DNA from: Nitrososphaeria archaeon
GTDB taxonomy: Archaea; Thermoproteota; Nitrososphaeria; JACIWG01
Assembly (NCBI GenBank): GCA_050011875.1
Contig: JBEKIG010000017.1
Coordinates: 1-52,900 of the forward strand
DNA: 52,900 nucleotides
Reading direction: 5' to 3'
Positions 1-52,900 of the stretch are shown here, in pieces. A program made the translations under genes and the position numbers. A model generated the notes under the pieces. That model searched no databases and was not told the DNA's origin. It saw nothing but the letters and a program-made list of their open reading frames with translations. The number at the start of each line of letters is the position of its first letter. The first letter of the stretch is position 1.

Positions 1-350
1 ATATTTTTCACCCCTCTGTTTTCCATCATCTCACTAACCCCTTCTACAGGTTCAATCGCCCTTACCAAAACGCACCCCAGATTATTGGTAGTTATGTTAA
101 AACAGAAATGGTTTCCATACACAAAATATATATAGGAAAGCCCTGGTCCTATGAAAAAGACTTTATTTCTTGAAGTACGGCCTCTGAATGCGTGGCTTGC
201 TGGGTCCTCCTTTCCCTTGTATGCTTCAACCTCAACAATTTTTCCAGCTAGTTTCGTTCCATTATAACATCTTATCAGATACTTACCTAATAGGTCCTGT
301 GAAACTAAGAGGGCATCGCGATCGTAAAAAGGTCTGCTGATTACATCCAT
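1..350 (-). CDS. mpg: DNA-3-methyladenine glycosylase (MPG/AAG family), runs off the window start
   Basis: Not in the ORF track. Manual translation from ATG at 350 gives MDVISRPFYDRDALLVSQDLLGKYL...GKIVEVEAYKGKEDPASHAFRGRTSRNKVFF...YIYFVYGNHFCFNI...GAVLVRAIEP, with the family's IVEVEAY, ASH, YG.HFC.N and AVLVRA motifs. Confidence 0.92.
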   Translation of the reverse strand, partial: MDVISRPFYDRDALLVSQDLLGKYLIRCYNGTKLAGKIVEVEAYKGKEDPASHAFRGRTSRNKVFFIGPGLSYIYFVYGNHFCFNITTNNLGCVLVRAIEPVEGVSEMMENRGVKN

Positions 351-548
351 TTGTGCTGCAGTAGAATTCTAGGCAAAATTTAAATTTATCTACAACAATT
401 TTCTAGATATATGATGTGCATATATGAAAAAATACGGAAAAAATATGGAGACTTCACCCTTACAAGATCCAAGTATCTCTTTCACCGTTTCTCCGATTTC
501 CGCTTTGCCGTAAATCTATTTTCTCTTTAGGATATATTCCTTAGCGAA

Positions 549-1481
549 TTATCCCTGTGCCAAGTAATGGTATATGAGTTTCCCAAGTTCCATTTTGATC
601 TTGTGCCTTCCAAAGAAGTCTCTACAGTTCGGATCCATACATTCAATATAAATCCACTTGTCTCTTAACAATTGTGATACTCCTTCCACGCTAAACTCTA
701 CCTCTTGTTGCAACTTGCACTTGTCGCAAGTGATGGGCCAAGGGCCTTCTAAGAGTTTCAGAGAATTTGTAACAATCTTGCTTTCCAGTTCCATACTTAT
801 TGGCTGCACATGTGCCCTGATCCAGTTAGGCCATTCAACATTCTTCAGTTGGTTGAGCTTTGTCAAAGCTTTTTTATCAGATTCTTCTCCGACCCTTCTT
901 ATGAACTCCCGGTCTACCCTTGAACTGACTTCGTTTGAAATTATCTTGATAACTGCATCCGCAACACCTTTTTCTGATAGCTCCTTAAGCCAAACGCCTT
1001 TTCCTATACCAAGTTTTAGGTAATTGCAAGCTGTGTCCAATACTTCCTTTGGTTTTTGATTCTTCTCCCACTCTATCTTCATTCCATTGAAATGCTCTTC
1101 AGCTAGCTTCTTAACCTCTTCTTCTTTTGCCTTCAGAAAGGCTACTTGACCCTCTTTCAGTGTCTTTCCTTCGGTTGTGGCTTTAAGCTGTTCTAGGTCA
1201 CCTATCCTTGATTCAAGTTCCTTGTTTCTTGTGTTAAAGTTTTGAACTTCAGCCTCCAGAGTTTTAATTCTTACCTCTTCTTCGCCTAACTTGGCATGGA
1301 GGTCAGCATTCCTGTTAACGTTATCCTGCAGCCCTTTCTCCAAATTTGATTTTGTACTTTCAAGCTCCTCTGTCTTCTTTAACAATTCATCCCTTTCCTT
1401 CACTACTTTGTCGTAGTCTTTTATTGCCTCAAGTTTGCCGATTTCTTGTTTGATCTTATCTAGGCTCATGCTAACTTGCAC
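549..1481 (-). CDS. Hypothetical protein with N-terminal coiled coil and C-terminal Zn-ribbon
   Basis: 310-aa ORF with a heptad-rich N-terminal ~140 aa and CDKC...CMDPNC near the C-terminus. It overlaps the stop of the upstream gene. Confidence 0.75.
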   Translation of the reverse strand: MQVSMSLDKIKQEIGKLEAIKDYDKVVKERDELLKKTEELESTKSNLEKGLQDNVNRNADLHAKLGEEEVRIKTLEAEVQNFNTRNKELESRIGDLEQLKATTEGKTLKEGQVAFLKAKEEEVKKLAEEHFNGMKIEWEKNQKPKEVLDTACNYLKLGIGKGVWLKELSEKGVADAVIKIISNEVSSRVDREFIRRVGEESDKKALTKLNQLKNVEWPNWIRAHVQPISMELESKIVTNSLKLLEGPWPITCDKCKLQQEVEFSVEGVSQLLRDKWIYIECMDPNCRDFFGRHKIKMELGKLIYHYLAQG

Positions 1482-3054
1482 CCGCTTTATCTAACGACGC
1501 CTTGACAACGCAGGCTGTGATAGCTCTACACGCCCAGTCGAGCACTTCGAGTAATTCTACCTCACTAAAGGCGCTTGGGTATGGACGTTTTGAATAAACT
1601 GTGGCATCCATGACGTCTTTCAGAACAAATTTTTTGTTTAATCCAAGATTCTTTGCTTTGCTCGCTAAGCTCCTGATGATCTGCACCAGGTAATCTAAAT
1701 TTTCGATTTTGAGTTCAGACGGATATGTCCTTAGAGCTAATATTATCTTTGCCTCTTCAACTTCCTCTCCAAATTCCTCTCCAAACCGTTCTGCTTCAGT
1801 CTTTAGAGCTTGGAGCCTGCTGGAGTATTCCCTTCCTTCACTTATTGCTGTGTCACGCTTTTTCTCTAAGCTGTAAGTGTCTCCTTTGAGCTGCGCAATA
1901 TTTGCCTCATATTTTCTTATAATATTTTCCAGCACATTAACCTTGTCCACAATTGCCTTGAGACTACCATAGCTTTTGATGGCCTCTATCACTTCCTTCG
2001 GGCTGCCATATTCTTCAGCGATTGCAATCAAACTTTCAATGGTATCTAAATTGAACCCGTATGTCAAGTCCAGCTTCCTACACATTTCTACAGCCTTGAT
2101 CATTTGAGCGTTCTCCGTCCTAAGCTTATTTGCTCTATTTTCCAAATCCTTCTCATTTCGTTCTTTTTCAGAAATTCTTGAACTGATGTCTACAAGGCTT
2201 CCGAAGCTGTTGACAGCCCTAATGACGCCTCCGATGCTTCCAAACTTTTCACGTGCCTTGCTGAGTTCTTGGAGGGCTGCTTCGTCAAGGCCTTTCCCTT
2301 TCAAGTTATCGTATTTTTTCAGCGGTTCCTCAATTTCTTTCCTCTTTTGGTTTAGACCTGAAATTTCTTTAGTTAAACTGTTTATTTCAATTTCTAACTT
2401 GATCTTTTTTGAATCATATACTTTCAAGTTCCGCTGAAGTTCAGCAAGGGAATTGTACGTATTGATAGCTTGAATAACAAACTCATATTTTCCATATTTT
2501 TCTAGTAATGTGTACATGTTCTTTAAATGGTCTGGAGCGAGTCCCATCAATTCATATCTTTTTTTATATTCGAGTATCTGTTTTAGCTGATCGACCGTAA
2601 TCTTCGAGAGGGTAAGGGAGTTATTTGTCTTAATCAGTTCTCCTATGCTAGCTTTCGCAGCTTCTGTTGCCTTCAACAGATCCGTAACTGCTTCGAGGCT
2701 AGTCCCCTTTGAATCCAAACTTGACTTAATCGAAATTAGTGCTTTAACGTCTTCTAGTGTCAAATTCATGTCTACTAATTGTAATAAAAGTTGCATTATG
2801 TTCCTCTTTTGGCTCGAATCTTTGACAGTGGTACCTCTAGTGTAAATTTTTACTGTAGGTTCTCGCCACCCTCCATCCGTCAAATTACTTATTTCCATGT
2901 TTGTATAACCCAATTCCCTAAGCGTTTTCATAAGTTTTTTAGCCCTAATCAAATCCAATTTGGAAAGTGGCTTTCTCCTTCCAAGCTCCTTCAGCTCTCT
3001 TAAAATATCTTCTAAACCATTAGTATCGACATCATTATCTTTTGATGACATCAT
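1471..3054 (-). CDS. Coiled-coil protein with possible N-terminal HTH and three internal repeats
   Basis: 527-aa ORF with an HTH-like segment LRELGYTNMEISNLT...EPTVKIY. Three G[LF]...[YF]G...VI.A[IV]..[YF].SL units are each followed by coiled coil. Confidence 0.75.
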   Translation of the reverse strand: MMSSKDNDVDTNGLEDILRELKELGRRKPLSKLDLIRAKKLMKTLRELGYTNMEISNLTDGGWREPTVKIYTRGTTVKDSSQKRNIMQLLLQLVDMNLTLEDVKALISIKSSLDSKGTSLEAVTDLLKATEAAKASIGELIKTNNSLTLSKITVDQLKQILEYKKRYELMGLAPDHLKNMYTLLEKYGKYEFVIQAINTYNSLAELQRNLKVYDSKKIKLEIEINSLTKEISGLNQKRKEIEEPLKKYDNLKGKGLDEAALQELSKAREKFGSIGGVIRAVNSFGSLVDISSRISEKERNEKDLENRANKLRTENAQMIKAVEMCRKLDLTYGFNLDTIESLIAIAEEYGSPKEVIEAIKSYGSLKAIVDKVNVLENIIRKYEANIAQLKGDTYSLEKKRDTAISEGREYSSRLQALKTEAERFGEEFGEEVEEAKIILALRTYPSELKIENLDYLVQIIRSLASKAKNLGLNKKFVLKDVMDATVYSKRPYPSAFSEVELLEVLDWACRAITACVVKASLDKAGAS

Positions 3055-3113
3055 GCGTCACGTTTAATGTTTATAAAACAAAATATAATAATTAGGACAT
3101 AACGATAGAATGT

Positions 3114-3129
3114 TTTGGATGCATCCAAA
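3114..3129. promoter_or_regulatory. Perfect 16-bp palindrome TTTGGATGCATCCAAA, candidate operator
   Basis: Self-complementary sequence in the 100-bp gap between divergent genes, 25 bp upstream of the wHTH gene. Confidence 0.6.
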
Positions 3130-3154
3130 TCTTTGCTTATTTTGAGCAGAGTGA

Positions 3155-3922
3155 ATGCTTGAAATGAAGAAAAAAAGGGTCCATTGGCTGGAGAAGAAGG
3201 AGCCTAGAAGTAGTCGTAGAATTATAAGAAGGTACTATGAAATATTGAAGTTTCTAGCTTTGGAAGGCCCCCTTAACGCTTATCAACTAGCTAATAAGGT
3301 CAAGCACTTTAGCAGGCAGCAGATTAATAGAGATTTGGCATACTTGGCAAAAGGTAGTTTGATTCAACGGGTTGAACTCCAGCAAAAAACTAGACCTGGG
3401 GCAAAATACTATGACGTAAAAGAAGAACAAGGGGTAGAAGCTATGCTGTATTTCCAGCACATCATAAGCTTCGATGACCTTATCCGTTGCATTGCAAAGA
3501 GAGGTCAAATAGTCAGACTTTTCGAAGGGACAGAAGGCCTAGCTGAAGAACTGAAGGACATCTCCAAATTTGTTACAAGTAGGAGCTACATTTGGACAGT
3601 ATTGAGTACGCATTTCCCCCACGAGATAAATACGCCAGAAGATCTTCATTCGAGAGAATACAGGACCTATGATGACGACTTAGCATATCATATTTATGAA
3701 ACCACAATTAGGGATATTGAATTTTCTCTACTTATTCAACTCATACTAAGAGATAACCAAACGATCAAAGAAAGGATCAAAGACATTTTAGACAAGGATC
3801 CTAAGTTACGTTCTGCCATTCTCCAAGTGATAGAAGAATATGTAAGTGAATATATTAAGTTTAGACAGGAAATGGATGATCAAATCCAAAAAATGACAAA
3901 AATACGTGATTCCTTAAACTAA
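3155..3922 (+). CDS. Winged-helix DNA-binding protein with uncharacterised C-terminal domain
   Basis: N-terminal EILKFLALEGPLNAYQLANKVKHFSRQQINRDLAYLAKGSLIQRV...KYY fits a wHTH pattern. Confidence 0.75.
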   Translation: MLEMKKKRVHWLEKKEPRSSRRIIRRYYEILKFLALEGPLNAYQLANKVKHFSRQQINRDLAYLAKGSLIQRVELQQKTRPGAKYYDVKEEQGVEAMLYFQHIISFDDLIRCIAKRGQIVRLFEGTEGLAEELKDISKFVTSRSYIWTVLSTHFPHEINTPEDLHSREYRTYDDDLAYHIYETTIRDIEFSLLIQLILRDNQTIKERIKDILDKDPKLRSAILQVIEEYVSEYIKFRQEMDDQIQKMTKIRDSLN

Positions 3923-3981
3923 CTGGGAGATCAGTGCAATTAAGCAAAGGCGCGAAGGGACAATTAAAGGTTAGAGTAGTC

Positions 3982-4252
3982 GATAATAGGGATAATAGGG
4001 ATAATATAGAAAGATAATACGGATAATTGTAGATAATAGCAGATGATAATGGAGTCTAATTTGGGCGATAAATGTTGCATTAGAGTGCATGCAACTTTTA
4101 CTGGAAAACACTGGGCTATGTCTGGGGTGATGACCTTATAGTTGACGCCCAGCTAATGCTAAGATCTTGTCCAATAATATCTTATAATCAGCTATTATCC
4201 TCCAGCATTATCATCGATATCCTACTATTATCCTTTTGTTAATATCATTATC
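3982..4252. repeat. Inverted arrays of a GATAAT core (7 forward copies, 4 reverse ATTATC copies) around a spacer with short inverted repeats
   Basis: GATAAT at 3982, 3991, 4000, 4013, 4022, 4032 and 4045. ATTATC at 4194, 4207, 4227 and 4247. GTTGCAT/ATGCAAC at 4074-4095 and CTGGGC/GCCCAG at 4111-4152. Confidence 0.85.
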
Positions 4253-4517
4253 TGCAACACTTAGCAATTGAACTAAAGTGATCGTACAAGAGATAAATAG
4301 AAGTTTGATGACGTAATCATGAATTGGATGTGAAACTTGAGCTAAGACCTGAAATTGCATCAGCATATAGGAACCTGTAGAGATATGAAAGTCACTTAAA
4401 GGCAAAAAACTTATGCTAATTCTTTAATATCTAGAGCAACAGTATCGTATTCGAAGCTTACAAAAAAAGGGAGTGGACCCAGCCGCAAGACATATTTCTA
4501 ACCCATACTAGTTGTAA

Positions 4518-7508
4518 ATGCTCAACATGGAGAAAGAGGAACCGCCAAGGTACTCTCTCGTCAAGATAAAAGGTAGAGAAAATGAGGGTACGCTGTTTGT
4601 CATAGATTATGTCGACGGGCTCAGGGGAAAAAAGGCAGAGTTAAAATCAATTTCACTTGACTCTCAAATCATAAAAGGTGTACCCATCGAGCAACTGGAA
4701 TATGTTTCACCAATCACTCGTAATCCAATTGACTATTTCACCAAAGTTGTTGTTCAAGGGCTAGAGTCAAGAGTTGGAGAGATTGCCCATCCCGTCTTTC
4801 ATTGCAATACAATCTTCAAAGCTTACCAGTTCAGGCCACTGCTAAAGTACATTAAAAATCCTGATAGAAGATTATTAATAGCTGATGAAACCGGCTTAGG
4901 TAAGACAATAGAGGCCGGCTACATCATAATCAATGAGATGTCTGAAAGTGCTATTAAAAGAATTGTTATAATCTGTCCATCAAATATCGAGCGTAAATGG
5001 AAAGGAGAACTTTGGTACAGATTTGGTTTGAGATTTGATATCGTCTCAGGTAAAGAGCTCCTAAATCTGATTTCTAACCATGGAGAATTCTATTGCATTG
5101 CATCGATGGATTCCATCAGGTCATTCGGGGAAGACGAGCTATTTGGCCTTCCCCTTAAGAGTGAAATCGACTTGTTAATCATTGATGAGATTCATCATTT
5201 GATAGGTAGAGAAGGAGAGACACTAAGGCGCAAGCTTGGCTTGGCTTTGTCATCGATTTCGAAACGAGTAATCGGATTAACAGCAACGCCTATTCACCTT
5301 GATTTTCTTGATTTGAAAAGAATCTTCGATGTTATTTATCCAGGTTTCATAACAGAAGATAGATTTGAAAGAGAAATGCGAACTAATTCCCATCTGAACA
5401 GACTTTATCGAATCTTAAGTAAAAATGATTGGAATGGTGATGAATTGAAACATTTCTTAGATGAAGTAAGGGATTTTCAACAAGAGTTGAGCAGCCAGGA
5501 TGATTTGAATCAATTCATAGGGACGATGAAAGATAGAATCTTAGCGGTTAACGGGGACAAGAAGATTAGATACGGAATAAGGAAAGAAATTCGCGATAGA
5601 AACACTTTTTCGAAGATATTCACAAGAACAACAAAGGTTGAAGTAGGCGAAAAAAGGACAAGAGTCATCCGGAATGAAAAGATTTCACTAAGCTCCAACT
5701 TCTATGAAGCCTACCAAGAAGGCCGCCTAGTGAAGGTTTCAGAGAAGACACTATTCAAGGAGATTGATGATTTTGTTCAAAAATCATTCTATCCTGTACA
5801 TAGAAGACAACTATCTTCTTGTCTCCCTGCAATGATAAATCTTTTGCGTAATGGGATGAGAGGTTTCAACATTTGGATTAACGACGCATTGAATGAATTG
5901 GATGTGAGCTTAAATGAAAGCGAAAGGAACTACTGCATGGAGTTGGTAAACAAATCTGGTTTACTAAGGGAAGACAGTAAATGGAATAGATTGGTGGAAA
6001 CAATCAATGACCTACGCATTCATAAGTCCGCAAGAAAGGTAATAGTCTTCACAGAATGGATTCCCACTATCAACTACCTCACTCGAAGGAAAAATGACTT
6101 GGACTGTACTTGCTATGTTATCTCCGGCTTAGATAACGAAGAATCAAGATTCCTATCAGTGCAATCTTTTCAAAGACATGAAGGCTTTGCTGTCTTGTTC
6201 ACAACAGATGTTATGTCTGAAGGCATAGACCTCCAGAGTGCTGACTGTATTATAAATTACGATCTTCCTTACAACCCTCAAAAAATTGAGCAGAGGATTG
6301 GCAGAATTGACCGAGTTGGACAGAAATCGGAAACACTCCTAGTTATAAACATGATATTAGAGGAATCTACTGATGAAGCAGTCTATAATATCCTTCTTGA
6401 GAGGCTTGGTGTTTTTGAGGAGGCTATAGGTGATTTGCCTGATATTCTGTTAGAGAAAGTTGAGAGAAATAGTGTAATAGATGAAGACTCCGTCTTTCAA
6501 GCTTTAAGGGAATATGAGGTGAAGCATGAATTAATGCAGAGCGATTTGCTGGTAGGTATAGATGATGTACTCGATGATGAGATTCGAATAACGTATCTGC
6601 AAGACCAAAGGGATGAATATAAACTCAGATGGATGGTGTTTGAACGGTTTATGTACATACTCTTAGGAAAAGAGAAGCTGGATAAAGCCATACCAGATGG
6701 GTGTTCTTTAATTTTCCGAGAACTCGATTCATCAGATATAGACGTTTTATCAAACCTAGTACAAATAAACGAGAAAGCCTTAGTTCTCGCTGAACTTCAA
6801 AGTGCTGTAAGTAAGGATAGAACTCTCAGCATAGCTTTTCGAAAGGGTGCAGATGGTTTATACCTCACACCTTTCCATCCACTCATGCGGAAGGCAACGG
6901 AGATTTGCTACCAATCCTTCTATCAAGATATGAACCTTGATAGTGTTGAAACCGAGAATTTAGTTTTACGGGGTGACCTGGAGCGAGGAAAGGATAAAAC
7001 GAGGTTCCTCTTCTTGGTTGAATTTAAATTTGAAGGGGAGGTTTCGAAAAGTAGGGAATGGTTCTGGTGGTCATTTGATAAGAACGAGGAAACTAAAATT
7101 CTGGATACCTCGCCCTTAGAAGACTTGTGGAAGGGGTACAAAGAAAAGAAATTGTTGATTGAACTATCAACCATGGGTTATGAAAAACCAAGCTTACTCC
7201 AAAGTGAAATTCTCCGGAGGCTTGAAACTTGGAAAAATGAAATGGGGAAAAAGGATTTTGAAAATCATTTAGCAACGTGCAAGGCTGAAACGCAAAGGTT
7301 CAATGAGCAATTGCTTGAGATACAAAAGATGTTGAACCGTGAAACCGACTCAACAAAGGTCAATAGGCTTCAATCAGTAAAAAAGGAATTGGAAAGGAAG
7401 TTGGAGGATTCAAAATCTGTCTATAAAGAACTTCAATCCGGCCATCATTCTTATAAGGATGGTCGTTCAAGTTATCGTATTGTAATGGTGTTAAGTTTTG
7501 GGACATGA
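4518..7508 (+). CDS. SNF2-family (RapA/HepA-like) helicase, related to DrmD/DpdE types
   Basis: Motifs LIADETGLGKT, LLIIDEIHH, LTATP, SEGIDLQ and EQRIGRIDRVGQ, plus a C-terminal coiled coil. Confidence 0.92.
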   Translation: MLNMEKEEPPRYSLVKIKGRENEGTLFVIDYVDGLRGKKAELKSISLDSQIIKGVPIEQLEYVSPITRNPIDYFTKVVVQGLESRVGEIAHPVFHCNTIFKAYQFRPLLKYIKNPDRRLLIADETGLGKTIEAGYIIINEMSESAIKRIVIICPSNIERKWKGELWYRFGLRFDIVSGKELLNLISNHGEFYCIASMDSIRSFGEDELFGLPLKSEIDLLIIDEIHHLIGREGETLRRKLGLALSSISKRVIGLTATPIHLDFLDLKRIFDVIYPGFITEDRFEREMRTNSHLNRLYRILSKNDWNGDELKHFLDEVRDFQQELSSQDDLNQFIGTMKDRILAVNGDKKIRYGIRKEIRDRNTFSKIFTRTTKVEVGEKRTRVIRNEKISLSSNFYEAYQEGRLVKVSEKTLFKEIDDFVQKSFYPVHRRQLSSCLPAMINLLRNGMRGFNIWINDALNELDVSLNESERNYCMELVNKSGLLREDSKWNRLVETINDLRIHKSARKVIVFTEWIPTINYLTRRKNDLDCTCYVISGLDNEESRFLSVQSFQRHEGFAVLFTTDVMSEGIDLQSADCIINYDLPYNPQKIEQRIGRIDRVGQKSETLLVINMILEESTDEAVYNILLERLGVFEEAIGDLPDILLEKVERNSVIDEDSVFQALREYEVKHELMQSDLLVGIDDVLDDEIRITYLQDQRDEYKLRWMVFERFMYILLGKEKLDKAIPDGCSLIFRELDSSDIDVLSNLVQINEKALVLAELQSAVSKDRTLSIAFRKGADGLYLTPFHPLMRKATEICYQSFYQDMNLDSVETENLVLRGDLERGKDKTRFLFLVEFKFEGEVSKSREWFWWSFDKNEETKILDTSPLEDLWKGYKEKKLLIELSTMGYEKPSLLQSEILRRLETWKNEMGKKDFENHLATCKAETQRFNEQLLEIQKMLNRETDSTKVNRLQSVKKELERKLEDSKSVYKELQSGHHSYKDGRSSYRIVMVLSFGT

Positions 7509-10500
7509 ACCCCATGATGATTTTGTTTATTGCATAAAATGTCCTGAGAATAAAAGAACAGGGGATGAAAGGAGCCGATGTAGGAAAGAAGAGATTGAAG
7601 AGGACCAATGGGGAAAATGGACATGCTCCCGATGTAGGAGTGAAACGATAGGTTTACAATTAATCGATTTCATCAAAACAAGGATTTCGGTAACAGCAAC
7701 TGAGGATGAGGACCGTAGCAGGTTCATATTCAGAGAACTTCTTCAGAATGCTGACGATGTTAAATCCGTCATCCTAGTTCTACGATTTGAAGAAGATGCT
7801 CTATACGTAGCAAATGATGGAAGATCATTTACGACTACAATCGTCAACAACCAGTTAAGTGATTTTGATAGAATTTCTAGAATCTTAGGTAGACATCAAG
7901 CAGAGGACAAGGAAACCGTAGGCCATTTCAGTAGTGGTTTCCAAACCACGTATGCCATAACGAATTCACCCGAGGTTCACTCAAGTGGAATATCTGGGCA
8001 GATGAACCCTACAAGGAATACCTGGAACTATGAAATAGAAGAGAGGACTTCACCATACGTCCACAAAGAACGTAAAGGCGTCCTCTTCCGATTCCCTTGG
8101 AGGGACGACAATCGTGCTGAAGAAGAGATAGGTGGTATAAGGGCTTTTGAGGATTCAAATTACTGGCCTCGATGGAACGAAAAGGAAAGAAGAGGGCTTT
8201 ATGAAGACCTTAAGGGATATATTGCACAAGCTATACTCTGTTGTCAATACTTAGAAACAATACGTCTTATATGGCATGATGGAAGCCATTATGAAGGTTT
8301 CCAAGTTACTCGTGATTTTAAAACGAGGATTGATGATTCTGTACGACTTTCATTTGGATATGGATGGTTTTTAGGTATAGTTACACAGGGTCTTATAGAG
8401 CCTAAGACTTGGAAAGATGAATGGAACGAAAGCTTTCAAAGCGACGCATGGTCTTGGTGCAAGGGGATGCGGACCCTTCAATATCTGGTTGGGTACGCAA
8501 CTGTATCTGATAGTTCTGGAAAACCTTTGTATTTTGGGAAAAGACCGGATGGCTCATGTGTCGTAACTTCTAACCGTCAAGCTCTAGTCAAAGAATTGAA
8601 AAGAGGCGATATTCATCTACTCTTTCCTCTATTCGACATTACTACTCTCGATTCCAAATCTGACGGAAGAGCCTACCTCTATAGTGTTATACCTCTTCCT
8701 AAGAAAGGCCAAAACATGTTCGTCTTCACTGGGCATTTCTTCCCAACGGAAGATCGTAAGGATGTTGATGTCGAAGGCTATGGAGGTGTAAATAGAGAAT
8801 GGTACCAAACTGTGATGCTGAACGTTCTGTATTTGTATCAATACCTTTTCCCTTTCTTCTTAAAGGAAATTCAATCCCTCCAGGCTCCATCGGATGATTG
8901 TCAAAGAATCATTTTGAATTCAATCCCCGCCACGGTTCTCCCAGAGTGGATGAGACCCGGGAGGGAGGCGAAATCTGGATGGTGGGAGAAGGAACAAAAT
9001 CAGCTAATTAACTTCATTATTGATCAACCAATCTTTTTCACTAATGGTTCATGGATAAGCCCGATAAATGCTTATTGGGCTCAAAGTGATGATGAAAATG
9101 ATGTTCTGAAAACGATGAATATGAGAACTTTTACATCATCTTTCATTGAGCACCCCCATTTCAAAGCTTCATTGGCAAGCAAACTTGAATATAGGAAGCT
9201 AATAATAGCAGAAGATTTTCTCAGATTATGGGACGAGTTCGAAAGTAAGAACCATGACAACTCAGGCCAATTAATTTATCAACAAAGCCTCACTGGAGGA
9301 GGTATCCTTGATAAAGGAGCCGCCAATTCATTGATAAGATACTGCATTACAAGGGAAAACGCGTGGGATAAGACGACCAATCTTCCGATAATACCGGGAA
9401 AAGATAGTTTTTTGAGACCGATAAGGGAATACCCATTGTTACCGGAACAACTTGACTTCATGCTTGAAATAGTTCCTAAATCCAGACTAATCCATCCCGA
9501 TTTTAAATTATCTGAACTTAAAGAAAGAGTCAAACAACAAAGAGCCTCGACATACCTTGATGTAGTTAACCTGATTGATGAGATAGTTAATGAAAACCCA
9601 AGCCGCTTCTCTAACATGGATTCTAAGGATCATGCTCTTATCTCAAAGGTTTTAGTGACATTAGTGGAGAAAATGGGTTTTACCTTAAGTGAAAATATGA
9701 TCAATTTAAAATTCATACCTTATAAGCAAGGTAATTCAACTTCAATCGGGACTCCAAACACTCGGATAGTCAATGGTCATAAGGAGTTGATTAAAGGGGG
9801 CGCTCACATTGGAGAGAACTATATGAGAGATTCAATATTTGGTGTTCAGAGAATTCAAGTTCCAGGCATAACGCAAGAATTGGAAACTAAAATAAAGTTC
9901 CTCTCTATTCTTGGTTATGAAGAAGTATCTGAAATAGAAAATGCATTGTTTATCGTGAAGTTGATGGAGAATCCAAATGAACCGACCAATTTTATCAGAC
10001 ATTTTCTCTCACCTCGTCATGGATCGCTATTCAAAGATTCTATTCTCTGTGAATATATAGGAACTGATAATGTAGAGGTTATTCAAAAGAATAAAAAGGT
10101 TTTTCTAGACGCACTCAAATCATACTTTGACAGTCCAAAGAAAGAACAATACTTGACTCCAAAAGATATGTCTGGGGTTCCTTGTCTATATGATGAGGAA
10201 GGGAAATGGTATGGTGCTGGGGAATTTGCGCTTGAGATATATCCTGAATTAGAATTAATCGGCTATAAATCCCGGCATAAAGACTTTCAGAAATGGCCAA
10301 AAGAGACATTATTGGCTCTAGGTGCCGTTGAATCTCCTTCTTGTGCAAAAATCATTGAGGTCATCAGGAAATTAAGCCTAGAGAAGGAAAAAAATCGTAG
10401 AGTTCTAGCAGATATAGTAATTTGGCTACTTACATCGGATGTAGCTATAGACTCCGGGTTAAAAGAGATTGAAACATTAGCTTGGATTCCATCAACGGAT

Positions 10501-12651
10501 AAGGGGTATAGATGTGCTAATGACATTCTGATACCATATCCTAAAAATAAAGATATAATGGGAAAAGATTACGATGGATTCTTAGACGATTCTCCATGCA
10601 GCACAATAATTAGGACAAATGCCTCAATACGATTAAAAGAGAAGCCAATCAGCGATGAAAGAATAAAGTCTTTAAGTTTAAAAAGTTCTCCTAAACTCTC
10701 AGATATGCTAAATCTTGTAAAAGAACTACGCCTTTCAAATAGTGAGCCACCTCCTGACTTATTCAATGCACTTAATGAAATGATAGTTTCCAGTAAAGAG
10801 AGTAATCCTCGTATGGACGACTATGGATATTATTTTGAAAATAAATGGATTAGTTCTAAACGCATACGACTTATGGATGAAAAAGCAGTTCCGAAGGAGA
10901 TAAAAGGTGCTTTTACGATTCTTGATTCCAAGCATGAGCATCATGATTACTTACTTTTTGATGGAGCTAAAAATAGTCTATCTCTCGATGATTTGTTAAG
11001 TTCATTACTTAAGCCAGAAATTGTACCATCATTGAATCTATGGGATGAAATACGCAAGTATGAATCACAATTACAATGGAAACACAAAGAAATATATGGT
11101 CAACATCTAATTTATCCACTTAATAATTGCTTTGCAAACCCGGAAAATATCATCTGCCTTGAAAATGATCCTAAGAATTCCTTCTTGAATGAAGGGGTTT
11201 ACGGAAAGTATTTTGTCATCTCTCAGAATCTCACGGAAAGGCACGGAACAACCCTTAAAAAGTTAGGCGCTAGAAGCGATTCAGAACTTACCGAAGAAGA
11301 TATCATCGATTTGATTCGATTGGAAAAGCAAGGTTGGGATTCCATGGACTCTGAAAAAGTTCAAACTATCTTACATTTGATAACTAGGATAATAGAATTA
11401 AATCCAAAATTTCCATTTCCAAACCAACCATTATGGCCAGCTAGAATGGCTGGAGATTACATTTGGCTGGAACCCAAGTCCTGTTATGTGATGGATTCGT
11501 CTATTGGCAAATATTTTTCTGATTTGGCTTTTATATGCTTGGAACTAGACGGAAAGGAAAATGGATACCTAAGGGATTATGCAATCTTGAATGGATGCAA
11601 GAGGTTTAGTGAATTTTTAAAAAAGACAAGTCACCGAGATTTCGGGTTTAGTGAGCCTAACAAAGGCTTGACTAGTATCTTGAATGAGCTCGCTACGGTA
11701 CTTAGTATGCATTTCAAAACATTAACTGGGGCGTCTGAATGCTTCAGTTGGCTTAGAAACATAGAGGTTTATAATTGCGATGAACTAGATGTACATTATG
11801 CAATTCCTATGTTAGGGAAGACTTCTAACATAGTAACTCACGCGATTCCAAAATATGCTTTGATTGAGAAAACAGATACAAAATGGTTAATCCTCGTAAA
11901 TTTCGGTAACATCAAGGCATACGATGAACTAGTGGATGCAATAGTCGAAGAATGCATTGAAAGGGGTTTTCCGAAAGGCTCTGAAATTGATGAACTGACG
12001 TTTCTTATATATAAGCTTCTAAAAAATCCGCCAATTTCTTGGGGAGACCTAGTAGAGGGATACGAATTCCCTGAAGAAAATGTAGTTGGGTTGTACCAAC
12101 CATCTATCCTTGGTGTAGAAGGAGGTAAGGGTTATCTTGAAACTCGGCAGAAGCTCCAAGAATGGTATCACAGCTGTCAGATTTGTGGAAATCAGACTCC
12201 TGGGGATGAATCGGGCATTGATACAATGGAAACTGTGAAGAGCGTAGTCTCTATGAGAGGAGGCAGATATCGTAGTGTGCGCGCAGGGTATTCACCAGAT
12301 AACTGCCTTTTGTTATGCCCAATGCATCAAATACTGTATGAGAGAGGTTTGATAAGGTTCCCTGATTTTGAAGCAATCGAAGATATCGACATACTGCAAA
12401 GAATCGAACAGAAGATTGAAGAGTATGATAAGATTAAGACAGAGAACAGACAACAGAAGTTGTCCTGGAATTGTGAGGTATTTGAAGGAAAGTTTGACTG
12501 GTTCGGACAGCAAAGAATTTCAGGTGAAAATGTAAATAAGATTAGATGGAATCAAGAGAAGATAGCCTTTACAATGGAGCACCTTACCAGTTTCCTCAAA
12601 AATATGTTGAGCTACTTTAAGGAGGCTAAGAAAGTTCGTTCTGGTGAATGA
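7498..12651 (+). CDS. Sacsin/NOV-like GHKL (HSP90-like) ATPase with N-terminal Zn-finger and C-terminal HNH-like domain
   Basis: RELLQNADD (N-box), VANDGRSF (G1), VGHFSSGFQTTY (G2 variant) and GVLFRFPWR. N-terminal CIKC...CSRC. C-terminal CQIC...NCLLLCPMH. TTG start preceded by GGTG, overlapping the SNF2 stop. Confidence 0.85.
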   Translation: MGHEPHDDFVYCIKCPENKRTGDERSRCRKEEIEEDQWGKWTCSRCRSETIGLQLIDFIKTRISVTATEDEDRSRFIFRELLQNADDVKSVILVLRFEEDALYVANDGRSFTTTIVNNQLSDFDRISRILGRHQAEDKETVGHFSSGFQTTYAITNSPEVHSSGISGQMNPTRNTWNYEIEERTSPYVHKERKGVLFRFPWRDDNRAEEEIGGIRAFEDSNYWPRWNEKERRGLYEDLKGYIAQAILCCQYLETIRLIWHDGSHYEGFQVTRDFKTRIDDSVRLSFGYGWFLGIVTQGLIEPKTWKDEWNESFQSDAWSWCKGMRTLQYLVGYATVSDSSGKPLYFGKRPDGSCVVTSNRQALVKELKRGDIHLLFPLFDITTLDSKSDGRAYLYSVIPLPKKGQNMFVFTGHFFPTEDRKDVDVEGYGGVNREWYQTVMLNVLYLYQYLFPFFLKEIQSLQAPSDDCQRIILNSIPATVLPEWMRPGREAKSGWWEKEQNQLINFIIDQPIFFTNGSWISPINAYWAQSDDENDVLKTMNMRTFTSSFIEHPHFKASLASKLEYRKLIIAEDFLRLWDEFESKNHDNSGQLIYQQSLTGGGILDKGAANSLIRYCITRENAWDKTTNLPIIPGKDSFLRPIREYPLLPEQLDFMLEIVPKSRLIHPDFKLSELKERVKQQRASTYLDVVNLIDEIVNENPSRFSNMDSKDHALISKVLVTLVEKMGFTLSENMINLKFIPYKQGNSTSIGTPNTRIVNGHKELIKGGAHIGENYMRDSIFGVQRIQVPGITQELETKIKFLSILGYEEVSEIENALFIVKLMENPNEPTNFIRHFLSPRHGSLFKDSILCEYIGTDNVEVIQKNKKVFLDALKSYFDSPKKEQYLTPKDMSGVPCLYDEEGKWYGAGEFALEIYPELELIGYKSRHKDFQKWPKETLLALGAVESPSCAKIIEVIRKLSLEKEKNRRVLADIVIWLLTSDVAIDSGLKEIETLAWIPSTDKGYRCANDILIPYPKNKDIMGKDYDGFLDDSPCSTIIRTNASIRLKEKPISDERIKSLSLKSSPKLSDMLNLVKELRLSNSEPPPDLFNALNEMIVSSKESNPRMDDYGYYFENKWISSKRIRLMDEKAVPKEIKGAFTILDSKHEHHDYLLFDGAKNSLSLDDLLSSLLKPEIVPSLNLWDEIRKYESQLQWKHKEIYGQHLIYPLNNCFANPENIICLENDPKNSFLNEGVYGKYFVISQNLTERHGTTLKKLGARSDSELTEEDIIDLIRLEKQGWDSMDSEKVQTILHLITRIIELNPKFPFPNQPLWPARMAGDYIWLEPKSCYVMDSSIGKYFSDLAFICLELDGKENGYLRDYAILNGCKRFSEFLKKTSHRDFGFSEPNKGLTSILNELATVLSMHFKTLTGASECFSWLRNIEVYNCDELDVHYAIPMLGKTSNIVTHAIPKYALIEKTDTKWLILVNFGNIKAYDELVDAIVEECIERGFPKGSEIDELTFLIYKLLKNPPISWGDLVEGYEFPEENVVGLYQPSILGVEGGKGYLETRQKLQEWYHSCQICGNQTPGDESGIDTMETVKSVVSMRGGRYRSVRAGYSPDNCLLLCPMHQILYERGLIRFPDFEAIEDIDILQRIEQKIEEYDKIKTENRQQKLSWNCEVFEGKFDWFGQQRISGENVNKIRWNQEKIAFTMEHLTSFLKNMLSYFKEAKKVRSGE

Positions 12652-15600
12652 AGAGGTTATTAGCGATGACAAAAGAGCTAATCGATTGGGTTAACCTTAG
12701 AAAATTATACGAATTCGAATCCTCAAAGGTCTCAGGACCCGGGTCCTATAGAAGAGATATAAACGATGCTCTTTGGACCCTCGAAGAATTGGGACGCACT
12801 CTTTCCCTTTCTTCAAATGATATGAAAGATTTTGAGTACTTGATTGAAAAACTGCTGAAAAAGAAGAGCATCATGAAGATTCGAGGATTAGATTGCCCCG
12901 ATAGATATGTCACACGGACCGCTGAGATTGTTCGTCTGCTTGGGCATAACTACGAGTATTGGTACAGAGGAAGGCAAAGCATTGATTCTGTGAGATGGCT
13001 TATAGAGGATAAGAAGGTTCCGGATAGGAATATTCCTGTCGAAGATTTCACCAAGGCTTTGCTAGATATGGTATCATTGAAAATAGGAGATGGCTCCTCG
13101 ACTTTTAACCTAAAGACAGCTATCGAAGAAGTCATGCAAGGCGTTGCAGCATACTTTGAGCCTAAGGATTGGAAGAAGGCCAAGTTCTCAAAGTTCCAAT
13201 TGGAATCGACGAGAGAGATGATTCTTTCCCAGTTCAAGCCCGGGCATCAATACAAGGCTCAGATATTGACAGCTGGAGTCGGGTCGGGAAAGACCATAGC
13301 GTTCACCATTGGGATGCTCGTTTCAGCGGTAGAGGGCTTAAAGAGCGGGCAAGCACAACATAGGAGATGCCACATTTTCTTATATCCCAGGAAAGCGTTA
13401 GCTCAAGACCAATACACTAAACTAAAAGATATAGTTAAAAATATTCAACCTCTTCAGGTACATTTCGAACACTACAGTTTCTATAAAAAACACGAGAAGA
13501 AATCTGTTAAAGAAGGAATAGAGCAAATATATCAGGGCCCTAGCCCTCCACCAGACATCATCGTAATGACTTTAGAAACCCTCAACAGAAGACTACAACA
13601 TCCCATGATAATAGGAAAACTAGCTAAATACCTCAAGAGGGTTGTATTAGATGAAATCCATCTCGTAGAAGGCATCTCTGGTTGCCAAGTAATTAGGTTG
13701 TTGGCAAGGCTACGCCAAGCTTGTTATCCCAATGAAATCCTATGGACAGGATCCTCAGCAACTGTGGCAAACCCCGATTTGCACGCTATGACAGTATTCG
13801 GATTGGAGCAGCGAAATGATGTGAAAGTGATTGAGCCAAGCAATGAGAACCTAATTACTGTAGGACTTGTGCATCATGTCTTCGTGAGACCTAGCGGTCG
13901 ATTGTCCTCCTTAGGTACGCTAGTCAACTCAACAAGTATATTAACACATAACAGAAGGCAATATATTTGGGATAGAGATGCTAATTATCCCAAAACCATA
14001 GGCTTCGCGGACAATCTGGAAATTCTCGGTCGATGGAACTCAGAATTCAGAGAAAACGAGAGAACAGAAAAGGCTTCTGACCGAATTCATCCTAACGTGG
14101 AAAACCCAAGCAATTGGCAGAAGAGACAAAGGGAAATCCCGTACGCCCTGAGGTTTAATAGACCACTAGAACGCAGGATAAATGCAGTTGGGGGCAAGCC
14201 TAAGTCAGAGGAGTATGAACCTGTTCTACAGGACTTTAAGAACGATAGAGTTTGTGAAAAGTGCAAGCAAGGAGAACGAATAAAACTCAAGACCTGTGAT
14301 AGGAAGGAATTACAACAGTTAGGAAGATTGGTGTATCGAGAGCCACACAAGGAAGAAGACGATGTCAAGATTTTTCATATTAATAATAAGAACGTTTTTG
14401 AGACAGATTCAATGGAGATAGGGACTCTAGATTTATGCCCTTATCTTAAATCTGGGACATGCTTTTGGTTCGCTCAGGACGATTTTAAATCAGAACTAAT
14501 CGAAGGGTTTTCTTACGAATGGAGGAGTATTGCACGATCTAGAATCCATTCTTCCAAAACGAGTCAAATCAAACCAAATCAAACCAAATCAGATTCAGAA
14601 CTTGATGATGATCTTAGTGACTTAGTTTTTTCTGCGACAATCGAGGAAGTTTATGATTTCCCTAAGTCGGAACAAGTTATCCCTATAGATGTAGTCCTTG
14701 CTTCACCGAGCTTGGAAGTAGGAATTGATCTCCCGAATGTAACAGAAAGTGTCATGTTTAAGGCAATCAGGAGTGTTGCATCTTATAGGCAGAAAGTGGG
14801 TAGAATAGGAAGAGAAATGGATTCCGATGTAATGAATGTTAACCTTCTGTCACTTAGACCGATAGATCTCCATTACTATAGACAACCTAGAAAATTAACG
14901 AGCATTGCGCGGCTGGACCCAATACCTCTTAAAGAACATAATGATTCCATCTTGCGTTGCGCCCTTTATATGGCTGTTTGGGACTGTCTTTCCCTGAATT
15001 CTAATCTACCCGAAGTTATACCGCTCGGTGGATTGTTCGAGAATGAGACCCAATTCACGCAAAGGCTGAAGATTTCAAGGAATTATTTAAATGAGAATAG
15101 AGCGAACATAGCTTGGTATCTTTCGGGAATCGCTAGGCTAAGATTTAAAGCGAGTGATTCTATAATCCAAGAAGCCATAAATCAAGTTGCAGATGAAATC
15201 GATGTCTTCCTTACCACGACTAAGGGTACAATAGAAAATGAATGCATTTCGCATGTCTCAGATATAGTCGCACACTCCTTAAGTCCCTATGGGGCAAAAC
15301 TCCACACAGTTAAACAAACAAAGAGCTTAGACAGAGTAAGAATAGGAGAAGATGAATATAAACTCTACAGGCCTGGAATTAACCCTGTTTTATTTAACCT
15401 ATCAAAGGAATTTCAAGATTTGGACTGCTTCAATGAATCAGGATGGGTAGATATTTCACGTTTAAAAGAAATACATCAACGCATTGGGGATTTAATTAAG
15501 AACCAAAGTAATGATGAGGAGATGGAAGACCTAGAAGCACTAAAGGACCTAAACAGTATTGCTCTTCGACACATCATTGAAGGCTTGGAAGGAATGGAAA

Positions 15601-18476
15601 AATTGGGGCAGAACCCTCTCGTTATCTACTTCTTGGAGCAGTTCAACAGTTTTCGGACTAAGCGTCCATATTGGCCATATTATTTGTCATACACATTACA
15701 AGGTATGCCTATTTTCAATGCACTAAGAACAAGGAGACACCGCGACTATACACGACCACCTAACTTGTTTACCAATCCTTATGAAGAAACTGTCACACTC
15801 ATCGGGAAACATGGAATTGAGGACAATGTCAAAATTAGCGAGGCATTATTTGGGTTCATCCCTGGAACATGGTCTTTCAGGCAAGGTAAGGTGCCAAAGA
15901 AGATTCTGTGCGGGAAGCTAAGACCTTCTCGAGGTGGGGTCCTTACCGCGAGTCTTGAGACCATGGAATCTGTTGGCAACGATTTCGACAAAATCCAGAC
16001 CAATGTACCTACGCCTCCTGGCTTTTCAGGAAATCTCCTTGACATCTATATGCCAAGAAAAATAGCGCTCAACGACGTTAATCGTAAGTACGTTGGACTC
16101 AACCCAGGACCAAGGACAGTTTTTGATTGGGATGAAGATTCAGCTAAAGAATCTAAAGAGGCTGTTTCTGCTGATATCATGGATGAGGCTTCAGTCAATA
16201 ACAAACACCCAATGGTCAAAATCCCTTCAAGCTTTCCAAACCGATGGGTACACATAATACCTGATAAGGGTACCAGAATTTTAGTTAATGATCTTAATGA
16301 GAACAACTTGGTAATAGAAGAAGAGAAGGTTCTCAAAGGTTATGACGCGCGAGTGAGGATATTTCATCCGATGCTGAAACAGATTGTGGACTCTATCAGT
16401 TGGCATGACCATCTCGAAGTGTATGACTACGTTTTCTCAGTCTCACGAATCTATTCATCAAAAATAGTCAATAACGCAACCTTGATGTTTCAAACGAACA
16501 AACAAAAAGACATAGCTTTTGGACGTTTCTACGAAACTGAGGGTGTTTCTATCACGTTGAACCCTTCCACAGTCAAAGCTGCATTTTCAAGAATCAAAGA
16601 AGAAATGTTACTCCATAAGGACAAATGGGTTCCTTCTATTATGAAGGCATTCATGGCGCTCTTATGTTCAAAGAGGTTACCTGATGGAACTCCTGTAAGC
16701 CCATTTATGGTCGATAATCTAGTTGGTGTGCTTATTACTACGATTCCTTTGGACTTTGATAGCAGAGCAATATACGAACTTCCAGAAAAAATGGCAAGTT
16801 TACTAGCAGATGAAAGTAAGTTCAGAGAAATAGCTGAGAAATATTACAGAGGGAAATACCTTATAGATTTAGACGAGGAAGGACCTTGGATATCCGAATC
16901 ATCAACACAAGATATGCAAGACCTAAAGACCGCGGTGGAAAATTTGGTCGGATTTGCGATGCAGCTCAAAGATGAAATCCCAGACGTAAAAAGTAATCTC
17001 GAAAATTGGATTACCCGTACGCTCCTTAACACGTTTGGAGTGGCCGCTTTGTCTGCCTTGCAGCGATTGTGTGGAAGTGAGGAGGATATCATAGGGTATA
17101 CAATAGACCTCGAGGGTATAAATAAAGGAGAGTATAGAATTTTCCTCTATGACAGGACGCATTATGGAAATGGCAGCAGCGACGTATTAAAGAAATATCT
17201 GTACATTTTGAATATACAGAGACACGGACAGACAGATGAATCTAGGTTATTACCATCAGAAGACTACTTGACTTTATTGGAACAGGAGTTGCTTCAATGC
17301 CCTCAATTTCACACCGATATGGACGCACTAGAAAAGCTCACCCAGAAACAAAAAGGGCAACAAGTGATAGGTTTACCTGAGCTTGCTTTTGTAGGAGAAC
17401 AATCAGATGAAGTTTTACGTGTATGTGAGGATACATGGAAGCAACTTGGAATACGCGGGAGAGCTGACGCATGGAAATTGCCAATAATTTCGCTTGCACC
17501 AGGCAGTTTTGCTCATCTCAGAGGTATTGAAGTTGATGATGTAATCAGGGCTACTAACGTGTGCTGGAACGGATGCCCTGAATGTGTGATTGGCGCTGAG
17601 GGTAAGACTTTTATTGACAAAGCCATACTCGATGAATGGTTCAAGCTGGCAAGAGAAGGAGTCAATGAATACAAGACGGTCTCCATCGAAGATATTGCGG
17701 TTGGAAAATCTCGTGTCGAAATTGGGATGCAATCAAAGGTATGTTTAGAACTACCGAATAGAAAGATAAGGTCCATCTCACTTCCGTTTACGATAGGGTT
17801 CGAATTAGAAAGAGATCAAGTTCCTCCGCATGCCAGACTCCTAATCAGGGATGACGATATACAGGGTTTCAGGGCTTTCGAAGAATCACAGAAGAGTGCT
17901 CATGGGATAGAGTCATCAGGTTTTAAAAGAATCATGTGGTATAACCTCATGACATCAGCGTATCTTGATATACTAGGTCTATTGGGAAAGGAACGCAAGG
18001 AAATCGCCTTAGTGTTCTATGACTGTCGGGATGTTAGTTTTGATGATGTGGGGATTTCGCCAAGAATGATTCAGGTGATAGAATACCACTGCAAAAAGGT
18101 AGGTATGAGGGGTGAGATAAATAGACTGTCTGACATATTAGTTTGGCTTGCAAGACAAGGGTTCAGGCTTTCCTTATGTGTCGACCAGACACAGTGCCAA
18201 GAAGAAAGTGTCAGAGGATTCCTAGCCAAGCTTTCGGAGATAGAAATGAGCAATATCAGTATCATGGTCAAAGGGTTGCAAGGCTCGATGCACAAGAAAG
18301 CTATGATAACGCCTGTCGGCGTTATTCAAGGATCTGCTAATCTAACATACTCTGGCACGGGTTTAAACGAAGAGATTATTAACTACGCTCCTTACGGCGT
18401 ACGAGAATACGAAGAAATGAAGTTAAGTATATTGGACACATTCCATGGGAGCGAAAAGTGGAGGCAGACAAATTGA
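12648..18476 (+). CDS. Large SF2 DEAH helicase fused to a DUF1998-type Zn domain and a C-terminal PLD-family nuclease (DpdJ+DpdK-like, or DrmA/B/C-like, in one chain)
   Basis: AGVGSGKT, YPRKALAQDQ, VVLDEIH, SSAT, SLEVGID and QKVGRIGR. DUF1998-like TLLNTFG...RIFLYDRTHYGNGS...CWNGCPEC. PLD-like MHKKAMIT...IQGSANLT. ATGA overlap with the upstream gene. Confidence 0.88.
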   Translation: MKRLLAMTKELIDWVNLRKLYEFESSKVSGPGSYRRDINDALWTLEELGRTLSLSSNDMKDFEYLIEKLLKKKSIMKIRGLDCPDRYVTRTAEIVRLLGHNYEYWYRGRQSIDSVRWLIEDKKVPDRNIPVEDFTKALLDMVSLKIGDGSSTFNLKTAIEEVMQGVAAYFEPKDWKKAKFSKFQLESTREMILSQFKPGHQYKAQILTAGVGSGKTIAFTIGMLVSAVEGLKSGQAQHRRCHIFLYPRKALAQDQYTKLKDIVKNIQPLQVHFEHYSFYKKHEKKSVKEGIEQIYQGPSPPPDIIVMTLETLNRRLQHPMIIGKLAKYLKRVVLDEIHLVEGISGCQVIRLLARLRQACYPNEILWTGSSATVANPDLHAMTVFGLEQRNDVKVIEPSNENLITVGLVHHVFVRPSGRLSSLGTLVNSTSILTHNRRQYIWDRDANYPKTIGFADNLEILGRWNSEFRENERTEKASDRIHPNVENPSNWQKRQREIPYALRFNRPLERRINAVGGKPKSEEYEPVLQDFKNDRVCEKCKQGERIKLKTCDRKELQQLGRLVYREPHKEEDDVKIFHINNKNVFETDSMEIGTLDLCPYLKSGTCFWFAQDDFKSELIEGFSYEWRSIARSRIHSSKTSQIKPNQTKSDSELDDDLSDLVFSATIEEVYDFPKSEQVIPIDVVLASPSLEVGIDLPNVTESVMFKAIRSVASYRQKVGRIGREMDSDVMNVNLLSLRPIDLHYYRQPRKLTSIARLDPIPLKEHNDSILRCALYMAVWDCLSLNSNLPEVIPLGGLFENETQFTQRLKISRNYLNENRANIAWYLSGIARLRFKASDSIIQEAINQVADEIDVFLTTTKGTIENECISHVSDIVAHSLSPYGAKLHTVKQTKSLDRVRIGEDEYKLYRPGINPVLFNLSKEFQDLDCFNESGWVDISRLKEIHQRIGDLIKNQSNDEEMEDLEALKDLNSIALRHIIEGLEGMEKLGQNPLVIYFLEQFNSFRTKRPYWPYYLSYTLQGMPIFNALRTRRHRDYTRPPNLFTNPYEETVTLIGKHGIEDNVKISEALFGFIPGTWSFRQGKVPKKILCGKLRPSRGGVLTASLETMESVGNDFDKIQTNVPTPPGFSGNLLDIYMPRKIALNDVNRKYVGLNPGPRTVFDWDEDSAKESKEAVSADIMDEASVNNKHPMVKIPSSFPNRWVHIIPDKGTRILVNDLNENNLVIEEEKVLKGYDARVRIFHPMLKQIVDSISWHDHLEVYDYVFSVSRIYSSKIVNNATLMFQTNKQKDIAFGRFYETEGVSITLNPSTVKAAFSRIKEEMLLHKDKWVPSIMKAFMALLCSKRLPDGTPVSPFMVDNLVGVLITTIPLDFDSRAIYELPEKMASLLADESKFREIAEKYYRGKYLIDLDEEGPWISESSTQDMQDLKTAVENLVGFAMQLKDEIPDVKSNLENWITRTLLNTFGVAALSALQRLCGSEEDIIGYTIDLEGINKGEYRIFLYDRTHYGNGSSDVLKKYLYILNIQRHGQTDESRLLPSEDYLTLLEQELLQCPQFHTDMDALEKLTQKQKGQQVIGLPELAFVGEQSDEVLRVCEDTWKQLGIRGRADAWKLPIISLAPGSFAHLRGIEVDDVIRATNVCWNGCPECVIGAEGKTFIDKAILDEWFKLAREGVNEYKTVSIEDIAVGKSRVEIGMQSKVCLELPNRKIRSISLPFTIGFELERDQVPPHARLLIRDDDIQGFRAFEESQKSAHGIESSGFKRIMWYNLMTSAYLDILGLLGKERKEIALVFYDCRDVSFDDVGISPRMIQVIEYHCKKVGMRGEINRLSDILVWLARQGFRLSLCVDQTQCQEESVRGFLAKLSEIEMSNISIMVKGLQGSMHKKAMITPVGVIQGSANLTYSGTGLNEEIINYAPYGVREYEEMKLSILDTFHGSEKWRQTN
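14565..14590 (+). repeat. Short tandem repeat CAAAT-CAAAC x2.6 inside the helicase gene
   Basis: caaatcaaac caaatcaaac caaatc. The 5/10-bp unit is not a multiple of 3 and encodes QIKPNQTKS. Confidence 0.7.
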
Positions 18477-18503
18477 CGATTAATAAGAAGGCGACTTAGC
18501 ATA

Positions 18504-20339
18504 ATGGCTCTAACAGTAGGTGACATTTTCAGTGGAGCAGGTGGGTTTTCAGAAGGCTTCAGGCAAGCTGGATTCAAGATAAAATGGGCTGTAGACAACT
18601 GGCTACCAGCAGCTGAAACCTTTGAGAAGAATTTAGGTGTGGAGGTCATCAAAAAAGATGCTACTGATATAGATTTTAAAGAGTTAGAACATGTTGACGT
18701 TTTGATTGGGAGCCCTCCATGCCAGGATTTCTCTCTAGCTAACAATGGTGGTAACGGCGATGTAGAAGTAGGAATGAAGCTGGTAAGTAAGTTCCTTGAA
18801 GCAGTATTGAAGCTCAAACCAGATTATTGGATTATGGAGAACGTCCCTAATCTGAGGAGGATATTGGTTAGTCGCATGAAAGTAGGTTCCATTAATCTTC
18901 CTAATGGGATTCTAAGACCTCAGATGACTTTCCTTAATTCAGCGGATTACGGTGTTCCACAAAAAAGGTTTAGATTATTTACAGGGGCTTTCCCCAAACC
19001 GGAGCAGACTCATTGGAAGGATGGAAATCACGGATTAGAACAGGTACCTAGATGGAAATCGATGAGAGATGTCATTGAATCTCTCCCTCATCCTATAAGT
19101 GAGCTTAAATATACAGATATGGTTAAAGACCCTGTTTATGATATTCAAATACCAGCGGATAAGTTGACGAATCAATTATCTAACTCATATTTTACAGAAG
19201 AACAAGTGTTCTCGTGCCGAAAAAATAAGGAAGATCATATCTGGGCAGGGAAAATGTGCTTCCCTGATAATCCTGACCTACCTTCAAGAACTATCACAGC
19301 ACAAAATTACAAATCAGGAAGACAAACAATAGTGATAGAAGACAAGTTATCGCACGGGACCCATTATAGAGGGCCAACATTGAGAGAACAAGCTTCTTTC
19401 CAGTCTTTCCCAATAACCTATCAGTTTTGGGGAAAGACCATCACCGAAAGGAACCGATTAGTTGGGAATGCTGTTCCTCCCCTATTAGCTTTTGCGTTGG
19501 CTAAAGCTATATTGAAGGACAAAGGTTTTGATGCACCAGATAAGCCTGAAGTAAGCAGTATATTGAAGGAGACCCCTTTTGCCGTGGTAACTACTACGAT
19601 GACTAATAGGAATCGCATAGCCCCATTGAATCGGAAGTTCAGGGATTATATCCCTGGCTCTAAGACTGGCTCCCAAAAGGATGCTTGTAGAGTTGACTTG
19701 GACAATAAAGGAAGAAAACCCAGAAAACACCCAATGATGAGATTTGATACCCTAAATAGCAATAATCAGTGTATTAAACATCTCGTTGAATGGGAAACTG
19801 TGTTATATACAGGTTATGCTGAAAGCTTTAAATTTTCGCCTATCAAATTAAAAGATGCACTTCAGCTGATTGTACAGGCAGAACATGATGGACTAATCGA
19901 CTATAATACTGTAATCTCCTTTATCGACGATTTACAGGAGTTGCCACATACAATTCCAGATGCAAGTACTCTCCAAGCCGTCAGAGCAGGAAGGTGGGAA
20001 AAGGTTCTAACCACACCTTATAAGTTAATGGATATTATTCGAGATAAAGTCAATTATCATTTCGCTATAGAATCCTTTGATTGGTCGAAGAGAATAAAAA
20101 AACCAAATCCCATAAAAATCTCCCCAAAAACAGGAATACCTGTTAGAACGGCAGCATACCTCCTAGCGTGTTCATTTGTTTGCGAAATACTCAACGAGAG
20201 CGATATCTGGATTAAAGAGAATTGGGCCCTGCATTTTAACTATGGAGAATGGCCACAAATCGAATACCCACACCCTATAGAACCCGAATGGAATGGACAT
20301 ATTGCTTTGAAGGAAGAGATCCAAAAACAACTTGAGTGA
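18504..20339 (+). CDS. DNA (cytosine-5) methyltransferase with ~270-aa C-terminal extension
   Basis: Motif I DIFSGAGG, IV GSPPCQDFS, VI MENV, VIII QKRFRLF, IX REQASFQSFP and X GNAVPP, followed by an extra domain. Confidence 0.95.
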   Translation: MALTVGDIFSGAGGFSEGFRQAGFKIKWAVDNWLPAAETFEKNLGVEVIKKDATDIDFKELEHVDVLIGSPPCQDFSLANNGGNGDVEVGMKLVSKFLEAVLKLKPDYWIMENVPNLRRILVSRMKVGSINLPNGILRPQMTFLNSADYGVPQKRFRLFTGAFPKPEQTHWKDGNHGLEQVPRWKSMRDVIESLPHPISELKYTDMVKDPVYDIQIPADKLTNQLSNSYFTEEQVFSCRKNKEDHIWAGKMCFPDNPDLPSRTITAQNYKSGRQTIVIEDKLSHGTHYRGPTLREQASFQSFPITYQFWGKTITERNRLVGNAVPPLLAFALAKAILKDKGFDAPDKPEVSSILKETPFAVVTTTMTNRNRIAPLNRKFRDYIPGSKTGSQKDACRVDLDNKGRKPRKHPMMRFDTLNSNNQCIKHLVEWETVLYTGYAESFKFSPIKLKDALQLIVQAEHDGLIDYNTVISFIDDLQELPHTIPDASTLQAVRAGRWEKVLTTPYKLMDIIRDKVNYHFAIESFDWSKRIKKPNPIKISPKTGIPVRTAAYLLACSFVCEILNESDIWIKENWALHFNYGEWPQIEYPHPIEPEWNGHIALKEEIQKQLE

Positions 20340-20343
20340 TACA

Positions 20344-20994
20344 TCAATCATCTTTAATTTTTGCTAGCCTTTCATATTCCATGCAGCAATCCCTTACAGG
20401 ACATACGTCATGTCTTGTGTTTACCGCCTTGCAAACTAGAGCCCCGAAATCTATTAGCATAGAATAGAACTGTCGTAAATCCACATCTTCATCTTCAGAC
20501 ATGCTAATGAGGTGTCCTTTTATTGTTTCCAAATCCTTTGTCCCAAACAATCGAGAGATTATCCTCATTATGTTTGTATCCACCAGTACATCTTGCTCAT
20601 TAAAAGCAAAAATCCTGACAGCCGAAGCTGTGTACTCGCCAACCCCTGGCAACATTTTCAAGCTTTCCTTATCCCTAGGTAATCCTGCGGAGTACCTCTT
20701 TTCAACAAGTTTAGCTAGTTCCTTTACCTCATCAACCCTCGAAATGATACCGAGGGGTTTCATAACTTCTATGAGACTTTTCCTATCCGCTCTTAATATG
20801 TGATTAGGAGTTGGGAACCTCTCAACAAACTCTGTGAATACCCTCTTCACGACAACTGTCCTAGTTTGTCTAAGGAAAAATTCTGCAATAAGTATTTGAA
20901 AAGGAGTAACACCTTTCATACGCCATGGAAAATTCCTCCTATTGTCTTGATACCATCGCAGCAGAGCATTCCTTATGTATCTATGGTTATTCAA
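20344..20994 (-). CDS. HhH-GPD DNA glycosylase, MIG (T:G mismatch)/MutY-like, lacking the MutY C-terminal domain
   Basis: RRNFPWR, AEFFLRQT (Arg as in MIG rather than the LQQT of MutY), HhH LPGVGEYTA and VDTN. FeS-loop variant at the C-terminus. 216 aa, convergent on the 5mC methyltransferase. Confidence 0.85.
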   Translation of the reverse strand: MNNHRYIRNALLRWYQDNRRNFPWRMKGVTPFQILIAEFFLRQTRTVVVKRVFTEFVERFPTPNHILRADRKSLIEVMKPLGIISRVDEVKELAKLVEKRYSAGLPRDKESLKMLPGVGEYTASAVRIFAFNEQDVLVDTNIMRIISRLFGTKDLETIKGHLISMSEDEDVDLRQFYSMLIDFGALVCKAVNTRHDVCPVRDCCMEYERLAKIKDD

Positions 20995-21229
20995 ATTGAT
21001 GCAGGATTTATCTTCTCACATCCCCGATTAATAGTTTTTTTAAACTAAATAGTCTTAGTCGTTTTTGAAAAATAGAGGGTATAATAATTCTTTTGCTGTT
21101 CCATTTTTTTCTTTGAAATTAACCACGATATTCAAGGGATTTTAAATCGCTCGTAGTCAGCCTTTTATAAGGATAGGAAAGTTGTTTATTATTTATATAT
21201 TGCTATCTGATGGTACTCTATGAGGATAG

Positions 21230-22369
21230 TTGTCTTCATCCAACTTCCTTCTGCAAAGGATTACTCCTTATGGAACTTGTGCCGGAAAATTGTCCGAGGT
21301 AAAGGAAATTGTGGGGAAGCTGATGAAAGCACAGATTTTGCCAGGTTTTCAAGTCGTAGCCACCGAGGAAAGTTACTATACTGATCATGGTCTAGATCAC
21401 ATAGAAAGAGTAAACAAAAAACTTGATGAGCTCTGCATACTATTGGATTGTTCGATTAACGAGTTAGAGGCGTTTCTTCTTCTTGTTGCCGTTTACTGTC
21501 ATGACCTTGGCATGTTTATAGGAGGCATAAATGGGGAAACTTATGAAGAAAGAAGAAAAGTGCATCATACTAGAAGTGCTGAAGTAACGCAGCATTTAAA
21601 TGATTCTGGGAAATTTCACCTCGAACAACATGAGTTAGATATAGTGAAAAAAATAATTGAAGCACATCGAGTTTTAGACTTGAGAGATTTACCTAGGGTG
21701 CAAAGACTTGGTTCAGAAATTCGAACACGTCTCCTAGGGGCTCTTCTAAGAATTGCAGATGCCTCGGATTGTGATTGTTCTAGAGCGCCAAGGGCAGTAT
21801 TTGATATACTCTACGAGCAAATTCCAGAGAGTTCTAGAACATTCTGGACTAGACTTTTCCCTATAGTTGACGTTCACTTTGACAGGCGCAGGTCAGCCAT
21901 AGTGGTCACTTTAGAAAGGGAAGGTAATTCAGAAGAAATAATTGGGAAGCATAGGTCAGGAAACATGGTAAAGAAAGAACTTGATGAGGAATTACAGAGC
22001 GTAGATACAGTCTTTCTGGACAACAACATCCCACTTACACATGTAGATGTTCTGGATTTTCACTCTACTAATCTTATTGAGTTTTCCCAATTGCCTTCTC
22101 ATGAAGAATACATTCTAATAAGTTTAAGATCTGGTTTTGACCGAGTAGACGACCTTATAAGAATACTAGAAGGTATTCCTAATTCAAATGGTATCCCTTT
22201 AATCATCGAATTTAGACCACCAGAGGGCCCTATTTTTGTTGACAGCAGAATAAGACTTGTCGTTACGGATTTTTCAGAGCTAAAACAAAGTCTTATAGAT
22301 TCTTTGGACGACGATTTTCAGAACCTCGAAATGAAGCAAGCAGGAGAAAGACTAATAGTTCAGAGGTAG
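21230..22369 (+). CDS. HD-superfamily phosphohydrolase (HD-CE-like) with small C-terminal domain
   Basis: YYTDHGLDHIERV, VYCHDLGM, HHTRS, IEAH and LLRIADASDCDCSRAP. TTG start with GAGGA upstream. Confidence 0.82.
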   Translation: MSSSNFLLQRITPYGTCAGKLSEVKEIVGKLMKAQILPGFQVVATEESYYTDHGLDHIERVNKKLDELCILLDCSINELEAFLLLVAVYCHDLGMFIGGINGETYEERRKVHHTRSAEVTQHLNDSGKFHLEQHELDIVKKIIEAHRVLDLRDLPRVQRLGSEIRTRLLGALLRIADASDCDCSRAPRAVFDILYEQIPESSRTFWTRLFPIVDVHFDRRRSAIVVTLEREGNSEEIIGKHRSGNMVKKELDEELQSVDTVFLDNNIPLTHVDVLDFHSTNLIEFSQLPSHEEYILISLRSGFDRVDDLIRILEGIPNSNGIPLIIEFRPPEGPIFVDSRIRLVVTDFSELKQSLIDSLDDDFQNLEMKQAGERLIVQR

Positions 22370-22374
22370 ACTAT

Positions 22375-23586
22375 ATGGTTTCAAGAAACTTTGCGGAAAT
22401 TGCTACAAAACTGCTTCCAGATAAACGTTCGATATTTGTCAGCGGAGATCCAGGCGTCACATCAATGCAGGACAAACTGAAAGAGTTCAAACAGTATTTA
22501 TTACATGATAATCGAATAAAACAAGGAGAGTATGAGAACGCATATGGGATTTTCTTTAGAGCCAGGTTTAATGGATTAATACATTCTGGAATCATTCAAG
22601 CAATTGATGTAAAGGATGTAGAAAATATGTTAATAGAGATTCCTCTAAGGTTTCAAGAAGAAAACACAGATTTACTAACCATGTTGAAGCTTCCATTAAG
22701 CAGAATTCCACCATTTCCCTTCTTTACGGTCTTGGATGAGAATTGTCCAAGTAATCTGAGTAGGAAGGAAAGTGAGCTCTATTGGTCAAACTTCTCGACT
22801 GATACTGATGCAATCAGAAATTGGTACATTGATCTAATCAATTATAAAAAGGAGATTGTTTCCCACGAATTTCCAGAACTTGAGCCTGCGGTACCTGCAT
22901 GGTTGCAGAATCTTAGTGTCTTTGTTTTGTATGCTCCGAAAAGTCGAGTAATTGCAACAAGATATTACAGTAGCGCTGAAGGCAATGATGTTGTTGTTAA
23001 GGAGATTCCTGAATCAATTGAAATGAAGACAGAAGAGATATTTTCAAGACTATTTAGTTTACCTCCAGTCGAGAATTGTTTGTTTAAGAACATCATGTTC
23101 AGTGGAACTGGAAAACGTGTATTTTCAAGTTGGGATCACCCGTATTTTACGGCCGTAAAAGACCTCAGGAAGGAAGTGAAAAGATTTAACGAGGCCCAAC
23201 CAAGTGTCTTCTGCGACGCGTCCTCCGTTTCTGACTCCCTAATTTATAGTTGGACAAATGAAGAAATAAATAAAGTTAGGTATCTAGCGAAGAAATACTC
23301 GTTCTTAAAAGATGCATTTCAATCATGGATGGGAGGGGTACAAGTTCTGCATCGATATCACATAGACAAGCCAACACAAAATAGGGTGTCCGATGGTAGG
23401 ATAGTCTCGTATTATTTTATTGGTCCTTGCGATAATGTATTGGTAGAGAGAATGAAGGATGAGGAAGAACTTAGATTCGATGAAAATGATGTAAAAAAGT
23501 ACTTTCCAGAAGTAAAAGATATGATATATAGCAAATATACCTCTCTCTCAATATACCTAAAAGATAAAGTTGGATGTAATTTTTAG
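22375..23586 (+). CDS. Hypothetical protein co-oriented with the HD-CE gene
   Basis: 403-aa ORF starting 5 bp after the HD-CE stop, with GAGGT upstream. No motif recognised. Confidence 0.75.
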   Translation: MVSRNFAEIATKLLPDKRSIFVSGDPGVTSMQDKLKEFKQYLLHDNRIKQGEYENAYGIFFRARFNGLIHSGIIQAIDVKDVENMLIEIPLRFQEENTDLLTMLKLPLSRIPPFPFFTVLDENCPSNLSRKESELYWSNFSTDTDAIRNWYIDLINYKKEIVSHEFPELEPAVPAWLQNLSVFVLYAPKSRVIATRYYSSAEGNDVVVKEIPESIEMKTEEIFSRLFSLPPVENCLFKNIMFSGTGKRVFSSWDHPYFTAVKDLRKEVKRFNEAQPSVFCDASSVSDSLIYSWTNEEINKVRYLAKKYSFLKDAFQSWMGGVQVLHRYHIDKPTQNRVSDGRIVSYYFIGPCDNVLVERMKDEEELRFDENDVKKYFPEVKDMIYSKYTSLSIYLKDKVGCNF

Positions 23587-23829
23587 TTGGAAAAAGATTT
23601 ATAGAATTTCCAGTTCACATTCTCCCAAAGTGAGATTTCCGATTCGAACAATATTTTTAATATACGCCATTGTATTTGAATCTTTATAGATATTAAACCA
23701 CTAAATTTGAATCTAGTTCTTCTTTTACTAATTTATTAGCAAATTAGGTTTGAACCCCACGGACATACTACGTGTAAAGAGAATTTTACTATATGTTTTT
23801 AATATTTTATGCGGTATCTGCACATACTT

Positions 23830-23855
23830 GCGGTCGAAAACCACCGGCCCCACTA
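23830..23855 (+). other. Degenerate tRNA 3'-end-like fragment (possible att remnant)
   Basis: GCGGTCGAAAACCACCGGCCCCACTA resembles the T-arm plus acceptor end (...TTCGAATCCCGCCGGCCCCACCA) of archaeal tRNAs that begin GGGGCCG. It is a GC-rich spot in AT-rich intergenic DNA. Confidence 0.4.
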
Positions 23856-24033
23856 CCTTTTAAAAAATCTAATAGTCGCAACATTTTAAAGTTGAGAAAA
23901 GAGAAATGGAAATTTTCTTTAGATGCAACAATAATTTGACTAAGGTGTGGCAAAGTTCGAGAATGATACAGACTCGTGGATTAGCTTAAATATTCGTTAG
24001 ATGGTCGCATATCTATTAGTGTAAAGTGAGAAG

Positions 24034-25143
24034 ATGTTACCGATTGATCTGGCTGTTCAATTGCTCGAAAAGAATGTAATCCCCATTCCCTTAGGCCAAC
24101 CGACCTTCGCTGACAGGAGATATCATCCGAGGGATTTCGATAACGCTAACTTTCATGCGATCCCTAAAAGCGATACGGAACGGACAATTTGCTTCATCGA
24201 CGGAGGTAATATGGAAATAGCTAGTGCTCCTAATTTCATAATAGAACTGACAAGATTATATTTCAACCTGTTCAAAGGAAACAGGAGAATGGAACCGTGT
24301 AATATCCCTCAAAGAATTGATTTTTATACGGTATGCTATGCGACGTTGGAAGATAGGAAGATAGTTTACAGGACGGAGTTCGTTCCAGTAAAAGAAATAT
24401 GGAGAAAATATTTGCCTGAAGTTGAAGACCTAAAGTTCAATTCCTTCGATAGGACTATAATGTCGGGGCTTCAGAGGGCTACGATAGATAAGGTTTCCGA
24501 TGCAGCACGTACATTCGCCGAGTGGAAGTTTACAAACTTCATAATGCAGGAAGAGCTCAACAGGAACGATATACTCGTAAAGGACGGAACCCTGCAGACA
24601 TCCGTCACAAACGAAAGTAAGTATGCGAATGAAGCATATGGCACGGCGTTAAACGAGGAGGTCTATTTCACTGCCTTATCCAAGACATCTACACTTTTTA
24701 CTACAACCGGACAGCCGTTGCTCTCAGCAATATGGGAACTCTCCCAGAGCACATCGCTGAAGGGGTCTTCCTGGTACTATCACCCTATCGTTAAAATAGC
24801 ACATCCTGACCATAGAGCTGAGATGTTTGCCGTTAAACTGCATAAGCAGTCCGAGCACGTTTTCAGGTTTGAAATATTAAGGGAGCAGGCGGAAGGAAGC
24901 AGGACCGAAGAAAACGAATCGATCATTTCCGCTTTGGCAGATAACTCTAAGGACGTAAGTTTTCCCGGATACCCTTTCGGGTTAATGGACGCGGATAGGC
25001 TTGGCCGAGTAGATACGAATGAGAAATCGACACAAGAATTCCAGTTCAAGGCAGTAGCATCCAAGAGGGGAATCTGGAAAAAGATATCTCAGTTCACAAG
25101 ATCTTCAGATGCTCACATGATTTTAAACGAGTTGATGAGGTGA
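24034..25143 (+). CDS. nurA: NurA 5'-3' nuclease
   Basis: FIDGG, VKDGTL, SKTS and GYPFGL motifs. First gene of an operon with herA, mre11 and rad50. Confidence 0.9.
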   Translation: MLPIDLAVQLLEKNVIPIPLGQPTFADRRYHPRDFDNANFHAIPKSDTERTICFIDGGNMEIASAPNFIIELTRLYFNLFKGNRRMEPCNIPQRIDFYTVCYATLEDRKIVYRTEFVPVKEIWRKYLPEVEDLKFNSFDRTIMSGLQRATIDKVSDAARTFAEWKFTNFIMQEELNRNDILVKDGTLQTSVTNESKYANEAYGTALNEEVYFTALSKTSTLFTTTGQPLLSAIWELSQSTSLKGSSWYYHPIVKIAHPDHRAEMFAVKLHKQSEHVFRFEILREQAEGSRTEENESIISALADNSKDVSFPGYPFGLMDADRLGRVDTNEKSTQEFQFKAVASKRGIWKKISQFTRSSDAHMILNELMR

Positions 25144-25149
25144 TCAACC

Positions 25150-26685
25150 TTGCAGGTTGTCGGTAGCATAATCCATGGGAAACATGGAAGTATCCTGATC
25201 AGACAGAAAAATGATTCCGAGATAGAGTTAGGTGACCTACTGACCGTTGAACATCAGGATGGCGGCTATTCAATTCTGCAGGTCTATGATTTAGCCTATG
25301 GAAGCCAGATCCCCGACAAACATTTAGAAATGATTTCTGGAATGAGATTGGAAGGGTTCGGGGCTGAGCTTGATTTCATGGATCCGACTTTAAGAAATTA
25401 TGTCCTTGCAATGGTCAAGTCCATCGCTAAGGTCAAAGGAAAGGACGTCCGAATCCCAAAGACCTTACCTCAATTCATGAGCGACGTCAGGCATTTGGAA
25501 AAAGAAGATCTAGCTTTTATGAGCACACCTGAAAACCCCATATATCTAGGTAACGTCAGAAGCGGTTCAAAGGTCCTTGACGTGGAAGTCTATTTGAACG
25601 GCTTGGATGTATTCACACATCATGTTCTGATACCGGCGACGACGGGTCGGGGGAAGAGCAACCTCGTAAAGGTGATGCTCTGGAACATCCTTGACAAAGA
25701 CTTCTGCGGGATTCTGATTTTGGATCCGCATGATGAATACTTCGGCCGTCACATGAAAGGTTTAAAGGACCATCCAAAATCAAAGGATAAACTTGTCTAT
25801 TACTCCCCAAGGCCGGTGCAGGGTTCAGTATCTCTAATTTTTAATTTCAAATCCATCAAACCCTGGCACTTCGGGGGTATAGTCAAATTTACTGAAGCAC
25901 AGCATGAGGCTATGACTGTAGCATACAACAGTTATCATGACGATTGGCTGTCTGAAATAGTTAAAGGATCAGAGCTTGAAAACGTTGATCCAAGAACATC
26001 AGCTGTACTTCAAAGAAGAATAAACACAATTTTAGGTCTCTATGTAGATGACAAAGGGCAGGTTGTGTGCCGATCAAATGTATTCAGTGACACTATGGGT
26101 GGGAGGACAGTTAGAGATATTCTGGATGCGCTTGAAGCTGGTAAGAAGGTCATAATTGATACGTCAAGGTTCACAGACGAAATAGAATTGTTAATCGGCA
26201 GCATAGTCCTCCATGAGGCTTTCAATAACTATAGAAACTATAAGCTAGATGGCACACTTGATCTAAAGCCAGTCATATCTATAGTCGTAGAGGAAGCCCC
26301 GAGAGTTCTCAGTAGTGAAGTTCTAACATCCGCTGGCAACAACATCTACAGTGATATAGCGAGGGAAGGCAGGAAATTCAAAATTGGGCTGACGGCGATA
26401 ACCCAACTTACAAGCATAATTCCAAAGACGGTGTTAGCGAACATGAACACCAAGATAATCCTCGGAAACGAACTGGTGACGGAAAGGTCCGCGGTCATCG
26501 ACAGCGCCTCCCAAGATCTTTCCACAGATGATAGGAACATAGCAAGCTTGGATAAAGGGGAAGCAATCGTGAGCTCGAACTTCACCAAATTCGCAATTCC
26601 AATCCAGATCCCATTATTTGAGGACTACATAACAAGATTTAAAGGCGACTCCATGCCAAAAGAGACAATGAGATTCGTGGGATAG
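25150..26685 (+). CDS. herA: HerA DNA translocase (HAS barrel + FtsK/HerA ATPase)
   Basis: N-terminal HAS barrel, Walker [29 protein letters not shown] and ITQ. Confidence 0.95.
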
Positions 26686-26688
26686 AAT

Positions 26689-27975
26689 ATGAGCAGGTTC
26701 GCACATATTGCAGACTGCCATATCGGAGCATGGCGTGACCAGAAATTAAGGGAACTTAACCTATTTGCCTTTGAGAACGCCTTAGACAGGTGTGTGCAGG
26801 AAAATGTCGATTTTGTCATCATTTCAGGCGACCTTTTCGATGCCACGTTGCCAGACCTTGAAGTAGTGCAGAGGGCTGTGCAAAAGATCAAAGAAGTTAA
26901 GGATAAAGGAATACAGTTCTATCTAACGTACGGTTCCCACGACTTTGCCCCTAATTCCGTGTCAATGGTTGACATACTGAACAGCACCGGCCTCTTTCAG
27001 AAAGTTGTGGACGCCGAAATCGTCGACGATAAACTCAAGCTAAAGTTCATCACGGACGCGAAGACAGGCGCCAAAATTGCAGGGTTATCAGGTAGAAGGC
27101 TCGGATTAGAGAAGAAATATTTCGAAATACTCGATATCGGCAGCCTTGAAAAGGAGGGAGGGTTCAAGATATTCGTCTTCCATAACGCGATAACGGAGAT
27201 AAGGCCAAGTGGCGCCTCATATCCTGATAGTGTCCCGATCTCATACCTGCCTAAAGGTTTCAATTACTACGCTGGCGGCCATATACACGATAGGCTGGAG
27301 CAAAATGTGAAGGACTACGGGCTTATAGTATATCCGGGCCCTCCCTTTGGCGCGACCTTTACAGACCTCGAAGATACCGCGCAGGGCGAAAGACGAGGAT
27401 TTTTCATCATAGATTTCGATGGTGAAATTACAAAGACAAGGTTCATTGAAACAAAAGTCGTTGAAATAATTTTCCATGAAATTAATGCGGATAAGAAGAC
27501 CGCGAGGGAGGTCGATGATGCCCTGACAAAAACTGCAAGAGAAGTTGATGTCGAAAACAGGATAATACTGCTGAAAGTGGTCGGAGCGCTGTCGAGTGGC
27601 AGGCCATCGGATATCGACTTCAGCAGCATCAAACAGATTTTGAACGAGAGAGGGGCAGCCTTTGCAAGCATCAATCACTACAGTCTCTCTACAGAAGAAA
27701 GGGTGGAGTTGAAGATCAAAGGCGAAAGTCTGGAGGACATCGAGTCAAAGGTATTAGCTGAAAAAATTGGTTCCTTCAAGGTCGATCCAGCGATTAAGGG
27801 CAATCTGAGGGGACAGCTTGAAAATGCTCTATCCTCTGCTAATGGAATTACCCTTGCAAACAGCTTGCTGAACTCCTTGAAAGTGGAGCAAAAGGAAGGT
27901 GAGACTAAGAGGGACTTTGAGGATAGGGTACTGAAAGATATCTCACATATGCTTGGTCTGGAGGCTTACACATGA
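26689..27975 (+). CDS. mre11: Mre11 nuclease
   Basis: Phosphoesterase motifs ADCHIG, GDLFD, GSHD, FH and GHIH. Adjacent to rad50. Confidence 0.95.
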   Translation: MSRFAHIADCHIGAWRDQKLRELNLFAFENALDRCVQENVDFVIISGDLFDATLPDLEVVQRAVQKIKEVKDKGIQFYLTYGSHDFAPNSVSMVDILNSTGLFQKVVDAEIVDDKLKLKFITDAKTGAKIAGLSGRRLGLEKKYFEILDIGSLEKEGGFKIFVFHNAITEIRPSGASYPDSVPISYLPKGFNYYAGGHIHDRLEQNVKDYGLIVYPGPPFGATFTDLEDTAQGERRGFFIIDFDGEITKTRFIETKVVEIIFHEINADKKTAREVDDALTKTAREVDVENRIILLKVVGALSSGRPSDIDFSSIKQILNERGAAFASINHYSLSTEERVELKIKGESLEDIESKVLAEKIGSFKVDPAIKGNLRGQLENALSSANGITLANSLLNSLKVEQKEGETKRDFEDRVLKDISHMLGLEAYT

Positions 27976-30551
27976 TAATTAAAAATATAACCTTAGAACA
28001 TATTCGCAGCTATAAGGAGCCTCCGCCAATTCAACTTACACTCGGAACAATGCTATTCGAAGGCGATGTAGGATCGGGGAAGTCAACCATACTTTTGGCC
28101 ATTGAGTTCGCGCTGTTCGGCCTCGGCGACATAGACGGCAGATACCTGCTCAGGCATGGTGAGAGGACAGGTTTCGTCCTTTTAGATTTTGAAGTCAACG
28201 GTCGAGAATATAGGGTCTACCGATCCCTTGAACGTAAAGGGGACGGCGTCAACCAAAGGGAAGGCTACATCGTCGAAGATGGAGTAAGGACCGATTACGC
28301 TGTTGGCGAGATGAAAACGAGAGTTTTAGAGATACTTAATTTCAATGAACGCCCAAGGCCAAAGACGAGTTCGGTAATCTATAGGTATGCTATTTTCACC
28401 CCTCAGGAGACGATGAAGGAAGTCCTGCTGCAACCGGTCGAGCGGAGACTTGAGACGCTACGCAGGGCGTTCAAAATAGAGGATTACAGCACCGTGGCAA
28501 ACAATGCATCAATAATTCTTGTATGGTTGGACAAGGAAATTGCTATTCTATCCAGGCAGACCCAAGATATTGAAGAGAAGATATCGGAACTAGATGGGGA
28601 GAACAGGAAGAATGATGAACATAACGGCAAACTTGAAGGGCTGTTGAAGGAATCAGAAGAGATTAAAGAGGAGCAGGGAAAAATTCTAGAAGCTATAGAA
28701 AAGCTACAGGTCAGGAAAGAGTCCGTTCAAAGACTTGAGACGGAGCTCCCTCTGCTGGAAAAGGATGTACAGGGTAAGGTCAAGCTTAGAAAAGAAACTG
28801 AAAAAAGGATTGAACAGCTGAAAAAAGAACTTGCCGAGATAAAGGAAGCTGAAGAACTTTTAGCAACCGTTGAGCCTCAGTACAAAGAATACAGTTCAAA
28901 GAAGACAAGACTTGAAGAAATAGAACCTTCAGTGGATAAGTATCAAAGGCTGATCGGAGAGAAAGAGAAACTTTCGGAAGTTATCGAAAAGGAAGCGCAA
29001 CATCTTAAAGATGAAATTAGGAAGGTTCAAAAAGAATTAGATGACCTATTAAAGAAGATCTTCAATCAGAAACCAGCAACCCTTGAAATTCCCAAGCTGG
29101 AAAAAACTGAGGGGGAAATTGTGAAAGAGGTTAGTGAGCTTCAATCGATTTCAAAAAGACTAGTATCACTTGTGCAAATCCAATCAAGGCTGCAGCAAGA
29201 TATCAGAAACAAACAAGAAGATTCAGGACAGTTAGAGGTTGAGTGGGACGAATTAAAGAAGATAGGTATCGGTGCCCCTTGCCCGAAGTGTAAGCAAAAA
29301 CTGACTGAACGGCACTACGATAAAGTCGAGCAAGGCTACAAAAGCCAATTGGAAACGTTGGCCAATAAAATCGAAGAATTAAGTAAGAAGGAAATGGAAC
29401 TTGGGAAGCAAACATCCGAACTTACAGTGAAAGAGAGCGAACTCCAAGGAAGGAAAGACCAACTTGGCGAAATCAGACAAAAATTAGCAGCATTGAAAAA
29501 ACAGGAAGAATCGATCGCAGAAAAGGAGAATGAATATCGTCAGAAAGAAGAGCTAGTGGATAAGGTTAGGAAATCACTTGCAGAAGGGAGTTATTCTCAG
29601 GGAGAACGGGAAAAACTTGCACAGACAGTTGTGGAGCTTGAAGGGTTAGCCCCACTGGAAAAAGAGTATGATAAAATCAGGGCAGAAATAAAGGGTTATG
29701 AAAAGGAAAACATAGAAGAGAAATATCATAGGAGCAGCGAGAAGATCAGTAAGAAGGACACCGTAAGCGACGAACTGAAGGAAAGTCAGAGTAAGGTCGA
29801 ATCGCTGGAAAAGGAAATCAAGGCCAAGGCTGAGGAACTTAATCAAAAGAAGGCGTCGTACGACGCAGAGAAAGGTGTGCTACAGGAGATTAAGCAGCTG
29901 GATGATTCTAAGAAAGAGGTCGAAGAAAAGCGCGAAAAAAAGAATATCGAGATTGCAGCCAAGAAAAAGGATATTGAAAATTCAGAAAAAGAGATCAAGC
30001 GTATCGGAGGGGAGATAGAAATTAGAAAGGGACAGGTGCTAAAACATGATGCCCTCGGACAGTATAAATTGTGGTTAAACGATTTCTTCATACCCGCTGT
30101 GAAGACGATAGAAAGCCATGTGATGGCGAACATCAATGATGAATTTAATACACTTTTCCAGAGATGGTTCGGCTATTTACTGGAGACGGGAGATATCGCC
30201 GTCAGGGTTGACGACAACTTTACCCCACTGATCGAACAGAACGGCTACGAAATAGATGTCGCAAGCCTGAGCGGCGGCGAAAAGACATCCGTAGCCTTGG
30301 CCTACCGACTCGCCCTGAACGTTATGGTAAAGAAAGTGTGTCAGGCTATGTCCAGCAACCTGCTGATTCTAGATGAACCCACGGATGGATTCAGCAGGGA
30401 GCAGCTGTTCAGGCTCAGGGATATCCTGAGCGAGCTAAAATGCGAACAGGTCATTATGGTTTCCCATGAGAGGGAACTAGAGGGTTTCGTGGACAAGATA
30501 TACAGGATAAGAAAGGAAGCTGGAGAATCGAAAATAGAGACAATAGCTTAA
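27972..30551 (+). CDS. rad50: Rad50 ATPase
   Basis: Walker A GDVGSGKS, long coiled coil with Zn-hook CPKC, signature LSGGE, Walker B LDEPT and H-loop SH. Confidence 0.95.
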   Translation: MIIKNITLEHIRSYKEPPPIQLTLGTMLFEGDVGSGKSTILLAIEFALFGLGDIDGRYLLRHGERTGFVLLDFEVNGREYRVYRSLERKGDGVNQREGYIVEDGVRTDYAVGEMKTRVLEILNFNERPRPKTSSVIYRYAIFTPQETMKEVLLQPVERRLETLRRAFKIEDYSTVANNASIILVWLDKEIAILSRQTQDIEEKISELDGENRKNDEHNGKLEGLLKESEEIKEEQGKILEAIEKLQVRKESVQRLETELPLLEKDVQGKVKLRKETEKRIEQLKKELAEIKEAEELLATVEPQYKEYSSKKTRLEEIEPSVDKYQRLIGEKEKLSEVIEKEAQHLKDEIRKVQKELDDLLKKIFNQKPATLEIPKLEKTEGEIVKEVSELQSISKRLVSLVQIQSRLQQDIRNKQEDSGQLEVEWDELKKIGIGAPCPKCKQKLTERHYDKVEQGYKSQLETLANKIEELSKKEMELGKQTSELTVKESELQGRKDQLGEIRQKLAALKKQEESIAEKENEYRQKEELVDKVRKSLAEGSYSQGEREKLAQTVVELEGLAPLEKEYDKIRAEIKGYEKENIEEKYHRSSEKISKKDTVSDELKESQSKVESLEKEIKAKAEELNQKKASYDAEKGVLQEIKQLDDSKKEVEEKREKKNIEIAAKKKDIENSEKEIKRIGGEIEIRKGQVLKHDALGQYKLWLNDFFIPAVKTIESHVMANINDEFNTLFQRWFGYLLETGDIAVRVDDNFTPLIEQNGYEIDVASLSGGEKTSVALAYRLALNVMVKKVCQAMSSNLLILDEPTDGFSREQLFRLRDILSELKCEQVIMVSHERELEGFVDKIYRIRKEAGESKIETIA

Positions 30552-30816
30552 GAAAAAGATATATTATTCGTGGAAAATGGCGTCTCTGAAACTCCTAAGT
30601 ATATTATTAGCTAAGCCTTATTCATTATTTATCTATCAAAACTTTTCCTATTCTTTCACGTTAGCAAAAAAATGAATGAAAATCAAAGATTTATTTGAAG
30701 GCTCGGGAGCTTCTGTACTCGAAACAGCCTCGCCCCAAAGAGTCTCCTGAAAGTCAGCCCGAAGCAGATCAAAGCAAACCTTTACAGCATAGATACTCGT
30801 AGCAGGGTGGTCTTGC

Positions 30817-31230
30817 ATGAGTGACTCCGACAATAAAGAGACGTACTATGCGACTCTGGGCCTTTCTTCGGATGCTACCTTGGATCAGGTAAAATCGCGG
30901 TACAGGGAACTCAACGATGCGTATCTCAAGATACTCGAGCTGTCGCGAAGCAGCATAAAGACAGGTAAGCCCCGCCAGCCCACCAAAGCTGCTGACAAGG
31001 CCGTCCAGCATGGATCGCAGGAGGTGACAAATCCGCCTCGGCAGGGGACCCGCACAGAGCCAATAGACGAGATCAAGGCAAGCTTTGCAAAGGGAGAGAT
31101 AGAGAAGGCTGAATTCGAGAAACTGGCAAGAGAGCGCTACAACTACCTCGAGAACAAGCCATTCAGCGAGTTATCGGATTCGGAGTTCGAAGAGAGGCTT
31201 CATGGGTTCAAAGGGCTGAAGTTTCTATAG
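30817..31230 (+). CDS. Small protein with a truncated J-domain-like N-terminus (no HPD) and SHOCT-like C-terminus
   Basis: YYATLGLSSDATLDQVKSRYRELNDAY and IDEIKASFAKGEIEKAEFEK. GGGTGG upstream of the ATG. Confidence 0.7.
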   Translation: MSDSDNKETYYATLGLSSDATLDQVKSRYRELNDAYLKILELSRSSIKTGKPRQPTKAADKAVQHGSQEVTNPPRQGTRTEPIDEIKASFAKGEIEKAEFEKLARERYNYLENKPFSELSDSEFEERLHGFKGLKFL

Positions 31231-31593
31231 ACGTTGTGCATGATTTGGAATAAACATAAATTCGACAATCCTAAAACAAAGCGCACAACTTTTAGGATTT
31301 ACGACCATATGTCGTCAAGTCACTTTAGGAAAATCCGAAGCATATCTGGACTATATATAAGGAATGATTCCAAACTTCCCGTAATGATCACCAGAATCCT
31401 TTTTGTTGTAATAAATGTTCCTGCGTTTTCTAACTTAAATAGGATGTTCAATTAAACACCGAAAGGATAATACTGATATTAACCTTACATCCTAAATCTA
31501 CAATACTTGAACTTATGCAAAGGCACCCTTCTAGTTTATTATTAGCTGCAAGCTATCCAATCCCATCTCTGGTGTGAACATTAAAATAACTAA

Positions 31594-31908
31594 ATGCTGA
31601 ATCATCAGATCATGAATAACAAGAAGTTGTTTGCCGTGGCGGTAGAGGTCGGGAGTATCGCTCTTTCGTTTTACGGCTTCGCTAGTGCACTGTACTGGTA
31701 TTGGATATTCTTGCAATCAGCTCCTGCTCAGAGCATCAGCTCCAACGCTCTTGTGCTTCAGGGCGTCCCTCTTTCTCACATCATCGAGAACCTTTTGACA
31801 ATAGCTCTGGGCGGCTTCATTCACACTGTACACAGGGTTTGGCCTGAGATTCTAGACCTTTTCAAACGCGCCGGGCGGGGAGTTGAGTCTGAAGTGAAAC
31901 GCGTGTGA
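31594..31908 (+). CDS. Small two-helix membrane protein (start may be 31612)
   Basis: Two hydrophobic segments in a 104-aa ORF. Confidence 0.55.
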   Translation: MLNHQIMNNKKLFAVAVEVGSIALSFYGFASALYWYWIFLQSAPAQSISSNALVLQGVPLSHIIENLLTIALGGFIHTVHRVWPEILDLFKRAGRGVESEVKRV

Positions 31909-32564
31909 CTAATTTGCTCCGACCCCTTTGAAGCTAAGAATCTCGAGAATGAATATGGCCGCGCAGGGTTCCAAGCGGATATACGGATAGGTCCCTTCCG
32001 ACTTGAACCTCGAGGTTACACATGTTAGCCAATCCTGCAGCTTGATAGCTGCCAACGGGGCAAAGGGTGGAGCATTAATACCAAGGTTGATACTTGTCTA
32101 GTGGGATTGCTTGAAAATGATAGTATCTAATCAGACTTCACACCTTAACAATAGTTATTGGTTAAAATTCAAATTCAAGTAACATCTTTTTATAGGATAG
32201 ATTTGGACACAAATATTTGGGCTCAAACATCAGAAAGTTATTAAACGCAGGGCATTCAATTAGCCGAGAAGAATCTTTATTATCGGCTGTCAGCTTTGAG
32301 CAGAGCTTTAAAATATTCTGATGATGAGCCAGTTCGCAAAGAATGGAAGAGGAAAAAATTAAAAGAGTTATGACTCTATGATTTTTTTCTAGGAAATGTC
32401 CACTTTCATTCAAACAAAATACTTTTTGAATAATGGCGTTGTCGTACACAGGGATAGACTAGTGAGTTTTGAGCTCTCTTTACGTGATGCTGGCATTCAA
32501 TAATGGCTCAGAGATCCCAGTCTTTTCTTACTACATCACGGAAGCTTATCTCATATAAAACCGT

Positions 32565-33746
32565 TCATCTCGAATGAACTGTTAAAGCTACTATTGCGCC
32601 ACTGAACGCAAAAATGGACATGCAAAAAAAAGTCGAAGCTAGAGACTGAGTTGTCTGTAGAACATATCCCACTATCGGAGCTGTCAGCAAGATTCCTACG
32701 TTTTGCCATAACGTGAAGACGCCGAAGCCCATATCAGCCGATTTCGGAGGCAAAGTCTGGGCTGTTATTGCCATAACAAGAGGTGGCACCCCTCCAGCCG
32801 ATGCACCAAGAATTATGATGGAAACCGCCAGAGACAGCCCACTCGTGTAAGTGATGGCGTACAAGCTAAGAGCCATAAAGATCGGACCTGCGATTAGGAA
32901 GGGTTTACGTCTTTCCAGTTTGTCCGAAGCCCACCCGCAAAGAGGCACGAAAAAGAAGTTTGCAATCATGACTAGACTCGAGAGAATGCTGGCGTACACC
33001 GGCGTCAAGCCCTTGAACGTGACGAAGAGCTCAGGCGCCCACGTTAGAAAGCCAATCATAACCATGTTAAAGAGCATCCAAACGACACTAACCTTCCAGA
33101 CTTCGTGGTTCGTAAGCGCCTGCCAAGCATCTGGAAGCTTAGCTGTTGAATCGCCTTTTGATGGGCCGTCTCTAACAATTAGCCAGAAAAGTATCGCCGA
33201 CAACGTTGAAATGAAGGCTCCCAAGTAAAACAGAGATTGCCAACCGGAAACTTGGGCTAAGATTGGTGCGGTGAAAAAGGCTACTATCGTTCCTACAGGC
33301 ATTCCTACTGCGAAAACGCTCATAGCCATTCCCATTTCCTTGTGCTCAAACCACTGTGGAACAATCGACGGCGTGCCGACCGAAAGCAAGCCTCCTCCTA
33401 AGCCTATTATGAATCTTCCCAAGAGGGCCACAGGAAAGCTTGATGAAAGCGCCATAATCAAGCTGCCAATGCCAACCGTCAAGGTTGCCAAGAATCCAAG
33501 TTTTCGAAAGCTGTACTTTCCAATTAGTATTCCTGCCGGTAATGCTAAAATAATCCCTGGAATCACAGCCATGGACATCAAGAGCCCAGCCGTCGTAGCA
33601 TCTATACCGAAAATACCTTGAAATTGTATTAGCAGAGGCGGCACCGATTGAAGAGCATACGCATACATTATAAAGGCAAACAGAGAAGAGAACAACACTG
33701 CCCACCGATAACGAGAAATAGGTTGCTGATTTTCGGCTGCGGTCAT
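32565..33746 (-). CDS. MFS transporter
   Basis: About 12 hydrophobic segments, with GILIGKYSFR and GWASDKLERR loop motifs and GRFIIGLG. Confidence 0.93.
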   Translation of the reverse strand: MTAAENQQPISRYRWAVLFSSLFAFIMYAYALQSVPPLLIQFQGIFGIDATTAGLLMSMAVIPGIILALPAGILIGKYSFRKLGFLATLTVGIGSLIMALSSSFPVALLGRFIIGLGGGLLSVGTPSIVPQWFEHKEMGMAMSVFAVGMPVGTIVAFFTAPILAQVSGWQSLFYLGAFISTLSAILFWLIVRDGPSKGDSTAKLPDAWQALTNHEVWKVSVVWMLFNMVMIGFLTWAPELFVTFKGLTPVYASILSSLVMIANFFFVPLCGWASDKLERRKPFLIAGPIFMALSLYAITYTSGLSLAVSIIILGASAGGVPPLVMAITAQTLPPKSADMGFGVFTLWQNVGILLTAPIVGYVLQTTQSLASTFFCMSIFAFSGAIVALTVHSR

Positions 33747-33768
33747 CTTACATTGTTCACCGAATGTA

Positions 33769-34026
33769 TCAATTTACATTTCCCCAAAAAATGAAAATAA
33801 GATGACGCCCTTGGCCCCGAACACCAGCGTGCCTCCACGCAGAGCGACACCCAGTGATAGAAGTAGTGAGGGTAGGCCACTGAACGTTCCCGTGATCTCG
33901 ATTTGGGTGGCGCCAGACGTCGCCGCTGCGGTCAACTCGGCAACACTCTATATCTGTGTTCACGATGTCATTCGAAAACATACCGTCGGCTCGCTTAGCA
34001 TCTTCATAAACGTTGGAGAAAGCCAT
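33769..34026 (-). pseudogene. Chimeric gene remnant
   Basis: Starts MAFSNVYEDAKRA after a GAG-rich RBS, then turns GC-rich. Another frame there reads TQI*SVAELTAAATSGATQIEITGTFSGLPSLLLSLGVALRGGTLVFGAKGV before ending in AT-rich DNA. Confidence 0.4.
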
Positions 34027-34250
34027 AGTCTCCTATCTCAACTCTCATTGTAAACTTTCTCCAATTAGAGGGACCTTATATATTTTAAGAAGTGGTCTTC
34101 GGGAAACTAAAAAACACTGGGCTAATCGAGGAAAAGGAGGAGAAATATTCGCTATCTCAAAATGGAGTACAATAGTTCAAGATAAAGCCAACTAAAATTT
34201 ATATAATATGACAAATGACAAACGGCAATTGAAAGAATTCACATGTTTCG

Positions 34251-35180
34251 GTGATTATGGTGATTGATGCTGAAAATTTGACGAAGAAATTTGGTAATCT
34301 TACTGCTGTAGAAGACCTAACTTTCCATGTTGATGGGGGGGAGGTCTTTGGATTTCTGGGGCCCAACGGAGCGGGAAAGACCACCACGGTCAGGATGCTC
34401 TGCTGTCTGATATCAAAAACTAGCGGAACTGCCAGGATAGCAGACTACGAAGTGGGCAAAGACGCAGACTCCTTGAAGATCAGAAAGATCATCGGACTCG
34501 TTCCTGACAACGTAGGCCTCTACGACGACCTGACCGCTTACGATAACCTTGACTTCTACGGGAAGATTTATGACCGCACAGAGGCCCAAAGGAAAGAGAA
34601 CATCGAACGGTTCCTCAAGATGCTGGGTCTTTGGGAGAAAAGGGATGTCGCTGCCGGAACGTTTTCCAAGGGAATGAAGCAGAAACTTGCGATAGCACGC
34701 GCCCTCATTCATGATCCTGAAGTATTGTTCTTGGACGAGCCAACAGTCAACTTAGACCCAGAATCGTCAAAAACTGTGAGGGACTTCATTCTTGAGCTGA
34801 AGAAGGAGAAGAAGACCATTTTTCTGAATACTCACAACTTGGACGAAGCGCAAAGGATCTGTGATAGGATTGCGATACTCAACACCAAGCTGATGGCGAT
34901 AGGAACTCCCGAAGCACTTGAGACGTCGGTCCAGGGTAGGAAATCCGTAATTCGGTTAGTCGAAGTAACTGATGCGATCCTGAACGCGCTGCAGAAACTT
35001 TCGCTTAAGAACCTGACCCGCGATGGAAACACACTGACGATTGACGTGGTAGATCCTGACAAGGAAAATCCGTCCATTTTGGACACGATATTCCGAGCTG
35101 GCGGCCACGTTCAATCCGTAACCGTGCTCGGTTCGACGCTAGAGGATGCGTACCTGAAGTTGGTTAGGGAAGCCAAATGA
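34251..35180 (+). CDS. ABC-2 type transporter ATP-binding subunit
   Basis: GPNGAGKTT, FSKGMKQK, LDEPT and NTH. Confidence 0.95.
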   Translation: MIMVIDAENLTKKFGNLTAVEDLTFHVDGGEVFGFLGPNGAGKTTTVRMLCCLISKTSGTARIADYEVGKDADSLKIRKIIGLVPDNVGLYDDLTAYDNLDFYGKIYDRTEAQRKENIERFLKMLGLWEKRDVAAGTFSKGMKQKLAIARALIHDPEVLFLDEPTVNLDPESSKTVRDFILELKKEKKTIFLNTHNLDEAQRICDRIAILNTKLMAIGTPEALETSVQGRKSVIRLVEVTDAILNALQKLSLKNLTRDGNTLTIDVVDPDKENPSILDTIFRAGGHVQSVTVLGSTLEDAYLKLVREAK

Positions 35181-35923
35181 GACTCTCGAAGTCATGGATC
35201 ATCGCGTCGAAGGACTTCAAGATATTCTTTAAGAAGAAGAACATCATCTATTCTATCCTCGTCGTCCCCCTTATTATCTCATTTCTTTTTCCGGCTCTGA
35301 TCGAGTTTGAGTTGGGAAAGAATGGGGGAAACGGTATTCCGGCGGCGGAACTCCCAATACTTCTGCCCGCGTTTACTTTCTTCTACCTTATCCTCGCAGG
35401 TATGGTTCCGACAACTATCGCATCCTACAGCTTGGTCGGCGAGAAAGTCGAAAAGAGCCTCGAGCCACTCCTGGCCACCCCCACGACCGATAGCGAAATC
35501 TTGCTCGGAAAGGGGATCGCAGCGTTCATACCGCCCATAGGGGCTATCTTAGGAGGCGCTACAATCTTCATGATTCTGATGGATGTGGTAACACATGGCA
35601 CATTGGGCTACTACTTTTTCCCTAACTGGAATGCAGCCATTGTCCTTTTTCTCATGGTCCCTCTCGCAATCATAATGAGTGTCGAATGGAACGTTATCGT
35701 CTCGGCAAGGGTGAGCGATGTACGGGTAGCGCAACAGATTGGAATTCTCTTGATGCTCCCCTTCGCAGGGATCTACGTCGCCGGTGAACTCGATCTAATA
35801 CAGCTCGGCATCACCAGCAACCTTCTAATCATCGCTGGCATTCTTTTGGTGGTTGACCTGCTTCTTCTTTACGTCGCCAGGGCCACATTCCGAAGAGAGG
35901 AGATATTAACAAAATGGAAGTAG
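35177..35923 (+). CDS. ABC-2 type transporter permease
   Basis: Six TM segments and GEKVEKSLEPLLATP. ATGA overlap with the ATPase gene. Confidence 0.92.
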   Translation: MRLSKSWIIASKDFKIFFKKKNIIYSILVVPLIISFLFPALIEFELGKNGGNGIPAAELPILLPAFTFFYLILAGMVPTTIASYSLVGEKVEKSLEPLLATPTTDSEILLGKGIAAFIPPIGAILGGATIFMILMDVVTHGTLGYYFFPNWNAAIVLFLMVPLAIIMSVEWNVIVSARVSDVRVAQQIGILLMLPFAGIYVAGELDLIQLGITSNLLIIAGILLVVDLLLLYVARATFRREEILTKWK

Positions 35924-35934
35924 ATGAGTTGGTT

Positions 35935-36064
35935 CCGCTATCTGCTTTAGTTACTAAGCCCTACGGTATCGGTGTTAACATAACATCTACACCGTATCCA
36001 CGTGTGGAGAGCCAGCAAGATCAAGCCATCCGAAGCAATCGGCCAGAATAGTGAGAGGGAGTGA
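35935..36064 (+). pseudogene. Remnant of an FtsX/MacB-type permease C-terminus
   Basis: With one frameshift at ~36001 it reads ...YP/VWRASKIKPSEAI, matching the YPAWRAS.L.P.EAL terminal motif. Confidence 0.45.
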
Positions 36065-36240
36065 AAAATACGCAAAATATGAAATTAAGATTCTTACTAA
36101 TGGGGGGCATCATCTCGGCTTTAGGCGCCATCCTACTTATTGTAAGGGGCCTCTCAGCAGCTCTCGTCGGTGTGCTCGCCGTAGGAATAGTGTTATTTGT
36201 GGTTCAATGATTAAGATAACCTGGACAAGAGGTTGAAAAA

Positions 36241-37428
36241 GTGAGTGAGTTGAAGATGCCTGAAAGGATCAAATTCTTGGCTTTTGAAGCCAGTGAGATT
36301 GGTGGAATGATTGTCAAAAACAGGTTAGTTAGATCTGCTACCTATGAGCATATGGCTTCTGAAGGTGGTAGCGTTACAGACGAACTCATAAAATTGTATA
36401 GGACTCTGGCTGAAGGTGGAGTTGGATTAATAATCACAGGTGCTGCTTATGTGCAACTTAGTGGTAAGTCTGTTCCTTGCCTGACGGGGATATACAGAGA
36501 CGATCTAATTCCAGGGTTGAGAAAAATCGCAGAAACAGTCCATGAACATGGCGATGGTTGCAAAGTTGCGATACAGCTGCTTCATTGTGGTCGTCAATCC
36601 TTTGTGTTAGAAAACACCATAGCCCCTTCTGCCGTTTTTGAACCTGTGGTTAAAAAAATGCCACGAGAAATGACGATTGAAGAAATAGAAGAGACAATAG
36701 AAGCTTTTGCAAAAGCAGCGAGGAGGGCAAAGGAGGCAGGGTTCGACGCCGTTCAACTCCACGCTGCCCATGGATACCTCTTGAGTGAGTTCCTGTCCCC
36801 TTACACTAACAGAAGGACAGATGAATACGGGGGCAGCACAGGAAACAGGACCAAAATCGTTGAAGATATTTACAAAAGGATCGTGGAAAATGTTGGAACG
36901 GATTTTCCCATTTTGATAAAGATTAACGTAGACGATTTCTTGGAAGGCGGAATAAACCTCAACGAGTCCAAAAAAATTGCAGAAAGGCTTTCAAAAACGG
37001 GGTTTGCAGCCATTGAAACCAGCGGATGCATGTGGGAAGTCACGACACGTAGTAAAGAAGAACTTGGTTGGGTACCAGCTATGTTACCTGAAAGCCGAAT
37101 AAATATCAGGTCTAAAGATAAGGAAGCCTACTATTTACCTTACGCCAGAGAAATCAGGAAAGTGATCGCTGCACCATTAATTCTGGTCGGTGGAATCAGA
37201 TCCCTTGACGTGATTGAAAACATACTGGGTGAAGGAAGCGTGGATTTCGTTGCCCTGTGCTGACCCTTGATTCGACAACCAGACCTTCCAAATAGATGGC
37301 TAAAGGAAATTGGAGGATTAACCGCTGACTGTATTTCATGTAACGGCTGTGTTCGCAGCACAATGGTGGGTGGCATCAGGTGTATCCCAGAGGAAAGAAG
37401 AAATAGAATACGAATCAAAGGTTCTTGA
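36241..37428 (+). pseudogene. NADH:flavin oxidoreductase (old yellow enzyme family) with in-frame TGA at 37261
   Basis: KNRLVRSAT, QLHAAHGYLLSEFLSP and RTDEYGGS. The frame continues past TGA as PLIRQPDLPNRW...CISCNGC...IRC to a stop at 37428. Confidence 0.88.
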
Positions 37429-37505
37429 AAACCTTAACAGAGAGTGGCTTGAACTATGCAGATGGAGAATTAGTGAAAAGAAATTTGAAATAGAATACTG
37501 ACAAA

Positions 37506-37901
37506 TCACGTTGTAATTGTACCTGCGTTAATCTTTTTAGCGGTATTGTAAGCATCGTAGATATTGTAAACCCAGAGAACAAAGTATAGCACGAACCCAA
37601 TTAGTACAATCGTCAAGATAAGACATACTACTCCAGCTATAATGAACCATATTCCCTTACCGATTTGCCCATTGTAAATCTGTCCCAGACCAACGAATAT
37701 CAAAGAAAGTACAGCTGCGACTCCTTCATTTTTCTTTGGAGTTGAAACTGAGTAAGGGGTAACAGGCGGCCGAGGAATGGTTTGTGGAGGAGCCTCTACT
37801 CTTACACCACATTTTGGGCATATTTCAGCCCTTGCGTCTATTTCTGCACCACAGTATCTACAGAATTTAGTACTTCTCTCACTAGCTGTTCCTGACATCA
37901 T
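37506..37901 (-). CDS. Zinc-ribbon plus TM2-domain membrane protein
   Basis: FCRYCG...ICPKCG and KNEGVAAVLSLIFVGLGQIYNGQIGKG. ATG at 37901/37898 lies ~20 bp downstream of a TTATATAT box, so the ORF-track start is probably too long. Confidence 0.88.
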   Translation of the reverse strand: MMSGTASERSTKFCRYCGAEIDARAEICPKCGVRVEAPPQTIPRPPVTPYSVSTPKKNEGVAAVLSLIFVGLGQIYNGQIGKGIWFIIAGVVCLILTIVLIGFVLYFVLWVYNIYDAYNTAKKINAGTITT

Positions 37902-38048
37902 CTTAGAATAAATATTGAATAGATATATAAGGTTAAAGACTTGAGAACAAAAATATTTGGTACAAACTAATTTTTCGTAAAAGAATTTCAAATAATTCCG
38001 ATTAAAAACACTTTAAATAGAAAGTGCAAAATAAAAAACTGGCCTTCT

Positions 38049-38588
38049 TCAAGCGGTTATTGTCAGTATTTTCGGCTCCTTCCATTCTTCCCTGAGAATG
38101 CTGAAAATGAACATGTCTGTCAGTTCTCCCCAGATTAGAGCAATTTTTCTCAAGGTGCCTTCCCTTTTAAACCCAACTTTTTCTAGAACCTTCTGAGAAG
38201 CTACATTTTTGTAGTGAGTCGTCGCTTGTATTCGAGCAATGTCCTTCGAGAGAAACAGATAATCCACCATCAGCTGTGCAGCTTCAGTGCAATAGCCTTT
38301 CCCTCTCTCACTTGGAACAATACCATATCCTATTTCCTGCATTTTCGCATAGGGTTCAAGCATGTTAAAATGCAAAAAGTAGCCAATTTCACTTCCATCT
38401 TTCTTCTCGACGATAAAAACCTTCATTTCAAAAAGGGTACTCTCGTAGAACTTCTCAACCTCAGCCCTAGACATCTGTATCGGACTAAAGTATTCACCAG
38501 AGAATTCAATGCTGTTAAACCATTCGGTAAATAGTGGTAGGTCCTCTTTCTCCATTACCCTCAGATTCACATTCTTGCCTTCAAGCAA
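38049..38588 (-). CDS. GNAT acetyltransferase, RimJ/RimL family
   Basis: EIGYGIVPSERGKGYCTEA and NVASQKVLEKVGFKREG. Confidence 0.92.
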   Translation of the reverse strand: MLEGKNVNLRVMEKEDLPLFTEWFNSIEFSGEYFSPIQMSRAEVEKFYESTLFEMKVFIVEKKDGSEIGYFLHFNMLEPYAKMQEIGYGIVPSERGKGYCTEAAQLMVDYLFLSKDIARIQATTHYKNVASQKVLEKVGFKREGTLRKIALIWGELTDMFIFSILREEWKEPKILTITA

Positions 38589-38937
38589 CTAAATTCACCA
38601 TTCAACCCCTCATCTTTATACTTGTAAGGGAAATACCTTACTCCATCTTTCAGTAACATTTATTTTAAATTGATATAACCCAAAATATATGCTTTTCGGG
38701 CGTTCCTTTTATATAAGTTCAGGCCACCCGGCAAATTATTTCATCGTTAACATATTTTTTCTTAAAGTAAAAGTAAAACAATTGAATCTGCCACATTCAA
38801 CGAAAAGTTCTAACTACTCCAAACGCAAACTGTTGTAGAATATCAATATAGTACTTAATATCCTCTGTTCTAAATGTTATCATATCACCTTCATTAAAAG
38901 GCTGACTGTTCTTTGAAATAAAAAAGAGGGGGTTGAG

Positions 38938-39252
38938 CTATTTGGCTTTAAGCATTTTCATGACTTCTTCCATGCTCATAGCCGATTTGAGCTCAGCTGT
39001 TTCGAATGCGCCTCTTACAATAATCTCTGGCTCCATCGCAAATTTATTGAAGACTTCTGAACTTGTTGCTTCGTATATGCCGACAATTAGATGCTCGTTG
39101 GGTACAACGTACTCTCCAAGGTTCTTTATTCCATGTTTCTTCATTAATCCTCCTACTTTTTTATCATATTCAAGAAAGATTTTTCTAGTTTTTTCATTGA
39201 ACATAGGGCAGTTTTCGGGCGCGTGCTTTGCAATCATCAATATTATGGCCAT
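38938..39252 (-). CDS. Small conserved-looking archaeal protein (ferredoxin-like fold suspected)
   Basis: MIAKHAPENCPM...KHGIK...VPNEH. A BRE/TATA-like AAAAAGCTTATATA lies ~30 bp upstream of ATG 39252. Confidence 0.7.
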   Translation of the reverse strand: MAIILMIAKHAPENCPMFNEKTRKIFLEYDKKVGGLMKKHGIKNLGEYVVPNEHLIVGIYEATSSEVFNKFAMEPEIIVRGAFETAELKSAMSMEEVMKMLKAK

Positions 39253-39494
39253 ATTAAAATACGCCAAATAATTATCTTAACTTAACTATATAAGCTTTTT
39301 AAATTTTAGCTTAACTTTTACGGAATTTTAAATAATTTGTTATAAATCTTGTATTCTAATTTATTTCTAGCCTTTTCTGCTTGAGTTCTTTAACTATTTT
39401 TTTCTATCTATGAAGCCTTAGAGATCTCATTTTACACCACTTCAAGACTATTCCTTAGGCTAGTATTTTATTGGGCTAGGGAATTAACCAGTGT

Positions 39495-39719
39495 TTAAAG
39501 TTCCTTATCCTTTTCGCTTATTCCCTCTCTTAGTTTGTTAACGTATTCTCCTGAGCCAAAGATTGTTAAAGAGTGTTCTCCCTGCTGATAGAACTTTCCT
39601 AGATCTCCGAAAGTATAACTTCTATATACTTCTGTTAAATATCCTTGATGTCCTATAAGAGTTTCTTCAATGTCAACGGATATTATAGATCCATTTGAAG
39701 AACCTTGTTCAGAGTGCAA
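39495..39719 (-). CDS. Small hypothetical protein or fragment
   Basis: 74-aa ORF with a TTG start and GGGTG upstream. Confidence 0.4.
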   Translation of the reverse strand: MHSEQGSSNGSIISVDIEETLIGHQGYLTEVYRSYTFGDLGKFYQQGEHSLTIFGSGEYVNKLREGISEKDKEL

Positions 39720-39849
39720 CTACTAAACACCCGTATTTAATGCGAAAAGAACCTGTTAAACATAGATTAGTAATGGTGTTTAGATTTTTTCGCATATGCA
39801 TGTATATGGAATAGCATTGTTCACTATGCTAAAACCCGTACATTTTCGG

Positions 39850-39863
39850 GAAAGCATTAAGTA
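39850..39863 (+). promoter_or_regulatory. Archaeal BRE/TATA-like element of the VOC gene
   Basis: GAAAGCATTAAGTA ends ~25 bp before GTG 39888. Confidence 0.5.
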
Positions 39864-39887
39864 TTATCCAATTGAATATATCACTAA

Positions 39888-40274
39888 GTGAGTAATATGG
39901 ATAAGGTCGTGCATTTCGAGATTCCTGCTGAAGATGTCAAGCGGGCTAAGAAGTTCTATGAGTCAGTATTCGGATGGCAAACAAATGATATACCTGAAAT
40001 GGATTACACCATGCTCATAACTTCTCCAACAGATGAACGTAACATGCCAAAGGAGAAGGGAGCAATAAATGGTGGAATGATGAAACGAAGCGATAAAGTG
40101 AAGTCGCCTCTTGTAACGATATCTGTTTCTGACATCGACGATGCAGTAAAAAAGCTTGAAAAGGCAGGGGGGAAGCTAGTACTGCCAAAAGTTAAGGTTG
40201 AGAAGATGGGTTTCTCAGCGTACTTTAAGGACACAGAAGGAAATGTAGTAGGACTATGGCAGAATCTAGGGTGA
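39888..40274 (+). CDS. VOC/glyoxalase-family protein
   Basis: VVHFEIPAEDVKRAKKFYESVFGW, GAINGGM and AYFKDTEGNVVGLWQ. Confidence 0.93.
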   Translation: MSNMDKVVHFEIPAEDVKRAKKFYESVFGWQTNDIPEMDYTMLITSPTDERNMPKEKGAINGGMMKRSDKVKSPLVTISVSDIDDAVKKLEKAGGKLVLPKVKVEKMGFSAYFKDTEGNVVGLWQNLG

Positions 40275-40399
40275 TTTCCCCAACACTTTTTTTTAAAAAA
40301 TAGTTGTACTGCAAATCAAAGGTTTAATTGTTTATGATAAAGTTTTGACAAAAGTTTTTATCGGGAAAGTTCAAATGTGTTCAAATACATTAAGAAGGT

Positions 40400-40663
40400 G
40401 TGGAGATAGACCCGTCATCCCTACACAAGATTATCGGGGATATGACACGGAGAAACATACTCGAGCTATTAGCTGAGAAACGGGTCTTATCGTACACGGA
40501 TGTTATGTCCCTTCTAAATATTACGAATACAGGGAGACTAAACTATCACCTGAGAATTTTGGGAGAGCTGATAGAAAAAGGTTACATCCTAAATCTAAGG
40601 GAGCTTCTGTTTCCGAATGGCCTTCACTGTTGGGAAGGTCCGATTCTACGCGAATGTCGGTGA
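40400..40663 (+). pseudogene. ArsR-type wHTH regulator, probably 3'-truncated
   Basis: TRRNILELL...LSYTDVM...TGRLNYHLRILGELIEK, after which the wing is lost at ~40580 near the GC shift. Confidence 0.6.
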
Positions 40664-40680
40664 AGGGTATGGGGCCAGGC

Positions 40681-43600
40681 TCAGGCCTTCTTGTCAGAGC
40701 TTCTTCCAGCCTTAGATGGCCACCAGTTGAGCCTCTCAGCCAAGGCCATCAGGGACGGCACGAAGAAGAGGATGACCACCGACACGTCGATCAGCACGGC
40801 TGCCGAGACCGCCACGCCGATCTCCTGGAGCACGGCGATCCCGGTCACCAGGAGGGAGGCGAAGACGCTCGAAAGTATGAGCCCGAGGCCAAAGATGGTC
40901 ACCCAGACCTTGGTGGTGGCGATCTTGATCGCTTCGTCGTCGGTCTTCCCGTTCAGGATCTCTTCCCGTATCCTCGTCACGTAGAAGATGTCGTAGTCGA
41001 TGCCGACGCCTAGCATGGTCACTATCACGAAGAGGTCCACAAAGTTAAGGATAGGCAGCTTCAGCAGGTAATCAAAGGTGACGGTGAGCAGGGCTAGGGA
41101 GAAGGCCACGCTGCAGAGGAGGGTGAAGACTAGCCTGAACGGCGTGAAGGCAGACATGAGCTGGAGAAATAGGATAACGTAGACCGCGATGACTAGGATG
41201 ATCATGACCTCTGGTATCAACCCATTCATGAACTGCTGGCTGTCGTACGTCTGCGAAGCCTCTCCGCCGTAGTGCACGACGACCCCCTGCATGAGGGAGG
41301 TGGACTTCACTTCGGACTCCAGCTTCTCCAGGGAGGTGACGGACTGTGCGCTCATCGAGGCAGAATTGAACCCGACGGAAATCAGCGCGGTCGCGTTGTC
41401 CTTTCCTATGCAGGAGAGCATCCCGTCGAGGTACTGCGAACGGATGGGCTCGGACATGTCCCCGATAGACGAGAAATTGAATGGAGACCCGTAGGGCCTG
41501 GTCGGGCCCGTGAGGCTGACCACGTCTGAGGAGCCAGCCATCTTGGACGATATCAGCTCGATCTGGTTCAGCAGCGTCTGGTTGAACTGGTTGTCTCCGT
41601 AGACTATGGGGGAGGGCATCGTAACCAGAACCAAGGTGGGAGAGACAGTCCCTCCGCCCATGCTGTTCGTGATGACAGTCAGACCCTGATTGCTCTGGAA
41701 GTTCGGGATGAGCTTCAATATGTCGAGTCCGGTGGGAGTGCTGACCGTTACAGCGACCGCGCCGGCAGCGAAGAGCGATATCACCAGCACGACGGCCAGC
41801 TTCCTCTTGAGGGTCGCGTCGGATAGCCTTGCCAAGAGGCCGGGCTTGGATTCGTGGCTGTTGACCTTCAGGCGCGGCCAGAACAGGCGGTCTCCAAGTA
41901 GCAGCTCAAGGGAAGGAAGCAGCGTCAACGACGCCAGAAGAAGGATGGAGACCCCAAGAGCGATGGCTATCCCGACGTCGTTGAATATTGGCACGTTCAC
42001 CACCGCCAGGATGGCGTACGCTACGACGACGGTGATCCCCGCAGTCAGCACCGCCTGGCCGGCCCATCTGACTGATGTCGCCACGCTCTCCTCCTTCGAC
42101 TTTCCGTTCATCCTCTCTTCTTTCATCCTTCGGAGCTGAAGGACGGAGTAGTCCACGGCGAGTCCAAGCATGAGGAGCGTCACCAGCGTAGGAGTGAGGA
42201 AGGTTATCTTGCCGCTCCCGGCGACCACCACGTCGAGGTAGATGGCCGCGTACGCGATGACGATGGAGATTCCTCCAAGAAGCAGTGGAAGCAGGGCCGC
42301 GAGCGGCGCCGCGAATAGGATGCCGACGATGATTATCGAGGCCACGATTCCTGGGCCTACGGCCAATCCGAGGACGGGGATGAAGGTGTTCTCAAAATCA
42401 TTCGTAATCACAGTCCCTCCGGTTACATATGTCGTCGCCAGTGACGAGAGTTCTGAGCTTTTCACGTCCTGCTGGAACCCTGCGATGGCGTTGGAGCTGG
42501 GAGCGGAAGAGTAATTAAATACGACGATCATCGTGTCGTTCTCGGCCCCCACGAAGTTCTGTGTCAGCGATTTCGATAGGACGAGGGGATAGTCGGAGAA
42601 GCTATCCTCTGAGATCACGGTGTCGATCGCGCTGGCTACCTTGGCAGCCGAGCTGGCTGTGGTGAGGCCGGAAAGCAGGCCGCTGAGGGAGGTCGCGTTG
42701 ACCGTAAAGAGGGGGGACGCCGCAAGGGCGCTCGCCGTCGTGTTTGAGAAGAACCCTGCCGCGAGGCTCCAGATGGCGCTTTGACTTGGCGAAGGGCCAA
42801 GCGAGGAGGAGGCCACGATCAGGTCGGTGATCGAGAACCCAGGGATGGGCACGGAGATGCCGCTGAAGCCGTTCGCGATCAACGGGATAGCGAGGTTCGT
42901 GAGCGCCGCTACTGACGGAGAGGGACCCAGGCTGTAAATGCTGAGCACAAGTTCTCTGGGCGCAATGTCAAGTGACGAGGTTAGGCTGCTCGGGATCTGG
43001 GAGGCGAACGCGTTGACTGTAAGGTTCCCGATGGCGCTTCCCTGGTTCCAGTTGGTCACGTTGAGCCCGTCCGCCACACTCATGATCAGCCCCTTTGTTT
43101 CGTTGTCCAGGAAGGGGCTAGAAGTTACCTGGCTCACCGCTCCGCTGATGGCGGTTGCCTCCCTCTGCGTCGGCGTGAGGCTGGGGGCCGTATGGAAGCT
43201 CGCACTCCAATAGCCGAAGAACGCGGTGTAGTACCCGATTGACTGCTGGTCGCCTCCTAAGTTGCCCGTCTGGGCGAAGATGGTCGCGTTGGCCTGCTGG
43301 TTGGCGATAGTTATGTTCGTCTGTCCGGCGGCTACGATTCCAGCATAGATCCTAACGAAAGCTGCGGGTATCCCATACACCAGCTGAGATGTCTGGTTGA
43401 TCCCCTCCTGCATCTGGAAGAGGCCAGAGCTGAGGGTCGAAAGGTTCTTCTCTAATGAGAAGACGGCCTCGTTCACCGTCGTGATGTTGGAGGCGATGGA
43501 CGCAACACCTAGGATGAAACTGGGCAGCGTGGAGTTCAGGATATCGCGCTCGGTTGAATAGATGCTCGACACCCCCGTGTAGTTGACTTGACTGGGATCG

Positions 43601-43965
43601 GAGCTTATGTTACGGTCGAGCTGGAGGACGGCGTTCTTCACGGCGTCCGAGTATACGCCGGAGGCCGGGTTCTGAATCACCAGTATGATGCTATAGTTTC
43701 CGGCGCCGCTCAAGGATGGAAACTGCGCGTCCAATATGTTCTGAGCGATCTGAGACTCTGTGTTCTTCGACGCTCCGGAGACAGCCAGTGCAGTGACGTC
43801 GTATGACACGCCAGCAAAGAAGCTAGGTATCAACGTGGTCGAAAGCACAAGCACCAAGATCCATATGACTATTATCAGCCAATGGAAGCGCTTTATGAAA
43901 GAATTTAACGGGTCGAACTTAGAACGAGACACTGCTAACAATCCTCCAGCGGCATCAGCGAACAT
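40681..43965 (-). CDS. MMPL/RND-family transporter with large extracytoplasmic insertion
   Basis: Two TM bundles with GLAVDYS and GVGIDYDIF motifs. 1094 aa, markedly GC-rich. Confidence 0.92.
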   Translation of the reverse strand: MFADAAGGLLAVSRSKFDPLNSFIKRFHWLIIVIWILVLVLSTTLIPSFFAGVSYDVTALAVSGASKNTESQIAQNILDAQFPSLSGAGNYSIILVIQNPASGVYSDAVKNAVLQLDRNISSDPSQVNYTGVSSIYSTERDILNSTLPSFILGVASIASNITTVNEAVFSLEKNLSTLSSGLFQMQEGINQTSQLVYGIPAAFVRIYAGIVAAGQTNITIANQQANATIFAQTGNLGGDQQSIGYYTAFFGYWSASFHTAPSLTPTQREATAISGAVSQVTSSPFLDNETKGLIMSVADGLNVTNWNQGSAIGNLTVNAFASQIPSSLTSSLDIAPRELVLSIYSLGPSPSVAALTNLAIPLIANGFSGISVPIPGFSITDLIVASSSLGPSPSQSAIWSLAAGFFSNTTASALAASPLFTVNATSLSGLLSGLTTASSAAKVASAIDTVISEDSFSDYPLVLSKSLTQNFVGAENDTMIVVFNYSSAPSSNAIAGFQQDVKSSELSSLATTYVTGGTVITNDFENTFIPVLGLAVGPGIVASIIIVGILFAAPLAALLPLLLGGISIVIAYAAIYLDVVVAGSGKITFLTPTLVTLLMLGLAVDYSVLQLRRMKEERMNGKSKEESVATSVRWAGQAVLTAGITVVVAYAILAVVNVPIFNDVGIAIALGVSILLLASLTLLPSLELLLGDRLFWPRLKVNSHESKPGLLARLSDATLKRKLAVVLVISLFAAGAVAVTVSTPTGLDILKLIPNFQSNQGLTVITNSMGGGTVSPTLVLVTMPSPIVYGDNQFNQTLLNQIELISSKMAGSSDVVSLTGPTRPYGSPFNFSSIGDMSEPIRSQYLDGMLSCIGKDNATALISVGFNSASMSAQSVTSLEKLESEVKSTSLMQGVVVHYGGEASQTYDSQQFMNGLIPEVMIILVIAVYVILFLQLMSAFTPFRLVFTLLCSVAFSLALLTVTFDYLLKLPILNFVDLFVIVTMLGVGIDYDIFYVTRIREEILNGKTDDEAIKIATTKVWVTIFGLGLILSSVFASLLVTGIAVLQEIGVAVSAAVLIDVSVVILFFVPSLMALAERLNWWPSKAGRSSDKKA

Positions 43966-44001
43966 CCATTCATGTTACGGCTGCTGTAGCCCTAGCGCGC
44001 C

Positions 44002-44199
44002 CTACTCGGCCAACTTCTTTTCGTTCTGCAATGAGGCATATTCGATCCTACCTTTCGCTACCGCGGCGCCCGCCTCCGTCCTCACAATCATAAACTTCAA
44101 GGTCGCGTCCTGATTCTGTGCGCTTTTCCTTTCAAGGAAGAGCTCTACCAAATCTGCGAGTGTTTTTTCACCAACCATGTTAATTTCTTCCATAATCAC
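44002..44199 (-). pseudogene. Short chimeric ORF, possibly the tail of a MarR-like regulator
   Basis: AT-rich 5' part joined to a GC-rich 3' part reading QDATLKFMIVRTEAG (wing-like), directly upstream of the MMPL gene. Confidence 0.3.
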
Positions 44200-44574
44200 A
44201 AAGCCAATATATATCGAAATTTAAACATTTTACATTCGGCGACATTTGGGGTGTGGGGAAATGTGCCACACGGGCAAGGGTCTAGGATTATTCTAAAAGG
44301 TTCAGCAACGGAGATGATTGACTACCACAAGAACCAGTTTAATGCCTTTACAGGGGCTTTAATCAGGGTATCTGCACCTAACTATGTGCCTACCCCACCG
44401 GTTCCTACCTTTAAAAATAACCAAAAGGTCAACGAAGAGAATTTTGTACAGTCTTCTTCTCCTTGTAGAAAACAAGATTTAAACAATTGGCCTGTAGGTG
44501 TATTCTTATCGCCCTTTACATAGGAAGTCTTTTCAGACAATCTATATGAAAGTAGTATGATATCAAATCTTATG

Positions 44575-44709
44575 CTACTTTCTTATTAGGACTCTTCGGC
44601 TCGGCAGAACGCTGACGAACTGCCATCCATCTTTGAAGTAGTTGTCTCGCTCGTCGGTGGGCTGTGGGGTTGACCTTGATTCGACAGACGGGAGGTGGCT
44701 CTCATTCAA
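44575..44709 (-). pseudogene. Orphan C-terminal fragment resembling the tail of archaeal tyrosine integrases
   Basis: 45-codon frame ending DERDNYFKDGWQFVSVLPSRRVLIRK*. The resemblance is from recall only, and no catalytic domain is present. Confidence 0.35.
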
Positions 44710-44814
44710 TTAACCTATTGTTTTCAATAAGTTAAAGATGAACGAGCTAGCCCATCCGCAGGTCCAAACCTACGTGGGGACGACATTGTCATACGTCCAG
44801 AAGACGCTGCAAAA

Positions 44815-45825
44815 TCATCGAGCGCCTTGCTCATTTAGCCAGTTAAAGATAGCATTTGCGGCTTCTTTATCAAGTTCTGCATCTGGCGCATTATAATGCG
44901 AACCAACATATTCAGCTGTAAGTTTTTCAATAGGCATCTCTTCATGCTTTAGTACGTGATTGGCGTTTTCTGGATAAGCAAACGACACTGCAGTTTTTTG
45001 GGCGGTTGCGTTTTCCAATGCCCTTCCGTCTATTTTCCAGTCAGTTTGGAGGTCTTTTTTGCCGATTACCACTAGTATGGGTTCGTTAACTCTTACGATG
45101 TATTCTGGGAGGCTGTAAGTCCATAATTCTCTAGCAAACGGTAAGTTGTTTGGATTTTCTAAGCTGCGTAGCAACAGCTTTATGCCTTCGGGAAGAGACG
45201 GGTCCATGACTACTGGTTTATTGGCTAGGAACTCTGCGATGGCTTCATCGTAATGTTTCATGATGATTTCTGCGTTAGGCAGAGACCTAATTTGGTTGAA
45301 GATTTGGCTGCGACCCACTTCACCAATCGCTCTTCCAGGGGCTCCGGTCAGCACCAGTCCTCTGAAGCGGTCACTCTTTGCCTGCAGTTGGTAATTTACG
45401 GCGTGAATAGCGCCTTCACTGTTGGCTAGCACAAAAAGATTATCCTTGTTAACGTTTTTTTCAGGGACTATTGTTTCAACTGCGCCTGTTAGTTCGTCTA
45501 CGTGAGTTTGCATGCTGACTTTGCCAGCAAATTTGGATAAGTCCTCTTTGACGTGGGGGCCTGCGCCAAGTTTATCAAAGCGTAGAGTAAGAAAACCTTG
45601 AGTTGCGAGTGCTTCAGCCAATAATTTGGCGCTGCCGTTTGTTCCAGGTAAGAGCGGTGAGCACCAGTTTCTGTCGGTTGGACCACTACCCGCTACAAAG
45701 ATAACTGCTGAATGAGCCTCTTTATCCTTTGGCGTCGTAATGGTTCCGTATACTAGAATGTCAAGAACTTTCCATGTTACTTCTCTATTTTCAATAACCG
45801 CATCTCTCATGCTTTCAAACCTCAA
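44815..45825 (-). CDS. Alpha/beta hydrolase
   Basis: AGSGPTDRN, RFDKLG, nucleophile ANSEG, GKKDLQ and ANHVLK. Confidence 0.9.
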   Translation of the reverse strand: MRFESMRDAVIENREVTWKVLDILVYGTITTPKDKEAHSAVIFVAGSGPTDRNWCSPLLPGTNGSAKLLAEALATQGFLTLRFDKLGAGPHVKEDLSKFAGKVSMQTHVDELTGAVETIVPEKNVNKDNLFVLANSEGAIHAVNYQLQAKSDRFRGLVLTGAPGRAIGEVGRSQIFNQIRSLPNAEIIMKHYDEAIAEFLANKPVVMDPSLPEGIKLLLRSLENPNNLPFARELWTYSLPEYIVRVNEPILVVIGKKDLQTDWKIDGRALENATAQKTAVSFAYPENANHVLKHEEMPIEKLTAEYVGSHYNAPDAELDKEAANAIFNWLNEQGAR

Positions 45826-45891
45826 TGAATTAACTCGTTAGCCCTAACCAGACATCCGTTTCAAGTTTTCTTAAACCTTTCGTCCTTTCGA

Positions 45892-46260
45892 CTAGATTAC
45901 CGATTTAAAAACTTGACACGTCTCAAGATTACTGATAAGGTTGACGATGTCCGTAAATAAGCCGTTGTCAAGAATCGCCTCTAGGAATGAGCGATAGATC
46001 GAGTTCGGGTCGTCGGGTCGCTTCATGCCGTGAGGCCTCTTGAAGCCAACGAACAGAATAGCAGCGAATTTGAATCGGACTGCATAGTATAGGAAACCCT
46101 AGCTTTTCGACCTACTGCTTTCTTGCTTCTCGGACTTGCGGAGTCGGTTCAGTTCGGCTATCTTCTCCTTGTATTCCTTTTTCTTCTTCTTATTTCCTTG
46201 TGCGCGAGCTTGGTCGTATAGCTTCTTCAGTTTCTCTTCTTCTAGTGCGTAATCGGACAT
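45892..46260 (-). pseudogene. 123-codon frame interrupted by TAG at 46099-46101
   Basis: MSDYALEEEKLKKLYDQARAQGNKKKKKEYKEKIAELNRLRKSEKQESSRSKS*GFLYYAVRFKFAAILFVGFKRPHG...; not in the ORF track. Confidence 0.45.
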
Positions 46261-46288
46261 CTTCGGAAATGAGGTCGTAGCGCAATAG

Positions 46289-46480
46289 TTAAGTCTTTCT
46301 GAGATGGGTCACAAAACTACCGCTCAAGTAGTCCTCCTTGTTGTAATTACTTAAGATCACAGCATAATTTCTATTTGTCAAAAATGGGGGATCGAGGTAA
46401 ATGAGTGAAACTGAATCACTAGGGTCAGTAGGCACTCTAGACCTTGTATTATCTAAAATTTGCAATAAGACCCACAACAT
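46289..46480 (-). pseudogene. Remnant of an N6-A/N4-C DNA methyltransferase N-terminus
   Basis: PSDSVSLIYLDPPFLTNRNY contains catalytic motif IV DPPF. An adjacent frame gives IIQGLECLLTL just before it. The rest of the enzyme is absent. Confidence 0.7.
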
Positions 46481-46593
46481 ATATTCTTGTATACTTAGTT
46501 AACGTTATGGTCTCCAAATCTGATCCATATAGGGTTAAATCAATTTAACAGAAATAAATAAATTTTAAATATTGTATACTTATTCTTAGAAAT

Positions 46594-46914
46594 ATGCAAT
46601 TTCTTATTGATGGATACCTCTTCCAACCTATCGAAGGTGTACAAGGAGATACTAATACACGCAGGATATCAAGAATCCAAGTGGGCAAAGTGGGTGATTC
46701 TGTCTTTCCCGAAGATTTGGATAAGATTATGACTATATTAGAAAAGAGATTTCCTGTGACAGATTACATTCTACTTAGGCTAAAGGTAGTTTCCTCTTCA
46801 GGAGAAGATACAATAGAAGTGGGAATAACTTATTCTACTATACGACGAAGAGCTGAAAAGATATGGAAATCTCTTCCTGCTTCGGAAATATCCCGACGAC
46901 TCAGAAAGGTTTAG
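46594..46914 (+). CDS. Hypothetical protein
   Basis: 106-aa ORF with a TTTTAAAT box ~25 bp upstream. Confidence 0.55.
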   Translation: MQFLIDGYLFQPIEGVQGDTNTRRISRIQVGKVGDSVFPEDLDKIMTILEKRFPVTDYILLRLKVVSSSGEDTIEVGITYSTIRRRAEKIWKSLPASEISRRLRKV

Positions 46915-46973
46915 TCAAAAATTATCATTGTAATAACCTAGAGTATAATAATTAAACATAGTTTGGTTCAAAT

Positions 46974-48329
46974 TTAGCTAATCCTGTATTCTTTTCCACG
47001 TTCTGTCATCTGAACATTTTCGCTTATGCGTTTGAACAGATGCGCGTTTTCTGTGTGGACTGGAAAGACCCTCTTTGCATCTATCTCCCTAACCAGATGT
47101 CCTATCTGCTCTCTGTTCATATGGCCTGAAGCGTGCAGTTGGTGGAACAGTATCCCAAAATGGTCAAGCCAGTTGTGCAGAACCTCATCTTCAACATCCT
47201 CTTCACTGAAAGGCTCGCTCATGCTGCGGATGAAGTGACTGCCATGCTCCGGCTTTATGTCTATCAACTCCGCAAACTGGTAGAATTCCAGGTCCATGAT
47301 AAGCCTACTCTGGTTCTCATGGACAAACTCGTGTGTCACCATCTTGTCCATGAACTGTCTCTCCCATCCATAGTAGTCGGAGTCGTCGTAGGTTCCAGAC
47401 TTCTTGCGCTTGTAATAAACGAGAATGTGGTCGTCCTTCAAAGGATCTGGCAGGTCCAGGTGTTCATCGTGAATAAGCTTGCCGAGCAGATAGGCGGTTT
47501 TTGGTGAGATTACAATCTTTCTTTCGTTCTTGACTGCTACATTGTAGAAACTTCTGAACCTGTCAATGTCACGGCTGTAATGCGCCACGAACACGATCCT
47601 GTCGGTTGAAGAGACAATTTTATCGCTCAGCTGTTCCACCTGGAACTCGGTGTAGTTCTTGCGTTTTTCTTTCAGTGCCATCCTTGTACCTTCACAGATC
47701 AGAGCATCCGGCTTGGATCCCCTTGCTCTCTCTATGAATTCTTCGGTAAGGTTCTTCTTTGGACCGTGCATCCTGACGTCCCCGGTGTAGACGACTATGC
47801 CCCCAGACGTGTGTATGACGAAGCCGTAGGCCGCTGGAATCGAGTGATCAACATGCACAGGTTCAACTTCGATGTCATCTATCCTAATTTTCTTTCCGGT
47901 GCGGAAAGTCCGATATCCATGCTCGCCGTAGTCACAGAAACCGCTGGTCTCTTCCATCGATTCAAGAAAAAGCTTTGTACCGACACCAAGATGCACGGGG
48001 ATTGTCGGGTCCACAAAACAGATGTGTGCAACATGGTCAAAATGAGCGTGAGAGAGAAAGACTGCTCCGATCTCTGGCTCCGAGTAAGGAAGATCTGTGA
48101 AGGCCAACTGCTCCTTTGCGTATAATCCTAGGATCTTGGGCAAAAGGCCAAATTCAAAATGGTCTCCTAAACCGTTTACTGCACGCGGGCAGAGCCATCC
48201 TGTAAAATAGTCTTCACCAAAATTGAAAGCCTGTCCGAAATCAAGTAAGATCTTCGTGTCTTTGTCTTTCAGAAGGATCTTGTTGCCGCCGATTTCGTTG
48301 ACTCCGCCATAGAATATTAGCTCAGCCAT
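46974..48329 (-). CDS. Metallo-beta-lactamase/beta-CASP nuclease, RNase J-like
   Basis: GGVNEIGGN, LDFG, SHAHFDH, VDHS, YTGD and HASGH. Confidence 0.9.
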   Translation of the reverse strand: MAELIFYGGVNEIGGNKILLKDKDTKILLDFGQAFNFGEDYFTGWLCPRAVNGLGDHFEFGLLPKILGLYAKEQLAFTDLPYSEPEIGAVFLSHAHFDHVAHICFVDPTIPVHLGVGTKLFLESMEETSGFCDYGEHGYRTFRTGKKIRIDDIEVEPVHVDHSIPAAYGFVIHTSGGIVVYTGDVRMHGPKKNLTEEFIERARGSKPDALICEGTRMALKEKRKNYTEFQVEQLSDKIVSSTDRIVFVAHYSRDIDRFRSFYNVAVKNERKIVISPKTAYLLGKLIHDEHLDLPDPLKDDHILVYYKRKKSGTYDDSDYYGWERQFMDKMVTHEFVHENQSRLIMDLEFYQFAELIDIKPEHGSHFIRSMSEPFSEEDVEDEVLHNWLDHFGILFHQLHASGHMNREQIGHLVREIDAKRVFPVHTENAHLFKRISENVQMTERGKEYRIS

Positions 48330-48397
48330 TTTTCTCCCGCATATATAATATGTAGTTGCTATTATTATTAGCTGTTAGCTATCTCATTCAGACTGTG

Positions 48398-48430
48398 ACT
48401 ATGTATGAACTATGTATGAACTATGTATGA
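48398..48430. repeat. Three perfect 11-bp tandem copies of ACTATGTATGA
   Basis: Read directly, ~70-100 bp upstream of the RNase J-like start. Confidence 0.9.
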
Positions 48431-48634
48431 AAGCAATGCTGTATCAGAAAACTATCTTCTAAACTATCTAGATGAATTATGGGATCAACTTCAAATTATC
48501 ATAGTTCTTTTTAAGATAAAATAATGAGTGGGGCTTCATAGCTATAACATCTAGTTCAAGGCTCAATTACCTTTTATCCTCATCTTCATTGCAATAGAAT
48601 ATCTTCGAACACGTTAAGAAAATAATAGGAATAG

Positions 48635-48656
48635 CGCGATCCATCGATCGATCGCG
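48635..48656 (-). terminator. Near-perfect palindrome/hairpin just downstream of the PRC-barrel gene
   Basis: CGCGATC-CATCGATC-GATCGCG, ~10 bp after the stop and followed by T-rich sequence on the minus strand. Confidence 0.45.
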
Positions 48657-48665
48657 GACATCAGT

Positions 48666-49466
48666 TCATTCCGCCCAGTATCCTTGGCGATTGTAATGTT
48701 GATGCAGTCTGATCTCATAGTCCCGAGTTAGAGAATCCTCCGTGTATTCCGGTGACTGCTTGATGTCCTCGCGGGTAAGATTGACGAAGACTTTCGACTC
48801 GCTCCAACTAACGCGCTTGATCCATTTCGGCGAAACCAGAACCTCTTTTCCCGGCCACCAGTTCTGTGTATCGATGATCAGATAACGAATCGCCCACGTC
48901 TCGTCATCAATAATAAAATCTTCGACGTGGCCAATCTCGCCGTCGTAGGCTTGGATGTGATAGCCACTCACAGCGTCAGTGCTGCGCAAATGGGGATTCC
49001 ACTTTTTCACAGCCTGAGTAAATTCTTTCCATTTTTCACGGTTATGCTCAATGGAGGGATAATTTCCCCACATGTATGGGCCAAACCAATACGGAGGCCA
49101 GCCATAATACTTATAGTAGCTCTCCTCGACTTGGCGGGATACGGGCTTATCGCTGTCTATGGGTGGACTGTCCTCGATCTGTTTTTTGGTTAAATTGATG
49201 GCGATGTTTTGCTCTTCTTTATTCACTGCGCCCAGCGCATACGGGGAGATCAGCACCTGCCTGCCCGTGAGCCAGTTTCCTGAGTCGGCGACCAGATAGC
49301 GGATTGTCCAGTGCTTGTCGTCGAAGTAGAATTCTTTGACCTTCCCTATTTCCCCGTCAAGGCTGTCCAATTTGTAACCTTTTAGTGTTTTAACTTTTAA
49401 CATAATGTTTCTTTCGTTCTTTGCGTTTCGTTTTGGTTCGTTGTATCGTTCGTCTTTTTTAGCCAT
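48666..49466 (-). CDS. Tandem PRC-barrel protein (start may be 49403)
   Basis: Two copies of GY.....DGEIG.V..F..DD..W.IRYL..D..NW..G..VL.SP. Confidence 0.88.
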   Translation of the reverse strand: MAKKDERYNEPKRNAKNERNIMLKVKTLKGYKLDSLDGEIGKVKEFYFDDKHWTIRYLVADSGNWLTGRQVLISPYALGAVNKEEQNIAINLTKKQIEDSPPIDSDKPVSRQVEESYYKYYGWPPYWFGPYMWGNYPSIEHNREKWKEFTQAVKKWNPHLRSTDAVSGYHIQAYDGEIGHVEDFIIDDETWAIRYLIIDTQNWWPGKEVLVSPKWIKRVSWSESKVFVNLTREDIKQSPEYTEDSLTRDYEIRLHQHYNRQGYWAE

Positions 49467-50085
49467 TTTAACTCATAAAAGAAATGGTGAAGTTATTATA
49501 TAAAGATTCCACCCATAATCACGCCAGCATAATCTTACAGAAAGCTCAAAGTACAGGGTTCTCTACAATAAAGATGGAAATATCTCGTGGCCTTTGTGGT
49601 CAGGAATCCAGCCGGACTTAAATTCTAAGCTTGAATGTTCAATTTCTATACAAAAATATTCTTGAGATAATAAAAAGGAAATTACCTGACATGGTTATAG
49701 TGGACCACAAACATGATTCGTTAGATGTTTCTAAAATTTAGAAGTCGGCTTTGATAGCCTCTGCTCTTAATCAGATATCCTTCCATGTTAGTAATAAATC
49801 TACTAAGACGCATCGCTATCGATTATAACTCGTGGTCCTACTATATAAAGGAGCCCTTATCCATCAGTTAAATAGAGATTAAATTTTCAGATCTTGAGAC
49901 TTAATATCCGCTATTTTTTATTTCTTATAGCTTTTTTCATTTTATTTAGGTCGGCTAGCGTACGATTTATAAAAAATGCTGAAAAATCCGAAAAGTTTAA
50001 ACTATCTCGAGTTAAATTTAACTTTGTGATAACTGAAGGCGCTGGAAGGACTTTAGTTAGCACGGCAAAAAAGGATTGATCCAAG

Positions 50086-50439
50086 ATGGAGAGAATGGTC
50101 GAGCCAAGAAAAAGCTACTTGCAAAGATTTAACCGTCTGCTTGCAGTGCCGACGTTGGTTTTGTTCATAATCTTAACTATATCAGGATATGGCATAACTA
50201 ACCCGAATACGGTAAGGGAACTTACGGGAGGCGTGTTCACGCGCGCCCTTTCGTTGTATGTGCATACGAATTTGATCCTGCCAGCTTTGACGCTTCTCAC
50301 GATTCACGTCCTTATAGTAATCAGGTCGACCCTGATTCGTTGGGGCTTTAAGGAGGGCATTGCCCTGAACTCTTTTCTGATCCTTTTAGGAGCTTTAACG
50401 GTAGCTTTGCTGGTGCTGATGCAGTACCTGGTGGTGTGA
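50086..50439 (+). CDS. Small three-helix membrane protein with two TM histidines
   Basis: ILTISGYG, LYVHT and LTIHV. It lies 4 bp upstream of the molybdopterin-domain gene. Confidence 0.75.
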   Translation: MERMVEPRKSYLQRFNRLLAVPTLVLFIILTISGYGITNPNTVRELTGGVFTRALSLYVHTNLILPALTLLTIHVLIVIRSTLIRWGFKEGIALNSFLILLGALTVALLVLMQYLVV

Positions 50440-50443
50440 GAAG

Positions 50444-51732
50444 TTGAAGAATTACAAAGCGATTGTCTTCGCAGGTTTAATAGCGATATCTGCCCTGTTA
50501 ACCTTCATGCCAGCAATGAAGCAGGCTGATGCCCAGACAGACATTGTATTACGAATTTACGGTGCCGTAAACAACCCTTTGAACCTCACGTACGATCAGC
50601 TGCTTTCTTTTCCCATGGTTTCAGAGGTGGCAAGGCTAGAGTGTGTCATAGGGCAGCCGAACGTCACCTACAACTGGACCGGAATACCACTTTTTTATCT
50701 GTTGACCCTAGCTCAGATTAAGCCTGACGCTGACAAGGTCGTTACGATAAGTGGTTTAGACGGCTTTTCTTCGGACCTCCCTGTCGAATACGCTTTGGAA
50801 CCTACTACACTACGATACTGGCGCTAGAAGCAAATGGAACGAGCATGCCCGATATACTGTATAGCCCAACCGGGCTCAATAGGCTAGTCGTCCCAGGAAT
50901 GTATGGCTTCAAATGGGTCAGTGGGGTCGACGAGATAAATGTAACGACGAATAATGTTCTAGGAAACTATGAGAGCACCGGCTATCCTGATATAGACATG
51001 GTGCCTGACTACGGGCCCATACAACCATTGGTTCCCCCGCTGCAAACGTTCAATGTAACTTACGCAAACAGAACGTTCGGAGTTGATTCATTCACAAATG
51101 CTTCAATGACAAACGTCGTTTTTGACCCTTCCCAGAAAAAAATGGACGTGAGCATGACCGTTTTGAATGGAACATCGAGTTTTGTGGACTTCATATTAGA
51201 GCAAGACTTTCTCAAGGGACCATACAACGTCACGGTAGACGAAAAACCAACAAGCGCGATTGAAGCTGACACAAACGGGACTTCATACCTCTACATAACT
51301 CTTGCCGAAGGCTTTCACACTGTAAGCATATCAGGCACAGAGTTCTTCGGCCACATTCCTGAAATATCACTGTACTACCAAGCATCAACATATGTTGGAA
51401 AGAGCGTAACATTTGATGCAAGCAAATCTGTAGATATAGGAACAATAGTCTCGTATGATTGGAGTTTCGGCGACGGCTCATACATGAACGGAACCACGCC
51501 AGTGGTGTCACATTCTTATGACAAACAAGGAATATATCAAGTGGAACTCGAAGTAACAAACAATGAAGGCTTAAGCAGTTTCAAGACGGTTACGATAACC
51601 GTTACAATCCCGCCTGGGAACATTTTCTTCATCCTCATAGTCATTTTAGCAACAATGTTCAAGTTTACATGCCTCTTAAGGGAACGTGAAGGATGCGGTT
51701 ATCATAGTATTATCTTGGTTCTGGGCGCCTGA
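50444..51732 (+). pseudogene. Secreted sulfite-oxidase/MsrP-family molybdopterin domain plus PKD domain, frameshifted at 50804-50813
   Basis: Signal peptide, LECV, WTGIPL, RLVVPGMYGFKWV and PKD FDASKS...YDWSFGDG...SHSY. Removing one ACTAC copy joins both ORFs as EPTTILALEANGTSMP. Confidence 0.85.
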
Positions 51733-52326
51733 TGAGCTGTTTGTCCAGTATTGGACAAAGTTTAATGTAGTTTTTCCTGATCCCAGTAGTTTAATAGAGT
51801 ATCCGCTCCAGCATCCGGGAGTGATCGAAGTGTGCATTTGTCCGTATGAAAGTGGCATGATAAATTCTGGACAGAGGCATAGCGGACCACTCGGGATTTT
51901 TTGGAGCACTGAAGAGTTTGTGAACGCGTAAAGGTCGAGCCCACTGCCGCAGCCTCCGACGATGTATACGGTGGAGCTGACAATGTTTTCGAACTCCACG
52001 TAGAAGGTTACGTATCTTTCACCGTTCTGGGTCGCAGCTACCACAGTCCAGACCGACAGTATCTTAAGCGGAGTTGAAGGGGAAAAGGTGTACGAGTCGC
52101 TTGTTATATTCGATGTAACGGTGGAGGTGCTTGTTGTGACAGTGGAAGTGGATGTGATCGTCGACGTAACAGTTAACGTGGTGGTTGTGGTCTGCGTTAC
52201 GGTCTCAGTTGCTAGGTTCGTGTTTTTTCCGTACAGAAATCCGACAGTACCTATGAGAACTATGATGGTAACTACTAAAGCGCTTGTAACATAGTTCTTT
52301 GACCTCTGCATACTCATGTTTTTCAA
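51676..52326 (-). CDS. Membrane-anchored surface protein with Thr/Ser-rich linker and Cys-containing domain
   Basis: N-terminal TM helix, TETVTQTTTTTLTVTST linker and GGCGS...CLC...PGC. Confidence 0.8.
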   Translation of the reverse strand: MKNMSMQRSKNYVTSALVVTIIVLIGTVGFLYGKNTNLATETVTQTTTTTLTVTSTITSTSTVTTSTSTVTSNITSDSYTFSPSTPLKILSVWTVVAATQNGERYVTFYVEFENIVSSTVYIVGGCGSGLDLYAFTNSSVLQKIPSGPLCLCPEFIMPLSYGQMHTSITPGCWSGYSIKLLGSGKTTLNFVQYWTNSSSGAQNQDNTMITASFTFP

Positions 52327-52440
52327 CCTATTTTGTGCCCAGCTGATATTTAAATATGAAGCAGAATCAGATATGTTCTATGTAGGTTAATTGGACCTTT
52401 AATAATAACCTTTTAAATCAACCAAAATTAACCGATAACA

Positions 52441-52900
52441 ATGAAAGACTCTACAGGAGAGCAACTTGTAAAGTTCGTCGATCGCTCCAAAGAATTAGGA
52501 GTATATGATGCGAAAATCGTAAAGGCTTCCACTATAAAGACAGCAGCGTGGACCCGCTTGAGATGCCAATACGGATGCCGCCATTATGGCAGTTATCTAT
52601 GTTGCCCACCATACTCCCCTAAACCAAATGAGACACAAGAGGCGATCGACGATTACAAGTACGCGTTGATGATGCATAGTAAAAACCAGGAAGTTGCCAA
52701 GAAAATCGTGCCAACACTCGAACGTGAAATATTTCTGGATGGCTACTATAAGGCATTTGGCTTCATAGCAGGAAGATGTCCCTTATGCGAAAAATGCAAT
52801 CTAAAATCCTGTGTTCATCCAAGAGAAGCCAGACCTTCAATGGAAGCTGCAGGCATAGACGTGTATGAGACAGCTAGAGCTAATGGATTCCCGATCAAGG
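52441..52900 (+). CDS. DUF2284-type predicted metal-binding protein, runs off the window end
   Basis: Not in the ORF track. Manual translation gives WTRLRCQYGCRHYGSYLCCPPYSP...GRCPLCEKC...CVHPREARPSMEAAGIDVYETA. Confidence 0.88.
   Translation, partial: MKDSTGEQLVKFVDRSKELGVYDAKIVKASTIKTAAWTRLRCQYGCRHYGSYLCCPPYSPKPNETQEAIDDYKYALMMHSKNQEVAKKIVPTLEREIFLDGYYKAFGFIAGRCPLCEKCNLKSCVHPREARPSMEAAGIDVYETARANGFPIK

Follow-up and report, generated by a model that had tools for sequence, protein, structure and literature searches.

The 1942-aa reading frame at positions 12648-18476 (+) of the window, i.e., of the whole stretch of 52,900 nucleotides that was analysed, encodes a YprA-family (DpdJ-like) helicase fused to a DpdK-like domain that is a putative PLD nuclease, and it probably acts as the effector in a restriction-like defence operon of four genes, based on methylation and located at 4518-20339. 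The operon encodes, in this order, an SNF2 helicase, a sacsin/Tiamat-like GHKL ATPase giant, the helicase-nuclease fusion and a C5 DNA methyltransferase, four gene types that are found together across archaea and bacteria. In our reading, it is a putative, unnamed methylation-based member of the DISARM/Dpd supergroup. The initial annotation described the domains of the fusion and interpreted it as a Dpd-type effector rewired from deazaguanine to 5mC self-marking. The observation is confirmed; the interpretation is partly supported.

The gene is a single ATG-to-stop frame whose start overlaps the stop codon of the giant by 4 nt (ATGA). All motifs reported in the initial annotation are present in this one frame and are invariant in its relatives, and a chance origin of the motifs is excluded because of this conservation. 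The likeness of the N-terminus to DpdJ, which had been proposed in the initial annotation, is backed by profile comparisons. The DpdJ-type N-terminal domain (residues 1-195, 12648-13232, +) includes RYVTRTAEIVRLLGH; fusion residues 55-264 correspond to positions 36-230 of the NCBIfam DpdJ profile, the stretches 55-264, 301-473 and 1350-1511 follow the order of that profile, and hhalign matches residues 69-789 to a bona fide DpdJ with a probability of 99.8%. The fusion has this domain and a helicase core in the same colinear arrangement. The SF2 core (residues 196-790, 13233-15017, +) is recognized by the Pfam models DEAD (7.1e-17) and Helicase_C (3.1e-5) and contains the expected Walker A motif AGVGSGKT (residues 209-216, 13272-13295), DEIH (335-338, 13650-13661), SAT (370-372) and motif VI QKVGRIGR (715-722). 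These motifs are invariant among the 39 aligned full-length homologues, and the ATPase motifs of the fusion are intact. In a PDB profile search, the closest solved relative by sequence is YprA/MrfA (6znp, 2.1e-23).

Two cysteine clusters accompany the core. The first, CEKC...CPYLKSGTC, is a four-Cys zinc cluster (C536, C539, C597 and C605; 14253-14462, +) inserted, as reported, in the second RecA domain and invariant in the 39 full-length homologues; it is present in 17 of 17 fused and 17 of 18 unfused members of the clade and in none of 25 DpdJ and DpdJ-like proteins. The second belongs to an OB-CON-DUF1998 'canopy' at approximately residues 1023-1668 (15714-17651, +), delineated with an AF2 model, VIA, Foldseek and the invariant cysteines C1551, C1639, C1643 and C1646 (CWNGCPEC; 17298-17585). 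The DUF1998-like region placed earlier at about 17020-17590 corresponds to residues 1458-1648, and this span fits. Here the Pfam MZB match is weak (E 0.0039; 18.3 bits, below the cut-off of 24.2; residues 1466-1517), and the homologue at locus L017 exceeds that cut-off with 27.8 bits. The AF2 model used for comparing the canopy and the tail has a pLDDT of 86.3 and a pTM of 0.88; the canopy matches MrfA by VIA (Z 10.5, rmsd 4.8, 215-222 residues aligned, model range 24-669), while Foldseek retrieves MrfA (9.3e-4) and DrmB (9.7e-4). Having both the SF2 core and OB-CON-DUF1998 with four zinc-binding cysteines, the features of the YprA/MrfA family, the fusion belongs to the YprA family of SF2 helicases, in its DpdJ-like branch.

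The C-terminal tail (residues 1746-1942, 17883-18473, +) carries the PLD motif HKKAMITPVGVIQGSANLT. The single motif HKK...GSANLT was described correctly, except that its histidine, H1882, is at 18291, one codon downstream of the position 18288 given before; K1884 is at 18297, P1889 at 18312, GSAN at 18330-18341 and E1909 at 18372. Pfam PLDc_2 recognizes the tail at 27.8 bits (cut-off 27), and the proposed likeness to DpdK is borne out by the NCBIfam DpdK model, which scores 40.6 bits on the whole protein and 44.6 bits on the tail alone (cut-off 100), and by hhalign with canonical DpdK (91.8%). H1882, K1884, G1895 and N1898 are invariant among aligned homologues. The conserved Asp of HxK(x)4D is absent from the tail; as had been noticed, its position is occupied by a proline, Pro1889, as it is in 69 of the 70 long proteins of the family with a recognizable motif. 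This proline is not special to the fusion, because all three canonical DpdK proteins examined also lack the Asp and have Pro, Ser or Glu instead. The pattern HxK...GSxN...NEE without Asp at the HKD position is common to the tail and to canonical DpdK. By VIA, the modelled tail adopts the PLD fold that had been predicted for it, with matches to NucT (Z 16.9, rmsd 2.7, 147 residues aligned), Nuc (Z 16.3), SauUSI (13.5), NgoAVII (12.9) and BfiI (12.0). As modelled, the tail is a single-HKD PLD-fold domain of the DpdK type and a putative nuclease.

With one PLD motif, the nuclease was expected to dimerise, and the homodimer predicted for this domain passes its controls. The model has an ipSAE of 0.45, the best control reaching 0.17, and the mark is attained by 20 of 30 proteins solved as one-chain pairs and by 1 of 23 solved single chains. 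At least 98% of the contacts recur in the three runs, pLDDT is 83 or higher, and the predicted dimer is symmetric, with the HxK, GSxN and NEE segments at the interface. Similar dimers of PLD nucleases have already been solved, and the score may reflect the model's memory of them.

Comparison with named families points to DpdJ and DpdK as the closest, in agreement with the initial annotation. NCBIfam gives DpdJ 154.3 bits (3.2e-45, colinear over four stretches) and DpdK 1.9e-10; no DrmA match was obtained for the whole fusion, one fragment scoring 16.3 bits. In PADLOC, DpdJ scores 156 bits, DruE 51 and DrmA 52, DpdK 38 and DrmC 21, with no DrmB model among the 25 of 34 matches listed. An exhaustive HMMER search was made with residues 1-800, and 28 of the 150 representatives listed, the next in line beyond the fusion's own clade, were scanned: DpdJ was the only or the best NCBIfam family in 26 (10 above cut-off), two had no family, and DrmA was listed in none. 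On the core profile, the fused family scores 708-961 bits, unfused kin 286-412, DpdJ-like proteins 116-167, DpdJ 95-148, DruE 53-81 and DrmA 14-20. The fusion was also considered as a DpdJ proper and rejected: the curated equivalog cut-off of the DpdJ model (NF041067) is 800 bits, true DpdJ proteins score 1112-1758 bits on it, and the fusion falls outside the DpdJ clade. Likewise, the tail is not a DpdK proper, its approximately 41 bits being below the 100-bit cut-off of NF041068, and it is a fused domain rather than a small stand-alone protein.

In a helicase-core tree (77 rows, 556 columns, SH-aLRT support) that was rooted on DruE by choice, the position of DruE not being set by the tree, the core groups with DpdJ as had been anticipated, but as a sister clade. 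The fused proteins are monophyletic (support 100) and nested among unfused kin (94 and 96); the fused and unfused proteins together (91) are sister to DpdJ plus DpdJ-like proteins (99), the union having a support of 83. DrmA lies outside this union; the wider DISARM-like clade has a support of 98. The unfused relatives at loci L085, L090 and L095 have SNF2, giant and helicase genes, a separate PLD protein and a C5 methyltransferase. The fusion has a single origin, its ancestor having had the PLD nuclease as a separate gene.

The 'rewiring' proposed in the initial annotation presumes descent from Dpd. It is conceivable that the operon is a true, divergent Dpd system, in which the E, J and K components were recently derived from a 7-deazaguanine system whose modification half was swapped for a methyltransferase; such an origin would agree with DpdJ and DpdK being the best named families, with the N-terminal domain common to DpdJ and the fusion, and with the Asp-less PLD motif and trailing NEE found in canonical DpdK. 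We nevertheless regard it as unlikely. The scores are far below the equivalog cut-offs, and the clade is a parallel sister of the DpdJ and DpdJ-like proteins, not nested within them. It retains the ancestral four-Cys DUF1998 cluster, which was lost in 6 of 11 bona fide DpdJ proteins examined, and bears the RecA2 zinc cluster that all 25 DpdJ and DpdJ-like proteins lack. From the sister position and the retained ancestral cluster, therefore, no direction of change can be deduced. The restriction phenotype of Dpd was described as being conferred by dpdD-K (PMC10164549, in the part available). The claim of a Dpd-type effector is not supported in this respect: only 3 of the 8 Dpd restriction components have counterparts here (E-, J- and K-like), DpdD, F, G, H and I are without any, and the SNF2 helicase itself is matched better by DrmD than by DpdE. 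As had been stated, the window lacks dpdA and preQ0 genes. Nor was dpdA found elsewhere in this 97%-complete genome, where the best DpdA match, on another contig, reaches 21 bits (cut-off 200). A search of 11 carrier genomes gave no DpdA match above 200 bits, while a canonical Dpd locus searched as a positive control gave 576 bits. A QueC-like gene is present on contig 14.

The initial annotation missed two conserved, system-defining partners of the fusion, the SNF2 helicase and the giant. The SNF2-family helicase (DrmD/DpdE/BrxH-like, 996 aa, 4518-7508, +) is encoded by the first gene of the operon, which overlaps the next one by 11 nt at its 3' end; it has the Pfam domains SNF2-rel_dom, ResIII and Helicase_C, and matches DrmD at 230 bits (cut-off 610) and DpdE at 161 bits (cut-off 500) in NCBIfam and DrmD at 1.3e-75 in PADLOC. 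The giant (1717 aa, 7498-12651, +) combines an N-terminal Bergerat ATPase (E80, N84, D87, G142-G147) with a C-terminal HNH-like zinc module (C1560, C1563, C1607 and H1610). It is recognized by Pfam SACS (1.8e-8), NCBIfam P_loop_sacsin (49.6 bits) and, over the N-terminal ATPase only, PADLOC TmtA (3.5e-20), and it matches the sacsin ATPase 5v47 in a PDB profile search (4.8e-20). In an AF2 model of residues 1180-1717 (pLDDT 85.5), the C-terminus resembles the HNH domain of TagI (VIA, Z 8.9, rmsd 3.0, 105 residues aligned). The role of this module is a guess because it has no obvious catalytic His.

The last gene of the operon encodes a C5 cytosine DNA methyltransferase (611 aa, 18504-20339, +; Pfam DNA_methylase 2.4e-48) with a catalytic domain at residues 4-338, followed by roughly 270 aa of C-terminal extension. 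No other PF00145 match occurs in the genome; for this enzyme PADLOC reports DrmMII (1.5e-34), with generic Type II methyltransferase models scoring higher. Convergent with the operon is a gene for an HhH-GPD (MutY/Mig-like) DNA glycosylase (20344-20994, -; Pfam HhH-GPD 8.8e-14), for which NCBIfam mutY scores 153 bits, below cut-off, and a PADLOC 'Type II nicking endonuclease' model 5e-32. Its homologues adjoin the cassette in 5 of 39 loci. The glycosylase is likely an accessory that would repair T:G mismatches arising from 5mC deamination, by analogy with the known partners of 5mC methyltransferases.

If the operon works as DISARM and Dpd do, the methyltransferase would mark host DNA, while the helicase would load on unmarked invading DNA and then translocate. 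The single-HKD PLD domains of two chains may pair to form one DNA-cutting active site, the SNF2 motor may serve as a co-translocase, and the GHKL giant may act as a sensor, clamp or regulator. For the DNA feature that is sensed and for the block of the effector by methylation we can offer analogy: activation of the DrmAB helicase complex by unmethylated DNA that has a 5' overhang is described in the accessible part of the source (PMC9142583).

The opposite logic can be imagined as well, that of a modification-dependent (Type IV-like) or abortive system which attacks modified or marked foreign DNA, the methyltransferase having another role, e.g., in regulation or as an independent orphan R-M remnant. 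Modification dependence is known from PLD-helicase enzymes such as SauUSI, and the fold of the tail matches SauUSI with a Z of 13.5; the giant's HNH-like end, too, finds its best fold matches in the modification-dependent enzymes TagI and McrA. This possibility appears quite improbable to us, for the host would become its own target through the cognate methyltransferase encoded in the same operon, the genome's only C5 methylase, and the linkage persists while the class of the methyltransferase varies. The classes of DISARM likewise vary in methyltransferase class while the linkage persists.

A methylation-based restriction-like system is also what the neighbourhoods of the homologues suggest. 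Among 39 non-redundant informative loci, i.e., those with at least 8 kb on at least one side, SNF2 and giant homologues are both present in 35; the loci without detectable SNF2 and giant genes are L069, L071, L079 and L020, two of which, L071 and L020, are unfavourably situated for detecting them. A C5 methyltransferase homologue adjoins the cassette in at least 26 of the 39 (a lower bound obtained by tblastn). None was found by tblastn in the other 13, some of which have other methyltransferases or short flanks, and Pfam adds further C5 or D12 N6A methyltransferases. The proposal of 5mC marking stands insofar as a DNA methyltransferase is linked to the fusion; it is too specific for the family, the enzyme not always being of the C5 class but in some loci a D12 N6-adenine one. 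Carriers include Thermoplasmata, Nitrososphaerota, Bathyarchaeota, Poseidoniales, Thermotogae, Magnetovibrio and Hyphomicrobiales MAGs, while no orthologue of the fusion was found in 40 related genomes: the spread is sporadic and mobile-like, over archaea and bacteria. This distribution argues against a housekeeping helicase-nuclease of the MrfA/MrfB or Hrq1 type, which would function in repair or replication restart with the methyltransferase and glycosylase as unrelated neighbours. The closest solved relative is indeed a repair helicase, and the flanks in the window are housekeeping genes and not a defence island, with NurA-HerA-Mre11-Rad50 adjoining downstream. Yet in the 12 genome loci probed, the NurA-Rad50 neighbours are not seen again, the fusion is common to several phyla and both domains but was not found in the 40 related genomes, the methyltransferase linkage is maintained where gene order, strand and methyltransferase class differ, and the tree places the helicase in the DISARM/Dpd branch. 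A housekeeping role is thus very improbable. An origin of the fusion in assembly or gene-calling errors, for which we found no supporting point, is refuted by at least 65 protein clusters, the window's own among them, with the same architecture (1912-2001 aa, at least 98% query coverage, 33-100% identity, among the 87 matches listed), by the same single frame on dozens of independent contigs, by contigs of two runs that cover 12000-19000 with 0 differences (these runs may derive from the source samples), and by the monophyly of the fused clade.

The proposed methylation-based operon resembles several known systems in part. With Dpd it has in common the DpdJ-type N-terminus and core in a sister clade, the Asp-less HxK...GSxN...NEE PLD domain and an SNF2 partner; unlike Dpd, the locus lacks DpdA, B and C, other 7-deazaguanine genes and DpdD, F, G, H and I, in whose place stand a DNA methyltransferase and a sacsin-like giant, and it has the PLD domain fused to a helicase that keeps the four-Cys DUF1998 cluster and bears an extra RecA2 zinc cluster. 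DISARM also comprises a YprA-type helicase, a DUF1998 canopy, a PLD nuclease, an SNF2 helicase and a DNA methyltransferase, the SNF2 neighbour has DrmD as its best match, and Foldseek aligns the canopy with DrmB. However, the helicase, DUF1998 and PLD parts are three genes in DISARM and one chain here, DrmA barely matches (16 bits on one fragment), DrmD remains below its cut-off, and DISARM has no GHKL giant. The DISARM core DrmA-DrmB-DrmC was rejected as an assignment, the DrmA and DrmC models scoring low, no DrmB model standing among the 25 of 34 PADLOC matches listed, and DrmA being outside in the tree.

The giant resembles Tiamat (TmtA) in its sacsin/Hsp90-like ATPase; PADLOC TmtA models match no other part of it, and Pfam detects neither the DUF3684 nor the C-terminal PD-(D/E)xK nuclease of TmtA in the giant. 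According to the accessible text of a preprint by Yuan et al. 2026, with whose Tiamat-like types the cassette was compared by text only, such proteins may bear an HNH-like fold without catalytic residues (Type IV-A), adjoin nuclease-fused Hrq1 or Swi/Snf helicases and DNA methyltransferases, and have methyltransferases named for types I-H, I-J, I-K, II-C and III-C and not for IV-B (bioRxiv 10.64898/2026.09.30.754977). Druantia DruE and ARMADA YprA proteins are, like the fusion, large defence helicases of the YprA family that bear additional zinc modules and a nuclease fused at the C-terminus. Membership in Druantia was rejected on the lower DruE scores, in PADLOC and on the core profile, and on the lack of PADLOC matches to DruF, G or H among the operon neighbours. 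In the available portion of Bell et al. 2025, the ARMADA/DruE branch is described as typically fusing Vsr-type or double-PLD nucleases and Dpd-branch helicases as having a separate PLD gene, and that portion does not mention a PLD fusion within the Dpd-like branch (bioRxiv 10.1101/2025.09.15.676423). Finally, the tail resembles the dimeric single-HKD PLD enzymes Nuc, NucT, Zucchini, BfiI, NgoAVII and SauUSI in fold (Z 12-17), in HxK...GSxN and in its predicted symmetric dimer with motifs at the interface. It differs from them in its 14-17% identity, in the proline at the Asp position and in forming the C-terminal end of a YprA-type helicase of 1750 aa, and it is SauUSI that likewise couples a PLD domain to an SF2 helicase.

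The helicase-PLD protein is encoded by a single unbroken 1942-aa frame (12648-18476, forward strand), and every motif named in the initial annotation is present in it: Walker A AGVGSGKT (residues 209-216), DEIH (335-338), SAT (370-372), motif VI (715-722), an inserted Cys cluster (C536/C539...C597/C605), the DUF1998 cysteines (C1551 and C1639/C1643/C1646, CWNGCPEC) and a lone PLD motif, HKKAMITPVGVIQGSANLT, whose H1882 begins at nucleotide 18291, one codon later than the 18288 first assigned to the motif. Pfam models matched DEAD (7.1e-17), Helicase_C and PLDc_2 (27.8 bits, cut-off 27), and the MZB/DUF1998 match was sub-threshold. All named motif residues are invariant across 39 aligned full-length homologues, and at least 90% of them retain the Pro noticed earlier at the usual HKD Asp position. 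The fold was taken from an AF2 model of residues 1000-1942 (built from 40 sequences; pLDDT 86.3, pTM 0.88), because a PDB sequence-profile search with the C-terminal half of the protein gave nothing significant. Over residues 24-669 the model aligns with the OB-CON-DUF1998 part of MrfA (Z 10.5) and, by Foldseek, with the DISARM protein DrmB (9.7e-4). The final ~200 model residues match single-HKD PLD nucleases, with NucT at the top (Z 16.9, rmsd 2.7 A, 147 aligned), followed by Nuc (16.3), SauUSI (13.5), Zucchini (13.4), NgoAVII (12.9) and BfiI (12.0), so the doubt raised earlier as to whether the tail has a PLD fold at all is answered in its favour by the model. Judged by its motifs and predicted fold, the protein is an intact SF2 motor joined to an MrfA/DrmB-like canopy and a PLD-fold domain with invariant catalytic residues.

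It had been proposed that a nuclease with only one PLD motif would need to dimerise. A model of two copies of residues 1750-1942 reached an ipSAE of 0.45, compared with 0.17 for the best control, with at least 98% contact agreement among runs and pLDDT of at least 83; among proteins solved as one-chain pairs 20 of 30 attain that mark, and among those solved as single chains 1 of 23. The predicted interface crosses the HxK, GSxN and NEE segments, i.e., the expected composite active site. The proposal thus passes this modelling check as a likeness and not as binding, and since related dimers have been solved, the result may be the model's memory.

Among named families the protein is closest to DpdJ and DpdK, as the initial annotation had suggested. 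DpdJ is the top NCBIfam family (3.2e-45, 154 bits), with colinear stretches that include the N-terminal domain ahead of the helicase core, and DpdK is the sole NCBIfam match on the tail (1.9e-10, 41 bits; 45 bits with the tail alone). Both scores lie far under the curated equivalog cut-offs of 800 and 100 bits, and the protein is a sister of DpdJ rather than a DpdJ. PADLOC models give the same ranking (DpdJ 156 bits vs DruE 51 and DrmA 52; DpdK 38 vs DrmC 21), and hhalign against a bona fide DpdJ, P0080 (itself 1183 bits), yields 99.8% probability over residues 69-789. When 1.84 billion representatives were queried by HMMER with residues 1-800, the matches came in three tiers, in this order: the fused family (helicase and PLD in one chain), relatives of 1730-1850 aa and proteins of 1470-2070 aa. 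When 28 of the 150 representatives listed were scanned, 10 proved to be bona fide DpdJ (>800 bits), 16 had DpdJ as their only or best family (110-547 bits) and 2 were without any family; DrmA was a listed family in none of the 28. With a helicase-core profile of the family itself, scores fall from 708-961 bits for fused proteins and 286-412 for the unfused tier, in which PLD is a separate gene, to 116-167 for DpdJ-like proteins, 95-148 for DpdJ, 67-96 for other DUF1998 helicases, 53-81 for DruE and 14-20 for DrmA.

A maximum-likelihood tree of 77 helicase cores (556 columns, IQ-TREE quick search, SH-aLRT) was built from rows hand-chosen among the protein and HMMER matches, with fragments under ~1400 aa left out and three DrmA and four DruE rows, fetched with their family models, added. 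The fused proteins form one clade (SH-aLRT 100) nested inside the unfused tier (94 and 96); fused and unfused together (91) are sister to DpdJ plus DpdJ-like proteins (99), the union being supported at 83, and DrmA falls outside, within a wider DISARM-like clade (98). The root was placed on the DruE-type rows by choice and the tree does not give their position independently; because DruE is the outgroup, a grouping with DruE was judged from the profile scores only. The outcome named beforehand as a refutation, a core grouping with DruE or Hrq1 rather than with DpdJ, was therefore not borne out, yet the protein stands beside DpdJ and not within it.

The reading that the system is a recent derivative of a true Dpd is favoured by the characters of its tail. 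Aligned to the canonical DpdK of a complete Dpd cluster (a control holding DpdA, B, E, F, G, H, I, J, K and D, all above cut-offs), the tail scores 91.8% by hhalign. All three canonical DpdK proteins examined lack Asp at the HKD position, having Pro, Ser or Glu instead, and share the trailing NEE with the helicase-PLD tail; the absent Asp is thus a DpdK-type trait and not the fault of one copy. Against a recent derivation stand the sister position in the tree and the metal-binding clusters: the DUF1998 Cys cluster is found in 17/17 fused, 18/18 unfused and 14/14 DpdJ-like proteins and in only 5/11 true DpdJ, and the RecA2 zinc cluster in 17/17 fused, 17/18 unfused and 0/25 DpdJ or DpdJ-like proteins, a distribution that agrees with a statement in the text of Bell et al. 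2025 (bioRxiv 10.1101/2025.09.15.676423). We consider such a recent origin unlikely. The lack of dpdA, reported at first for the window, extends to the rest of the genome, with DpdA above cut-off in 0 of 11 carrier genomes.

The helicase-PLD gene is the third of four tightly packed genes, its constant companions being those for the SNF2 helicase, the GHKL giant and the DNA methyltransferase. The SNF2 helicase (4518-7508) scores 230 bits with DrmD and 161 with DpdE, both under cut-offs. The giant, of 1717 aa (7498-12651), has a stop codon that overlaps the helicase-PLD start (ATGA). Its head is a sacsin/Hsp90-type ATPase with intact Bergerat motifs (PDB profile match to the sacsin ATPase, 4.8e-20), and it is this head only that the PADLOC TmtA (Tiamat) models match. 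The C-terminal 170 residues carry an invariant CxxC...C-P-x-H/C motif. Foldseek gave no match at E <= 0.001 for the AF2 model of this end (pLDDT 85.5); in a second structural comparison its best likeness was to the HNH of TagI (Z 8.9), Cap5 (5.5) and McrA (5.4). From this comparison and the Cys/His motif we regard the end, on moderate evidence, as HNH-like, and a conserved catalytic His was not seen in it. A relationship of the giant to DpdH was considered and rejected (hhalign probability 0.2%).

The C5 DNA methyltransferase (18504-20339) follows the helicase-PLD gene; the host genome, 97% complete, has no other PF00145 match. It has a ~270-aa C-terminal extension without a family match; homologues at other loci align up to query residue 583-589, covering much of the extension. 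An HhH-GPD glycosylase (20344-20994) is convergent with the operon. After near-identical copies and the window's twin were dropped, 60 non-redundant fused-family loci remained, 39 of them with 8 kb or more to one side. SNF2 and giant homologues are both present in 35 of these 39, gene order and strand differing among lineages; of the four loci without both partners (L069, L071, L079 and L020), L071 and L020 are badly placed to show them. A C5 methyltransferase was found by tblastn in 26 of the 39. Pfam, applied to 46 of 92 ORFs from 13 sampled loci, recovered a C5 enzyme in L052 that tblastn had missed and D12 N6-adenine methyltransferases in L010, L040, L060 and L079. A Type IV-like or other logic has a slim chance. 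The glycosylase recurs in 5 of the 39 loci. No orthologue was found among 40 related genomes, and we give a housekeeping repair role a similarly slim chance. Carriers include Thermoplasmata, Nitrososphaerota, Bathyarchaeota, Poseidoniales, Thermotogae, Magnetovibrio and Hyphomicrobiales MAGs. The helicase-PLD family had no relative in a viral-contig scan and was not found on plasmids, where tblastn gave one weak match with 11% query coverage. Because the unfused relatives L085, L090 and L095 carry the whole set (SNF2, giant, helicase, a separate 463-493-aa PLD protein and a C5 methyltransferase), the system is older than the fusion.

That the fusion is an artefact of assembly or gene calling is almost certainly wrong, since 65 of the 87 protein matches listed, one of them the window's own cluster, are of 1912-2001 aa with at least 98% query coverage and 33-100% identity, and the identical single-frame layout recurs in loci collected by pattern scans (12 from species-representative genomes and 72 from metagenomes). 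Contigs from two public peat runs cover 12000-19000 with 0 differences; they possibly come from the source samples and so are not independent support. On a 27-nt stretch of the window, 14565-14591, two peat runs have six extra 31-nt contigs each, whose depths reach 65 and in most cases equal or exceed the depth of the main contig; this may reflect local microdiversity or a short word that occurs in other DNA as well.

Several loci depart from the common layout. In some marine and alphaproteobacterial members (L017, L042-L046 and L057) the helicase ORFs are 2126-2250 aa long and run ~200-300 aa past the PLD domain; the extra end in L017 matches Pfam SLFN_AlbA_2 (6.3e-6). In L038 the full-length gene is directly followed by a ~660-aa ORF (16027-18039, forward strand) that matches query residues 1295-1937 only (38% identity) and is a separate second copy of the DUF1998-PLD end. 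In L012 (Bathyarchaeota MAG, 1845-15766) the genes for SNF2, giant and helicase are each split in 2-3 frames, being either decaying copies or assembly indel errors. L079 (1-9900) is a family member without SNF2 and giant partners; upstream it has two methyltransferases of the C5 class and one of the D12 class, along with an HhH-GPD glycosylase, a HATPase_c_3 protein of 470 aa and an O-methyltransferase, and downstream a DDE transposase. In genome G050, which carries the unfused relative L021, a 423-aa frame (L098) matches DpdA at 73.7 bits, below the 200-bit cut-off and well above the 18-27 bits of ordinary tRNA transglycosylases in other carriers; this frame and the helicase are on separate contigs.

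Elsewhere in the window, an HD-CE/HD protein (379 aa) and, 5 nt on, a 403-aa protein with no match in Pfam, NCBIfam or PADLOC (21230-23586, forward strand) recur, among the loci probed, only in the identical twin contig L033 and may be an independent two-gene module. Directly 3' of the cassette by Pfam is an archaeal double-strand-break resection operon of four consecutive genes (NurA, HerA (DUF87), an Mre11-type metallophosphoesterase and a Rad50/SMC-type ATPase; 24034-30551, forward strand). A 1094-aa MMPL-family transporter (40681-43965, reverse strand) lies in DNA of 52-59% G+C, against ~40% in the rest of the contig, and may have been acquired recently. The window gave no match in Rfam or tRNA scans, and neither a tRNA gene nor an integrase was seen that could identify the cassette as an integrated element.

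DrmAB becomes active on unmethylated DNA bearing a 5' overhang (PMC9142583), and the Dpd restriction phenotype is carried by DpdD-K, the specific roles of which are not known (PMC10164549). By analogy with DISARM and Dpd, the operon methyltransferase would mark self DNA, the helicase would engage unmarked DNA and then translocate, the PLD halves of two chains would join to cut, and the SNF2 motor and the GHKL giant may aid in finding, clamping or licensing the target. This methylation-based restriction reading, taken as a whole, is the probable one.

How DISARM, Dpd and Druantia work is still poorly understood. With helicase, canopy and nuclease in one polypeptide and an ordinary methyltransferase instead of exotic base chemistry, the system would be a simpler object than Dpd for biochemistry and cryo-EM. 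The system also places a sacsin/Tiamat-like ATPase, which has NO VEIN and SACSIN among its relatives in eukaryotes, in a defined DNA-targeting setting of several genes. Many of the carriers are uncultured archaea such as Nitrososphaerota, Thermoplasmata and Poseidoniales, for which, to our knowledge, few defence systems have been described.

The component parts are of known kinds. Bell et al. mention uncharacterised Dpd-like classes, and Yuan et al. 2026 (10.64898/2026.09.30.754977) report Tiamat-like proteins whose neighbours are methyltransferases and nuclease fusions of Hrq1 or Swi/Snf helicases; no description of the cassette or of a PLD fusion in the Dpd-like branch was found in the text of either, whose figures or supplements may list it, and literature searches found no closer description of the cassette. 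A further step, tentative and as a joint claim a little short of even, is that the SNF2 helicase, the Tiamat-like GHKL giant ending in an HNH-like module, the DpdJ-like helicase together with its DpdK-like PLD, whether fused or encoded next to it, and an exchangeable methyltransferase make up a distinct unnamed defence class of archaea and bacteria that bridges DISARM/Dpd and Tiamat/sacsin, in which the giant would be an obligate sensor or DNA clamp licensing a dimeric translocating nuclease against unmethylated DNA. We file the system as an unnamed methylation-linked sister of Dpd within a DISARM-like supergroup, with a derived helicase-PLD fusion and a Tiamat-like partner.
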